Shown here piece by piece: positions 1 through 64,000 of a DNA stretch of 64,000 bases. Both the position numbers and the translations under genes were made by a program. How positions within the stretch are numbered: the stretch's first letter is position 1; each line of letters begins with the position of its first letter. Origin of the DNA: Setoptus koraiensis (lineage: Eukaryota > Animalia > Arthropoda). The notes under the pieces are model-generated. The model did not search any database. It was not told the DNA's origin and worked only from the letters and a program-made list of their open reading frames with translations. Location: contig CM106585.1 of assembly GCA_048013815.1 (NCBI GenBank), positions 10,974,001 through 11,038,000 on the forward strand. Direction: 5' to 3'.

Positions 1-638
1 CTAATGCGCGCAGTGGCATTTGGGAAAGGAGCAGGACTTTCTGGCAAAAGTGTCGGGCAACTCTTTTATCGAAATTGCCAAATTTTTCCCATTTGCCTAT
101 CACACTGCTATTCACAGTTTGTGAATCGCAGAGCCATGTCGCGCTGACAATATCATGTTTAACTAACTGTTGCAACGATTTCTCACTCAATTAGCATCAT
201 CGGATCGATACTGGTGTCGTCGAGCGTTATCAGCGTGGTGCTGTCGAAATGGTTTGGGCCCAGCCTCTGTTTTGGGCGCTTCTCAAGAGCGAAGAAGAGC
301 CTCGAGTCGAGCTAAACATTATATTTTATATTGTATAAATGATGTTATGATGACTAAATCTATATTATAGTGCAATTCGTATATTTAACTGTCCGTGCCA
401 TTTGCCTGTGTTTTATCTATATTGTGTTGGTCGTAATTAGAGGTCGCTCGTCGTTGCCACACTGACCAACGCTGACCAACACTGACCAACGCTGACCGAC
501 ACTGACCGACACTGACCAACGGAGCGCACAGTGGATGCACACGGTAGCCGCACAGCAGTAGCAGCAACAACAGCAACAACAACAGCAGCAACGGGTGGTT
601 TACCTGATCGGAGCGGACATTTAGGCCACTTGCCCACC

Positions 639-639
<1 letters not shown>

Positions 640-683
<44 letters not shown>
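640..683. repeat. (AC)n microsatellite
   Basis: Uninterrupted CA run. Similar runs at about 4102-4153, 40063-40122 and 50025-50099. Confidence 0.95.
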
Positions 684-686
<3 letters not shown>

Positions 687-1486
687 GCGAGCAAAGTGAA
701 TTACGTCAGTTTCACTTGATGCCGATCGCTGTTAGCTATCAACTATCAACTATCGGCTATTAGCTGTTCGTTGGGGCTAATGGCTAATAACGCACAGTTA
801 CGCAACTTGTAGTTGTTTTTGTTTCTTCTCTATGGACCAAAGTTACAGTTATTGGTCGTGTTGGCCCAGTTGTGTGTGTGTGTGTTCGAGGAACCGTTTA
901 GTTGGATACCGCAACACTGTATATAGGATATAAGAGAGTGAGTGCCAACGTTAGAATTAGTTTCGTCTTAGCACAGCGAGACAGCGAGCGAGCGAGCGAG
1001 AGAGAGAGAGAGAGAGCGAAATGGCAAGAGTATTATATAATGGCTTCATATTGGAGCAGACACATAGCGACTGGCAGCAGTTGCTCAGTTGATAGTTGAC
1101 GCAATAAAATGAAATGACCGATATATCGACGGATGCTTTTATTCTCATATTATTATTATTATTTGATTATCGGTGTGACTTTCGAGTGGCACCAACAACC
1201 GATGAGCGTCGCTACACAGCCGAGCGCTATGTGTGCCACATGGAGCGTGAGCGAGCGTTTATTTCAAAAGTATTCCAAGCGAGTTGAATGAAGCAAAACG
1301 ATGAGCCGACTGGCCGATGAGAAGCGACTTGTTGGTGTTTAGTGACCAACTGCGAACGCTTCTTCTTTTGTTCTTGTCGCTGTTGTCGCTGACCATTAGC
1401 CAGCGATTGCAGCGCACCACGGCGAGCAGCAAAAAGTGGTCTACGCAACAAAGAGGCCACCTGTCCATGGTTGCAGCATCGTCGGC

Positions 1487-1572
1487 GAGTCTCGTCGCAG
1501 TTTCGGCCGAGTCTCGTCGCAGTTTCGGCCGAGTCTCGTCGCAGTGGCGGCCGAGTCTCGTCGCAGTGGCGG
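1487..1572. repeat. 22-bp tandem repeat, about 4 copies
   Basis: Unit GAGTCTCGTCGCAGT(TTC/GGC)GGCC repeated head to tail. Confidence 0.9.
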
Positions 1573-1907
1573 CGGCCAGTCTCAGCGGAGAGCGTCATGG
1601 GCATTAGCGCAGACATAGGTGTGAGTCGCTTGAAACAATCGTCAGCGATCGTCGAGGATCGCCGATGGCATCAAAACTGTTGTTGTCGTTGTTGTTGTTG
1701 TCGTTGTTTCTGTTGTTGCTGCTGCTGCTGCGTTTGCACCGTGTCCAACTGACCGACACTAACCGTTCCACGCAACCATACTGCACAACTTCACCTGTTG
1801 CCTGTCGCTCCTACGTTCACCTGCTTACCTGTTGGCCCGTTGGCCCGTTGGCCCAACTGTGATGATTCGCTGAACTTTTACTTATTTGTGGTGATGTTGT
1901 TGCCAAC

Positions 1908-2790
1908 ATGCACAAAGTGAGCGTTGTGTTCGTCGGCGATTGCCAATTGCGAAAAGTTGCCTCGTCGCGCCATTCGCTGTCACAACTGCTGTGCCTTTTG
2001 TGGATGCTCCCAAAGAACGCAACGAAACCAATGGTACAAAAGTAGCAAAAGTAGCTAAAGTATCGATTCTTTTTGCAATGTACGCGCCATGATCGCCCAG
2101 ATATCGCCACAACTCGCAGCCAATCGATGCCATCAGCTTGCTCGGCATCGGCGATTGGCGGCCATTTTTACCTTTTCGCTACCTAGGTAGTCGCTCTCTG
2201 GGTAGTCGGTGCTCTATCGGCTGGCTCTTTACGTAACACCTATTAATGTCCTCTAATCTGAACTTTGAGTTTCATCTCAACTCAATGTGTGCAATCATGA
2301 GCGATGTAACTCACTGTTTAAGACACTGTCCAATTAGATTAACGCACACTCAGCTTGGCTCACATCACGATACAGAATTAGGCATACGCTCGGATATACG
2401 CTCACATGTGCGCTCGGACACACACTTAGATATACCTTAGATATACATTTAGTTACACATGTCCATGTCGGTCCATGTCGGTCCATGTCGAGCGATGTCG
2501 AGCCATGTCGAGCGATGCCGAGCCATGTCGAGCGATGGGGCTGGCTCTGGCTGGAGTTTCAGGGAGTTTCACGAGGCGTCAAGGAGAGTTTAGAGTGGAG
2601 AGTCGGCAATGGAGAGTGGCGAGGACAGTATGAGAGCTGGTGAGCAACAGGTTGTGGCTGAGAGTGGCAGAAGCAACACTTTTGCAATTGTTGTGTAACA
2701 GTGCCAATGCCGAATCAATCAGGCATGAAAACATTAGAAAACAGCGATCGATGGCAAAAGTCTCACATGACGCCACTGCACAAGCGATCG
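1908..2790 (+). pseudogene. Degenerate Rho/Rnd-family small GTPase relic
   Basis: Motifs in the expected order across frameshifts and stops: MHKVSVVFVGDCQ / (frameshift) KSCLVAPFA (G1-like); YAP*SPRY...ID.ISL; RPFLPFRY; SDVTHCL..PIRL...GIRSDIR (G4-like, ORF 2246-2440); CNSANAESIR (G5-like, ORF 2640-2918). Recognised by eye only. Confidence 0.35.
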
Positions 2791-4099
2791 CAACCGATTG
2801 CGAGCGACCATCACAAATGCCGGCCAGCGAAACGCCGGCCAGCGAAATGCTAGCGATCGACTGGCTGGCCATCGAATGGCTGGCCATCGACAGGCGAGCT
2901 GCGTCGAGACGCCGCTGAATTCGCTCACTGAAACATTGACTCATGACTCATTGACACTTGTCGTCGAGACTGATGAAGATGTGCCAATGCCGTCCAGTGC
3001 ACGCTGTCCATTGTGCACAGTCGACACACTTGTATATATTATTATGTCATTATGCAAATGACTACTTACACCAATGAATCAACGATGCGACCCAATGAGC
3101 CAACAATGAATGACACACACACACACACATCATATAATTGTGAACGGTAGCACGGTGGCCTCATATGATTGCATCATTGCGTCATCGTGTATCGTTCATT
3201 GATGAAGTGAAAAATTCACAACAAGAAAAGTTAAATAAGTAAACGAGACCAGGTGAGACAACAAAACACAGACAGCTTATTGAATATCTACTTTCGCTCG
3301 TCCAGTGGTCACCTGTTGACTGTGTTGACTGTGTTGCCATGCTGTCATGTTGCTGTTCTCACATGTACAAGTTATATGATGTAAGTTGATTCATCGAATG
3401 TGTGGCCACTGTGCGATACTTACTGCACGCTTATATGCAAATCATTGGCCCACTTGGTGGCCGCAACTGGACGACTGGACCATTCGACCTCTCGACCAGT
3501 GTGGCTCTCGACCAGTGTGGCACTCGACTACTGGAGCACTGGACAGGTGACATACAAACAAACAAACACTTGGCACACTACACGACAATTTGCTTCTAGT
3601 TCAGTGCTTCTTTTTAGCCTCGTTGGCCGCAAAGCCGACGCAGCGACAAATGTCCAAAGAAGCGACTAGCCAACTGAGCCGACGGTCGTCATTAACCTTC
3701 AATTAACTCGTAAAGTTAACCTGTAAATTGTGAGCCAATTGAAGTTGCTCCAGTGACACCGCCGGCAGCCAACGATTTCAAAAGGACACTTTCAACTGCA
3801 CACATACTGACCAAATTGTACAATTGACCATACAGTCAGATGATCTGATTATCAGTTGATTTAATTTGGCCAGCTCAACTGAAGATTTCACAGCTCACTC
3901 AGGCAACTTGTTGGCCGCTACTGCCCACACTACAATGCACTAAACAATAGACTTATATCAGATAGATAATGGATAGTCGTCAACAAGTGACAGCCACAAT
4001 TAAGCATGCCCTAAGCATCCCCTATCGAAAGTAACAGCCAGCAAACGATCAAATGAGATCAAATTACAGCTTCAATTTAATTAGTTGTTAGTAAGCTCT

Positions 4100-4157
<58 letters not shown>

Positions 4158-6959
4158 ATATATCTTAAATCAAGGTTATTATCACCTGAACGGGCAGCGT
4201 CTGTTGAGTGGGCTTTGTTTCTTTGTTATCTCACAGACCAATGCCAACGAATGCTCGTGTCATGTTTATACTGCATTGATGAACTGTATCAATACTGCAA
4301 TAATGTAAACAATACAACTCGAAAATCGAAACCGATATTCAAACCCATTTGCCATATGTAATGCCAAATAATAAAGCAACCACGGCCAACAAATCTCTAA
4401 ATATAGCTATTACATAACTTTATCCGCTTATTCTACTGTCTGATTGACAAGTTGTCGAATGGCTGAGTTATCCGATTGAGTTGACCAGGCGCCAAGGTTA
4501 TGCGGGTCACACCACAAACCAATACAATGTAATATAATGTGCATTGCATAACCACTTGCACTTGATTGTATACATAAATATATAAAATATAATAATGTAT
4601 ATATTTTGTAGTTGTTGCAAACTGGCCACAGACGTATATTTGCGCAGATCATATTTACAGTTAAAAGCGTCATGACACACAAAGTGACACAGTAACAATT
4701 TGTAACTAAATTTGAATCTCTAATCCCACAGCAAGGTGATAGTTTGTTTTTTGTGTCTACCAATCAATGTAATCCGGCGGGCATGCGATACATCATATAA
4801 TAGCGAAAGATAGCAAATAATAGCACAAAAAATGTATCCATGGTGTGCAATGAAGGCAGCAAATTAAATTAATTAGATATCTGGCTGTGTCTTATGAGAT
4901 TGTAACAATGAGTGCACTTTTTGACACAATAATACCAACAACTTATAAGTAACGAGACTGCCGATTCTTGTCTATTGTTGTGCAACAATAGACAACCAGC
5001 AACTTGTAACGTTCCCTTGGCTTGTGTATTAAAACAAGCCGCTAAACTAGTTACACGCTAATGGCATAGACATGATGACATGATATAACTGTATCATGTT
5101 CACCTGTCTCACCTGTTGTTATGGCTCAAACACGACATACCAACAGTGTTTGAGATAACAACAGTGTTTGGGATAACAACAGTGCGGCGGCCCGACAACG
5201 AGACCAACAAAAAGAAGATATCGCAAGCTTATTTCCACTGCATTGTATTGTATTCCGGCCAGTGATACAGATGACCGACAAACAAGACCAACTAACAATT
5301 GTAGTCTCAGCTGACGACAGCCACCGATGATGGTCACCGCTAACCACAATTAAATATTACCTAATGTCTCTCATGTAATGACCATGTTAATAATGAAAAT
5401 TTATTTTTACATAATCATATTGTTGTCACAGGAAACAAATTCAATTATCATAATTCTCTCCTTCTCTTGCCACTCGATCTCCAATTCCAGCTCCAATTCC
5501 AGCTCTAATTCCAACTCCAATTCTAATTCCATTCATAGTCTCGATATTTTGCCAACATTAATGATCATCATTATTTTTATCATTTTCCAGACGGTGTGTG
5601 TGTGTGTGTGTCCAACTTTCGATTTGACCTGACACATTAATGACACACGATGGCAAAAACAAAAGTCGAAACAACTATTCACTATTTACAGTTTGTATAG
5701 TATCCGTTGCGGAAAACTTTTGATCGTCGGTGGCGCCCTCTCTGGATTATTCAGATCATTTGTTATGGATCTTGGATTCTTTGCGAATCATTCTTGATCA
5801 TCTCATTCGCTGTCAAGTTGTCTCATAAGTAGTAACGCCACGATCTATGCGATCCATTCGTCCAGGTGACGAACATGGCGACACTAATCAATGAGCAGAC
5901 GTTGGAATTTTGAGCAATATTGTCGCATTGTTGACGAACGCAACCTTGATTCATCTAGACCCGACCCAGCCGAGTTAGTTGTTTTAGTTGGTGCTGGGGG
6001 CGCCTCTAAGTAACCAGTTGATTGATAAATACACACAGACACACTGTAAATGTATATGTGCCGATGGATGACATAAGATTACCAAGGTCAACATGACAGG
6101 TGTGTCGCTATTAGTCGCACGACCCCTGTTGTTCAATGATGAGTGATGCAATGATGGAATAGTTGCGGTGATGAGTAAAAAAAAGACGCGCTCATATATT
6201 GATTATTGATTGGTGGCGAGATATTATTATTATATTTATATCAATTTGGCAAGCTTGTTGCCTTTGTTTGCTCCATATACGTTGTTCACGTTGAGTCTGT
6301 AATTAATATATCCACTACTTACTGCATGTCGACTCGACATGACGCTCTCACACATTGATGATAATATAAATTATCTATTTGCGTTACAATTATTTTGTTA
6401 CAACAATTATGTGACACTTGTGACTCATTATCACACGCACGCACACACCATAATATGATATTAGTAATATCTGATGATAAAATAATAATAATAATGTATA
6501 TTATTAGATAACTTGACAGCTATTGGCGCAACACACTATGTTAGATGATTGTATGTATTTCATCATCTATGTCACTAATCAACAAAGATTAGACAACCAC
6601 CGTTGCTATCTATGACGAGTTGCTCAAGTCCACTAGCTGTCATTAACTAAATAACTTTGTTTGCTCATTAATTAACCACTAGCTTTGTGACTAAAATAGA
6701 TATAAAGATAAATGTTGCTCTTGTTGAACTAACAAAATTGTGAGCAAAACTATTGTTGTTGTACTATTGTATTTTGTGCTCTGTTCTTCGGCAAATCTAC
6801 GGTCTTACCTAAGTCTCGCGACTCAAGTGCCGGATCGATATACATATAACATCACCTACACTAACTATACTAATTATGGGACACATATTGTGTGGCCTAG
6901 CTTTTTGTTTTTAGTTGTTGCAAACTCTCAATCTTGTGTCAGCCCTATTATGTCGTAAT

Positions 6960-8560
6960 ACATATTAGTCGTCTATCTATAACAGTGGAAAGGCACCAAG
7001 TGATAAGACTATTTATCTATTACATGATTGCACAATTGAGTGTTATATTTATTTACATGTTGTCGTTGTTGCCAGTATTTCCGCAAGATTTAGTCTCAAC
7101 AAAAATCAAATCCATACAACCACATACAATATACACCTGTCTAGCGGGCCAAACTTATCTAGGTTCAAACCCCTTTCTCTTTTTTCTTCACATCAGTGAA
7201 AGTTTTGTGTATCTCAGACAAGAAGCTCAAACAGTTTTATACCGCCGACTTCGCAAGTTCCGATAGTCGGTATCAAGGACAATAGAAAGGGATAAATATT
7301 CAATATAGTCCAAAATACTGCAACCGATACAGACTTATCACCGGTATAACACAATGTATGTGCATAAATAGCACCTCCCAATTACTCAGACGCTCTTTCT
7401 TTTTATCACCGTCATCAACTGAGTAATTCAGTGATAAAGGTTGAAAATGTTGCGATCATTAATCTCTTTAGTGTGTAAGCTAGATATGGAGTTTGATATG
7501 GCTCGCGAACTGCCGGAGCAAATGTCCTCGGATTAGAAACCTGATAGCAATGGCATTAAGTTAGATAGATATGACGAGCAACAATTTTGAACATAGTTAT
7601 AGCATTCAATTGTAACAACTGTATAAAATATATAGCAGTTTCTATTGTTCAGTCGGTTCCCATCAAGTAGCAGATTCTTTTGATTATAATAGATGGTTGC
7701 TTGAGTTTGAATGCACCTCTCCAATAATTGATGACACACGCGACGAAATGAACTCAAATGCGATTCCAGAGCCAATTCCAATCCAGACAGAATATATTAA
7801 TTCTCACTTAACTAATATCGATGATGTAGAATATCTATACTACAATTATTTCTCTAATCTAATTTTAGCCCAGAGCCACTAATCGAATAATCCTATTGCA
7901 AACTATTCATATACACACAATTCAAGAGAGAATAGTTTAGTTGAACTTGGCATCCTGCGTGATTTTGTGCGATCATACAAGAGACTAAGTAGCGATACAA
8001 ATTCCAACTTGACGACAGGAAATTTAGTCATTCTAAACTAGACATTAAATCATCATTCAAGCAGACTGGAATAAATTATCGGGCACTTTTAAATTCTTAC
8101 TTAACGATTCAGTTGAATTTCGGTTATGATAGAAGCTCTGGTCGCCAAATGTTATACGTCACTGGAAATTGTTGCAACAAAATCGCTTCGCACAAGTCCG
8201 TTAGCAGTCTACCATTATTAGCTGGGCAAGTAAGTGTTGAAAAAGTTCTTTGTGTTACCTCATTCCTTTCTAGTCAATTATTTAGCAAGTCACAGTAACT
8301 TATTTCCAATAAATGAGTAGTCGTGTTTGTTATGAATTCTTTCAAGTAGAGTGCATTGTTCCAGAAGCGACAAAAATCAAATATGTTCTCCAAAATTGTA
8401 ACTTCAAGATTTTGCAACGGATTGCTCTTAGTTTATCTGGAGAAAAAACTCTGAGTCTCGAATGGGATTTGTTTTGAGGGCTTGGCTCTCGTTAGGGATA
8501 AATTCTTGCATCACACAATGTGCCATCTATATTCATCAACTCGAAGATGCTAAATGATCT
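6960..8560 (+). pseudogene. Possible endogenous viral element (mononegavirus L-protein capping region), heavily decayed
   Basis: AT-rich, repeat-free tract with a long, stop-interrupted frame. Contains GP..YLGS (YLGS at 7156-7167), then SES, RRLRKFR*SVSRTIERD, candidate HR dipeptides (7339-7344 or 7407-7412) and C.SPIIDD. The order resembles the L-protein PRNTase region as I recall it. Confidence 0.3.
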
Positions 8561-8848
8561 CTAAACCAACATCCTGTGTGACGGGCCCCAAAGCAGCAGT
8601 TCAGAGACATGAAATAGTTTATACTCTTTATATTGTTTTTCTCTCTTTTTCTATTTCTGCCATTTTTCCCACAATAGAAACAAATGAATGGACACCTGCT
8701 GAATAATAGGTGAACCATTATCGATTGGAGATTGACCACTACTGTGTTTGAAACAGGACAATATTGATGTGATGATAAATTGTTTGAAATATTTGTTCGC
8801 TGCTAATAGGGCCACCGTGAATATACGTAACATAGCGCAAAGTCAACT

Positions 8849-11511
8849 ATGGACACGAAGCCGTGTTTTCTGGTTAATAATCTAACCGATATTTTGGAAC
8901 AATGTGACTTCTTGGATCAAAATGATTGCCTAGAGACTGACTCTGTGATAGATTATGTTAAATTAATTTACTGTGATATTGGTAACGAATATCAATTTGA
9001 GGGCATCATCCTACTGGTTGCAATACTCATTCTACTATTCATAGGTCTTGGCGCTGCCGCAAACGAATTCCTTTGTCCCTCTCTGTTAGCCCTGGCTAGG
9101 ATTTTAGGCATGTCGGATAGTGTGGCCGGAGTGACATTACTGGCCTTCGGCAATGGCTGTCCGGACATATTTTCATCGATAGCGGCCGCCTCAGACGACA
9201 GACCCGAATTGATAATAGGTGAACTGTTGGGAGCGGGCATATTTTGTACATCAATAGTATCCGGTTTGATATTTGTAAGCAACGATTTCGCTCTGGCGTG
9301 TCGACCCATGCTAAGGGACACAACATTTTATCTGGTGAGCGCCTATCTTGTTTGGCTGTGCTGTTGGTATGGCCAAATAAGGTTCCTCTACGCCATTGGA
9401 TTCATCGGTATCTACATCGTTTATCTTATGGTGGCACTTCTGGGCCAGGCCGTGCATCGTCGACAGAATGTCCCGCAAGAGAAAAAATCCAATCGTAACC
9501 AGTCAAGTAATAATAATACTAATAATAATAATAATACCAGCATCAGAGGCAGTGATAATGAGGCATTCGTTGGTGATATTGGTGGCAATAATAATAGTAA
9601 CTATAAAAATAATAATAATAATAACAACAACAACAAACAACAACAGGTCCAAAAGAACAATGCGCAAAATTCAAAAATGAAAATTTGTACAGAAAATGAA
9701 ACGAAAGTTTCTCAGAAAAGCAATAAGTGCAACGGTGTAAATGGCAAACGAAGAGATGATTGCGACAGCAATGATTTCGACCATGCAAGTAGTCAAAATG
9801 AAATACGACAACAAAATGAAAATATGTTCACCATCACTAAATCGCCTCGTAATGCAATTATGTCGCAGCTCAAATTGTCCTCTCTGTCGGAAGAATACGA
9901 CGACAATGCCAACGTAACTCTCAAAAGATACACTTCGTTGCCAGAGAGGAATCGATCGGTTCGTAGAGACTCTAGCGCCTTTCAAAGTCATCTCAAAAAT
10001 TCACTGTTGGCTATGACTGATTTCAACCGAAACAATTGTCACCATGATGACATTGAATGTGATTCGAACTACAATGGCAACGACTCTACAAACGCGACAA
10101 CTGTGTCGTCTACAGCAACCTTCCGAAGTGCAAACGACGAAAAAGTTTCCATTGCAATCAAATGGATAGATTTGGATGAGGATAATAACAGAGGAATGTC
10201 ATCTCAGGCGCCAAGGGTCGTTGTTGTCGGTAGCAACAGCAAATTCAATGAGGCACGCAAGCAAGATGATAAAGGTTTTAATAGGACGACAAAGAAATAC
10301 GACAATTATGGATCTATTATAAGTAGTGAAAATAGCTCAGTTGTGTGCCCAAACGACAGCAACAGCAGCGATATGAATAGATCAATAATAAAAATATGTG
10401 GATCATCTACAGTTGTGGTGAGTAGTAACAGCAACAACGAGGGCCAGCTACCAGAAAAAGGATCTCATATGGACATAGACAAAATCAATATGCAATTCAA
10501 TGCTATTGAGCAAGAAACAAAAGCCAAACTCTCAGCCAGTGAATTAGCCTCACAAACAGATCTCAACGAATGGGACGATTTCCTTTTGCATGTTTGTCCG
10601 ATAGACTTCAATGATTGGCGCAACGCCACCATGTTTAGCAAGATATTTGAATTAGCCAGAGTAAGTCGCCTGTTATCATCTATGTAATGGTGGTTTGTCT
10701 GATTAATCAGACTCGAGCAATCCAACACTAATTAATATATTAATTATATCAATCAAATGTATATATGTAGGCACCCATATTCTTTATCATGTTGATGACG
10801 ATACCCGTGCTGGATTATGAATGCAAACGAGACAATTGGTGCCGCATATTACAAGGAATACATTGTATCACGGTGCCAATAGCAATTACAATGCTCACTC
10901 AGACAGCTCAATTAGAGACATGCATATTTAGTTTACCTCTATACTCTATAATAATATTGCCAGGATTTTTGCTTGCCACTATTCTAGTGAAAACATCAGA
11001 ATATTTGTCGCCGCCAAAATATCATCAGCTGTTCGCCTATATAGGTTTTCTAATGTCCATCGTATGGATATATAGTCTGGCAAATGAAGTTATTAGCCTA
11101 CTTAAGACAATAGGTATTATATTTAGTTTAAGTGATGCCGCCATTGGTTTAGGCATTCTTGCATGGGGCAACAGTTTGGGCGATATTGTTGCCAATTTAA
11201 CTCTGGCAAGATCCGGATATCCGCGTATGGCCATTGGAGCTTGTATAGGCGCACCATTATTAAATTTATTATTGGGCTTTGGATTGTCATTTAGTATATC
11301 GTTAGGTCCAAGCGGAATATCAAGTGTTCAATACAGCACCATGACCACATTGCTCTATGCCACTATAACTACTATTCTAATATCATTGATGCTATCCACA
11401 TTGTTACCTGCTAGTATATCAAAAAAATACTTTGGTTATGCACTCATATCGATGTATTTAATTTATTTTGTAACGGCAATATGTATAGAATATGGTCTAT
11501 TATTCGGCTGA
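8849..11511 (+). CDS. SLC8B1: Sodium/calcium(lithium) exchanger NCLX (cation/Ca2+ exchanger family), 2 exons, about 850 aa
   Basis: Alpha-1 repeat GVTLLAFGNGCPDIFS and alpha-2 repeat GLGILAWGNSLGDIVAN; N-terminal Cys pattern C..C..C..Y..LIYC. Exons 8849-10660 and 10771-11511, joined by a phase-0 GTAAGT...ATGTAG intron (10661-10770). Confidence 0.93.
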
Positions 11512-12367
11512 GATGCGCTCTAATATCCAGATATTTGTGTGTTGGTGTCCCATCTATGCCATCTATTGTTTGCCCGACATCACTGACATGATATGAGATT
11601 GAGACAATTGTCGCTCGAGCAGCAATGTGACAATGTGATTTACTTGACGCTTGGTAAATGACCCAAATGAGAACAGACAGACTACTGACTGTATGTACTT
11701 ATGTAACGTTTATGTATCGTACAACTCGGCTGAAATTGTAAATCAGTTTCAACATTAAACACGATAATCTCATTTTTTGTCATTTGTCGTCACTCACCAC
11801 CGTTGATTGTTGTTACTTTACTTTATATCACTTTATATCCGATTTGTATACTCTGCACACTGCTTGCCACATGATAAATGTGTCGTGATAAGTTGTGGCG
11901 TGTCACACAAAAACGATTAGAGACGATTAGATTTAATATTTAAGGAAAAATCACAACAGGATTAGACTGTTCAGCTATGTTGTAGGCACTTTGTGTTTCT
12001 CGACTCTCGATATATTATCGTCAGCGACTGTATATTGTTAGTCAGCGTGTTGAAGATTACGACTGTATATTTTTAATTATGTGCAATTGATACGTGATCA
12101 CTAGTGCTGTCTGTCTTATCATCATACAGCGAGTATAGTCTAGATATATCCATGTCTGCGATACATTGCGTTTTTTAGCAAAATATCCAGATAATAGCAA
12201 GACGAGACGAGCGAACAATTTTCAAGATTGCAACAGCCCTTGATACATACATATTATCATACTATGTGTCACATTGTTAATTGTTTGATTTGACTAACAA
12301 AAGATAATGCAACTTTCAACTTACAATATCAACTTACAACAGTTACAGTGCAAAGTTGTAGTTGGCG

Positions 12368-12929
12368 CTTTATAGGACACACAACAAATGGTCACAACAA
12401 CAACGACATGCAACAACGACATACAACAACGACATGCAACAACGACATGCAAAACACATGCAATTTACATGATGTTGCACGACGTGCATGCTCAACGTAT
12501 GTTTTATTATTGGTGCATAAATGTATAAATAATATACCCACAATAAACAATAGACAACATAAAGTCGACATAAGTCAAACCATAAGCAAATCAAACCAAT
12601 TGAATCAAATCAAAGCCAAGTTGTAAGTTGAGCCAAGTTGGCTGTTGTTTGTGTTGTTGTTTGTTTACAAATGTTTGTGTCCGTGACCAACAAGCCAACA
12701 TATTATATTAGTAATATGTACGCTGACCACTAGGCGAACCATCCGGCTAATTGAGGTCACTGCTGGGTCTATTATTTACCTATGAATACGTTTGTTTGCA
12801 CGTATTGGTGTTCTGATCAATTGAAGTTGGTCAATTGGTTTGTTCAATGTGAATATTGACTGCAGTGTTCTATTTTACTCGTAGTGGTTCTCCTGGTGCG
12901 ACCACCAACAATGCTAAATTGCAAACAAG
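12368..12929 (+). repeat. Duplicated non-coding segment, copy 1 (paralogous to the Dmrt 3' flank)
   Basis: Collinear direct similarity to 16748-17380, e.g. AACGTATGTTTTATTATTGGTGCATAAATGTATAA, ATAAAGTCGACATAAGT, CCGGCTAATTGAGGTCA, TTTGTTTGCACGTATTGGTG, TGCGACCACCAACAATGC. Confidence 0.9.
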
Positions 12930-12989
12930 ATATTACATTGCAGCAAAAGCCGGAGTAAGTCTATTATTATTATTATCTATTTAATGGCG

Positions 12990-14450
12990 CTGACACTTTT
13001 TGTCCAATCAATACTCAATCACGCTCAAGCAATCTGATGTTGATGATCGTCTTTTGGATTAATTAATCTCTATGGACCCCATATTCGTCATCGTTTCAGT
13101 GCTGGATTATAAATGCAAACGGGACAGTTGGTGTCACACTTCGAACGGAACATGGGAATTGTATCAGGGTGCCAATGGCAGTTACGAAGCTCACTCCAGC
13201 GGCTCAAATAGGGATATACAGATTTAGTGTATATTTAGTGGCCGGCTATTTTTGCACGGGTGATTGTGCATGGGCATTGTGATATTTATGTGATTGCAAT
13301 GTTGTCAACTTGACCAGATGAGCAGAACCAAAAATGCCCAAAGATGAGTTAACGTTGCCACGCTAACCAACGATCAGCATGTCTAAATTGATTTGCAATG
13401 GGCTGGATTGTATTTGCAGAATTGGTTCGATAAATAAAATAAGCTGATTGTCAAAACCAGAGTCCGGTGGCAAATCTATAAACATAGACATAGCAGTGAG
13501 CACGTACTGTTTTATCTTTTCTTACCACGTGTTAACATATTTGTATTTCTTACAATTGTTAGTTAGCACAAGCAATTGTAGTGTTGTTAAAATAATATGC
13601 CTGATACACTATGCGAACACAGTAGCTTGCAAACATATACGATTTATCTATATTATCAAATTATTTTTTATAATCATCACTGAATACAAGCGCAAACCGC
13701 CCATCAAATCTAATAGCAGCATCCTCACTGGGCACGCTACATGATACATGTACATATGGATTTAGGCAATATATGGATATATCCATATGCGGATATATGG
13801 ATATATGTGATGCATGGATATGTGTGATGTATGGATATGCGTGATATATGGAGACATGACCAAGAACGATGGAAATCATTTAGCACGTCGCCAACAGCGC
13901 TGAATACGAAGCGACTGGACACACAGAGCATGGAATGTTTGTCACATTGGTTTGTCACAGATACGATGCCATGTTGGCAATTTGTATGGCAATTTAAATC
14001 TTGATCAATTTAATTTATCCAACTTATCTCCGGTTAAATTGGTAAAACTACAACAATTGGCGCGTATCGTTATGCGGTTAAGTGTATGGGCCAAGTGTAT
14101 CGGCGCACCACTGCCAACTACTGAATATAGTATTAGTTAGTGTTTGGCATATCGCTAGGTGCAAGCGGAACATAGGACACCATATCTAAATTACTATGGC
14201 TGCTGTTCCAATAGCATTGATGCTGTCACTGCCATTGGAAGTTGCCCGCCAGTATATGAACAAAAAATATCCTGCTTATGCACCCATATCGATGTATTTA
14301 ATTTATTTTGCACTGGCAGCATGTATGTAAATAATGCTGCACAGAATATATTATTTGGCCCAATATTTAAGGCATTTTCAGTATTCGTGGCGGGTATCGC
14401 GTCTATTGTTTGCCAGACAACAAGACACTCTGAGGCCCCTGACATGAGTT
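12990..14450 (+). pseudogene. NCLX (SLC8B1) exon-2 pseudogene with intron remnant
   Basis: 13071-13237 matches 10762-10935 (VLDYKCKRDSWC vs VLDYECKRDNWC). 13970-14450 matches about 11160-11590 (VGNLYGNL vs WGNSLGDI; KKYPAYAPISMYLIYFALAACM* vs KKYFGYALISMYLIYFVTAICI). 13017-13043 matches the intron. Stops, indels and insertions throughout. Confidence 0.85.
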
Positions 14451-15594
14451 GCTGCGAACTCAAAGTTGGCTCAGGCAGAGTTGCTGCGAGTGAGTTGATA
14501 TATGTTGTTGAAATATATATTGTGTTTATTCCTCGCTAGAAACTAGCAAGTGGCCAATGTGCGTTCAATTATGAGTGACACTGACACTTGTCACACTAAA
14601 TCGTGTTGAAGTGACCAGCCACAACAGCAACAACAGCAACAACAACGTTTCTATACAACATGCTGATGATAATAACAAATAAGCGCACATTGTGCCATAG
14701 ACGGATGTGCCACTGATAGACATGACGGTGCCGAGCGGTCATGGGCCCCAGTGCACTTCACATTGCTGACCAGTGGTCAGTTTGCGCCGGTCAGTTTGCG
14801 GCTGGTCAGTTTGCGGCTGTTGCTGCGTGGCCGGTCAGTGCGTGGCCGCAATGGCCGGGAATCGGGAGCCGGGAATTAGTGTGACTGGCAGCAAGTGTCA
14901 CATGGCACAACAAGAGCACTCGTTGTTTACACTGGCTAGTGCCAGTTGTGTGCTGTCAGCGATGCGCGTCACTTATCCGAGATATGCAAATATCCATGCA
15001 ACTGCATAAGAGGTCGCGCTGTCGAAGCAATCGCCAGAGCGTCTGTCAGACGAGCCAACGAGCCAAGGATAAGTGACGGATAAATATATCCTCTGCTATC
15101 CTATATAGTGGCGCTGGTGGGCTGCTCATGCGCATGCTCGAGCGCAGCCAATAGGCAGTGGAAACATTGTGGAAACAACTTGCGTTTTGTAGCAATCGAC
15201 GTTGCCAGCAAACTGCTACTGCGAAGCCAACAACAATTGCCACTGTCGTGGTATCTCGCTAGCAAAAGTTGCGCGCTCGTTGCGAACAGTTTCGAGTTGT
15301 TCGGCCACAATTGAGCCAATTGTGACCAAAATCCAACATATCGACCGAGTTTGACCAATTCGACACAAATCGACGCAATTCGACACAATTCGACACATTT
15401 CTACACAGTTCGGCACAGTTCGGCACAGCTCCGAACAGCAGCATCAACAATTCACAAGTACAATATCTCGTAATAGCCAACAATAACAGTCTCACAATAT
15501 AATATAAATTGCGTGTCGACACAGCTAGACGCAGCCAGTTTGACGCGATCCATTGGCGGCCACCAGTAATTAGCGAGCGCCGGTAATTAGTGAA

Positions 15595-16404
15595 ATGGCC
15601 TCAAGTAACAGCATTCAGCAGCAACAGCAGGCGCGCCGGCCCAAATGCGCCCGGTGCAGAAATCACGGCATGATATCGTGGCTGAAGGGACACAAGCGAC
15701 ACTGCAAATTCAAGGATTGTTTGTGCCAAAAGTGCAATCTCATTTTCGAGCGACAACGAATAATGGCTGCGCAAGTGGCGCTAAAACGACAACAGGCTCA
15801 GGAGGAAACATTCGCCAAGAGTCTCAAGGAAATGACCACAGGTGAGCAGTGCGGCTCGCATCTGCCGCCCGGACCTATATTCGGCATGGTGGTGACAGAT
15901 CCGCAGATACCCAACAGCAACAGCAACCACAGCAACCACAGCACCCACAACAACCACAACAACCACATCAGCAACAGCAACAACAACGGCAACAACAACA
16001 TTAGCAACAGCAACAACAACAGCAACAACAACAACAGCAGCAGCAGCAGCACAAAACAGCAACAACAACAACAACAGCTACAGCTACAAACAAGTGTCAA
16101 CCAGAGACAAGCGCGCGCAAACAATAATTGCGATGCCCAAAGTGATCAAGTGTCTATGATCAGTGTTGTAAAATCATTGTCGCCCTCTACAACGCAATCA
16201 TCGCATAGATCACAGTCATCACACAGAAGCGCAGACCAACAGCAACAGCCAGGTGATTTGACCACCACCACCAGAGTACAACAACAACAACAACAACAAT
16301 CAATTAATGTCATGTCGTTGTTGATGCAAAACAACGCAAGCCACATAACCACCAGTAGACACCATCATCATCATCATCATCATCACCATTTGTCGTCGGA
16401 GGAC

Positions 16405-16436
<32 letters not shown>

Positions 16437-16632
16437 CGACGATGACAATGTCAATGTTGTCGATCACTCGTTGCATCATTTCGTCCAATCAATACATCAC
16501 ATCAACCATATAGCGCCACAGCAACAGCAGCAGCAGCAACAACAACAACCGCAACAACTAATAAGAGACACAATGGACACAAACAAGCAACAGTCGAGCA
16601 AGAGCAAATTTGTTTGGAGGCCCTTCCTGTAA
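15595..16632 (+). CDS. dmrt93B: DM-domain (doublesex/mab-3-related) transcription factor, Dmrt93B-like, intronless, 345 aa
   Basis: DM domain [67 protein letters not shown] and [17 protein letters not shown] resemble the Dmrt93B group, so the subfamily call is less certain than the family call. Poly-N/Q/H/D low-complexity C-terminal part. Confidence 0.9.
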
Positions 16633-16747
16633 ATCATGTCACTGAGCTCACGAATCATCGTCTCACTTAACTTGCGACTCACAACATGCAATTTATAACT
16701 TGTAGGCGACAGTGAGTTGCTTCGACGCTACGGTAACGCGAATGTCA

Positions 16748-17380
16748 CTTTATAGGACGGTCACAACAACCGCGCGCAACAACCACGTGCAGAATACGTG
16801 CATGAATTTGCATGATGTAAACGGCGTGCGTGCCCATTGGAAACGTATGTTTTATTATTGGTGCATAAATGTATAAGTAATATAGCCACAATAAACAATA
16901 GACAGCATAAAGTCGACATAAGTGAAGCAAATTGAATCAATTGAATCAAATTAAATCAAATCTGACATTGTCAGTTGAGCCAATCAAAGTTGGCCGTTGT
17001 TTGTGTTGTTGTTTGTGTTGGTCCATCGGCGACCAATTGCCAATGTTTACCTTGCCTCACGAGTCATGACCGATCGGCCAACATATTATACACACGCATT
17101 ATATTGTATGTAATATACTAATATGTATACTAGTATGTATACTAATATGTATACTAGTATGTATACTAGTATGTGTGTGCGCTGACCACTAGGCGAGCCA
17201 GCCGGCTAATTGAGGTCATTGCTAGCTCCATTATTTACCTATGAATATGTTTGTTTGCACGTATTGGTGGTCTGGTCAATTGGAGTTGCTTGAGGTTTGT
17301 TCAAGGTGAAGATTGATTCCAATCAATTGTGCTCTCTCATTGCGACCACCAACAATGCAAGTTGGCCAACTGCAAACAAG
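16748..17380 (+). repeat. Duplicated non-coding segment, copy 2 (Dmrt 3' flank)
   Basis: Direct similarity to 12368-12929; contains an inserted 12-bp ACTA(G/A)TATGTAT tandem array at about 17115-17175. Confidence 0.9.
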
Positions 17381-20300
17381 TTACAACAAACAAACTTTCA
17401 TAACAAAGCCCCATTCGTTTATCCACTCACTTATCCATTCACTATCGCTGGCATCACCAACTCAGCATCGGCGCACCGATATCAGCAGCGGACTGACCCA
17501 ACTGACGCCGGCGTCGTCCAGTCTATCGCATGACGCCGTCACGTTGGTCGCATTGGTCATTTGGGTCGCGTTGGGTCGCGTTGGGTCGCGTTGGTCATAT
17601 CGTTCACATGGGTGTGCCAACGGTGTTATATTTGCATAAATTATCAGCTAGCGGCTGCGGCAAGTGTGACAAGTGCAGTGACGAGTGCATATAAACAACA
17701 CATTGTGGCCCAATGTTGAGCTCATCACAGACAAACAATGACATTGAGTTTCTGGAATGTGGCCCGTTCTTCTCGAACACTTGTCGCTTGTCATCGGTTG
17801 TGCGTTGTCTCAATTGCAATTGTCTCACTCACGACACTGTCGCTGTTTCTGTCACTGTTGTTGTTGTTGTTGCTGCTGCTGCTGTTGTTGTTGCTGCTGT
17901 TGCTGTTGTTGTGATAATATTGTTGTGTGCCAATTGAATATTGACCACGAGCAAATAGTGTGTCAATGACAGCGCGCATCGGCCTACTTATGACAGTCAG
18001 CTACAACTTATCGACCGATGCCAGCCGACGCCAGCCGATCTGGAGCAAGTGCCACTGAGCCACCAAATGACAGCTGAATGACGTGCGCAACACTCTCCAG
18101 AGGCACGATGATTGACGCGACCAAAACAGCCCAACGACCAACCAACAAATCCCACAATTGAGGCCCCTCACACGGCGAGCGGATAAATCAATTTGACGCG
18201 CCACAATCGGCACAGCCAATCGGGGCCAATTCTGGCGCGTTTGTGGTGGGCGCCGATCAACTGGAAATGCTCTCATTTTTCGCACATACCAAACTCACAC
18301 ACACATAACAAATGAGCGTTAAATTATCTTTTCGTTGATTCCACAACAAATGACTCATCTCGTTCGTCGATACTGCCCATTTGTATTTTATTTTCTGTGT
18401 GTGTGTGTGTTTGTTTGTATCACCATCGACAACATATAAAATGTATGCAATAGTTGTAAATTGAAAGCTAGCTAGTTTTAAATTAAAACGCTTAAAATAA
18501 CACATTACACTAAATGTTTTCTCACAAAAATAACATCATTTAACACTTGGCACTCCGGTGAGCTTATCCATGAATTTACCTTGATATAAGTTGTTATTAG
18601 CTGTTAAGTTAACTAACAAGTTGTATTAATATTAAAGTTAACTTGTTATGTTGTACACTCAGGCACTCGGCCAAATGTAAACGTGATTGGCCACTTGAAT
18701 GCCATTGTTTTATTGCGCTATTATTGTTGGCTTGTTGTAATTGCACCTGAACATACAAGTGATAGCAACCAACTGCTAGACACAACAACTGCCAACAACC
18801 AAACTGAACGCAGTTTCGACACACACACACACACACAGCAAATTCAAATTTAAATTTAAATTTGAATCTCGATATAAAGCTTGTGTTTGCTCAACCAACT
18901 CAAATAAAATGTGAAATCTTTATTTCGCTTACTCCCCGACGATTGCTCGTTCTGATCGTTTGTATAATGTATAATGTATGATGTATATAATCTAATGATC
19001 AAGTGTTAGATTGTGTGTGTCAGGCAACCGACACAGAAATAAAGTTAGTAAAAATAAAATAAAAAAAAAGTTGATTATTGACTATTAAAAAGTAAGTTTT
19101 GACCCTTGACAAGTATCACAGGTAAACAAAACATTTGAGCGCACTCGTCTAGCTTAAGTTGGTGGGCAGTTAAACAAGCCATTGTTGTGACTTGACATGC
19201 GAGATTTTGCTTGATTTTGCTTGATTTTGCTTGATTTCGCTTGAATTGAATCAACGAGGAAAACAGCCCAACGCCAGCTAGATTGTGCGCCCGGCCCATC
19301 AACTGCCGCCAACCAATTGTCTCAGCAACCGGACCCGACTCTGGTGCGACTGTAACGCTGCTGGCTCCGGCCACCACAGTCCGGTGCCAGTCACAGTGGC
19401 AAGGTTGCCAGTGTCAAGAGGTAACGGGCCCGTTTGTTATAGGCTCGCTGGCTGGCTGGTTTGTTTGTTTGTGGCAGTTTGTTTGTATAGGTTACACAAG
19501 AGCGAGCCAGCAGTGATATCTTAGTCTGGCTCTGTTGTCATGTTATTGTTATACTTTATTTACTTATATATCCCATTTCCAACTGCAACTTGACAATCTC
19601 TGTCTCACTGTCTGTTCCATTGTTCGCTTCTGGCCACACCAATCGCCGGGACGACAGACGACTCTATATCAACTTTGCAATTGTGTGATCAAGTTATATG
19701 ATTCTCTCTCTCTCAACAGACTCAATTCATGTTGTTATATAATTGTGTGCCTACGCTGTCAATACACACGCTTGCTCCACAGCAAACATATAGACAAATC
19801 ATTTATATTCATGTGTCATAGTGGCGCTGCTTCGAAAAGCCACAAATCGCATACAGTCGCCATTTCGACAGAAACTCTCTGTCGGAGAGCCAGCCAGCCA
19901 GCGAGAAAGGCAACAAACAAACAAACATGCAGTTATATACACGGTATCCATCCCATTGGCAACTAGCGCTGAACAAGTTGGCATCATAGTATAAAGTGAC
20001 AGACACATATCATGTCTATATAAATAATCAGTAGTTGCCAATAGTAGAAACAGCATGAAAAGAATAGCAAAATGGCCAACGGATTTGATTCAATATGTAA
20101 ATAATTTGAATCACATTTGACGCCACTTCTCAGGCTGCATTGAGCATACTCTGCTGCCTCTTACACTTACGCTAGCGCTGGCTCGCCGACTAGCTCACTG
20201 GCCTCACCATAATCACATCTTAGCTGCCTGCTATTTCATAGGAGCCAGCTATGATGTGTAAGAATTATGAGAATATGCAAATTTGGGGGCGCGTTTCATT

Positions 20301-22271
20301 TTGCAATAACAATCATGGCTGCTATAACAACACAAGCGAGCGCCCACAATTTGTGTGTTTGTGGTTCAACTGGCGCCAACCAATTGGTACCAATTGGTAC
20401 CAATTGGTATGACGTAAGAACGCGGCGACGCTGTGAAACAAAATGCCAACTAATCGTAATTCGTTAGCTGTTTGTCTCTGGCGATCGTTGGACGCCCTAT
20501 CAAAGGTATCCGAGGTATCAGAGCATCAATCCCCTGTGATTGCCAAGCGGCTCAACAGTGGGCGAGCCGCGCACCCAAGAGGCGCCCGATTTAGCGCTTC
20601 TGATTGCCACAATATACCTCTCACAATCTCCTGATTCTCTGATTGAATTAGCCATTTCTGGCCATTTCTCACTCATTTACGTCACTCATACTCACTGTAT
20701 ACTTATACACTGCACACTCATACTCTGTATACTCATATCTCACATCTACACGAGTATACAAACCGTTGCAACTCTACAGATACAATGCGGCCCAAATGAA
20801 TAGTGCGGCCATATGAAAAATCACGTTCTTTGCGCGCTGATTGCACGTTGCACCATATCTATCTCATTGAGATTCATCACGCCAATATCTATATCAACAA
20901 CATATATACTTGCGACTTGATGGCGCCAGTTCCCCAGTTGCCGCCAACAACACAATTTGACAGCAGCACAGTTAAATCAGTGGATTACGTCACACCGTCT
21001 ACAAACCATGCCAACCACAAACAAGGTGTTTGTTTGCAACACTCATCACTTTCTTTCAGCCTATCTCCTCTATCGCTTCGGGGCGATCCCCCCGTTTTGC
21101 CAAATCCCCCGTGGGGCTCACCCGGTTTTAGCATCGCCTGCAATGAGCAGCCAAACTTGCAGCTCCAATCTTGCAACCAACACAAACCGTTGCTACAAGC
21201 CCCATTCGGATTCTTCGGGCCCACTTCTCCGTTTGTGGATATCGCGCCACACGCTATCCACGCTCCATCAATGTCATAAACTCATCGTCGTACAAACGCA
21301 CTGATATATGCAAAGCACACCGGGCCTCTTTAGTGGCCCATGGCCAAGTCCCCCCGGAAGACCCCACATCTCTCATTTCGGCCGCTTTTCGGCTGTTTCC
21401 ATCAAGCACAACTGCAGAAAACGGATAATAAACACACGCACAGATACTTTGAGATCAAGACCCGGGCGTAAGACCCGAGGATCAAGAGCCCAAGCGTCGG
21501 TTTTGGCAGCTTATCCATTGAAAAATCCCAATCTCCCACTCCGGCAGACGGGAGACTTCTCCCCGGGAGATCCCGTAACGCCCACTTCTCCGGTTTCTCG
21601 TCCGGTAAAATCTATCGGATTTCAATGTTCGATAGGTATCTGTCAAGCGTATTGTTCTCAGAGCATCCCGTGGAGAGATTGCGGAAAAAACTTGCGAAAC
21701 TCTCTCTTCCCAGGAAGTGATCAGCAGTGACCGCTCCCCGGGCAAGAGAGGGGAGATGGGAGAGGGTGGTGCAACTGTCCTTGTGACAGCTGAATTCATT
21801 GTCAATTGAATGACGCATTTTGAGGCATTTCTGCTATGCCTTGTGCCATAGGTGAAGCTTTCCCATTGCACCTGCATGAACATTTGAGAATGTCCGCCAG
21901 GGCGGCGCTGTAGAGCTTTCTTTGTGCAGTCTCGACAAAGCGATCATTCGCCTGTTAACACTGCAAACACTGCATGTTTTTGGGTCTATTGTCGAAGTGG
22001 GCCAAGTTGAAAAAAGAAACATTCAGCGGAACGCTGATTTTCTGGCGTTGCAAGCGCGCGTAGCGGACCTTTTTCGCATCAATATTTTTCACATTGCAAG
22101 GCGTTCAGTACAGTTATTTCAGAAAATCTATGAGTTGCGGGGGAAGCGATCATGTGCATTGCCCTGCGCATAATAGTGCACAAACTTCCAGTTGCTCTAG
22201 TTAGCGTTCGCAAGCGCACAGCTCACAATATTGTCAGCACAATATCTCCCTCTTGTGCCCAAACTTAACGT

Positions 22272-22312
22272 TATAAATGTATGCTTGTGAGCTATTTACG
22301 TTAGTTTCAGTT
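22272..22312 (+). promoter_or_regulatory. Candidate TATA plus initiator core promoter for the small WNDPP ORF
   Basis: TATAAA at 22272-22277 followed about 30 bp later by TTAGTT/TCAGTT (22301-22312), matching arthropod Inr spacing. Confidence 0.35.
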
Positions 22313-22506
22313 CATCAGTAGGAATGCAAATATAACAAATATTTTTTGACCATATCGTTGTTAGACCTTTTAAAAATATTTATCACTATTATAATTGTTG
22401 TAAATTATAAGTTAGATTGAATTGTTATTTTCTCATATACATTATTTACTCGTTTTGGTATTTATTCTAGTTGATAGTAAAAATAGAAATTATTAAATTA
22501 TACATT

Positions 22507-22791
22507 ATGGCCTGGAACGATCCACCCAGCTTCAATCTAGATCAATTAACTAACTCTGCGCCTTCCAGGAGATTCAAATATCCTAATGGACCAGTCCCTA
22601 ACAATCCACAAGCACAAATTGTACCTGGCCAACCGTCCAATGGCCAGCAAGTGAATCAGCAATACCAGCAGTATCCACAATACCCACAATACCAGCCGTA
22701 TCAACAATATCAGCCTCAACCTGCCACTCCAGCTGATCAATGTCAATCAAATCTGCCTCATGCTCAAGCGCCTTTTGCTGTGAGAAAATAA
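22507..22791 (+). CDS. Small Gln/Pro/Tyr-rich protein (94 aa) with N-terminal WNDPP motif (SRA1/Sec31-like)
   Basis: ATG at 22507 gives MAWNDPPSFNLDQL...RRFKYP. WNDPP is the conserved N-terminal motif of SRA1 and also occurs in Sec31. It sits inside the housekeeping island with promoter-like elements upstream. No SRA1 C-terminal domain seen. Confidence 0.55.
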   Translation: MAWNDPPSFNLDQLTNSAPSRRFKYPNGPVPNNPQAQIVPGQPSNGQQVNQQYQQYPQYPQYQPYQQYQPQPATPADQCQSNLPHAQAPFAVRK

Positions 22792-24261
22792 TATATCGGT
22801 AAGTAGAATTATTTGCGCTGTTGTAAATGCTAATGTGATCCCAAAATAAAAATTTGAATTTGCTGTTCCCATTACAATCCACAGATGCCAGAACACGGGT
22901 GCCAAACCAAGGCAGGTTACGATGCAGCAAGTAGATATGATACCGCGCTTAGTATAAATTAAAATATGACGCCATTGAGGTAGGAGGCTGGTGACCAGTC
23001 CATAATTGGCTAAAGATGGATAGGGCTGGAAAATAGTTGACACGAGCAACACGATGAAAGTTGCAAAGTATGGATTGTTTCTCAAGCCGATTGTAATGGG
23101 TACCACATGAATGAAGGCATTGATTTGCACGACCCAAACAAAAAAATCATGAAAATGATCAAACATCTCTGTGAAGAAGTACCAACACATTCCAATATTT
23201 GGGGTTAAGTCTGCTATCTTGAGCCTGTGTGAGATCGATGATAAAGATTAATTATTAAATATGCCCAACAGTGATTTTAACCTTGTTTGAGTGGCAAAAA
23301 GAAAAACTACTTACGAGAACAGAAATGTTCCTGGCATAAAATCAAATGAGTAGTTGCAGAGACAATAAGATATTCCCAAAAGTGTCGCCACTGCTGCCGT
23401 ATACAACAGCAATGATGAATAGATTGTTCGGCCATCTTTTCCAAAGTCGATATTCACATCACGAGTAGTTATATCATGCCCTTGTTCTTTCGAGGCGTTT
23501 CCTCCTTGTTGTTCGACCGAACTCAGAATGTAACTTTGCTCTATACAAAGAATAGCTGGCACTATGATGGTAGAATAATGTAATACATTACATGAGATCA
23601 AAGCTCCTAGGACACATGTCAACAATTTTCCGTTTTTTTGGCTAACTACAATGCTTAACCATGCAATCAATGCGTTTGTAAAAACAGTAGTTGACAGTCC
23701 TACACATGGTAATATTGTTGCGGGGGAGAATAAGTAAACTAAAAAAACTAGCCAACTAGATTCAGTGATATAGGTTGTGGTCAAAGGAACGAATGTTTTT
23801 GGCCAATCCTTTCTATCAAGTTCTTCTATGCGGATGATATTTTCTAGTTGCTTGTAAGCCGCTTTCCTGAGCATGAAGGCAGCTAATATGTCTATAAAGA
23901 TGAAAAAATAAAGAATATTCTTTCCGAAGAGTGCATTTATAGCCCTATAAAATAGTAAACTGATGGGATATTCATGGAAGGTGTCGCCTTCATAGGGTGA
24001 GATATTCTGATCTTGCAGGTGCAATCCCTCCAAAGCTGCAAGAATAAGAGGCAGTAATTGAATTTTATAAAATGTCAGTGGTTAGTTAAGTAAATTGATC
24101 AGTAGTTCATTTTCATTCATTCATTGCTTACCTCTTCTCCAGCTGTTGATTGGGGTGGATATTTCAACTCTCTTTGATATGACATCTTGGAATGAACTGA
24201 GTACGAGACGGACAGAGACTGCCAAAGAAGTATAAATGATTACTTTGCTTATTTTAGACAT
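22747..24261 (-). CDS. PIGU: GPI transamidase subunit PIG-U, 3 exons, 442 aa
   Basis: Exons 24261-24132, 24035-23315 and 23224-22747, with GTAAG...CAG introns that keep the frame. Motifs RVEISTPINSWRR, EGL...SPYEGDTFHEYP, DLTPNIGMCWYFFTEMFDHF, GTANSNFYFGITL. Confidence 0.95.
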
Positions 24262-24573
24262 TATACTTTTCCGCTCTATTTTGCCCGAGTATTATAATGG
24301 TGTTTATCCATCAGATAAAATGGACTGTCTTTGTCTGCCAATGTGCATTTCGAAAAGGCGTGCTCAAGCAGAGTCGCTCACCTGGTCGGTGAAATTCGCG
24401 CCACCTAGGTAAGACTTCAAAAAAATTTGTATAGATCAGTCGTTTATCGACCGGCAATATCTGGATCAGTTCAACTTTACTAAACTTGCCTATTTTATTG
24501 TTTTTTAGTAACATGGCGTGCATCAATTGAAATACACTGTAACTTTACATTATATTCCTCAAGTGGAGGTACC

Positions 24574-25380
24574 TTAATTTTGGTTTGATACCTTCAAGTT
24601 CATCTGATCAAGAAGCTCGTTTTGCTGTTGTTGTTGCGTACTTCGCGCCCCAGGCACATAACCCGATCTTAACAGACTGTTTATCCTATCGATAGACTCG
24701 AGATCCTTGGCCTCTTCGAGCGCTGCTCTGGCCTCCTCGATGGCCCTCTGTTGTCTTTTCTCATGTGAGTCATAATCGTCAACTTCAACCATCTTCTCGG
24801 TGTAGTCGTCATCCTCTTGTTGGTCAGATATCGAAGAGAAGGCTTTTGATTTGATTCGCAATTTAGCCAGCAACGCTTGGCCTTCTTGTCCAGAGAATAG
24901 TTTATTGACTTCTTCGCGTTCCTTACTTTTGATTTTCTTGAAATCTAATAAACGCAGATGAGAGAGTTGGTGGATCACGTATTGTCGGTAATATTTTTTA
25001 GAGGCGACAGGATTATTTATCAAACTTAAAACTCTTAAATTGGTTAGTGTCATCAATGGGTCAATGTCTCCCAGCTCCTGAATATAATTATTGGTTAATA
25101 TTAGTCGCTCTACTTGTGGAATTGATTCATGTAATCCTTGAGATATTTGTGAGATCCTATTATTGTTTAGTAAGATGCATCTCAGACGAGGTAAAAGTGG
25201 AAAGTTTTCTAGTTTCCTGATATCATTGTCAGACAGATCAAAGCAGTCAAATTGATTGAGTGTGGCTCCCAGGTTTTCGATATTAGGTATCTTGAGTGAT
25301 CTGAGCCTCAGTTCTCTATCTGATGTGGCACGATTAGTATATTGATAGGAATTTTCGATGAGGTCAGGCGTGATTCGCAT
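24574..25380 (-). CDS. SNRPA1: U2 snRNP protein A' (leucine-rich repeat), intronless CDS, 268 aa
   Basis: MRITPDLIENSYQYTN...RELRLRSLKIPNIENLGATLNQFDCFDLSDNDIRKLENFPLLPRLRCILLNNNRI...LRLLDFKKIK matches U2A'. Start taken at ATG 25380. Confidence 0.97.
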   Translation of the reverse strand: MRITPDLIENSYQYTNRATSDRELRLRSLKIPNIENLGATLNQFDCFDLSDNDIRKLENFPLLPRLRCILLNNNRISQISQGLHESIPQVERLILTNNYIQELGDIDPLMTLTNLRVLSLINNPVASKKYYRQYVIHQLSHLRLLDFKKIKSKEREEVNKLFSGQEGQALLAKLRIKSKAFSSISDQQEDDDYTEKMVEVDDYDSHEKRQQRAIEEARAALEEAKDLESIDRINSLLRSGYVPGARSTQQQQQNELLDQMNLKVSNQN

Positions 25381-25730
25381 TTTGATCTTAAGGTGACTGT
25401 TACACAAAAAGTTAATAAATTTAATGTTCTAAACCAGACCGTAATTAAAAATTAATGATCCCAACAATTAAATGTGGTTTGTATCTACTTTTCAGAGTGG
25501 GACCTTGAGAGCGAAATTCAAAAAAAAAATCTCGAGCCAAATATGCCTCAAAATGCATTACTAAAGCTTTATTTCAAATTTGACGCCGTACGCTTGTATA
25601 CTAGACTAGAAACCCCAACACATGTAATTACAGAATGATAATAATAATAAACTCGCAATTTTATCAGGCAGCTCTGTAAATTTTTATTATCTTTCGCCTC
25701 GAACTCTAACTACACAATCAAACTTTCATC

Positions 25731-28700
25731 ATGGATCGTCGAAACCAGTTCAGCCTGGTAAAATCCCAGGCCAATTATTTATTTGAGGGTGACTTTCGAC
25801 GTAGACCGGCTCAAAATTTATCTGGAGCAAGCAGAAGCTTAGCCAGGATGGAATTACTTCAGCAAGCTGCAGAGCAAAGGAGAAGCAGGGAAGATAATCG
25901 ACGCAGAGAAAGTGCAGCCCTCATAATCCAATCATGTTGGAGAAAATACAGATCTAATAATGCTCATGTAAGTTAATTTGTTTTGAACCCCGTCTCTTTA
26001 TTTTCTTACAGACACTGTGACACAGCAATGTATCTTATCCAAATTTGCAGGGTTCGACCATGAGATCAAATTTTGACAATCTAGTCAATAAGGTGGGACG
26101 GCGGGGCATAACTGAGGAAGAACTAGAATCTGTTGTTCCAGCCTTCCTTATTTTCTTCAGAGCTTCGAAGGACCAGGATAGACTCATATGGATAAGTAAA
26201 AAGATCCTGATCGATCAAAAGCGTATCACTCAATTGTTACAAACCATGCATCACAGATGGCTCTACAGGATATGTAAACTGCTTCATCTAAATCTCAATT
26301 TATTAAATGAATCCTGCATTGGTAATAGACCCATTGCAACGCAATTACGTATCCTAGAAGTGTTTACGACGGAATCTATCTACACTCCCCCGAAGAACAA
26401 AACCAATGCGGACGACAACTCCGACTCAATGCAATTTGAACCTGAAAGTACTTCAATCTTACGACTATCAATGGTTTGGAGAATTCTGATAAAGAGTAAG
26501 CTATTTAGTATATTAAGGAAGCTAGTAGATCAACGTGTTCCGGTTCCATCCGAATCCACCATAAATCCGCCTACAGAACTTGCCCAATCTCTGGCTGAAT
26601 TGATTAGACATGCCCTGGATTGGCCATCTGCTGACCATCAGTCACGATGTTTGCTCATAGGCTCTTTCTTGGGAGAATTCTTTGCTGGCCCATTGAGCCC
26701 CCAAGTAGACCTGTTTTTCGCACCGTATCTTGCCTATCATATGCCTACGAATCTCAGAGCTATAAATTTGGTTAGTGTTTTGAGAGGACCCTTCCCTGAA
26801 ACAATAAGACTCTACACGGACGGCCAGGAGAAAATTTGGGATAGCGAAATGCTCGATCCCTCGGACAAACCATCATTTGAACCCTATCAACATCTAATTT
26901 GGATGTGTCACTCTTTCTTGAAACTAATCCATCGAAACGTTGCTAGACTCAGTGAGGACGATGCACACTCATACCTCCTTATTTTGAAGGCATTCATGGT
27001 GCCAGTTACATTTTTTTCAGAATTATCATTCATCAATCAGACCAACGACGATGATCCAGAAGAAGAATACTTTGAAGATACTACTGAAATGTCTGACGCT
27101 GTCTGGTCTTATTCTAGAAAACCAAGAGACCAAACTAATAACATAGATGAGGCAATATCAAGAATGATAAGCTCTCTAAATGAACCTAATCACGTGGATT
27201 TCTTGATCAATCTGATAGCACCAGCTAAGGATGTTGATAACAACGCGCGAAAGAATGTATCCTTCACTCAATCTTTCGATGCAATCGTCAAGATTTGCTA
27301 TCTTATGCTTACTCATGAACATCTTGCAGTATTCGAATGCCGCCTACTGTACACTTTGGCCTTCAGACCTACATTCTTGAGACAGCTTTGGAGATATATC
27401 CTTACCGCCGCTAGCCCTTGCTTATTTGGTAACCCTACGCCAGTATATTCTATGTTGGCCCGTGGGACCAATATTGGACCGGAAGTCTGGCCTCTTATAG
27501 TTCCTCATTTGAGCTTATTCTGTTCTTTGTTCAGTTATCTTTTGCCTACTTTAGATGACGAGGAATTTTACGAGATCAGTAAGAATGATTTGATACTCGA
27601 AGTAGCTGCCGGAAAGCAACGACATAATACAAATAAGCGTAATAGTTCCATGCCATTCAAAGTAAGCAACGAACTTGTCTTAATCTGCTCCACTTTACGT
27701 GATATATGTGTTGGTCTAGTTGAGATTACCTATCAAGATCAAAGACCGGGGTATATGAGAACAGCCGACTGGTCAAATCAAGATGTACACACCAAGTTAT
27801 TTTCTAGACGGGCTGAGGGCCTTTTTAGAACCATAGTGAGGCTCGTCAGACAGTTACATTTACGCGATTCCAGGCGCCAATTCTGTCCAGAAGGTATGTA
27901 TCTTTCACAATTCGTAATTTGAAAACTATCAATCTCTTCGTAGTATTCATGATTTTTTTTTTTTTTGAAAAAATGACACGAAATAATAAAATTTAGGTCA
28001 TTGGATTAGCCCAAGTGTGCAAATACCGCCTAGTAAAAGAATTGACTTTGAGGCTTGTATTAATTTCAGGAAAAGATTCTTCCGTTATGGAGCATTTAGG
28101 CACCTCACTAGGGAGGAGCTAGAAACGGAAGGTAACTATTTACATAATTTAAGATCTATTCAAATACTCTTCTTTTCTTATAAAAGTAAATCTAATATGA
28201 TGAATTGCTCTTGTTCGATCATGATTGAAAGGTCCCTCAATGGTTTCAAGTGATATTAGAACTGTGGTGATACTCCAAGAGATACCGTTTGTGGTATCAT
28301 TCCATGATCGTGTTCAAATACTTCATTGTCTAATGGCCAAAGACAAAAAATCACATTATACCGAAGCCTATCATTTTGGTTTACCCGGTTCAACTATTCA
28401 AGTCCAAATTAGACGTAATTATATTTATGAGGATGCTTTCGAGAAGTTGTCGACTATCAACCAACCAAACTTGAAGCCACCTCTTCGTGTTTCCCTAGTC
28501 AATGCAGTAGGATTAGATGAGGCTGGCATCGACGGGGGTGGATTATTCAAAGAATTTCTTGGAGAATTACTTAAAACAGGCTTTGATCCAAATAGAGGCT
28601 TTTTCCGGTCAACAAAAGATCAACTATTATACCCTAATCCATCTGCTAAAATTCTGTTTGCTTCGAGTAGTCAGGGATACGATCAGCATTATGAATTCCT

Positions 28701-29490
28701 CGGCAGGATGCTAGGAAAGGGTATATATGAGAAGATTATGATAGAACTTCCACTCGCAACATTCTTCCTAGCCAAACTATTAGCCCGCCATTCAGCATCT
28801 GATGTAGATATTCACAATCTAGCTTCATTAGACCCCGTATTGCACAAAAATCTAGTATATTTGAAAAATTATCAAGGTGATGTCGCAGACTTGGGACTGG
28901 ATTTCACGATTGCTAATAATGAGTTAGGCGAAAACGAGATTGTCGAGCTGAAACCTGGCGGCTCAAAGATCGCTGTTACTGCCCAAAATAAGATAGAATA
29001 CGTTCACTTAGTTGCTGATTATCGTCTCAACAAACAAATACGTACTCAATGCGCTGCATTTAAAAGAGGTTTGTCTCAATTGTTGGATATCCACTGGATT
29101 AGAATGTTTGATCCGAAAGAATTACAGATATTGATCTCTGGTACACCTACAGCGATAGACTTGGATGATTTGCGTAGAAACACACATTACGCTAATGGTT
29201 ACACGGACACAGACTCAGCAATAGAAATATTCTGGCGTGTCATAAAGCAATTTGAGGAAAACCAGAAGAGAAAATTGCTCAAATTTGTAACATCATGCTC
29301 GCTACCCCCTCTTCTAGGCTTCAAAGACTTGGTGCCTCAGTTTACCATAGCACCAACTGAACCAACTAGATTGCCATCTGCTTCTACTTGTATGAATTTG
29401 TTGAAGTTGCCTAGATGCGAGGACGAAGGTAGCATGAAATCAAAGATTAGCTATGCAATTGAATTTAATTCAGGATTTGAATTAAGTTGA
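25731..29490 (+). CDS. UBE3C: HECT E3 ubiquitin ligase UBE3C-like with IQ motif, 4 exons, about 1157 aa
   Basis: Exons 25731-25967, 26051-27893, 27997-28131 and 28232-29490, all GT-AG and in frame. N-terminal FEGDFRRRPAQNL, IQ motif IIQSCWRKYR, HECT AGIDGGGLFKEF, catalytic RLPSASTCMNLLKLP, C-terminal GFELS. Confidence 0.95.
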
Positions 29491-29806
29491 GCGTTTACAA
29501 TAACGTGTCACAACAAGAAACTTTGGAGCAATATAATAAAAACACTATAACAATTAAATTGATTGGGACATGGGTGTCATAGGCCGCACACCATGTACGT
29601 GTGATATCATAGTACCTTTAATGTAAACACCGATGCTGTTATATACAGTTTCCTAAAAGAAAAAGAGTCTGTATAAAAAAATATATAGATAGAGTTGTTT
29701 CTCACCAGACAGTACTATTGAACCGAGTGCGGTATTTGTTTTGTCTTCATCTTCCTTCACATTGTGTGTAAATGAAAAATAAATGCATGTACATTGTGTC
29801 CATATT

Positions 29807-30316
29807 CTATTCTTTTTTGACAGATGTCATTTCGGATGAAGGGAGTAGGTCAAGAGCGTCTCTGTTGGAGCTTGGCGAGGTTGGCTGTTTGTCGGCCTTC
29901 ATACCCTGGGTGGCTAGCATCTCTAGATCAAATGCCTTGCGTGATTTTTTGAGTTCTTCATTCATGAGTAGCAAGTCTTTTACACGGGCATGCTTCCTGG
30001 GGTCCCTTCTGACTAGATACATAATATCATCGACAGTTATCTTGCCCGATCGTCCTACCTCCATGGCTTTTCTTGTCATTTCTGTGATATATTTGATGAC
30101 TAAATCCTCTAGTAGGTCAACACTTTCAGTATAAGGGTTCCTATCGTCCCCAAATCCATACATCATACATCTGAGTTCCTTGCTGTATAATCTCGATCCA
30201 GTTGCAGGTGGTGGACCCATGACGTTTTCGTTTGTCGAGGCCATTGTGTTGGGCTGTTGTTGATTGCCGGTCTGCCTATTTGAGGTCTGTTGTTCGTTTT
30301 GTTGTTGGTTGTCCAT
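29807..30316 (-). CDS. TAF13: TFIID subunit 13 (histone fold), intronless, 169 aa
   Basis: LYSKELRCMMYGFGDDRNPYTESVDLLEDLVIKYITEMTRKA...RRDPRKHARVKDLLLMNEELKKSRKAFD. First ATG at 30316. Confidence 0.96.
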   Translation of the reverse strand: MDNQQQNEQQTSNRQTGNQQQPNTMASTNENVMGPPPATGSRLYSKELRCMMYGFGDDRNPYTESVDLLEDLVIKYITEMTRKAMEVGRSGKITVDDIMYLVRRDPRKHARVKDLLLMNEELKKSRKAFDLEMLATQGMKADKQPTSPSSNRDALDLLPSSEMTSVKKE

Positions 30317-31769
30317 TCGTTTCAATTATTATTCTATTGTAAATGTAGCTACACGTGAAAGGCATTAACTAAACAAATATCAGCAAATCAACTGTTTGTA
30401 GCGATTTATTAAAACGATTTTGATTTTGACATGAGGCGCGTGAGTCCGAGGGGTCAAGTCACTTAAACTAACCCCAAACTTTATATACTAATATAATTAG
30501 TTTAATGGAAGTCTGGCCTCCGTCGACAATAAAATTGAGATGACCAGAATCATAATAAAATCAATCAAAACAAAAACACACGGTTTGTGCACAATGTGAG
30601 TAAAGCGAGTATTTGCACAAATTTAACAAAATACACCCGCACAGAACAAATCTTCAGAAGTTGCAGCGTGTTGTTAGGCGCGCAGAAAGCGCCGATTATA
30701 GATACTGTGCGTGTGGTGCACATTACTATTTGGCATACACATTCGGCGCATAGTGAACTTATCAACTCACCGGTATCGCCACCTTGCTCACCGGTCAGTT
30801 GGCGCCGCCAAGGTGAGACAGGTGAAATAGTAACGACAAGCAAAGGATTGTTGTGAATATATTAAATGTACATGTTCAAATCGATCAACATTAGCCGATC
30901 ACATATGTTTGGGTGGCACGTAGTCATGGGTCCGGTAGCGAGAGCAGAGCGCGTAGTGAGGCGGATTTATGGCGCGGCATTGAATTTTTCTGGCCGGATT
31001 CCGATCTCGTGACCGGACCAGACGGCTCCGTCCATCTCACCGTTTGTATGTCTAGCTGGTGTCAATGTTGCGCAATCTCACAGTGACCGGCTAGCCGGAG
31101 AGGTCGCATAGAGGCGCTTGCGCACTGCGTGTGATGTGTGTGTGTCTTTATGGCAATTTGTCGACAATGACTCTTCCCATCGGCACCAACTTTGGCCCCA
31201 ACTTTTGCTTCAAGATAATTGGAAAGTGCGTGGGCACCGGCACCAATGCACCAGCACAGGCAACAGCAACAACAACACCAGCAACAACAATATCATCAAG
31301 CAACAAGAACAACAATAAATGATAATAATTAAGCATTGGTCTATGTAGACACTTGCACTGTGTTTCCACCTTGATCGACATTTGTGAGTTTATTTATCGC
31401 TATCATTGCAAACACACGCGGCGCTTCAATGATAATATTAACGTGTAACGTCCAGGTTGTTTAGTTGTAATACAAACACAAGAATTGCGTCGCCAGATAG
31501 AATAGTTTAGAATGTACAAGTCAAATCAAAAGTTGACCATTGTATCAGTTGTATCAGTTTGTGTGGCCGCGGCCAAATGACGACGAAATTGAGCGTTGTG
31601 CTGAGTAGATCCAATTGATAGAAATTTGATAAATTCGCATAGGGTCGCATAGTCGCTAGTGGCAGTGAGCCGATCGCCACCGTGTTATTTGCCTAGCGCT
31701 GCTCGGGATAGTATTGGTGACAATTTGACAAGCACACATAACAAGTGAGACAAGCCCACACTGAACCAG

Positions 31770-32140
31770 GTGAATGGAATTGAGACAATTGGAATTAATT
31801 GAGACAATTTTGCGTAAAATTAGTCAGTTTTACTATTACTTGTTTGCCATTTGTAGCACCACGTACAGCGTTAGATGTGGCAACTTTTATCCGTTTATGT
31901 CTGACTGCATTCAATTGTTGTGGTTGTTGTCGCCAAACAGTGCGCTATTTATCTTTCTCCTTCAATAGTTCAATAATGGCCTAGTTACAGGTCGCAAACG
32001 CATACACACCTAGTGCTACATATAGTGAGACATAAATTATTTTTGTTTGATCGACCACTTGCAACATGATATATCCGCGCTACTAACAGACAAGCCAAGT
32101 ATACAAGTGGCAGTGGCTCAATCGGAGAGTATTCATCAGC
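31770..32140 (+). pseudogene. Possible SLC22/MFS transporter relic
   Basis: Across frames: EWN*DNW, LRKISQFYY, YSVRCG, LLSPNSALFIF, KWQWL. The order resembles SLC22 EWxLVCD...QS...SDRxG...FSPN...WRWL. Many disablements. Confidence 0.22.
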
Positions 32141-34889
32141 ATCACCGTCAGCATCATTGTCAGCATCATCGTCAGCATCACCGTCAGCATCAGACGCAAT
32201 CAATATTTTGTAGCAACAATATTGTGAGATAGAGAGTTGTTACCAAGATCAGCGCTTATCCAGGCACATTGAGTCTCAACACATAGAGCCCACTGACCTC
32301 TATGGAACGAGATTTGTTGTGAAGCCTTGCAACTCACGTACACACAACGCCAACAGCACGTCATATACACAAAACGAAGCGAAAACGTCTTGCCAAAATG
32401 GAGCAGCCCTCATGGCTGATAGCAAAAGCATTGTTTGTTTGTTTATCTGGAGCACACATAGGTGTTTGTGCATGAGGCTGGATCTCTCTTGTTAAAGTTG
32501 GACAATTGTTTGGTAGAACGTGCGTGCCAATCGAGCCAGTCTGGGCCATGCCAAACAAAATCAATATTGCTATTGAAGGATATATATATATATATAAGAC
32601 AGCACAAAACAGTTATCCAGTTCACCACTAACCAATAATTTGGCGCAACAAGCAACAACCAGCCAACAACGAGCATCGAGCGAATCTCATGAGTGCCAAG
32701 TTCCGTCTTCCGGTTTAATTGTAAACAAGTCGAACAAGCCAGATTCGGCCAGATTTGGCCAGATCTAGCTGAGATTTGGCTGAGTAGCAGTAGCAATATA
32801 TAGTAGCAATATCATATATATATATATTATATTAAAAGATATTATAATAATGGGTCAGCGGTGGCAGATAAATAACAATTGAAGAAGAGTTCATCACAAC
32901 ACACAATAGATTCGTCATTGTTGAGCTGAGTACATGCACCAAATTGAACTGATAGTATCTATTGGGGCGCCACAACATCAGGTTGTTGAGAAATTGTTTG
33001 TTGAATTGTGAGAGCGAGTGCGAGTTTTTAACAGCGAGTGTGCCAATTGTGGGCAAGTGTCGAAGTGGCCAAGCAAACAAGAATGAAAAAAGAACTCATT
33101 TCCAGAGGCATTTCTCAGCAGCAGCAGCAACAACAACAGCAACAGCGGCGCCAAATCGCACAACAACAAATTGTTAACAATCGACAAAGAAGCGACCAAG
33201 CAAACAGCGAAAGGAGCTAGCGACACAACGACACACGCGAACAATAATATTAATATTAATAATATACAATAAGAAGTTTTGCTTGTCGCAGCAGCGCCGG
33301 CTACATCGGCCCAACCAGCGACCAGCAACCAACAACCACAACTCAACAACCAACAGCCACGACGCGACAACCAACAGCCACGACGCGACAACCAACAGCC
33401 ACGACTCGACAACGGCGCCAGCAAGCAGCCAAAAAACGAAAGAATTCAATTTAAATTGATTAGCCGCTAGCGTTGTCAGCGAAAAACAGGTGAGTGTCAG
33501 CCATATCTCGCATTTGTATCTGGCCCACAGTTATTGGGCGCACGTTGTTTTGTTGGCATGTTTCCACTTTGCCGGATGGCTGCTTGATGCAAACTGAAGC
33601 GCCAATTGGCCAGTTATAAAGTTGAGGAGGGGGGGGGCGCCCCCTTCAAAAGAGCACAGCTTGTTGCCCGACTTGTTTGTTATTTACTCTTTTGTTGTCG
33701 TTGTTGTCGCTGTTGTTGTTGTCGCTGTTGTTGTTGTTCCCATTTTGCGAAGAATTTTCTCTCTGTCCAAATTCTAATAAACGACACACAAGAATACATT
33801 TCTGTTGAGCTGTCATTTTTATTTTTATTACAACCATTGCCTCACTGCTACCACTACGCTGACACTTTATCTGTTGGCCTGCAACGGGACCGCACAAACG
33901 CACTCACGTAGTTGCATCACGACCAATGTCACTGTTGCTCGCTAACGGGCTGCTCTTAGGCGTCGCACAAGATAAATGTCGCCAGTCGATAACTAAAGTG
34001 AAAAGTGGCGCACCCACATAAAGAACACACAAGACAAGCTCTGGTGGGGCCCGGCGAGCTGGTTTTTATATGTTGCGCCGGTGCAAACGGGAGGCGCCTC
34101 GTTACAGCCGGCATTTGCGTGCGAGATTGGCCAACTCTTTCCGTTGGCCGTTCTCTGTGCGTTCTCTGGACGGTCTTCGGGCGTTCTCTGTGCGTTGTGT
34201 GGACGTTCTCTCGAGATTGTTCGGGCGCTGACGCGCTACACAGCCGCAACAGCAACACAATGTTTGTTATTAGGGCGCACCGGAAGTTGCAATTAGCGCT
34301 GGCTGCTTGAATTGCGTTGTCTGTTGAATTGGCACGCCGGGGCCGCTGCAATGGCACAGCGCACAGACAACGTGCGCTCGACAAAGTGGTGCTGTTGTTA
34401 TAATTGTGCATGCACTACGTGGGGCCCCACAACTGCGCAAATATGCAAGTTGGGCGCACACAAGGAAGCGCGCCTGTCACGAGGGCCCATACATTACATG
34501 GTGGTGCGCGATGCAGTGCGCCAGTCATAATTGATTAATTGTTTCTAGCTCGCTAGCGACGACACGACGAGCGTGGCCTTTACAAGGGCGGCTCGGTTAT
34601 GTAAGACGCGCTTTATGACACTGTTTATACGCACAATTCATAGCGGCACACACATGATGTATGAAATGACGGTGCCGGCACATGCACGCTCAAGTTGCTC
34701 GCGATCCCTTCGGCTCGAGTGTTGATATTGCTGGTTGTTGCACGTGGCAACATGGACGCTGCACGCGGCAACGTGGGCCGCCCATGATAGGCGACAGGCT
34801 GTGTTTTATCAACAGGGTGCAAGGGGCCAGATTGGTGGCGCTGAAAAAGTTTATTCTGGGCGCCCCCGATTGCCGGCGAGAGTCGCGAG

Positions 34890-34988
34890 GCGAGCGTCCC
34901 AAAAGCGAGCGTTTCGAAGCGAGCGTCCCGAAGCGAGCGTCTCGGAGCGAGCGTCCCGAAGCGAGCGTCTCGGAGCGAGCGTCTCGAA
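34890..34988. repeat. 14-bp tandem repeat, about 7 copies
   Basis: Unit GCGAGCGT(C/T)(C/T)CG(A/G)A repeated. Confidence 0.85.
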
Positions 34989-37900
34989 TGCGCGCGCCAG
35001 CACGGGCCGCTGATCAAAGTTTAAACATGCCTTGTTGGCCCCCGCAACACGCAATGTTTGCGGACACGTTAGCGTTGTATTGTTTTTGGTGCGACGAAGC
35101 AGCTTCATTGTGACACTGTTAGCAGTGGCATTAGTTGGCACTCATTACTTAAGGAATTCTTTTCAGTTTTTCTTTCTTGGCCACTGTTTGCCAGACTGGG
35201 GCCTCGCACACCAAACTGGCGCTGGCACATGTGACAGTAATTCGTGCGGAGATGGCCCAAATAAACAGCCAACAGCGGATAATAAACAGCGAGCCAGCGC
35301 AAAAGTGAGAGTGCCTATACTCACAAGTGAGAGAAGCCAAACAAGCGAGCGAGCGGGCGCCCCAAAAGCCGGCAAGAGGCCACTTTTGTCACTTAGATGG
35401 AACAGCGACAACAAGGAATAAATTCCCACTATTACCAGGCACTTGTGCACTGTTTTTGTTGTGTGCGCTCTGTTTGAACAGTGTGCCTATTTGAACAGTG
35501 TGCCTATTTGAGCAGTGTGTGTGTGTGTGTGTGTGTTGAACACTGCATGTATTTAAGCGGCAACACGCACACGTACGCCGACAGCAACAACCGACAGCAA
35601 CAACCGACTCAACACCGGCTCGTGGCGCGCTTGATTTAGATAAAAAGTCGGCCAGCGCCATATTTTATCTATCATATTTTATCCGACTTGCCAGCTATCT
35701 TTGGTGGGCCCATTGTGCATTGTTTGCCATTGTTCTAGGCCCGCCAACTGGCGGCCGGCCGTTTGTTGACTCACTCTCCTCGTATCTCCGAATCTTTTCT
35801 TATCTCTGTCGCTCTCCGCGGGCCCCTGCTCGCCGAGCTCGCTCGCCAGCGAGTCGGCCGGCCACGTCTGGGCCCCTCTGGCCGGCGCACGTTTTGCGGG
35901 CCCTCGGACCGGCCAGATTCGCCGACTCGCCGCCAAGCCGCCGAGCCGCCGAGCGATGCGAGTGACTTGTTAGCTCGCCAGCGAGTCGGCAAGTCGGCCG
36001 GGCCATCTTGTTAAGCTCATATCGGCGCGCTTGTTGTGCGCCGGGCCCCAGCGAGTGGCGCGTCCCATCAAAACATCGCAACACTGGCCCACATAATCGG
36101 TGCAGAGGCGCCAAACAGCAAGCAGTCAAACAGTCCGACAGTCAATGCAACATATTAGATGCAGCCAGCGAGTGCCGGGGATAATTGGTTGTGGGGCGCT
36201 CGCCACTGTTGAATGGTGCTCAACTGATGGCAGTGCACCAGTGGCAATTACTAATTTACTACTAATTTAGCTGGTAGCAGCAGCCGCTGCCGCTATCATC
36301 GTGGTGCGCCTAATGTGACGGCCACTATGTGCTATTTGGCGGGTGCAGTGGCGATGTGCGATTGCACTCCATTCATCCAGTCTGTTGGAGTCGTTTCTTT
36401 TTCTTGTCCATGGGGTTCAAGCCATGGTTGTTCAGTGCCTCATACTCACCGCGCGAGCTGTTCATCATGGGCCCCCCAAATCGAGCCGCTGTCAGACGAA
36501 GAGCTGTGGCGCATCGCGGCCAATCGGCTGATTAAAATGGGGCCAGCATCGCACTCTGGCCGGCCCCATTGTGTTGCGCGCGACTTTATCCGGATAAACT
36601 CCCCACCAATCAAACACAATCTAGCTAGACAGCGAGAGCGCGTTGGCTGGCGCGCACTGACTTGATACTGACAACGTATTCATTATCTTGTCTCGCTCAC
36701 ATAATCTATCCAAGTCTGCATTGTCTACTCATACAAGGCACATGTGCATTGTTGTATATTGTTTATCACTACAGTGGCGCGATAATTACTCTTGTTGTTG
36801 TCGTCGTATATCGCACATGACTCACGTGATATGAGTTTGCGTATGAATGTGCGCCAGCATTTTCATCAAATCGGACAGCGCCGCTGACCGTTGAATCGAC
36901 GCGCCTCATTCATTGACCTCGGCCACTCGCCGAGCCCGATGAATGGGGCTTTTATGGGGCAATTAATGACAATTCATCAATTGCGCCAGTGATCGACAGT
37001 TGTGTTCGGTTGGGCCTCGTTCCGGTTGCGGTGGGCCCGTCGGAAAAACAGGAAATTTTCACGCGACTTCAATCGATTGAATACTGTCTCGGTATCGACC
37101 ATTGATTCGGTGATATCGGTGCCACGCGGCTACACGAGGTTCCCAGCCGAACAGCTGATCGACTTTTGCGATCAGTCGCCTGACTGATCGCAAAAGGCAA
37201 GAGGCGCAAGAGGCTCGCCACTGGCGAGCTTTACATGGCAAAAGTAGCGCAAAAGCTGCTAACTGTCGATGTCGTCATCTGAATCATCATTCATTGACCA
37301 CGCTACACAACAACCGATGATATTCGCGCCACGTGAACGATACGCGAAACATGCGCATATTTCGCATACCGTTCACATCATCGCATACATATAATATATA
37401 TATAATATAATATATTATGCGATATGGTGTAGGTGGCGTGATTTTGTTGTTATTTCATTAGTTGCACTTGATGCATGCGCCCGGGGTGCAGGGGCCCCAG
37501 CGCGCCGGCGGCTCACCTGTGCTCAGCTCGTGCCCACCGTTTGTTTGGCCCGTGATGCAGCACTTCTCGCGCTGGCCACCTCAGCGCACCACAACGCACC
37601 ACAACGCACCACAACGCACCTCAGCGCACCTCAGCGCGCCACAACACATTGTAACGCAGCTCAACACGCCGTAACAGCGCCCCCTGACACACCTAACATA
37701 CCTGTAATATTATGCAATCTGTAATATACGGCCAGCATTAGCGCCACCTGAGTCCGGTGCGTGGCGCGCGACTGTGTCGGCGTTAGCGCGAGTTACATTA
37801 GCGCGCAGTCGACGACAAGACAAGACGCTCGCTTACAAGACACTACAAACATTAGAAACATTATACAATAACATCTAATGGCCGCGTGAGAGGGGCCAAG

Positions 37901-38036
37901 TAAGTCGGGTCCCGGGGGATCCTGCGGGCCCCATCGCACAGATTATGGCTCATCTTGTGTGTGCGCGCGTACCAAATCAGATTAGATGCGCGCACCTAGG
38001 GAGGCGCTCGTCGTCGGCCTCTAGTTGTTGGCGTCG

Positions 38037-38040
38037 CTGT

Positions 38041-38105
<65 letters not shown>

Positions 38106-38108
38106 TTG
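38037..38108. repeat. (CTGTTG)n hexamer microsatellite
   Basis: Direct reading; it generates the spurious poly-C/poly-Q ORFs in the track. Confidence 0.95.
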
Positions 38109-40061
38109 GCCGTGTCGCTGTTGGCCGTGGCGTCGCTGGCGCGTTGCCCGCTCCCATGCGGGCAACGCGCGCCCCCTCTAAAACGGGCGCCCAATCTTGC
38201 ATAACATGTTGTTGCCGGCGCCACTAAAACGACTCTCCATGGATGAGCAAGCTCTCGCCTGCGCTCACTCGCTAACTTGCTCCCGCCGGCCGCTTCAGGT
38301 CTCGCGGCTGCCTCGGGTCTCGCGGCTGCTTTGGATCTCGCCGCTTCCCCGGGTCTCGCGGCGGCCTCAGGTCTCCCGGCTGCGGCCCGGGCGCCAGCGC
38401 GACACTGTAACACGTTCCCCTGCGCGCCCCATTTCGGCGAGCTCGAGGGGACGGCCTAATGCAATTGCATGCACACTCTCGGCCAGACAATGGCGCACGG
38501 AACGGGCGCCGGTCGCGGGCCGCACGAGCCGCTCGAGTCGCACGACGCGAGCGGCCCGCAATATTGACGATTGCCTATTGTCATTCTAAACTGCGTCGGC
38601 CCGACTCGGCTCGCTCGCTGGCCCGCAACCGCCGGCTAGTTTTGCAGACTTGAGCAGACGGCGGCGCGTTGAGGGGCGCCAAAGTAGCTGCCGTTAGGTT
38701 GGGGCCGCTGGGGCGCGCACGCGGTGCATGCATGGGTGCAATAGTACAATGGGCCTCAATGGAGACAAAAACATGAACATAATAGATGTAGACGAGCCAG
38801 CCGCGTCGTCTTGTCGCTGGTGCATTTCAATTATTTTAATAGCACCGGGCCGGGCGGCCGCCAAGACGACAGGTGACAGTGACAATGGCCTCTGCTCTGT
38901 TATTTTATTACGTTTTATTTCAATATCTGTCTGGCTGGCGCCCTTGTCGTTGCCGTTGTGGCGCTGTCGGCCTGTCGTTGGCGGCTCGGTGTTGTGAGGG
39001 GCGACATTAAATTAGCACACCAGCGGAGACCGCAGTTTATAGTCGTTTAGCCATAGTCCGGTTGACCGGGCTAATGAGCGCGTTTAGCGGGCTCGGGTGC
39101 GGCGGGCTCGGGCGCAGCTCGCCGGCGACAACCCGTTGGCTGGCTGCGCGAGCGAGCCAGCCAGCCAGCCAACGGGCGCATTTGGCATTTATCCGGTCTA
39201 GTTGTGTCGCCGGTCGCCAGGCCAGTGGTGCAGTCGGCAGCCGCAAGTCGGCACTCTGAGCCAGTCTGATACCTCTGGGCGCCCGCGCCCGGCCCACGCA
39301 AGCGACTATTAAGTGGGGCTCAGCTCGCCGGCGCAAATTTAAATCCAATTGTGCAATTGTCCAACAAACACAAATAATTCGAGCGAAATTGTTGGCGGGG
39401 CGCTCATTTGGGCCAGCCAGCCAGCCAGCCTCGTCGCGCGTTTTAAGTGAACTGGCTGAGCGCGCCACAAACCGGGGGCCCCAGTTTTGCCGACAATGCG
39501 AATGCGTTTTGCTTGTCAGCCAACAGCTAAAAGCAGCGCCGCCGGCGGGGGGCTTAAAATGATGATGATCCCCATGGCTAAGTGGCACGGCCGACCAATG
39601 GGGCCAATCGCGAGCCAGTTTTGCACGAGCTGGCTCGCTGCTGTGCGCCTGGCTGACACCCAGGGGATAGTGGGGCCCGCTCACCTGGCTCACGCTGGCT
39701 CAGTCATTCGATTTGTTAGTGGCGAACAGTTTGCACGGCGGGCGCGCACAAAATTCAAAATCTAAATATCTCATTTTACACTCAGCTGTCAATGTTCGTC
39801 ATTTAGCGACTTGCGTCACAGCCTATTAACCCGGCTAATAATTCCCGGCTATTGTTGGCGTTATTGTCGCTGGCTGGCTGTTGTCGTCGGCGTGGGCGTT
39901 GTTGTTGCCGCCGCCGTTGCTGTTGTCGTTGTTGCCGTCGCCGTTGTAGTTGTTGTTGGCGGTGGCGGTAGTTGTAGATGTTGTGAATACGCTAATACAC
40001 TTGTGAGGGCACTAATATAGTTGCGAGCTCACCAGTATATAGAGCCCCACTCCTGCGACCC

Positions 40062-40124
<63 letters not shown>

Positions 40125-42272
40125 TAGATATACCTGGCCGATATATCGGGTGCAGACTAGACACAAGCATGTCGTGGCTGTGTTATGTAATCGGCAACCG
40201 ATCATTTGAAAGTTGCCCGATATTTATACGTGTCGTCGTCGCGCAACCGTTACTGTTTATTGCATCTGTCATTGTTTGAGCTCGAGCAGCGGTGCTCAAC
40301 GGCGACAACAGCGAAATCGGGCAACAACCAACAACAACCGGCGACAACCAACAACAACCGGGCGACAACCGGCGACTCACACCAGAAACGGTGCAGCGGC
40401 GAGGTGCATTACGTCATCCGCGGGCCGCTCGCTGCGTTTGGCTCGTCCTTTTAGTCCTATTAGTGCTATTAGTCATATTAGTGCCACTGGAGCTATCGGT
40501 GCTATTAGTGCCATTAGTGCCATTACGGCTGCAAGCCTCAGCTACCGCTGATAGATGGGCCCAGATGAGTGCGGCGCCGGCCCGGCCCGCCGGGGCACAC
40601 TCGAGCGGCATGCCTAAGCGGGCGGCGTGCCTGGGCGGGCAATGCGCCTAAATTGGCCAATAAGTCTAATTGTCGCTGGCCCGGTCACTTGTGCCTCTGT
40701 TTACTGTTGGTGTCGGTTGGTATCCGCTGGTATCCGCTGGTATCCGTGCAGTTTTATCGGTGCGCTGCCACTCATCCGGCCCTCTCATATCCTCTCAGTG
40801 CGAGGGCCTCGCAAATATGTGGCACACAGTCTATATATAGTGGTCGACATGCTGCGTTGAGTGGTTATTCACGCCAATTAGGACAGTGTCGATGGTCCAT
40901 GAGAGAGTTCATTGTTTCGCCGGCTGCCTCGGTCGCTAGGGTCGCAGTGGTCGCAAAAGTCGCTACAGTCGCAAGGGTCGCCACAGTCGCTGTGCCCAAA
41001 GAATCCCCAAAGGATGCCCAAAAAAATCGCCACTTGGAGCATGTTTCGCTGGCCTCGTTCGCGAGCTTGATGGGCACGCGGGTTCGGGTATGGCGCGAGG
41101 TGTGATCGATAGTTGCCGAGTTGCACACACCGGTGGCGCCGCGCAGCCAACAAAGTATAGCGAGCATACATAGTATGATAAGACACTAATAAGATCAGAC
41201 GACGAGATTTAGCCCGATCGCTTGTTTGTGTTTGACCTATGCACGGCCCCTCAAATATAGGCAACACACACAACTAATGACAGCCGGTGGTGTGTCGCTT
41301 TTGCGGGGGCCCAAACGCTGAGCGGGGCCCCGCCGATCGCAAGATGGGATCGCTCAATTTCGGGCCCACTGACAGCTAACGTGGTGTATTCACGGATAAA
41401 TACGCATAGATACGGTTAAACAATGGGGCCCCCGGTGCATGACCATATCGAGTGGGCTAGTTAGTGCTAGTTAGTGCTAGTTAGTGCGGCTAGGGTGCCG
41501 CCACTGCCGCCGCCGTGAGGTGAGCCCAATATAATATATAATGTGCGACTATCCGATCCGTCTGGCTATCCGATTATGCGGCTGCTCGCTTATTTGGGCG
41601 CAGTGTCACGAGTGTCCACATTGATTAGTGCGAGCCATTCATTAGTGGGCCGGCTGAAGGGCCCTCGTAAATCTACTTCATGCGAACTGGTGGCCAAAAG
41701 TGGCGGCCAGCATAGTTCGGGGGCCCGCCAGAAGTGTCGCCCCTGGCGCGCTAATTGAATACGAAATAGGCCGGCTTGTAGTTTTCGACTGGGCGCTGAC
41801 CTCAGCGCCAGAATTACATACGCGCGCGTACACATTATGATTATACTTAAATCAAATAAGGCACAAGTTGACAAGTTTGTGTCATTTGAAAAAGTAACAT
41901 AAATTGTTGTTACTGTACGCTGTGTGCAGTAACAACAAACGAGATATAAGCTTCTTATCTCATTGTGCCCAATCTAAAACAAGATTAATAATCTCATATA
42001 GACGGTGTGCAAACGCGAGCAGGGGGCCCCCGCCTTTATAGGTAAGCCCGCACACGGGCAGCCCCAAAACAAGCTGCCATTTTGCTGTCTTGACGTCGGT
42101 GAGCCGACTGGCCGCGTGTCGTACATCACCGGACATATGGCGATTATAATCTGTGTGACAGTTATGGCACAATAAATGGCAAGTTATGGCCAGCGCCAAG
42201 TCATAAGTGAGATATGCGATAATTACTGCGATGGCAGCATCTCGCGCGGTTGCCCTTGTTGCGTCAACAACA

Positions 42273-42307
<35 letters not shown>

Positions 42308-44350
42308 ATCAACAACAACAGCGACAGCAGCAGCGTCAGACTGCAAGACAATGCTACTTGGGGCCGAAATGTGCAAACGTCGTATCGCAACATAACGGCG
42401 ATATGTATATCCAATTATCGAGCGGCGTTGTTGTTGCCATCGCGCCGCTAATTGACAGTTATCAGTTGTGGGCCCCGGGGGCGACTCACGTCGCGTTACA
42501 GGGCAAATTATTGCAACATAGATAATGATTGCTCCATCTTGGCATTGGCGGCTCGGTATTTGTGGCGCATCGCCAGTCACATCAGTTCCATTTGTTGCGA
42601 CAGCAATAAGCCAACAATAAAATTCGCCGCCCAAGCAGCCATTATAAAGTCAACATTATAAAACAAATGAAATGCCAGAAATCGCAAAAATGTGTCGGGC
42701 CCACTGACACATTCTCCCAGCGGCTTTTTGGGCAAAAGCTGCTTTCGGGCGGCTCTCGGGCGGCTCTCGGGCTGGTCCCGCGAAAAGAATGAATTATTCA
42801 TTGCTCGGCGAGCACACTGTAGCGATCACAATGGCCATCGAAACCGCATTCCATTAGTATGGAGATTATACACTATGTAGTGGTCATTTAAATTGCTTTC
42901 TAACACACCCCATCCAACTGGACAAGTGATGATGCCTCAATCACTCTCTGATTTGCCCCAGTTGGTTCAGCAGCAAATTCATTAGCCAACGCGGCTGGCT
43001 GCTCATTGAAGGAGATCGCTCTCTCATTATGTTAAATGGGTAGGCATTAGTTATTCGGTCGCTATATAATTCAGATACAATGTCCTTGGCCGGATCACTG
43101 TCGCATTGATCAAACTTGCACTGATCAGGCGAGAGTTAAGTTGCCCTAGGTTACCTTGTCAAGTTGACGAAGGCCGTGCTACTGATAATGGTGACACTTT
43201 TATAAATGATTGATTGATTGTTGTCGCAAGTTGTCAGCAACTTGGCGGCTAGTCCATTCACCATTGATCGCGCCTCCTGGTCTCATGATTCACATCAGGC
43301 GTGATCAATGGACCAAGCGATCAATTTACTCTTATCAGTTCGCATTCACGCCAGCTAACTTATTAGCTAACTCAACAACAATTGCATAGTAAATTGCATA
43401 ATAAAGAATAAGATAATAAATAAATAAGCGATAAATTGAGAGTCGCAGTTTGGGCCGGAAAATAAAGTGAAAATTTCATGTACGCGTTCGAAATAACTTT
43501 TGCATGTCCCAGCGCTATTCATCGATGAACAATTGATGTTCACACGAGAATAGCATCATTGGATATTGATTCTTTTAGTATGGCTGTCTCTGCTAGCGCA
43601 ACTATCACCATTAAGCATACTTTGTTTTAGCCGGGTCACTCGAAATCACTATAAGGTCGAAAGAGGACTCGAAACGTAACTGTCACCGAGGTGCGCAATT
43701 ACCACACTCTCAACACACAAGTCCCCGGCAGTGACACTCAGAATACACCGACAAGAGTCTTCTTGAAGTCTCCTGTGTACCAGCACCGAGAAAAAGCTAA
43801 TCTCGTTCCCAACGAAAGATCGAGATTTTTCTTCAATTATTCAAGTATTTTCTGCAATCGAACCGCCTGTCTGGATTCACAACTGTCGTTTCAGCATCCG
43901 CGGATGATGCGTTTGATTGGTTGATCATGTGTGGGTAAATCGACGTATTTCGACGGTATTTCAGGGGTATTGCAAGGGTAATGAAGGGTGTTCACTGGCA
44001 ATTTTTTGATCATTTGATGCTTGAGCGATGTTTTTTGGGCCCAGTTGTGATGCCTGCCAGTGCAAATATCATTGTATCATATCATTTTCAAAAATACAGC
44101 AATGGAAAGACCAGAGAGGGTCGTGGCTCATGAATTATAAACCGGAAACAGATATAAACCAGATTCTTTGGTTCTCTACAACGAAGCCGTATTTTTGAAA
44201 ACGAAGACACGAAATAAAAACATCCGGAATTGGACAACCCCTTGCTGCTAACAGTACGGGTGCTGACCAGAAAATTGAGCATGAAAATATATTCGAGAGA
44301 AAAAACGATATTTTCTGCTGACAATAGCTCGAAAATGTTCAAGCCCTGTT

Positions 44351-44356
44351 TTTATT
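44351..44356 (-). terminator. Poly(A) signal of secreted-family paralogue 1
   Basis: AATAAA on the minus strand about 105 nt after the stop. Homologous TTTTTATTC(A/G)TA context at 52531-52536 (paralogue 2) and 58396-58401 (paralogue 3). Confidence 0.6.
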
Positions 44357-44461
44357 CATATCATATCATGCGATTCATATGAATAAAAGGTCCATTCCAT
44401 CCTTTTCCTCGCTTATAGAATTTTCATCTACGCTCAACCGAACCTTTCTTGAACCAGATTT

Positions 44462-45487
44462 TTATTTCTCTCGCTGGGCTCTTTCTGGCTGGAATCCGCA
44501 ATCAAGTTTCTCGCTAATACACCAGATTTTGTCAGAAGTTTCAAATTTCTTTGGTTCTAATTCCTTGTTTAGCTCGTCACTGAGCACTTCGTTCGACAAG
44601 CTTTCAGGTACTGCACTGCTTGGAGAACAATTTAGTGCTTTTAAACCTTGGCAGTATTGGACAGCTTTGAGCCACTGACTGACTATTGGGCTGGTCCTCA
44701 ATTTATTGTCTGTAACATCGTCATCATCTCCGGCTCTAAAACCATAGAAAAATAATCTCATAATGGGATGGATTGAGTTTTGCGCATAACTATCAATCAA
44801 TTGGCAAGATCGCTTAACATTCACAAACTGTTCAGCCATTTCTTGGCTATCCAAACTATGGGATTTAGCACCAGATTTAGACAACAGATCGCTCGCTATA
44901 ACGATGTCCTCTGGTAGATCGACTTCGGATGGATCGACTTCGATTAATTTGCTAATGATTTGGTCATTTTCTACAGTATCCAAGCTCTGTTTGACGGCCT
45001 CGTCAGATTGCTCTGCCTCCTCTAGTTTCTCCTCTAGGTTTTGCTTGCAGGTTAAAATAATTTGACCATATAGGAATGCTGTGAATTTTAATAATCCATG
45101 ATCACGGTTCTGTTGAACGGATCGAGATTGCTTGCCATTTATGCGTTTGTTAAATTGCACCAATTCCTCGATGATATCTGATCCGCACACAGAATGTGTT
45201 GCTCTAACGTCTTCAACTAATTCGTTCAGAGCTCTCACATCTCCGACACCGTCAAAACTGTTCAAACAGTTGTTGATGAGCTCAGTAGTGGGCTTGCTAC
45301 CTAGCCCCGGTGTCTCTTCCATCTCTCTTGCCAATTCTCTGACCTCCAACAGTGATTCGACCTCATCGACTCTTTCCAAGCAAAGTTCCTCCGACGACGT
45401 CCATAGTTCCCCGGCTAAACTGCCGGGCAGGAAACCGCCAACGACGCCTACGATCAGTAAAAAAGACAATACTTGTTGCACTGACAT
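44462..45487 (-). CDS. Secreted six-cysteine protein of unknown family, paralogue 1 (341 aa)
   Basis: Intronless ORF; hydrophobic N-terminus MSVQQVLSFLLIVGVVGG (signal-peptide-like); aligns end to end with 52655-53725 and 58453-59517; TATA box and AATAAA present. Confidence 0.9.
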   Translation of the reverse strand: MSVQQVLSFLLIVGVVGGFLPGSLAGELWTSSEELCLERVDEVESLLEVRELAREMEETPGLGSKPTTELINNCLNSFDGVGDVRALNELVEDVRATHSVCGSDIIEELVQFNKRINGKQSRSVQQNRDHGLLKFTAFLYGQIILTCKQNLEEKLEEAEQSDEAVKQSLDTVENDQIISKLIEVDPSEVDLPEDIVIASDLLSKSGAKSHSLDSQEMAEQFVNVKRSCQLIDSYAQNSIHPIMRLFFYGFRAGDDDDVTDNKLRTSPIVSQWLKAVQYCQGLKALNCSPSSAVPESLSNEVLSDELNKELEPKKFETSDKIWCISEKLDCGFQPERAQREK

Positions 45488-45560
45488 CTTGATTTGAATT
45501 TTTATTCGGGGATTATAGAAGACTGTAGTCTGTTAAGTCGTGCAAGTCTCACTGCTCATT

Positions 45561-45945
45561 GACTGTTATCGGACTACCGGTGATCTCATCCCTATTTATA
45601 CGAGATAAAAAAATGTTTGCTCAAACAATCTACGTAGAAAAATTCTGTTTTTAGAATGCTATATTATCATCTGATGAATATGAGTAGAGTGAGTAGCAAC
45701 ATTCCAAACATTTTTGAAAATTTTTATCCCAAAAATACTTATTCTGGCTGGAACAACCATTGAAAATTTCTCTTGTTGAACAGTTTCTATCACCAGTGAC
45801 ACACGAAAACACGAAAATTGCCGACCAAAAAACATTTCGGAGAGTTGTTTTTCAAAAATGAAATGTTTTCGCCCCTTTGTCTGACATTTGGCTTGACATT
45901 TACCTGGATGACGTTTTTCAACATTTGTCAATATTTTGCTGTGTA
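45561..45945 (-). promoter_or_regulatory. Conserved upstream cassette of paralogue 1 (TATA box plus shared motifs)
   Basis: TATAAATAGGG (TATA at 45593-45600), ACAGTC Inr-like about 27 bp downstream, and a TTTTTAGAATGCTATATTATCA block. Homologous to 53830-54215 and 59610-59870. Confidence 0.7.
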
Positions 45946-45989
45946 TTTTGAGCTGCAGTTGCAACTGTGACGTTGATGGCAGACAATAG

Positions 45990-46352
45990 TCGGAACTACG
46001 CAACCATACCTTATTTTCGAAAATAGAAGGCAGAAAATGGAAGCAACACAGTTGGACTGCCTTTCAATTTATTGTCTGTAACATTCCCGGTGTCGCCGGC
46101 CTTGGTACCTTTGTAAGCTCAGCTCACAACCGGAAGTCCTCTGTATCCAAGGAATGATCGTCCAGTTTACGGACCTTGGTTGTTCAAACGAAGAAAAACT
46201 GGTTTCTCGCACGCATGGGCTTAGCCTACAGAGATTTCTAGGCCGGAGACACCGGGAATGTTACAGACAATAAATTGAAAGGCAGTTCAATTGTGGTGCT
46301 TCCATTTTCTGCCTTCTATTTCCGAAAATAAGGTATGGTTGCGTAATTCCGA
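45990..46352. repeat. Long inverted repeat (hairpin) partly derived from secreted-family coding sequence
   Basis: Arms 45990-46102 and 46240-46352, 113 bp each, ungapped, 6 mismatches, plus about 25 bp of more diverged inner pairing. The inner parts of the arms translate to G.KAGDTGNVTDNKLKGSP.V, homologous to all three paralogues. Confidence 0.93.
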
Positions 46353-46838
46353 ATTGCTGCTAAATACTATCCGACGCTGCGAGGCAGCGGATTTAGCATC
46401 ATCAGCGATTATTAGCGTCATTACTATCCCTAGCAAGTTGTGAGCATAGTTGCCTGCGCTGTCCAGTGGCGGCGCTCGTCAATTGATAATTGATAATCAA
46501 TAATTGATTAATGAAGCAAGTCAAGTTTGCAAGCCAATTTCATTTGTTTGTATCGACAGAGGCTTTCGATGGTAGCCGGCCCCTCGGCGGTTTGAGCAAA
46601 CAGGCCCCAAATGTGCCCCCGCAATGAAAAACAAAGCGGGTCTTGCCAGAGGGTCTTTGTTTTAGTTTGTTTTGCTTTGCTGCATTATGCATGTCAGGTG
46701 CATCGAGCTCATTGCACTTGATATTTGCATGTTGTGCAGTTGTCACGTGAAACAAACAAAAAATGAGCGCGTTGCAATTGGACACTGGCCGCCCGACATT
46801 CAATATTGTTATTTACTCGAGTCAACATCGCCAACAGC

Positions 46839-46871
<33 letters not shown>

Positions 46872-49013
46872 AATAATAACAACAACAACAACAACAGCGG
46901 CAGCAGCAGCAACTAATACGTGCCACGTAACACGCAATACGTAATATTGTGCATTACGCAACACGGCTCATATTGCATAGTGGCGTATGAGTGCACTTGA
47001 GTGAATGGTCATTGTTCTATTGAAATCAACCGGACAAATAATGGTATTTCTGTGGCCACACACACACACACACACACAAAGCCAACTTATATTACACGAT
47101 GGCTACTTTTTGGTAAATGACCATTGTTAGTTGTAAGTAGTTGCAGCTGATGTTGTTGTTGTTGTTGTTGTGTCTATTCATCATTAGCTGGCAACAAGCG
47201 CAAGTATATAAGTGGCTCCCATTGTCTTCTACCTGTCCTGTCCGCGACAACGGACACCACCGCACACAGACAGCATACGGCACCAACTCTCTGCCGCTGT
47301 CACTTATACCCAGATATACCCATATGGCACCGATATGGAACCCAACGGGGTTATATTAACGCTTATAACGGCATATCCGCATGTAACAACAGTCGAAACT
47401 TGACCAGCGTCGCATAATGGCCGCTGATGGAATGCTTGTACATGCCAAATAGGGCAGATATGGATCAGGTATGGCTACCTGTATACGAGTGCTGTATGTG
47501 ATATATGCGCTATGTGTTATGTGTGATATATGCGCTATGTGTGATATACGGATACATACATATGAAACATGTATGCACCGGGCCGGCAGGTAAGCCGCTT
47601 ACTCGCTGGCCAAGACAGTCGAGTTGCCGGCGACAAGCGTCCACTTGGCTTTTGCACAGAACAAAGAACCGGCTTGCCCGTGTGTCACCATATGGAGCTT
47701 ACCTGGTCATCTGGTCATCTGGTCACCTGGTCACCTGGTTGGCTGGTCACCTGTCGTGCTTTTTGTGTGTGTGTGTGCCTTCCCCTTTCCCCTTTCGCGT
47801 TTTCTCGACTCGTCTCTTCTATTGGCTCGTTGGTGCGTTGCATCATGTCACTACAGTCACCAAGCCAAGTCATGCCAAGCCACGCATTTGGCGAGCTTAC
47901 CGTAACGGTTGTCGCGTTGCTGCCGTTGCTGTGGCCGTGACTGCCCAGTGGCCACTCAATAATGTCTGTGGCCATCAACTTGACCACTGCACTGCTGCTA
48001 TTTGTGTGCACAGTGTGACTGCTGCGCCATTCGATTGCCGGGCACTCACCGCGCCGCGTTCAGTTATGGCCAGTTCAGTTACCGCCGCGTTCAGTGGTGA
48101 GCGGGCGCGGACGCGGGCCCGCTACCGATACCGCACCCGCGCCACTGGTCACCATTGCAAATAGATAATAATCTCTCTCTCTCTCCGTGTTGCATCACTC
48201 ACATAGCCAGTAGTGTGCTGCGGCATACATAGTATACATAATATGCAACGTAATATCCGCCGCTGCCGCTGTTTGTGTGAGCGGACTCCAGCGGCGGCCG
48301 TGCATATGTTTACCTGGCGCGTGTTGTTGCCGGCCGCGTCCATTAGCGGCCGGCAGCAATTCGGCCGCGTTTGTCAACTATGTCGCTTTGGCCAGTGGGT
48401 GCACAGGGCAAAATTGTTGTTGGCTTCGGTCGTCCAAAATCAATTACGTCGCCAGCAGCGCCAACAACAACAACGACAGCGACAGCAGCAACGACAACAG
48501 CGACAACAACAGCTACAACAACCATGGCAGCAGCAGCAACAGCGACAAAAACAACAACAGCAACAGCAGCGACAAGCTCGGTGACATTGGCCGGCACGGG
48601 GCGCCGTTTGCGCCATATGCCGGTCAGACAAGCAAACAAACAAACACACTCGGGCTGTGTTTGCGGTGCACTCGACGACACGGCCGCCAACCGGGACAAG
48701 ATCCCGTTGACTTTGGCCAACGGGTCGCTTGGCCGCGACACACAGGTAGCTGGCGCCACTGTGCTGGTACTGTACCAAAATACCTGTGCAAACCAGAGTC
48801 TGCTTACCAGACTCTGGACATAAAGCGGACATGAAGCGCAAAATATAATTTGCGCAATATATAATTTGATTGTGTGTACGTACAATAAAATGCGAATTTG
48901 CGGCCGGAAGGCAGCAAATCAATATCTCGTCGTCGTTGCCACTAACAGCCAGCGGGTACATAGCGACTATTTATTTATATATGTCACATACATAAACATA
49001 CATGTTTATATGT

Positions 49014-49110
49014 ATATACGGTATATACGGTATATGCGGTACATGCGGTATATGCGGTATATGCGGTATATACGGTATATGCGGTATATACGGTATATGC
49101 GGTATATACG
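49014..49110. repeat. 9-bp tandem repeat (CGGTATAT[G/A])n
   Basis: About 10 units read directly. Confidence 0.9.
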
Positions 49111-50021
49111 ATATATATATGATGGCCGCTACGCGGCGCTATTATAATTACGAATTGCGAGCGCCAGCGCCAACTGGCTGGATACGGCTAATATATAATA
49201 TAATAATATAATTAGTACTCATTCCATGTATGCTAATGACTCACTTGATACGATACCGACTGGCCGCATATCGAGCCCATATCACAACAAGACGCGCGGG
49301 CCGGCTGGCCCGATAATAGCGCCATGCGTAATGTAGGTAGGGCGCCCATTGTCGGCCGGCAGGTCGGCCGAGTCACAGTAATAATGAGAAATGCCCCATG
49401 TGTGCATGCATATAGCATACACCAGCGGCCCGGCATGCAACCATAAACAGCAACTGGCCAAGAGAAGGGGTATTTTCGCGAAAGCTAGGGTACGCCCGAC
49501 AGCGGCACCGGCCGATCGGTCACACGATCGGCAGCGGCCCGCACACACACACACCAAGCAGCGCATGTTTGAGTGACCAGTGGCCAGTAATTATAATGAC
49601 CAACTGATAGAGGCCATATAAATGAGTTAGTAGCTTATTTGATTGCGTAATAGATGGGCTTGGCGCGCAGTGCGGCGGCCACCGTTGGTTGCAGTGGCGA
49701 GGGCAGCGGCCAATGTTGGCGTCGTTAATGCTGTCGGCTGCAGTGACAATTCGCGCAAATTGCGCAACCACCCACTTTGCTGGCCTCGTTGCATAACTGG
49801 CCCCACTGGCTAGCCGTTGCCGGCCCGCTGCCACCGGCTAACTGGGCTAACCCATTGTGAGGGGCACGCGTTTTAACGCGTGCTATCTGTTGAGTGAATA
49901 GTGTGCCAAAGTTTGTTTGTTTGCGCGCTCTTTCGAGCGGCTCCTTCGCGACCTTGAGTCGCGGCCTCAAGTTGCGCCCAACTCAAGGTAGTGTACACCT
50001 ACACCTACACCTACACACTTA

Positions 50022-50105
<84 letters not shown>

Positions 50106-51793
50106 CGCGCAATAAACAATGCAAACTAGTAATTAGATAGTGCCTATTGCATCATCATTGTCATTATCGTCACACACAATTGGCTGGCCGCTCTGATTGG
50201 CTGATGACTGGTTGCATAATGGTACCCAGCGGCGCGTACCTGGCGCCACTAGGCGGCTGCGGGCACGCAAAACGGTATTGCACCGCTCGTGGCCGACAAT
50301 TGCACTGCCGTGCCCGCAGATTGTGCCCATTTGCACATATACGCGCCGTTGTTTGCCAGCTTGTGAGGCTTTGTGAGGCCGTTTGAGGCTGTTTGAGGCC
50401 TTTTGAGGCCCCGACAGCCTCTTGCCGACGGCGATTGCCGGCCGATTTACACTCAGATCGATTGTGGCTCCGTGCTCGATGCTCTGTGTCAATGTTCAAT
50501 GGCGCCCTCTCGTAATGAAAGTGTCTTGTTGCAGTGTTTTGCTCGTGGCCGCTGCCTGAATCTGTCCGTTTGTTTGCCTGTTTGTTTGTCTGTTTGTTCG
50601 TTTGTTTGTTTGTTGGCTGCCGGTGATCGGGCTCTGAATTTTTAATTTCGACAATTTTACTGAATATCACATTACTGCAATGTATCTATTCACTTAGTGT
50701 TATCACAATCAACACTGTCATATGGAGGCCGAGACACAAGCGGCCAAGACGACAACTAATCGCTGGTGAGTTTTAGATGGTTGAGCGAGCCAAACAAGCG
50801 CCCACCTGATAGTTTGAGCGCTGTAAGTGGCCGACAGGGGGCCATGATTGCTTACTTTGTTGCGCCAGCAGCAGACGATGGTGGCAACAGTGGTGGCCAG
50901 CATCCACTATTATCCATTATTTATTATCGTTATAACTATTATTATTCGTTCGTTCGTTATTATCAATATGGATATCGTCATTTTTATTATTACCGCTATT
51001 ATGCTAATGCCGCTCTGGTTGCCTCACACGAGACCGGCCTGGCGAGACCGTGTGTTGCAATGCGCAAGAATGCGCCAGCACGCGCCACAATGCGCCACAA
51101 TGTGCGCATTCTTTTGGGGCCCGCAGCGCACATTCATAACTGTGCCGCGTGTAACGTGCGACATAACACACGCCGGCATATATTATGTAAGATTAGCGAC
51201 GGGTTGCCGCCAACTGGCTGCACGCGGTGCATAGCGGTGCATAGCGGTGCACGGCGGTGCGCGGCGTATGCACCGCAGTGCTGAGGGCTCGTCGAGTGGC
51301 ACCAAAATGGAATAACATAATGTGGCATAATAATCATAATATATGCCAATGGCCGGCCACGCCAGCAACAACAACATTAGCGACAGCGACGACAACGCCG
51401 ACAACAATGATGGCAATATTAATGATAATGCGCCCGATGATGCAGTGCACCGTCGTGCTGGCTCGCTGGCCAAACGTTGGCGCTCGCCAAGGCGGACAGA
51501 GTGGCCAGAGCTTATGATGACGGTCAGCGCCACGTAATACGCGCAATGGGCGCCATAATAAGCTAAGTGTTGCCCAATACGTGTTACGTGTCTGTGTAGC
51601 TGTGGCCAACACGTGCACGCCAAGTAGTGACATGATTATTTAGATCGGCGAGCATCTTGTCGTTGTCGTCGTCGTTGTCGTCGTCGTTGTCGTCGTCGTT
51701 GTCGTCGTTGTCGTCGTCGTTGTTGTCGTTGTTGTTGTTGTTGCTGTTGTCTGGCGGCGTAATGTTGCCGTTTTACATGTAGGCTGTTAGGTA

Positions 51794-51834
<41 letters not shown>

Positions 51835-52219
51835 ATTGTCATTGGCACGCAAATAATAATAATGTTGTTTGTGCTAGGGCCCAACTTTGTTGTTGCGCTG
51901 TCTTTGTTTTGATGTCGCTGCTGCGCGCCACTTACAAATAGCAAATTACCAAAACTATGTGATTGTCTGCTTGTCCAGCTACGTGCCGACGTCTACTCTG
52001 CATCCGGTTTGCTGTCTGAATCAACTAATTGTGTCGTCTTCGCGCTGCGCTAACCGTATGCAGCCGACACTGCGGCGTGTGATGAATGATGATTCCCTCA
52101 TCATTATTAATCATAATTAATTTCGCTTATAACCCTATTTTGTTCATAAGTGATGGCTCAGCACGGCCAGTCGAAAACACTCAAGCGGCGCCTTTTCAAC
52201 TTGCATCATGTAAGCGTCT

Positions 52220-52264
52220 GCTTTTCGCTCTTCGGCCCCGGGATCGGGCCGAAGAGCGAAAAGC
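52220..52264. repeat. Perfect 19-bp inverted repeat with 7-nt loop
   Basis: GCTTTTCGCTCTTCGGCCC / GGGCCGAAGAGCGAAAAGC. Confidence 0.9.
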
Positions 52265-52654
52265 CGAAACCGAAATAAGCGACCGGGAGAGTGCGAGCGG
52301 CGACCGAGCGAGCGGCCCGCGGGAGCAAAACCTCCCGGCCACTCCGATTCCGTCTTTTGATCCACCGAACGAGACGCATTAAGCCGTCTCCGAGAACCAC
52401 CTAGATTCGGTCGAATCGGCGAGCGGTCGAATCAGGAAGTGATCGAATGAAGAAATGGTCGAATCGCGAAAGCACGTCACAAGATGAGAGCCTCTGGTGG
52501 CGAGAGCCCGAAAAATTTTCGCACACTTTTTTTATTCATATGATACTGACAGACGGCTTCGTATTATCGCTCGCAAGAGCCCGCGATTAAGCCTGCGATT
52601 AAGCCTGTCCGTGGCCGTATGGAGGCAGCCCCCAGATTGCGCTCCATTCCGCGC

Positions 52655-53725
52655 TCAGTCATCCCACTCTGACCCCTCCGAATCTGAATCCGAATCCGAC
52701 TCTGGTTCCGGTTCCTGCGGTACGAATTTGCTCACGAGATCCGAACCAATTTCGCTGACATGCTCGGTCACATCGAAGGTCTTTGGCTCCAAGGCACCGT
52801 ACAGGCTTTTGGGTACTGCCTCCCACGGGCGGAATATTGTTATATCTACACCGAAGCAATATTGAATAGCCTTGAGCCAGTGGCGCACTCTTGGGCTGCT
52901 CGCCAATTTGTTGTCAGCAGCATCGCCGGTGTCGCTGGCCTTGTAACCGGAGTACGATAATTTCATAACCGGATAGACTGAGTCTTCAGCATAACTATGG
53001 ATCAATTGGCAAGATCGCTTGAGCTCCACAAACTGGTCAATCAATTCTTGATTGTCCAAAGGAAGGTAAATTGGTTTGTCTGGTGCATCTCCGCCGCGTT
53101 TGAATAATAAAAAGCCCGATGGTTCAATATTCTGCGGCAGATCAACGTCTAACGAAGTCACATGGGCGTCGACAATATGACGAACAGTTTTATCATTTTC
53201 CACAACTTCGAAGCTCTTTGTGAGATCCTCGCCGCCTGATTGTTCTGCTTGCTCTAATTTTGTTTCGACGCTTCGCTTGCAGGTTAGATTAATCTGGCCA
53301 TATAGCAATGATGTGAAATGAAGCAATCCATGAGTTGTTCTGTCCTCCTTGGCTCGAGATCCATAATTTTGAATGTGATCGTTGAATTCCAGCAACGCAC
53401 CAACGAAATTCTTTTCGCACACAGAATGTACTGTTTGCGCTCGTTTAACAATTTCGTACAGATCCCACACATCTTGCTGACCATCATAACTCTGCAAACA
53501 TTCATTGACGATTTCAGTTGTCTCTTTGCTCTCCAAGTTTGGTGTTTGTTCAAGCTCTTTTGCAAATTCTACGAATTTCGCCACTGAGTCGATGGATTTT
53601 ACTCTGCTCTCGCAAAGTTCCTGCGACGATGTCCATAGCTGTCCCGAGCCGGCGGAAATGCCAGCAGCGCAACAACCAGCGACGCCCACGATCAATAAGA
53701 AGAATGACACTTGTTGTACAGACAT
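52655..53725 (-). CDS. Secreted six-cysteine protein of unknown family, paralogue 2 (356 aa, acidic tail)
   Basis: Intronless ORF MSVQQVSFFLLIVGVAG...; same six Cys motifs; C-terminus EPEPESDSDSDSEGSEWDD. Confidence 0.9.
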   Translation of the reverse strand: MSVQQVSFFLLIVGVAGCCAAGISAGSGQLWTSSQELCESRVKSIDSVAKFVEFAKELEQTPNLESKETTEIVNECLQSYDGQQDVWDLYEIVKRAQTVHSVCEKNFVGALLEFNDHIQNYGSRAKEDRTTHGLLHFTSLLYGQINLTCKRSVETKLEQAEQSGGEDLTKSFEVVENDKTVRHIVDAHVTSLDVDLPQNIEPSGFLLFKRGGDAPDKPIYLPLDNQELIDQFVELKRSCQLIHSYAEDSVYPVMKLSYSGYKASDTGDAADNKLASSPRVRHWLKAIQYCFGVDITIFRPWEAVPKSLYGALEPKTFDVTEHVSEIGSDLVSKFVPQEPEPESDSDSDSEGSEWDD

Positions 53726-53829
53726 CTTACTTCAAGTTTGTATCAATTATTGGATTCGATAAAGTTTACTGTGGACTGGTTTTCATTTAAACACAATCTT
53801 TAACATAGAAATAATAGTAATATTTAGTC

Positions 53830-54215
53830 AAATGTCAGCCCTATTTATACGAAATCGAAATTTTGTTCCTTCGAGGAGCCATATTTGAGGAGCTCTATTT
53901 TTACATTGCCATATCATCATTTGACGATCACAAGCAGATCACTTCATGCGCATGAACAGCGAAAGTGGCAGCATTCGAGATATTTTTAGGAATTTTTATT
54001 TTGAAAAAACCTGGTCCATCTGAAACAATCGTCGGAAATTTCCCTTGTAAGGCAGTTTTTCCATCAGCGCTGCTGCATGAAAAGATGAGAAAATTGCCAC
54101 ATGAAACATTTCAGAGCTGCCTGTCAGAATTGAAATATTTTCGTCACCTGTCCGGGCCATTTGACATTCACCTAACCTTGAAATGTTTTCTGACGTTCGC
54201 AAACAATTTTTGATT
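53830..54215 (-). promoter_or_regulatory. Conserved upstream cassette of paralogue 2
   Basis: TATAAATAGGG (TATA at 53842-53849), TTTTTACATTGCCATATCATCA, and further blocks collinear with the paralogue 1 upstream region (AAATTGCC..AAACATTTC, TTGACATT.ACCT). Confidence 0.7.
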
Positions 54216-57200
54216 TATTTTAAGCCATGGTCGGTGTTCGGAGAACAAATTTGAAAAATTTGAAAGACGTACCTAGGTGGATCTGAGCCAAATGTGAGAT
54301 TTCTGAGTTTTGCAATCATCAGAAAAATTTAGATTATTAACCGATTTCGGCATCCCTTGTGATGGGCCCTCATCTTCACCACTTACCTGGGCCTATTCCA
54401 GCTAAAAGGAGCGCACACATTTTTCGTTAGTGGGCCATATTTAGGTTTTGTTTGGTGGACGAAATCCTGTGCCGATGTGATGTGTGCCAACGTTATCGTG
54501 CTGGGCCCCATTAGCGGACCGGAGCGTTTTCTGGGAAGCTCCATCCGCCCGATAACTACTAATAATAGATGATGGCTGCCCACACTCGACAGCTACGATT
54601 GATAATTAATGCGTCATAATCAATCACGATAATAATACAATTTGCAATAACTCCATTCAGCCACTCAACTGACATGTTACCTTGCGAACGTAAACTAATC
54701 GCAGTGAATTGCGGTGAATTATTGTTTGTATTATGTGTTATTTATTATAATTGACTGCCACTCGCAACTTGCCAGGCGCTGCTAGGCGAGCCAATTTCCT
54801 ATGAATATGCACGGGCGATTCCAGTTAGTTTTGCCCCCTTTCAAGCTGCTGTAAAAATACTGACCATCACCAGAATATTTTTGCATTGCAATCGTTAGAG
54901 GGCGATCGATGATGAAGCATCAATTTCATGAAAATCTGTCGCAGATAAGTGAGAATAAATACGGGCCAACTGTGGTTGAAAGTTGAACTAGTAGCTGGCA
55001 AATCGGATGCTGGTCGCGACCGAAATCATCGTTATGTAATCTTGGCAGCATCTCTGTGAGCGATGCTACAGGCAGCGGCCGAAAGCAAACTTTGTGGGCG
55101 CCAGTGAAGCCGATACACAGCCTCATTATCAGTGTTGACAAAGTCGACTCGCAGCGATATGAGCAAGTGAGACGGCAAACAAGCAGATAATCAAGTCTGA
55201 CCGCCAACAAAGATCGCAAAGCTTGACCTTGTCGAAACAACAACAAGTTCCGGTCGCCCACTAGTACGACCTGCCACTCGCTGCACGACTGGCTACGACT
55301 GACTAGAGCGGAAAATTTCGCTAGGCGGGCCCAAATCAATTCATTGTTGTTGTGCTGGTGCGATGCCGCCAGCAAATCTGGCGAATTACAAGTAGCGACA
55401 GTGGGCCAAAATTGAGGTCAATTTGAGCTTGCACGCACGCACGCAGTGTATCCGTTGATCTTTTTGATGTGCTTGTATCGTGCCGTTAGTGCCATGTCAA
55501 CGGCACAATTTGGGGCCCCTTATCTAAATAGCGGGCCTAATACGGCCATGATCTATGGGCCGTCTCGAGGGATCTCGGGCGCGTCTGGCGGGGCTGGCCA
55601 GCTTGTGTCGCAAGTGGGGCCCCAGCTAGCGGAGTTGTTGACCAGAGCGCAATAGGTGATTGTTTCGGTGTGCGCAGTGCGCACTAATTCTGTTGTGCAC
55701 GGCGACACAACAAGCCAGACACACACACACACACACACACACAGAGCACACTAACTGGCAAAGATCCAAACCGGAAGTGGCGCAATCGATCTTGTGTTGG
55801 TGCGTCTTAATGCACTGTGTGTGTGTTGGTAGCCGGTGGCGAAATTGCGCAGCCAAAACGACCAAAGTTACACAATAACAATAACACACTGGTCACTCGG
55901 CCAGGCGGCCAGCTCCATTGTCTATGGAGCGTGTGCATGGGAGCCCGCGAGTCAGATTGATAATTTAATTTGTGTCGTTGTCACTCTGCTCACACGGGCC
56001 TCGCCCTGTCGGTGAGACGGCATGGCCATTGCCGAGGCTGACCGCTCATTCGTGGCACGAGTTGTGCGCAACTCGTGACCATTGAACGGGACCAATTCAG
56101 AGCAAAACAACAACTCTCTGTGGATTAGCTGCTTGCTTGCTCGCTGTAAAGCGCCCCCGTCGTCTCAAAATTGTGCGACAAAAGTTCATTCAGCCATCTC
56201 GCCAAATGTCAATGGGCCCGCAATGAGCAAAACGCATGCGGCACATTATTGTCTTTATCGCGGCACATTGTCTTTATCTCGTTTGCGCACAAAACGTTTG
56301 GGGCCCCGGCTGCAAACGTTCGTCCAAATGAGACGATAGTGCAAAACGCGAACTGGATCAAACGTAATGAAGCGCGGGCGCGCTCGTCATAACGTTGCAT
56401 AATAATAATGCATTCATAATCTAATGCTTGCTTGGATGGTTATCAATTTTGGAGCCGCCTCGAGCGTGTCGGTGGTCGGACTGCGCGCCGGGCGCACTTA
56501 GTGTCAAACGGTTGCCAGCTCGCCCGCACAAAGTGCCCACACCAAGCCGAAATATCCGCTTTGTGCCGGCAAAATATTCAGCAATTTTGTCGCATATTTG
56601 TTGCTGTTTTTGCCGGCCACACATATTGCCGGATATCGGCCGGGCTGGCAGTGGGCGCGCAGTTTGCCAATTTTCATTAAATTGAAATAAGAGCGACAAA
56701 GAAATGCGACGACAGCTGGCTGTTGAGTGCAAAATAGACACATTGCCGGCTGGCTTTAATCGTATCCGTCGGTTTGCAACAATTGTAACAATGGCGCGAG
56801 TGGGGCGCATGTTGTGCAATTTAGTCGCAAATGCGCGACTTGTGAATTGCGAGCGACTCGGCTTCTCGAGTGGGCCCCATGCGCAACACACACACACAAA
56901 AACACAGTTTAATGGGCCCCGCTAACAGCGAATTGGCCCCGGGCCTCGACAATTCGCGACTCGGACGCGGGGCCCCAGGCTGAAACATATCTCTGTGGCA
57001 TGTCTGCGAGCGGGGAGTTTGTTTGTTTGTGTGCTCGCTTGTTTGTTTGTTTCTAGCCATCAGAGGAGCGGCAGGAGTTTGTTTGAAAGAACAACAACAC
57101 CAATATGAATGCATGTTGATTGCGCCCCTTCGGTTGCGCAACAACCGGCTCGACGGGGCGCGCACAAATCGATATCAGACGCACAGTTGGCGAGAGAGAG

Positions 57201-57849
57201 AGAGAGACAGGGACGTGTCAAGCCGTTATTTAGCTCATCTGGTTCAGCTCATCCGGCGATTTGTTGACAGTCAGCGATGCATGACTATCGTCGGACAGCC
57301 AGCCAGGCGACTGCAGTGCCAATAAGCAGTTCGGGCGCCGCTGCCACCGACGGCGCGGCTGACCGGCCCGCTGACAGCCGACCACAACTGTTGTCGGGCC
57401 GGCGTCCGTGTTTGCGTGCCGCAAAAAATGATGCTGCACGAGAAAAAAAAAGCGCTGGCCCAATTTGGAAATTTGCAACAACTTGGCGCCGCTTGATTAT
57501 TGGCACATTCGTTCGTGGGGCTGTCGGGCTGTTTGCGTTAGCGCCGGATGTGCCGGCCGATTGTCCAATTGGGTGCTGCTGCACCATTGGGCCATGATGC
57601 AAGCTGCACGTTCACAGTTGCCAGTTCCGTCGACAGGGCCCCCATCAGTTTGGCACGCCGCCGCCGCCGCCTGACAAGTTTGCTGCTGTTAGACGGGCAC
57701 GCGCGCGATATATCGCAAATTAAGCCATTTCATTGATGGCCAGTCAGACAGCCGACGAGTGAGTGGGCCCAGTTGACGTACCGAGTGCCAACAGTGGCAG
57801 TTGTTGGCTACCTTATTTGCATATTAATAATCACAGATGTCTGTGCACA

Positions 57850-58207
57850 GTAAAGTATAGTGTTGCTGGGGCCCCACTCGGCCCCACTGTTGAGGCACAG
57901 CTTGCAGCGTTGCACACGTGACGGCGCACCGATGCACCGGCAGCAGCAGCATCAGCAGCAGTTTTGCAGTTTTTTGTTCGCCTGCACTTGTCAAATGATC
58001 GGTTACGTCATGAGAAGCGGCGTCATGAAGTTGTTGTTGTTGTTGTTGCTGTCTTCATGTGTCGTGACTTGTGGCTTATGTTTGTGTGGTTGCCAGGGCA
58101 CGGCAGGGCAGGCTAGTGATCGGGCCAGCCTCCCTCCTCCCGGGCGGGAGCGCGGAGCAAAAAGGGGAGCGAAATTTCAGTCGCTCCCCCCCGATCACCA
58201 CGATTTG
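57850..58207. repeat. Left arm of about 355-bp inverted repeat flanking paralogue 3
   Basis: Reverse complement of 60087-60439, from GTAAAGTATAGTGTTGC to CCGATCAC(C/T)ACGATTTG; differs mainly in repeat-length variants and scattered substitutions. Confidence 0.93.
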
Positions 58208-58452
58208 CGCCGGGTCTAAATTGCGAGCCCAGCCAATCTTAGATGATGTAAGTTGCAATCACAGATCAGCAGTTAGAGTCCCCATCTACCTAATGAGATG
58301 CGAAAAGCTGGACCCCACAACTGGCCAGGAAATTGAGTATGAAAACAAAATCGAGAACAGGAATTAACACCTCCAGAAAATGCTCAATCCTTGTTTTTAT
58401 TCGTATCATACGATTGATATGAGCGAAAACCTCATATAATGCTGCCCATCGC

Positions 58453-59517
58453 TTAGGGCTTACCTCTCAGCATATTCATACCTTTCTTGAACCATCCTCT
58501 TATTCCGGATTGATGGCCATAATCGTAGTATGTTGGCTGGTATTTGCATTGAAGATCCGGCTCAATGTCATTGAATTGGTCAGCCACTTTGAAGTTCTTT
58601 GGCTTGTCATGCCCATGCTTAAACGCCTTTCTTTCAAAAATACTACTTGGAAGTAATGTCAAGATTAAAGCTCGGCAATATTGGACAGTTTTGAGCCAGC
58701 GCTGCACTACCTGGCTGCTCTTCAATTTGTCGTTCGTAACATTGTTGTTGTCTTGGGCTGTGAAACCATGGTTAACTAATATCTCAATTGGACGGATTGA
58801 GTTTAGCTCGTAGCTTTCAATTAATTCGCACGATTGCTTCAGATTCAAAAAGTTTTCTATCTGTTCTTCGGTATCCAATGGAATTTTGTTGGTGTCGCAG
58901 CCCCACATCAACGTTTTCTCTGAAACGAGCTTATCTGGTAGATCGATTTTTGCTGACAATCCTTTCAAATGATTAGTGCACTGATTGACTATTCCACGAA
59001 CACTTTGATCATTTTCCACAACATCAAAGCTCTGCTTGATAGCCTCGTCTGATTGTTCTGCTTTCTCTAGTTTTGTTTCTAGGCTTCTTTTGCATGTTAA
59101 AATAACCTGACCGAATATCTTTGTAAGGAATCCTTGCAACCCATGCTCCTTTTTCGTTTCATTGGGTCGAGTATGATAGTCAGAGATTTTATATTGAACC
59201 ATCAAAAGTTTCTCGGTGGATTTCCGCTCACACACAGAATGAAATGTTGGCAGTGTCTGAACTAGTTCTTTCACAAGTCTCACATCTTCAGCGCCCTTAT
59301 AACTGTTTAAACAGTCGTTGATTACTTTGCTTGTCGTTTCGCCATCTATTTCCGGTGTTTGCTCCATCTCGTTTGCGAATTCTAGGAACTTTGACACTGA
59401 GTCGATAGATTTTACTTTGTCCTTGCAAAGTGCCTCCGATGATGTCCATAGTTCAGCGGCGGAGCAACCAACGAGGCCGACTATCAATACGAAGAATGAC
59501 ACTTGTTGTATTGACAT
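58453..59517 (-). CDS. Secreted six-cysteine protein of unknown family, paralogue 3 (354 aa, basic tail)
   Basis: Start taken at MSIQQVSFFVLIVGLVG (ATG 59517) by homology; same six Cys motifs; ends GIRGWFKKGMNMLRGKP. Confidence 0.9.
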   Translation of the reverse strand: MSIQQVSFFVLIVGLVGCSAAELWTSSEALCKDKVKSIDSVSKFLEFANEMEQTPEIDGETTSKVINDCLNSYKGAEDVRLVKELVQTLPTFHSVCERKSTEKLLMVQYKISDYHTRPNETKKEHGLQGFLTKIFGQVILTCKRSLETKLEKAEQSDEAIKQSFDVVENDQSVRGIVNQCTNHLKGLSAKIDLPDKLVSEKTLMWGCDTNKIPLDTEEQIENFLNLKQSCELIESYELNSIRPIEILVNHGFTAQDNNNVTNDKLKSSQVVQRWLKTVQYCRALILTLLPSSIFERKAFKHGHDKPKNFKVADQFNDIEPDLQCKYQPTYYDYGHQSGIRGWFKKGMNMLRGKP

Positions 59518-59609
59518 CTTGATCTGAATTTGTATCAATTATTTGATCCGATAAATTTTACTGTTCATTAGTTTTCACTTGAACACAATTTTTCGAATAG
59601 TGATATCGA

Positions 59610-59870
59610 GTCAAACGCCAGCCCTATTCACGAGATGGAAATTTTGTTCCGTCAAAAAACTATATTTGCGAAGCTCTATTTTTAGATTGCCATATCATCA
59701 CTCGCTGTACGTGAGCAGCAAAAGTTGCGACATTTGAGATATTTTGAAAAATTTTCATTCTGAAAAATATTTATTTTTTATTCTGTCAGAACAATAATTG
59801 AAAATTATTTTTTTGCATAAGTTCGATATGAAAGTATGGGAATTTTCAGAGTTGTTTGTCAGAAGTGATC
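59610..59870 (-). promoter_or_regulatory. Conserved upstream cassette of paralogue 3 with variant TATA
   Basis: GTGAATAGGG in place of TATAAATAGGG (59625-59632); TTTTTAGATTGCCATATCATCA block conserved. Confidence 0.6.
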
Positions 59871-60086
59871 TGGACGGAAAGCAAGATTTCAGCTGTTCCC
59901 CCGCTCACTGGGGTCGCCCCAACATGACAAAAACGTCACAACGAGAGCAACTTTACGACAGATAGTAACCAAGGCCAGCTCGAGCCACAAAAGTCGCTTC
60001 TTCGTGTTCTTCTGTTGTGAGCTGGCTTGCCATCCGACACACACACACGAGCATCTGTGATTATTAATATGCTCGGGCCTTGCGCA

Positions 60087-60439
60087 CAAATCGTAGTGAT
60101 CGGGGGAGCGACTGAAATTTCGCTCCCCTTTTAGTCCCGCTCCCGCCCGGGAGGAGGGAGGCTGCCCTGATCACTAGCCTGCCCCGTCATGCCCTGGCAA
60201 CCACGCGAACATAAGCCGCAAGTCACGACACATGAAGACAGCAACAACAACAACAACAACAACAATTTCATGACGCCGCTTCTCATGACGTAACCGATCA
60301 TTTGACAAGTGCAGGCGAACAAAAAACTGCAAAACTGCTGCTGCTGCTGCCGGTGCATCGGTGCGCCGTCACGTGTGCAACGCTGCAAGCTGTGCCGCGA
60401 CAGTGGGGCCAAGTGGGGCCCCGCAACACTATACTTTAC
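60087..60439. repeat. Right arm of about 355-bp inverted repeat flanking paralogue 3
   Basis: Reverse complement of 57850-58207. Confidence 0.93.
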
Positions 60440-61834
60440 ATTGGCAGCATAATGAAAAGAAAATGCTAATGATGTCGCCTCTCATTCGCTCTTGCTGTTC
60501 ACGTCACAGGTCCGCGCGACATGCACGCACATAAAAAGCTAATTTGGGCGAGCTGACAACGTTTGCATCATCAAGTGATCTGTTCTTTTCCATGATGCGA
60601 GGTTGGGCCCCATTTTTCTCTCTCTCTCTCCCTCTCTCTTTCTCCCCCTCTAAATCATGTCTGCCTTATTATCAATTATGCACACGCAATTATTTCACAC
60701 AAATTCACTGCTCATGCGCCCCAGCGACACACTCGTTATTACATGATACTATGCACTCCAGCGAGCATGTATGCAAATTGACTGCCGAGTAACCGTCCAT
60801 TAATTGCAAAATCTGTTGATTCATTTGTAACTTTTCCAGTGAGTGGTGCCAGACACACGCTATCGCCGAGACAGCTTCTGCTCGAAATGCTGCACGTTTC
60901 GGGCGCAACGGGGTGCTGGCCAACTGTCTCTGCTCTAGAATGATCTAGCCGAAGAATTTCCCGGCTCGATTATGGCGGTCTCATATAGATAAATTTTCTG
61001 AAGCCATCTCCTGCAACTCAACTTGGGCTCTCCTAGTTGGGTGAATAAAAAGCTGATGGCTTGATTCTTGCTCCATATCCGGTTGAAAGTGCGCGCTGGT
61101 TCGGGGCCCCTGGTTTGCGAGCTACAGCAGTCACTTTCGAAGAGCAATTTGCTCCGAAAAATTGAGAACTAAAAAAATTACGAAAAAATTATGGCCCGCG
61201 ACGGATCATGCTGCCGAGAGCGACCACTGATTGACAGGTGAGTGCGCTTGTATTTATGGCCAGAATTTCGACATTTATACGCTAACATTGTTCGAGCATT
61301 CTTGTGCTTTTGAGCTAAGCCTTTGCTTGGACAAATTTCGGCGACACTGGCCAGCGTGAAGTGCACACATTAGTGGCGCACAATGAGTGGGGCCTTTTTT
61401 CCGGAAGTGACAATGGCCAGTGATGGTAGTGATTGAGTTAATGTCAACAAGCAAATCATTGGTCAATCAAAGTGTCACATGAGATTGCGTGGGATGGTCG
61501 GAATGTGTTATCGAGATGAGTGTAGGTGCGTGTGGGTGTGTGTGTGTGTGTGTGTGGGTGGGTGTCACCATGTTATGATATAACAAGTGGGCCCCAGAGG
61601 GTGGACTGGTCCAAACTGAACTGGCATAGCTGGCCATAACTAATATAAATGCAATGTAACAGCGTGAGTTCATTTTGGCCATACCAACTCGATACTTGAG
61701 CGATATTTCAGCGCTATCTAGAGATATCTGGCCCATCTATGGAGTGCCAGAATTGATTTGGCCAGGCTACAAGAGCATGACAGCTTTGGCAAGGTGAAGC
61801 AAATAAAAGGTGAGCTTTGGCGGGCTTTTATCGC

Positions 61835-61836
<2 letters not shown>

Positions 61837-61898
<62 letters not shown>

Positions 61899-61899
61899 G
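61837..61899. repeat. (TTG)n trinucleotide microsatellite
   Basis: About 21 perfect units. Confidence 0.95.
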
Positions 61900-63308
61900 C
61901 GAGTGACAAGTGTCAGAGAATTGCCATTGTTCATTGGGCCACAAAAATTGTGGGGCCCCACTGAGGGTCACATTGGGCGGCTGGTGAATGCACGCAGATC
62001 GCGTGATGTGTTGTGAACAACAATGATGAATAGCAGTAGAGAGAGAGAGAATTGAATTTATTCGCCGAGAAATGGGCGCCCGCCAAGTGCCTGCCAGAGT
62101 GCGTTAGTGGCCGTTGGACTTTAACGGTTTGAGTGCTAAAGTGTAGGTCTTTACTGGCTCAAACGGGGGCCCCTCGCAAACGGCCGCAGCGAGCCAGTGA
62201 GAATAGGCTTTCAAATGGGAGAAGAAAAATTAATGATCGATTGTTTCTGTCATCCGACAGCACACGAGCGCACTTTGAGCTCTCTTTGGCGGGATGGGGC
62301 CCATTCGAAAGGTCTACAATTGCAAGTCGTAAAGTTCAGATTAAATTCGCCAACTGCTATTCAAAGTCGAGCTGTGCCAACCATTCAGTTCAGCTCAGTG
62401 TCAGCAACTTGAATGGCAGCTAACTCGAGGTTATAGCCATCGCAATTTACTGCAATGCACCTAATTCAGCTGCTGCCCTGTCTATTAATACATGACACAC
62501 AACAGCTAACCAATGCTGCGGTTCCAAAAAAGAACTCCGAATCGGGCCCATTTCGAGCAACTTTCCCTTTCATCCATTTTCTTTCAAAACAATTTGTGTC
62601 ATGTTTTCTATCTCGTCCAAGATGCCCAAGCGAAAATCCAGCGTTAAGCCCAAGTGCCCCAAATTCAACCAACTTACGAACTGGGCAGCGTTAGTTGGAC
62701 GGACTGTCAATGGGCCACTTTTGGTTCACTTTTGCTGTGAGACTTTTACAGTTGGCTCGTTATTTGGGGCCGCTCACTTCCGGCAAGTTGAATTGTTGCC
62801 CGTTTTTTGCCTCATATGTTAATGTCGGCGCTAAGCAGCTGCAAAGGTGACAGGCAAGTACTCCGTCGCCCCTGATCACTGTTACGTAATTGATATTAAT
62901 TACGTCAATTAATCGATCGAATCATTTGCGCGGCGTATATTACGCAGCGCAAATTACTCGGAAGCTGGCACCCATCGAGTGAGCTTGACTAAATGTATTT
63001 GCATATTTGCAAATGCTCATTACTTTGTGCTCTAAGTCAGCCCACACTTATACTAACACTGGCTGGTATCATTGTAAAATCAGTTACGGCAACGAGTAAA
63101 TTAATTTTGCATCCACTCGCTCGCTCGAAATAGTCGAGGGCTGGTGCAGCATTCGTTTCAAAATCAGCGATTTGCATTTTCGAAGCTCGTTATACTGTGC
63201 CATATAAAACATTAGTGACATAGCTTGGTTGTTCCGAAAGTTTCGGATTGAAATTCGTGACTGCACGCACTCACGGAATCTCCAGATTGATAGTCTGGTG
63301 TGGATTTT

Positions 63309-63378
63309 CGAATATCCGAATTTCCGAATATCCGAATTTCCGAATTTCGGAATATCCGAATATCCGAATTTCCGAATT
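63309..63378. repeat. 8-bp tandem repeat CCGAAT(A/T)T
   Basis: About 8 units read directly. Confidence 0.9.
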
Positions 63379-64000
63379 ATTTACAACTATCCGAGTGTTA
63401 GGGCTCGATTTTCTATGTGTCGCCGTTATTTTGTTTGAGTTTCGTTTGACTTACGAGTTCATGAGTCACCTTCGGCAACTTACAAGTGGCATTAGTAGGT
63501 GCCCTCACAAATTGTTAGTTACCATCAATCAGTGACCTCATTCGATACGACCAACGATGTGACCATCGACCATCATAAGTTCGCATAACATAATAATCAT
63601 GGATGTTGGTTTGGCCAAAGTGGCACATTTTAAGTAGTATTGCCGCTGGTGCTGAGTCAAGCCATTTGCCTCGGTACAAGTAGCCCGGTTTGGCCTCATT
63701 TTTAATTTTGACCAAACACTGCTCTCAATGCATTTACTGTTGAATCTGGCGGACAATTTGTCCGACAAGCTTGGTCAGACAGATCAGGACTAGAGTGAGG
63801 CCGTTGGACACACTATAGGGTCACGGGCAATGTCATACTGACTTAGACATGACGATGGTCGATGGTTGTTATGTCGTGTCGTGCTTGCTGAAGTAGTCTA
63901 GACAACTACTCTGCCTCTAAAGCATGCGTCGACCTCTAATGCAAGCATACATTAAAAGAAGAGGCTTGCATAACACTGAATAGTTTGGAGGCCCAATTTT

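Follow-up and report, generated by a model that had tools for sequence, protein, structure and literature searches.

A tandem cluster of three intronless genes for predicted secreted six-cysteine proteins, probable soluble derivatives of a membrane-anchored family

Encoded on the minus strand of the window (the whole 64,000-nucleotide stretch of DNA analysed here) are three intact, co-oriented paralogues of 341, 356 and 354 amino acids, as the initial annotation had described. Paralogue 1 (44462..45487) is intronless, has a signal-like N terminus and six conserved cysteines, and lacks a transmembrane segment. Beyond it on the forward coordinates are paralogue 2 (52655..53725), the protein used for structure modelling, and paralogue 3 (58453..59517), whose 354 residues are counted from the ATG at 59517, taken here as the start of the coding sequence (CDS); the mechanically called open reading frame begins at a TTG at 59538. 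The last bases of copy 3 include a GGTAAG that resembles a splice donor. The starts of the three genes are 8238 and 5792 bp apart, leaving gaps of 7167 and 4727 bp between CDSs, and identity between paralogues is 41–47%. Invariant among the three open reading frames are the six cysteines noted earlier, which in copy 1 are C36, C74, C101, C147, C228 and C279. No further full copy was recovered by tblastn within the window, just a short inverted relic (46047–46295).

At the N terminus of each copy is a hydrophobic core (best 12-residue Kyte–Doolittle mean of 2.7–2.8), followed by SLA|G, ISA|G or SAA|E, with small residues at positions −3 and −1. Scanning the three proteins downstream of the N terminus revealed no transmembrane segment, KDEL motif or GPI-like tail. 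These features agree with the signal-like N termini first described, and on them the three paralogues are predicted to be secreted, putatively by the classical pathway.

Flanking each CDS are conserved putative control elements, all on the minus strand. An TATAAATA box lies 113 nt 5′ of the ATG of paralogue 1 (45593..45600), within a conserved TCGTATAAATAGGG, and another 124 nt 5′ of the ATG of paralogue 2 (53842..53849); the TATA-like TGAATAGGG of paralogue 3, at −113 (59622..59630), is degenerate and lacks, through a deletion, 2 nt that copies 1 and 2 have. An AATAAA is found 106 nt past the stop of paralogue 1 (44351..44356), within a conserved GATATGAATAAAAACA, 119 nt past that of paralogue 2 (52531..52536) and 52 nt past that of paralogue 3 (58396..58401). 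The contexts of both the TATA and the AATAAA elements are conserved among the three units. The region upstream of paralogue 2 (53726..54155, minus strand) is homologous among the copies, and between positions −290 and −1 copies 2 and 3 are 71–90% identical, against a lower mean of ~65% for the CDS. The duplicated unit comprises promoter, CDS and poly(A) region, from about −330/−430 to about +150/+220, the content that had been proposed for it.

Between the units, whose GC content is 39–45%, are microsatellite-rich spacers of 50–51% GC; the AT-rich character claimed for the units, each with a TATA box and AATAAA of its own, is thereby upheld, the TATA box of copy 3 being degenerate. The spacers yielded no transposon protein domain, transposase or reverse transcriptase, and an Rfam scan of the window found no RNA family. 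The relic of a fourth copy (45979..46360) lies some 0.5 kb 5′ of paralogue 1 and is an inverted duplicate of a coding fragment spanning approximately residues 214–280, with arms ~89% complementary and a loop of 89 nt. Bracketing the paralogue 3 unit is a 367-nt inverted repeat with a left arm at 57850..58210 and a right arm at 60084..60439, the two being 91.6% identical. No target-site duplication was found outside these arms, and no comparable inverted repeats were found around copies 1 and 2.

The proteins belong to a family that carries no name, as was first proposed. Pfam-A gave nothing over the gathering threshold (best DUF5376 at 13.6 bits with a cut-off of 25, and GAT at 12.3 with a cut-off of 31), no match whatever for copy 3, and none above threshold for ten relatives; NCBIfam and ESM feature searches returned weak matches only, and a profile search of PDB sequences returned none. 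Of 1.84 billion representatives searched by profile, 30 matched, 13 of them at <1e-30, and an alignment-based search added 19 more-distant full-length relatives. The resulting ~50 relatives all come from unannotated assemblies and all are without a name; those with a source looked up derive exclusively from Logan, JGI or ENA assemblies. The family is apparently restricted to mite-like arthropods, in keeping with the lineage specificity proposed at the outset. In alignments of 24 and 46 sequences the six cysteines are invariant or nearly so, and the family pattern (C..C..HSVC..QVxLTCK..C..W..QYC, in one helical domain) is present in all three open reading frames, which hmmsearch with the A3 profile matches at E = 2e-104, 4e-100 and 5e-99.

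Most relatives are proteins of ~525 residues with a type I arrangement, in which a signal peptide and the same helical domain are followed by a transmembrane helix. An N-terminal hydrophobic segment occurs in nearly all family members, and a C-terminal transmembrane segment (19-residue Kyte–Doolittle mean >2) in all 525-residue members and many others, but not in the window copies. The long form is single-copy, adjoins a kinesin gene in two species, and is present in many species, including on environmental metagenome contigs. Within the family tree the anchor has been lost more than once. A sensitive HMM search of the window for a downstream linker or transmembrane exon, or a remnant of one, gave noise only; paralogue 3 retains at its C terminus the G-W motif found ahead of the linker in long relatives. 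Their sequences identify the window copies as predicted soluble derivatives, without a transmembrane helix, of this membrane-anchored family.

An AlphaFold2 model of paralogue 2 (pLDDT 88.6, pTM 0.85) is mostly helical and predicts a domain of ~300 residues; an earlier model from four sequences was poor (pLDDT 62.7), and fold searches based on it were discounted. With the confident model, Foldseek against the PDB gave a best E value of 0.42, AFDB clusters a best E value of 0.16 with a TM score of 0.16, and the ESM Atlas TM scores of at most 0.30; the best VIA wide match (Z of 6.8 over 95 residues) lies under the stated noise level for helical proteins. A captured viral protein, of envelope type or other, was rejected for lack of structural similarity in BFVD, the set of viral proteins (best E value of 0.21, TM score of 0.19). 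None of these structure libraries yielded a neighbour for the modelled fold.

Synteny with a sister species (run SRR33593474) extends over PIG-U, U2A′ and HECT, with neighbour-gene dS values of 0.63–0.77; in the window the U2A′ gene lies at 24574–25407. The sister species carries at least 13 copies of the family, most of them in closely spaced tandem pairs (spacers of 0.57–1.75 kb). In a tree built from a quick search, a single clade (SH-aLRT 99) unites the window copies, and no orthologues of them were retrieved from the sister species. The fast evolution suggested by the initial annotation is evident in pairwise dN, which is 0.42–0.49 among the window copies as against 0.01–0.05 in the syntenic neighbour genes at similar dS, a protein divergence ~10–40 times that of the neighbours. 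Pairwise dN/dS in the window is 0.42–0.63 at dS of 0.77–1.0, values that are rough, as is any dating from them, because dS near 1 approaches saturation; in the sister species the most recent pairs give 0.29–0.31. Every pair in the window falls below 1, and pairwise dN/dS thus carries no signature of diversifying selection. Selection on the window copies, given these ratios, is purifying but relaxed. Among the four closest sequences, all six cysteines and ~80 other positions are invariant.

We consider it likely that the locus is a tandem cluster of intronless genes of an unnamed family, whose products are soluble derivatives of a membrane-anchored ancestor and, as a best guess, extracellular binders. 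The ancestral and commonest form would be the ~525-residue type I membrane protein, comprising an ectodomain, a linker, a transmembrane helix and a short tail. In the lineage of the window copies the linker and transmembrane helix have been lost and the ectodomain kept, and the proteins, because of that loss, would be released as soluble extracellular proteins. Each gene would encode a cleavable signal peptide followed by the ~300-residue α-helical domain, held by six cysteines that presumably pair as three disulfides. Local tandem duplication of a unit of ~1.7 kb would have given the three genes at roughly the time of the split from the sequenced sister species, a timing made uncertain by the missing orthologues there, and the spacers would have grown later through microsatellite and other insertions. 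The proteins may function as fast-diversifying soluble binding proteins, perhaps acting on, or competing with, the target of their membrane-anchored relatives.

The dispersal of promoter–gene–poly(A) cassettes that was first proposed, taken here as capture and movement by transposable elements, is very unlikely in our estimation. The sharp end of homology at the unit borders (about −430 and +220) would suit it, as would the inverted repeat around the copy 3 unit, but that repeat lacks a target-site duplication at its ends and has no equivalent at copies 1 and 2, the spacers contain no transposase or reverse transcriptase, and all copies share one orientation within a single 15-kb stretch. Tandem duplication with subsequent spacer growth is the simpler explanation and accounts for the layout better, because tight tandem pairs predominate in the sister species, the window copies form one clade, a decayed copy adjoins copy 1 and no target-site duplication is found. 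The composition claimed for the unit stands, and its mobility does not. That the open reading frames lack a function today, as duplicates gone silent or in decay, is likewise very unlikely. In favour of this idea, the TATA box of copy 3 is degenerate, the CDS of that copy is absent from every indexed RNA run, and three poly(A) runs yielded not a single read across 52495–58494, a count made with no control for the presence of the organism. The one positive sign of expression is a 180-nt contig (53115–53294) from a probable RNA library, which may be contaminating DNA. Against decay are the survival of three intact reading frames after dS of ~0.8–1.0, the invariance of the cysteines and other positions among the closest sequences, dN/dS clearly below 1 and the conserved promoter and poly(A) contexts, and the RNA result had no positive control.

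Rather unlikely, in our judgement, is an effector role in which the three proteins, delivered with saliva or injected in some other way, manipulate a plant or animal host. Predicted signal peptides without a transmembrane segment are what such candidates would have, the protein divergence far exceeds that of neighbouring genes, and in copies 2 and 3 conservation is higher across the promoter, 5′UTR and signal region than in the mature coding sequence, a pattern that PMC2955719 reports for gall-midge salivary genes. The dN/dS ratios below 1 count against it, as does the core form of the family, a conserved single-copy membrane protein of many species, metagenome contigs included, which indicates an endogenous cell-surface role. 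A salivary or host-effector role for the window proteins is offered as speculation. Less probable again is the broader proposal that this is a new extracellular fold, once that of a conserved mite cell-surface protein, which has repeatedly shed its anchor and whose rapidly diversifying soluble forms act in this species outside the animal, on host or prey, by way of saliva or another secretion; were that so, arthropod effectors would gain a structural class not described before.

Soluble derivatives of a membrane-anchored ancestor, the reading we prefer, would provide a clean example of the conversion of an anchored ectodomain into tandemly amplified soluble proteins. It would have arisen in a protein family of ~50 sequences from several species that is named in no database, and whose structure, predicted with confidence, resembles no solved or modelled one. 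Should the species be a pest or parasitic mite that secretes the proteins onto a host, they would become effector candidates; if they are not effectors, they would mark a cell-surface system, new to knowledge, in a poorly annotated arthropod group.

Among known systems, which include other helical secreted binders with six cysteines, the insect odorant-binding proteins (PBP_GOBP) are secreted, all-α proteins with six conserved cysteines, encoded in tandem arrays and subject to birth-and-death evolution. The window proteins resemble them in being helical, six-cysteine, tandemly arranged and predicted to be secreted, but differ in having a domain of ~300 rather than ~120 residues and membrane-anchored relatives. 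Identity as insect odorant-binding proteins was rejected on this domain length, on the lack of a Pfam PBP_GOBP match and on the absence of any such protein among the Foldseek or VIA matches. The small secreted salivary gland protein families of gall midges (Hessian fly) are described in PMC2955719 as tandem, lineage-specific and secreted, with a 5′ region and signal peptide that exceed the mature protein in conservation. The upstream and signal region of copies 2 and 3 (71–90% identical, against ~65% for the CDS) follows that description. Gall midges are flies, whereas in a tree of the UBE3C HECT domain the window's sequence is joined first by an oribatid mite and metagenome fragments and next by Tropilaelaps, the insects being separate; a dipteran or gall-midge affinity, suggested by poly-Q/N proteins and short introns, was ruled out by this tree. 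The source of the window is probably an acariform mite. Compared by description, the window proteins are also unlike the small gall-midge proteins in their length of ~350 residues, their overall dN/dS below 1 and their membrane-anchored core form. By analogy only, they are like soluble decoy-type receptor paralogues, in which one ectodomain exists with and without a transmembrane anchor, and in the tree of the present family the anchor was lost more than once.

Encoded on the minus strand are the three six-cysteine paralogues, copy 1 (44462–45487, 341 aa), copy 2 (52655–53725, 356 aa) and copy 3 (58453–59517, 354 aa counted from the ATG), each of which is an intact ORF. Their proteins are 41–47% identical in pairwise comparison and share an MS(V/I)QQV N-terminus followed by a hydrophobic stretch; aligning the three places the six cysteines exactly at the motifs listed in the initial annotation. 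A tblastn search with the three proteins revealed no further full copy in the 64-kb window, the sole extra match being a short piece (46047–46295) that occurs as two inversely oriented copies within the inverted repeat at 45979–46360. The coding regions lack introns, because relatives encoded by single ORFs align with each of the three over its full length. Just before its stop codon, copy 3 carries ...AGGTAAGCCCTAA (58465–58475), resembling a 5′ splice donor, and no exon is detectable downstream of it.

No Pfam match above threshold was obtained for the three proteins. A word-index search yielded one relative (P0001, 42% identity, from the assembly of run SRR33593474), a profile searched exhaustively against 1.84 billion cluster representatives yielded 30 proteins (13 below 1e-30), and a further search, using an alignment of 24 sequences, brought in more full-length relatives. 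Relatives whose source was looked up derive from Logan, JGI or ENA assemblies only, with no NCBI or UniRef entry among them, and the sole label they bear is ‘hypothetical protein’. The three-gene observation is real and the family is new to databases; its earlier description as unnamed and taxonomically restricted stands.

The six cysteines are invariant across 24 sequences, and invariant or more than 90% conserved across 46, with a hydrophobic signal-like N-terminal segment in nearly all members. A strong transmembrane helix lies ~60–80 residues from the C-terminal end in every member of ~525 aa and in many others, which makes the family in essence one of type I membrane proteins whose helical ectodomain carries six cysteines. 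This helix is absent from the window copies, which are anchor-less derivatives, and from a few relatives. Anchor-less forms are scattered over several places in a quick maximum-likelihood tree, so loss of the anchor has happened repeatedly; a sensitive search of the DNA downstream of the window copies detected no linker or transmembrane remnants. With a signal-like N-terminus and no transmembrane helix, the window proteins are probably secreted, as had been proposed.

In two species (contigs L002, 7468–11578, and L010, 5479–9584), whose proteins are 50% identical, the ~525-aa long form is encoded by a single-copy gene that immediately follows one for a kinesin of ~750 aa. Genes on contigs carrying the long form are long single ORFs, such as a Med23-domain ORF of more than 1,370 aa on L013, and those genomes are therefore very intron-poor. 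Located right before the transmembrane helix of several long relatives (P0010, residues ~427–478; P0006; P0003) is a His/Gly-rich stretch, missing from the window copies; it weakly matches the NCBIfam His-Xaa-Ser repeat (E 0.004). This juxtamembrane segment may bind metal.

An AlphaFold model built from four sequences was poor (pLDDT 62.7), and one built from 46 was confident (pLDDT 88.6, pTM 0.85), predicting approximately twelve helices, one of 42 residues, and a few short strands. With the 46-sequence model, no credible neighbour was found by Foldseek in the PDB (best E 0.42), nor in AFDB clusters (best E 0.16, TM 0.16), the ESM Atlas (TM ≤0.30) or the viral structures of BFVD (best E 0.21). 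Among 48,161 chains, the best VIA-align hit reached Z 6.8 over 95 residues, a value within the stated noise for helical proteins, and a profile search of PDB sequences gave one chance-level match (E 0.19). The predicted fold is thus without a match in the libraries searched, which is no proof of a new fold; the initial annotation likewise could assign no known family.

Other genes in the window encode a Na/Ca exchanger, a DM-domain protein, PIG-U, U2A′ and a UBE3C-type HECT ligase. The single-exon DM-domain ORF (15595–16632) contains very long poly-Q, poly-N, poly-H (10 residues) and poly-D (15 residues) runs, and the exchanger ORF (8849–10687) has long poly-N runs as well. The best match of the HECT exon (98%) is Logan-only and comes from SRR33593474, the run holding most close family members; in this comparison, from which a length filter left out full-length proteins, the best named match is the oribatid mite Medioppia subpectinata (65%), with insects at 44–55%. 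In a tree of the HECT fragments, the window exon (28225–29487) falls beside Medioppia and fragments from metagenomes (SH-aLRT 88), Tropilaelaps joins next (93) and insects stand apart; the host is therefore probably a mite, likely acariform, with a proteome outside public annotation (NCBI, UniRef), which would account for the Logan-only relatives. PIG-U, U2A′ and UBE3C are collinear between the window (22349–30333) and an SRR33593474 contig (L009, 3828–12078) at 85% nucleotide identity, with dS 0.63–0.77 and dN 0.01–0.05; the source of that run is therefore a sister species useful for comparison.

Aligned over a span reaching 700 nt upstream and 400 nt downstream, the three loci become similar ~330–430 nt 5′ of the ATG and cease to be so ~150–220 nt 3′ of the stop, with unrelated flanks beyond. 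Within the common upstream part is a conserved TATA box, TCGTATAAATAGGG, at −113 in copy 1 and −124 in copy 2, reduced in copy 3 by a 2-nt deletion to TGAATAGGG, alongside further conserved blocks such as GATGATATGGCAAT.TAAAAATAGAG. AATAAA follows each stop by 52–119 nt in a conserved GATATGAATAAAAACA context. Copies 2 and 3 are 71–90% identical over the promoter, 5′ UTR and signal region, versus ~65% over the remaining coding sequence. The units have 39–45% GC and the spacers, rich in microsatellites such as (CAA)n, (AC)n and (TTGTCG)n, 50–51%; AT-richer units with their own promoter motifs and AATAAA amid unrelated repeat-rich DNA had been described in the initial annotation.

The coding sequence of copy 3 occurs in no indexed RNA run. 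No reads mapped to 52495–58494, an interval spanning the whole of copy 2 and reaching into the 3′ end of copy 3, in three poly(A)/oligo-dT runs that share their species label with four DNA-type runs containing the sequence; this would count as a test only if the organism is present in the three runs. One 180-nt contig from a probable RNA library matches copy 2 without mismatches (53115–53294). That the window proteins serve as salivary or host-manipulating effectors, the candidate role put forward initially, is speculative, and is somewhat weakened by the family's conserved membrane-anchored core. Fast evolution is borne out: protein change is ~10–40 times that of neighbouring genes at comparable synonymous distance. 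All ORFs are intact and the proteins are still under purifying selection, with dN/dS below 1 in every pair (0.42–0.63 among the window copies, with dN 0.42–0.49 and dS 0.77–1.0; 0.29–0.31 in the youngest sister-species pairs).

Copy 3's whole unit is bracketed by an inverted repeat (57850–58210 and 60084–60439; 367 nt, 91.6% identical) whose arms include GGGAGG-type motifs as well as runs of (CAA)n and (GCA)n. It shows no target-site duplication, and we do not take it as a sign of transposition. At 45979–46360, 0.5 kb upstream of copy 1, is an inverted duplication of a family coding fragment (~aa 214–280; arms ~89% complementary, 89-nt loop), read here as the probable remnant of a fourth copy; any transcript of it would fold into a hairpin RNA.

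Dispersal as mobile promoter–gene–poly(A) cassettes, as initially envisaged, is not supported, given the missing target-site duplication at the repeat around copy 3, the lack of any transposon protein domain in the spacer ORFs scanned, and the relationships of the copies. The window copies all fall into a single clade (SH-aLRT 99), to which a group of copies from the sister species is sister, and in that species the family occurs mainly in tandem pairs with spacers of 0.57–1.75 kb, at least 13 copies lying on the six contigs examined. Because of these tandem pairs and the decayed fragment beside copy 1, the arrangement points to tandem birth-and-death of copies of the ordinary kind, after which the spacers would have expanded in the lineage of the window.

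Follow-up and report, generated by a model that had tools for sequence, protein, structure and literature searches.

The window analysed here, a stretch of 64,000 nucleotides from Setoptus koraiensis, contains three intronless paralogues, all on the minus strand, that belong to a family of secreted proteins with six cysteines. Paralogue 1 (44462-45487, minus strand) encodes a secreted protein of 341 amino acids and is transcribed, with an RNA-like contig at 44444-45552, while paralogues 2 and 3 start at 53725 and 59517. Compared by tblastn, the three proteins are 41-45% identical to each other. The genes also have in common a TATA-containing promoter block, in which similarity extends, at paralogue 1, out to about 45790, and the TATA-containing motif of paralogue 1 (45590-45603, minus strand) is identical in paralogue 2 at 53839-53852. 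The family has no Pfam domain, and exact-protein look-ups with paralogues 1-3 and with two open reading frames overlapping the hairpin described below returned no record. A profile search of 1.8 billion proteins and a feature search of the ESM atlas brought up about 30 relatives, all of them proteins from raw assemblies without names. The AlphaFold model of the family, built on an alignment of 24 sequences, is a confident prediction of an all-alpha structure (pLDDT 89.3, pTM 0.85). Foldseek found no match for it in the PDB or in the AFDB clusters, the best hits having an E of 0.4-0.8 and a TM of about 0.2.

Anatomy of the hairpin upstream of paralogue 1

Outside the conserved promoter block, and starting 503 bp upstream of the start codon of paralogue 1 (ATG at 45487), lies a long inverted repeat at 45990-46352. 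The inverted-repeat search delimits two arms of 137 nt each, 45990-46126 and 46216-46352, which are 90% complementary and separated by a spacer of 89 nt (46127-46215). Compared base by base, the arms differ at 14 positions, without any gap, and these mismatches are unevenly spread: the outer 113 nt have 6 of them (107/113 identical), whereas the inner 24 nt alone have 8 (16/24 identical), a difference in density with a Fisher p of 0.0004. Arm identity thus steps down from 95% in the outer zone to 67% in the inner one and to about 32% in the next 19 nt. The only stretch of the stem free of mismatches over 39 bp is 46056-46094. An earlier note on this DNA, made from its letters, had described two ungapped 113-bp arms with 107 identical positions, about 25 bp of looser inner stem and a loop of about 90 nt, some 500 bp upstream of the ATG and beyond the promoter; our counts are the same and our measurements agree with its approximate figures.

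As RNA, either strand of this sequence folds into one long hairpin, with a dG of -235.6 and -238.3 kcal/mol for the two strands and z-scores of -22.6 and -24.6 relative to dinucleotide shuffles. The fold brings in about 10 additional nt that pair, with bulges, beyond the arms (about 45979-45989 with 46353-46361). Hairpin RNAs (hpRNAs), as defined in Drosophila, have an extended duplex, and the fold of 45990-46352 is likewise much longer than that of a pre-miRNA.

Apart from low-complexity sequence, the whole window holds two inverted repeats of at least 35 nt. One is the hairpin; the other encloses paralogue 3 and its promoter between arms of about 360 bp (57850-58210 and 60084-60439, 336/367 identical, 91.5%). 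These flanking arms show no target-site duplication and no homology to the family or to anything else except a CAA-type simple repeat. The identity of this second inverted repeat, in the range of 91.5-96%, is near that of the outer stem of the hairpin, which suggests, as far as sequence divergence can date them, that inverted duplications of similar age occurred in this cluster. Because the repeat around paralogue 3 is of similar age and yet not derived from the family, the region would seem to make inverted duplications regardless of their sequence content. Some 390 bp beyond the stop codon of paralogue 2 (ORF end 52655), on its downstream side, there is a small GC-rich palindrome (52217-52267; 54 nt, 85%); when it is counted, each of the three paralogues has an inverted repeat nearby.

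Family origin of the arms and the shared 21-mer

Residues 241-269 of paralogue 1, used as a tblastn query, match both arms (E 3e-4 and 6e-3), and the family fragment reads in coding sense on the minus strand of the left arm and on the plus strand of the right arm. The homologous block is a relic of about 95 nt at 46046-46140 (minus strand), corresponding approximately to paralogue 1 residues 238-269 and with a stop codon inside. Aligned without gaps at the DNA level, 46140-46046 is identical to paralogues 1, 2 and 3 at 59/95, 65/95 and 57/95 positions (60-68%), and in alignments anchored on this block the identity to the family is random on either side of it. Stop codons are present in both arms, at differing positions, and the minus-strand reading of the left arm that the earlier note had given, beginning PVVS*, is correct as written. 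The arms therefore hold a fragment of a fourth, diverged and dead member of the family. The proposal of such an origin made in that note thus stands, with the qualification that the fragment comes to only about 95 nt and that the arms are chimeric: the outer 57 nt of each arm (45990-46045 on the left, mirrored by 46297-46352 on the right) have no detectable homology to the family and do not derive from it. A second protein alignment, in which 'KAVQLC' in another frame was set against 'KAVQYC' of the family, was rejected as a coincidence that overlaps the better ungapped DNA alignment.

The extent of the homology and the divergence of the arms give an order to these events. Family homology stops abruptly at 46046 and arm identity continues for another 57 nt, so the duplicated unit was already chimeric. 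Over their outer 113 nt the arms are 95% alike, whereas their identity to the intact paralogues is just 60-68%; the duplication is therefore far younger than the split of the fragment from the family. The left arm is probably the original and the right arm its copy, because family homology extends for about 14 nt past the left arm only: it continues from that arm without interruption into the left edge of the loop (46127-46140), and the corresponding positions at the right edge of the loop agree with the family at 4/13 informative sites, which does not exceed chance. When the differences between the arms are polarised by the paralogues, about 6 derived changes fall in the right arm and 4-5 in the left, which fits an independent neutral decay of both arms.

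The relic includes a run of 21 nt, at 46064-46084 and in the mirror copy at 46258-46278, that is exactly identical to 44698-44718 in paralogue 1 (minus strand), as the earlier note had observed for both arms. This 21-mer sits within the mismatch-free stretch of the stem. In Drosophila, hpRNAs are also recognised by homology of the arms to their target with full complementarity of siRNA length, and here such complementarity exists for this one 21-mer, against paralogue 1. Among the 21-nt registers of the hairpin, one matches paralogue 1 perfectly, two with 1 mismatch and two with 2, and paralogue 2 is matched at best with 3 mismatches and paralogue 3 with 4. In paralogue 1 the 21-mer encodes VTDNKL, the best-conserved motif in that region of the protein. 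A codon comparison found one synonymous site (AAT) unique to the hairpin and paralogue 1, the remaining states being kept also by at least one other member. Perfect runs of 20 nt also occur between intact paralogues, where no hairpin is involved (paralogue 1 with 2, and 2 with 3); a run of 21 nt is thus within the reach of common descent in this family, and the match is weak evidence for targeting.

Related species and transcription

The window's U2A' gene and a UBE3C-type HECT exon (24574-25407 and 28225-29490) have oribatid mites as their best named relatives (Oppia nitens, 51%; Medioppia subpectinata, 65%), the other named species listed reaching at most 57%. These relatives place the genome with the acariform mites and not with the insects, and the Drosophila frame in which the earlier note had placed the hairpin is therefore the wrong one for this organism. 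Many of the genes consist of one long exon.

A closer relative is represented by the sequencing run SRR33593474, whose species is about 83-85% identical in nucleotide sequence over 8 kb, syntenic to 22-30 kb of the window. Its housekeeping proteins are 95-98% identical to those of the window, whereas its closest members of the secreted-protein family reach only about 44-48%, so this family evolves, to judge from the sequences compared, very fast. In SRR33593474 the family genes form head-to-tail tandem pairs 600-750 bp apart (1094-2203 and 2945-3718 in locus L001; 840-1922 and 2534-3136 in locus L002), whereas the three members in the window lie 6-8 kb apart and are accompanied by inverted repeats. 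In its three family loci (L001-L003) and its syntenic locus (L004), none of which is orthologous to the region upstream of paralogue 1, there is no inverted repeat of at least 30 nt and no hairpin-like sequence. With arms that diverge by 5%, against a nucleotide identity of about 83-85% between the two species, the duplication is much younger than the species split.

Transcription was examined by searching sequencing runs by 31-mer words and placing the resulting contigs on the window. Two runs, X6 and X7, are RNA-like, and their sole contigs, 44444-45552 and 44402-45485, fit the unit of paralogue 1, whose transcript is expected to start near 45570, as its TATA motif would predict. Across 45553-47400, which takes in the hairpin, its loop and the flanks, both runs have a depth of 0; they are shallow runs (paralogue 1 word depth 7-12) whose tissue is not given. 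A query made of the hairpin alone returned none of the 8 runs that contain paralogue 1 words (X6, X7 and X9-X14, of which X6 and X7 were shown to be RNA-like). Beside the hairpin there is no copy of the family-type TATA promoter motif, and Rfam 15 has no match anywhere in the window. The nine transitions among the arm mismatches are compatible with G:U pairing on the plus strand in 5 cases and on the minus strand in 4, a split without bias, so neither strand appears to have been protected as the transcribed one. In wild-type Drosophila, primary hpRNA transcripts are scarce and RNA-seq reads are depleted over the duplex arms (PMC10317233). Because of this, and because the runs are few and shallow and of unstated tissue, the absence of the hairpin from the RNA assemblies is weak evidence. 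For the idea that the family carries its own cis-linked silencing hairpin, as the earlier note had it, the result is mixed: the family origin and the 21-mer hold, and silencing itself is somewhat disfavoured by the zero depth in X6 and X7, the missing promoter motif and the even wobble split.

Explanations for the hairpin and its place among known systems

In our judgement the locus is probably a young inverted duplication of a chimeric piece, generated by fold-back or template switching, and at most a proto-hpRNA; the hairpin as it stands is probably inert. A fragment of the fourth, dead member, of which about 95 nt are left, would have become linked to an unrelated stretch of about 57-68 nt before the duplication, and the resulting piece of 137-148 bp would then have been duplicated locally and in inverted orientation by fold-back or template-switch repair or replication, the left arm being the older copy and the right arm its inverted duplicate. 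Since that event, or since a final episode of gene conversion between the arms that took in the outer 113 nt, the two arms would have accumulated substitutions at similar rates. If transcribed, the hairpin would give a near-perfect dsRNA of about 140 bp, which could be a substrate for Dicer. The locus has the short spacer, the single-copy status, the absence of a target-site duplication and the seemingly independent decay of the arms that go with fold-back or template-switch duplication. The observation that sits least easily with this account is the abrupt fall in identity between the outer and the inner stem: 6 mismatches in 113 nt against 8 in 24 are not predicted by a single neutral duplication and need gene conversion, a mutation bias close to the loop, or selection on pairing. 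The earlier note had read the better-kept outer stem as a sign of homogenisation or selection; the difference is real, and gene conversion explains it equally well. By analogy with known cases, a hairpin that lies beside a living paralogue and has a 21-mer in its best-paired stretch is arranged like a newborn hpRNA, and this counts against the inert reading.

Two other explanations are bound up with the copy number and integrity of the locus. The size of about 363-383 bp and the inverted symmetry over the full length are like those of a transposable element of the MITE or foldback type, which would here have captured a gene fragment, and another inverted repeat encloses paralogue 3. Such elements leave target-site duplications and dispersed copies. 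No duplication is found at 45990/46352 or at the extended boundaries of about 45978 and 46361, and the window has no second copy of the hairpin. Run X1, which is DNA-like, with a flat depth of about 127 across genes and spacers, has contigs over the hairpin at a depth of 102-104, compared with 112-127 in the flanks, that is, at single-copy level; dispersed copies were judged from this depth and from the window. Exact scans of metagenomes with two 23-mers of the hairpin gave 0 matches. A transposon is thus very unlikely, and the high-copy 363-bp unit with target-site duplications that the earlier note had named as the finding that would overturn its proposal is not what is seen. The palindrome might also be a spurious fold-back join in the assembly, of the kind that chimeric long reads can create, yet three overlapping or abutting short-read contigs of X1 (which may be the assembly's own sample) tile 45761-46821 with zero differences, and run X4, labelled as another organism, contains 0.93 of the words of 44300-46450; we regard an artefact as scarcely credible. 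A gap in run X2 at 45776-46284 was considered as a sign that the hairpin is absent there and was rejected: depth around it is about 4, and gaps of similar size occur elsewhere in that run.

A further explanation is a functional hpRNA gene, transcribed and cut by Dicer along its stem of about 140 bp, with an siRNA from 46064-46084 that would direct Argonaute to cleave the mRNA of paralogue 1 at 44698-44718; an RNA-dependent RNA polymerase (RdRP) might, in a mite, amplify the signal. The long and near-perfect stem speaks for it, as do arms taken from family coding sequence next to a living member, the position of the 21-mer within 39 bp free of mismatches, and the better preservation of the outer stem. 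There are precedents as well, in Dsim-hp58 beside its parent gene and, in the account given by the same paper, in the hp-pncr009 hairpins among their 825-Oak targets (PMC10317233), and dust mites do have Dicer-dependent siRNAs together with RdRP (PMC5805368). Against it stand the RNA-like runs, which assemble paralogue 1 but give no contig over the hairpin, its loop or its flanks, the negative hairpin-only query, the lack of a nearby promoter motif and of a wobble strand bias, and the absence of a hairpin from the three family loci of SRR33593474. The match to the target is also thin, with a single perfect register against paralogue 1 and, at best, 3 mismatches to paralogue 2 and 4 to paralogue 3, in a 21-mer that encodes the conserved VTDNKL, has one uniquely shared synonymous site and belongs to a family whose members have 20-nt runs in common anyway. 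On balance we think a functional hpRNA gene unlikely and doubt that the hairpin works as a silencer; the fuller proposition, that a recent hpRNA of an oribatid-like mite silences paralogue 1, possibly with amplification by RdRP, and that its outer stem is kept by selection, seems to us somewhat more doubtful. Less probable again is that the hairpin is what is left of two older family copies placed head to head, or of an older and larger palindrome, whose arms have largely decayed and in which a later conversion tract re-homogenised the outer 113 nt. Such a history would account for the stepwise fall of arm identity from 95% to 67% and about 32%, for the coding sense of both arms, which points away from the centre, and for regional inverted repeats of similar identity (91.5-96%). 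However, both arms have the same 57 nt of non-family sequence at their outer side and end symmetrically, which one chimeric duplication fits better, and the right side of the loop resembles the family only at chance level.

The hairpin belongs to an already known kind of object. Small inverted duplications formed by fold-back or template switching, and palindromes maintained by gene conversion between their arms, are known (Tanaka & Yao 2009, as cited in PMC8728187). The hairpin is like them in its adjacent inverted copies, short spacer, single-copy status, patchy arm identity and lack of a target-site duplication, and differs in that microhomology at the junction is unreadable because the inner stem has diverged. 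In D. simulans, the newborn hpRNA hp58 lies next to CG17385/GD25683, the gene from which it arose (PMC10317233). Like hp58, our hairpin is a young inverted repeat of a coding-exon fragment, placed near the gene that it resembles and with fully complementary stretches. Unlike hp58, it has arms only 60-68% identical to the living genes, a single perfect 21-mer and a mite-like chelicerate host, and it is hp58, not the Setoptus hairpin, that is defined by Dcr-2-dependent siRNAs, a rise of the primary transcript in dcr-2 mutants and derepression of its target. In D. melanogaster, according to the account of Wen et al. 2015 in PMC10317233, hp-pncr009, hp-CR32205 and hp-CR32207 are interspersed with the 825-Oak family. 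As in that case, the window contains a clustered, fast-evolving family with a family-derived hairpin among its members. The 825-Oak hairpins, by the same account, are expressed in testis, produce abundant siRNAs and are conserved between species, whereas the window has one hairpin, known from its sequence, with no counterpart at the three family loci of SRR33593474.

Plants provide long inverted repeats (LIRs) derived from adjacent paralogues, such as the rice germin-like protein LIR in LIRBase (PMC8728187) and the soybean CHS inverted repeat, as cited there. Here too family sequence is duplicated in inverted orientation and could yield siRNAs against other members, but the arms of the plant repeats consist of whole genes and are hundreds to thousands of nt long, and these repeats feed the plant DCL pathways. 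LIRBase also lists 297,317 inverted repeats with arms longer than 400 nt in 77 invertebrate genomes (PMC8728187), and since such repeats are very common, an inverted repeat by itself says little about function.

As for the host, a hairpin transcribed in a mite would plausibly be processed, because mites have Dicer-dependent siRNAs and RdRPs, the case documented being that of dust mites (PMC5805368). A literature search on mites found no endogenous hpRNA in these animals. The RNAi of mites has a different wiring, which includes RdRP, and some mite lineages have lost piRNAs. Should the hairpin yield siRNAs, the model known from Drosophila, by which hpRNAs originate from their target genes and are located among them, would extend to mites. 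With a working hpRNA, chelicerates would have their first described endogenous hpRNA-target module, and the birth of silencers from the target's own sequence would become a general arthropod process that reaches beyond the testis conflicts of Drosophila. If the hairpin is inert, in our view the likelier case, it illustrates cleanly the material out of which such regulators arise, and together with the other inverted repeats of the cluster it suggests that this genome tends to duplicate pieces of genes in inverted orientation.

Some minor observations concern the surroundings of the hairpin. About 130 bp to its right, at 46478-46515, there is an AT-rich block of overlapping motifs of the TAATTG/ATCAAT type, which resemble homeodomain sites and are partly palindromic. 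Inside paralogue 1, the segment 44874-44953 exists in a second form, with 7 differences in 80 nt, that has equal depth in X1 (127.7 of 254.8) and is the sole form in X2. One contig of X1, at about half depth, joins 45493 to 45752 and so skips the promoter of paralogue 1, its shorter side being just 22 nt. The second form and this join could come from another, diverged haplotype or from a near-copy at some other place.
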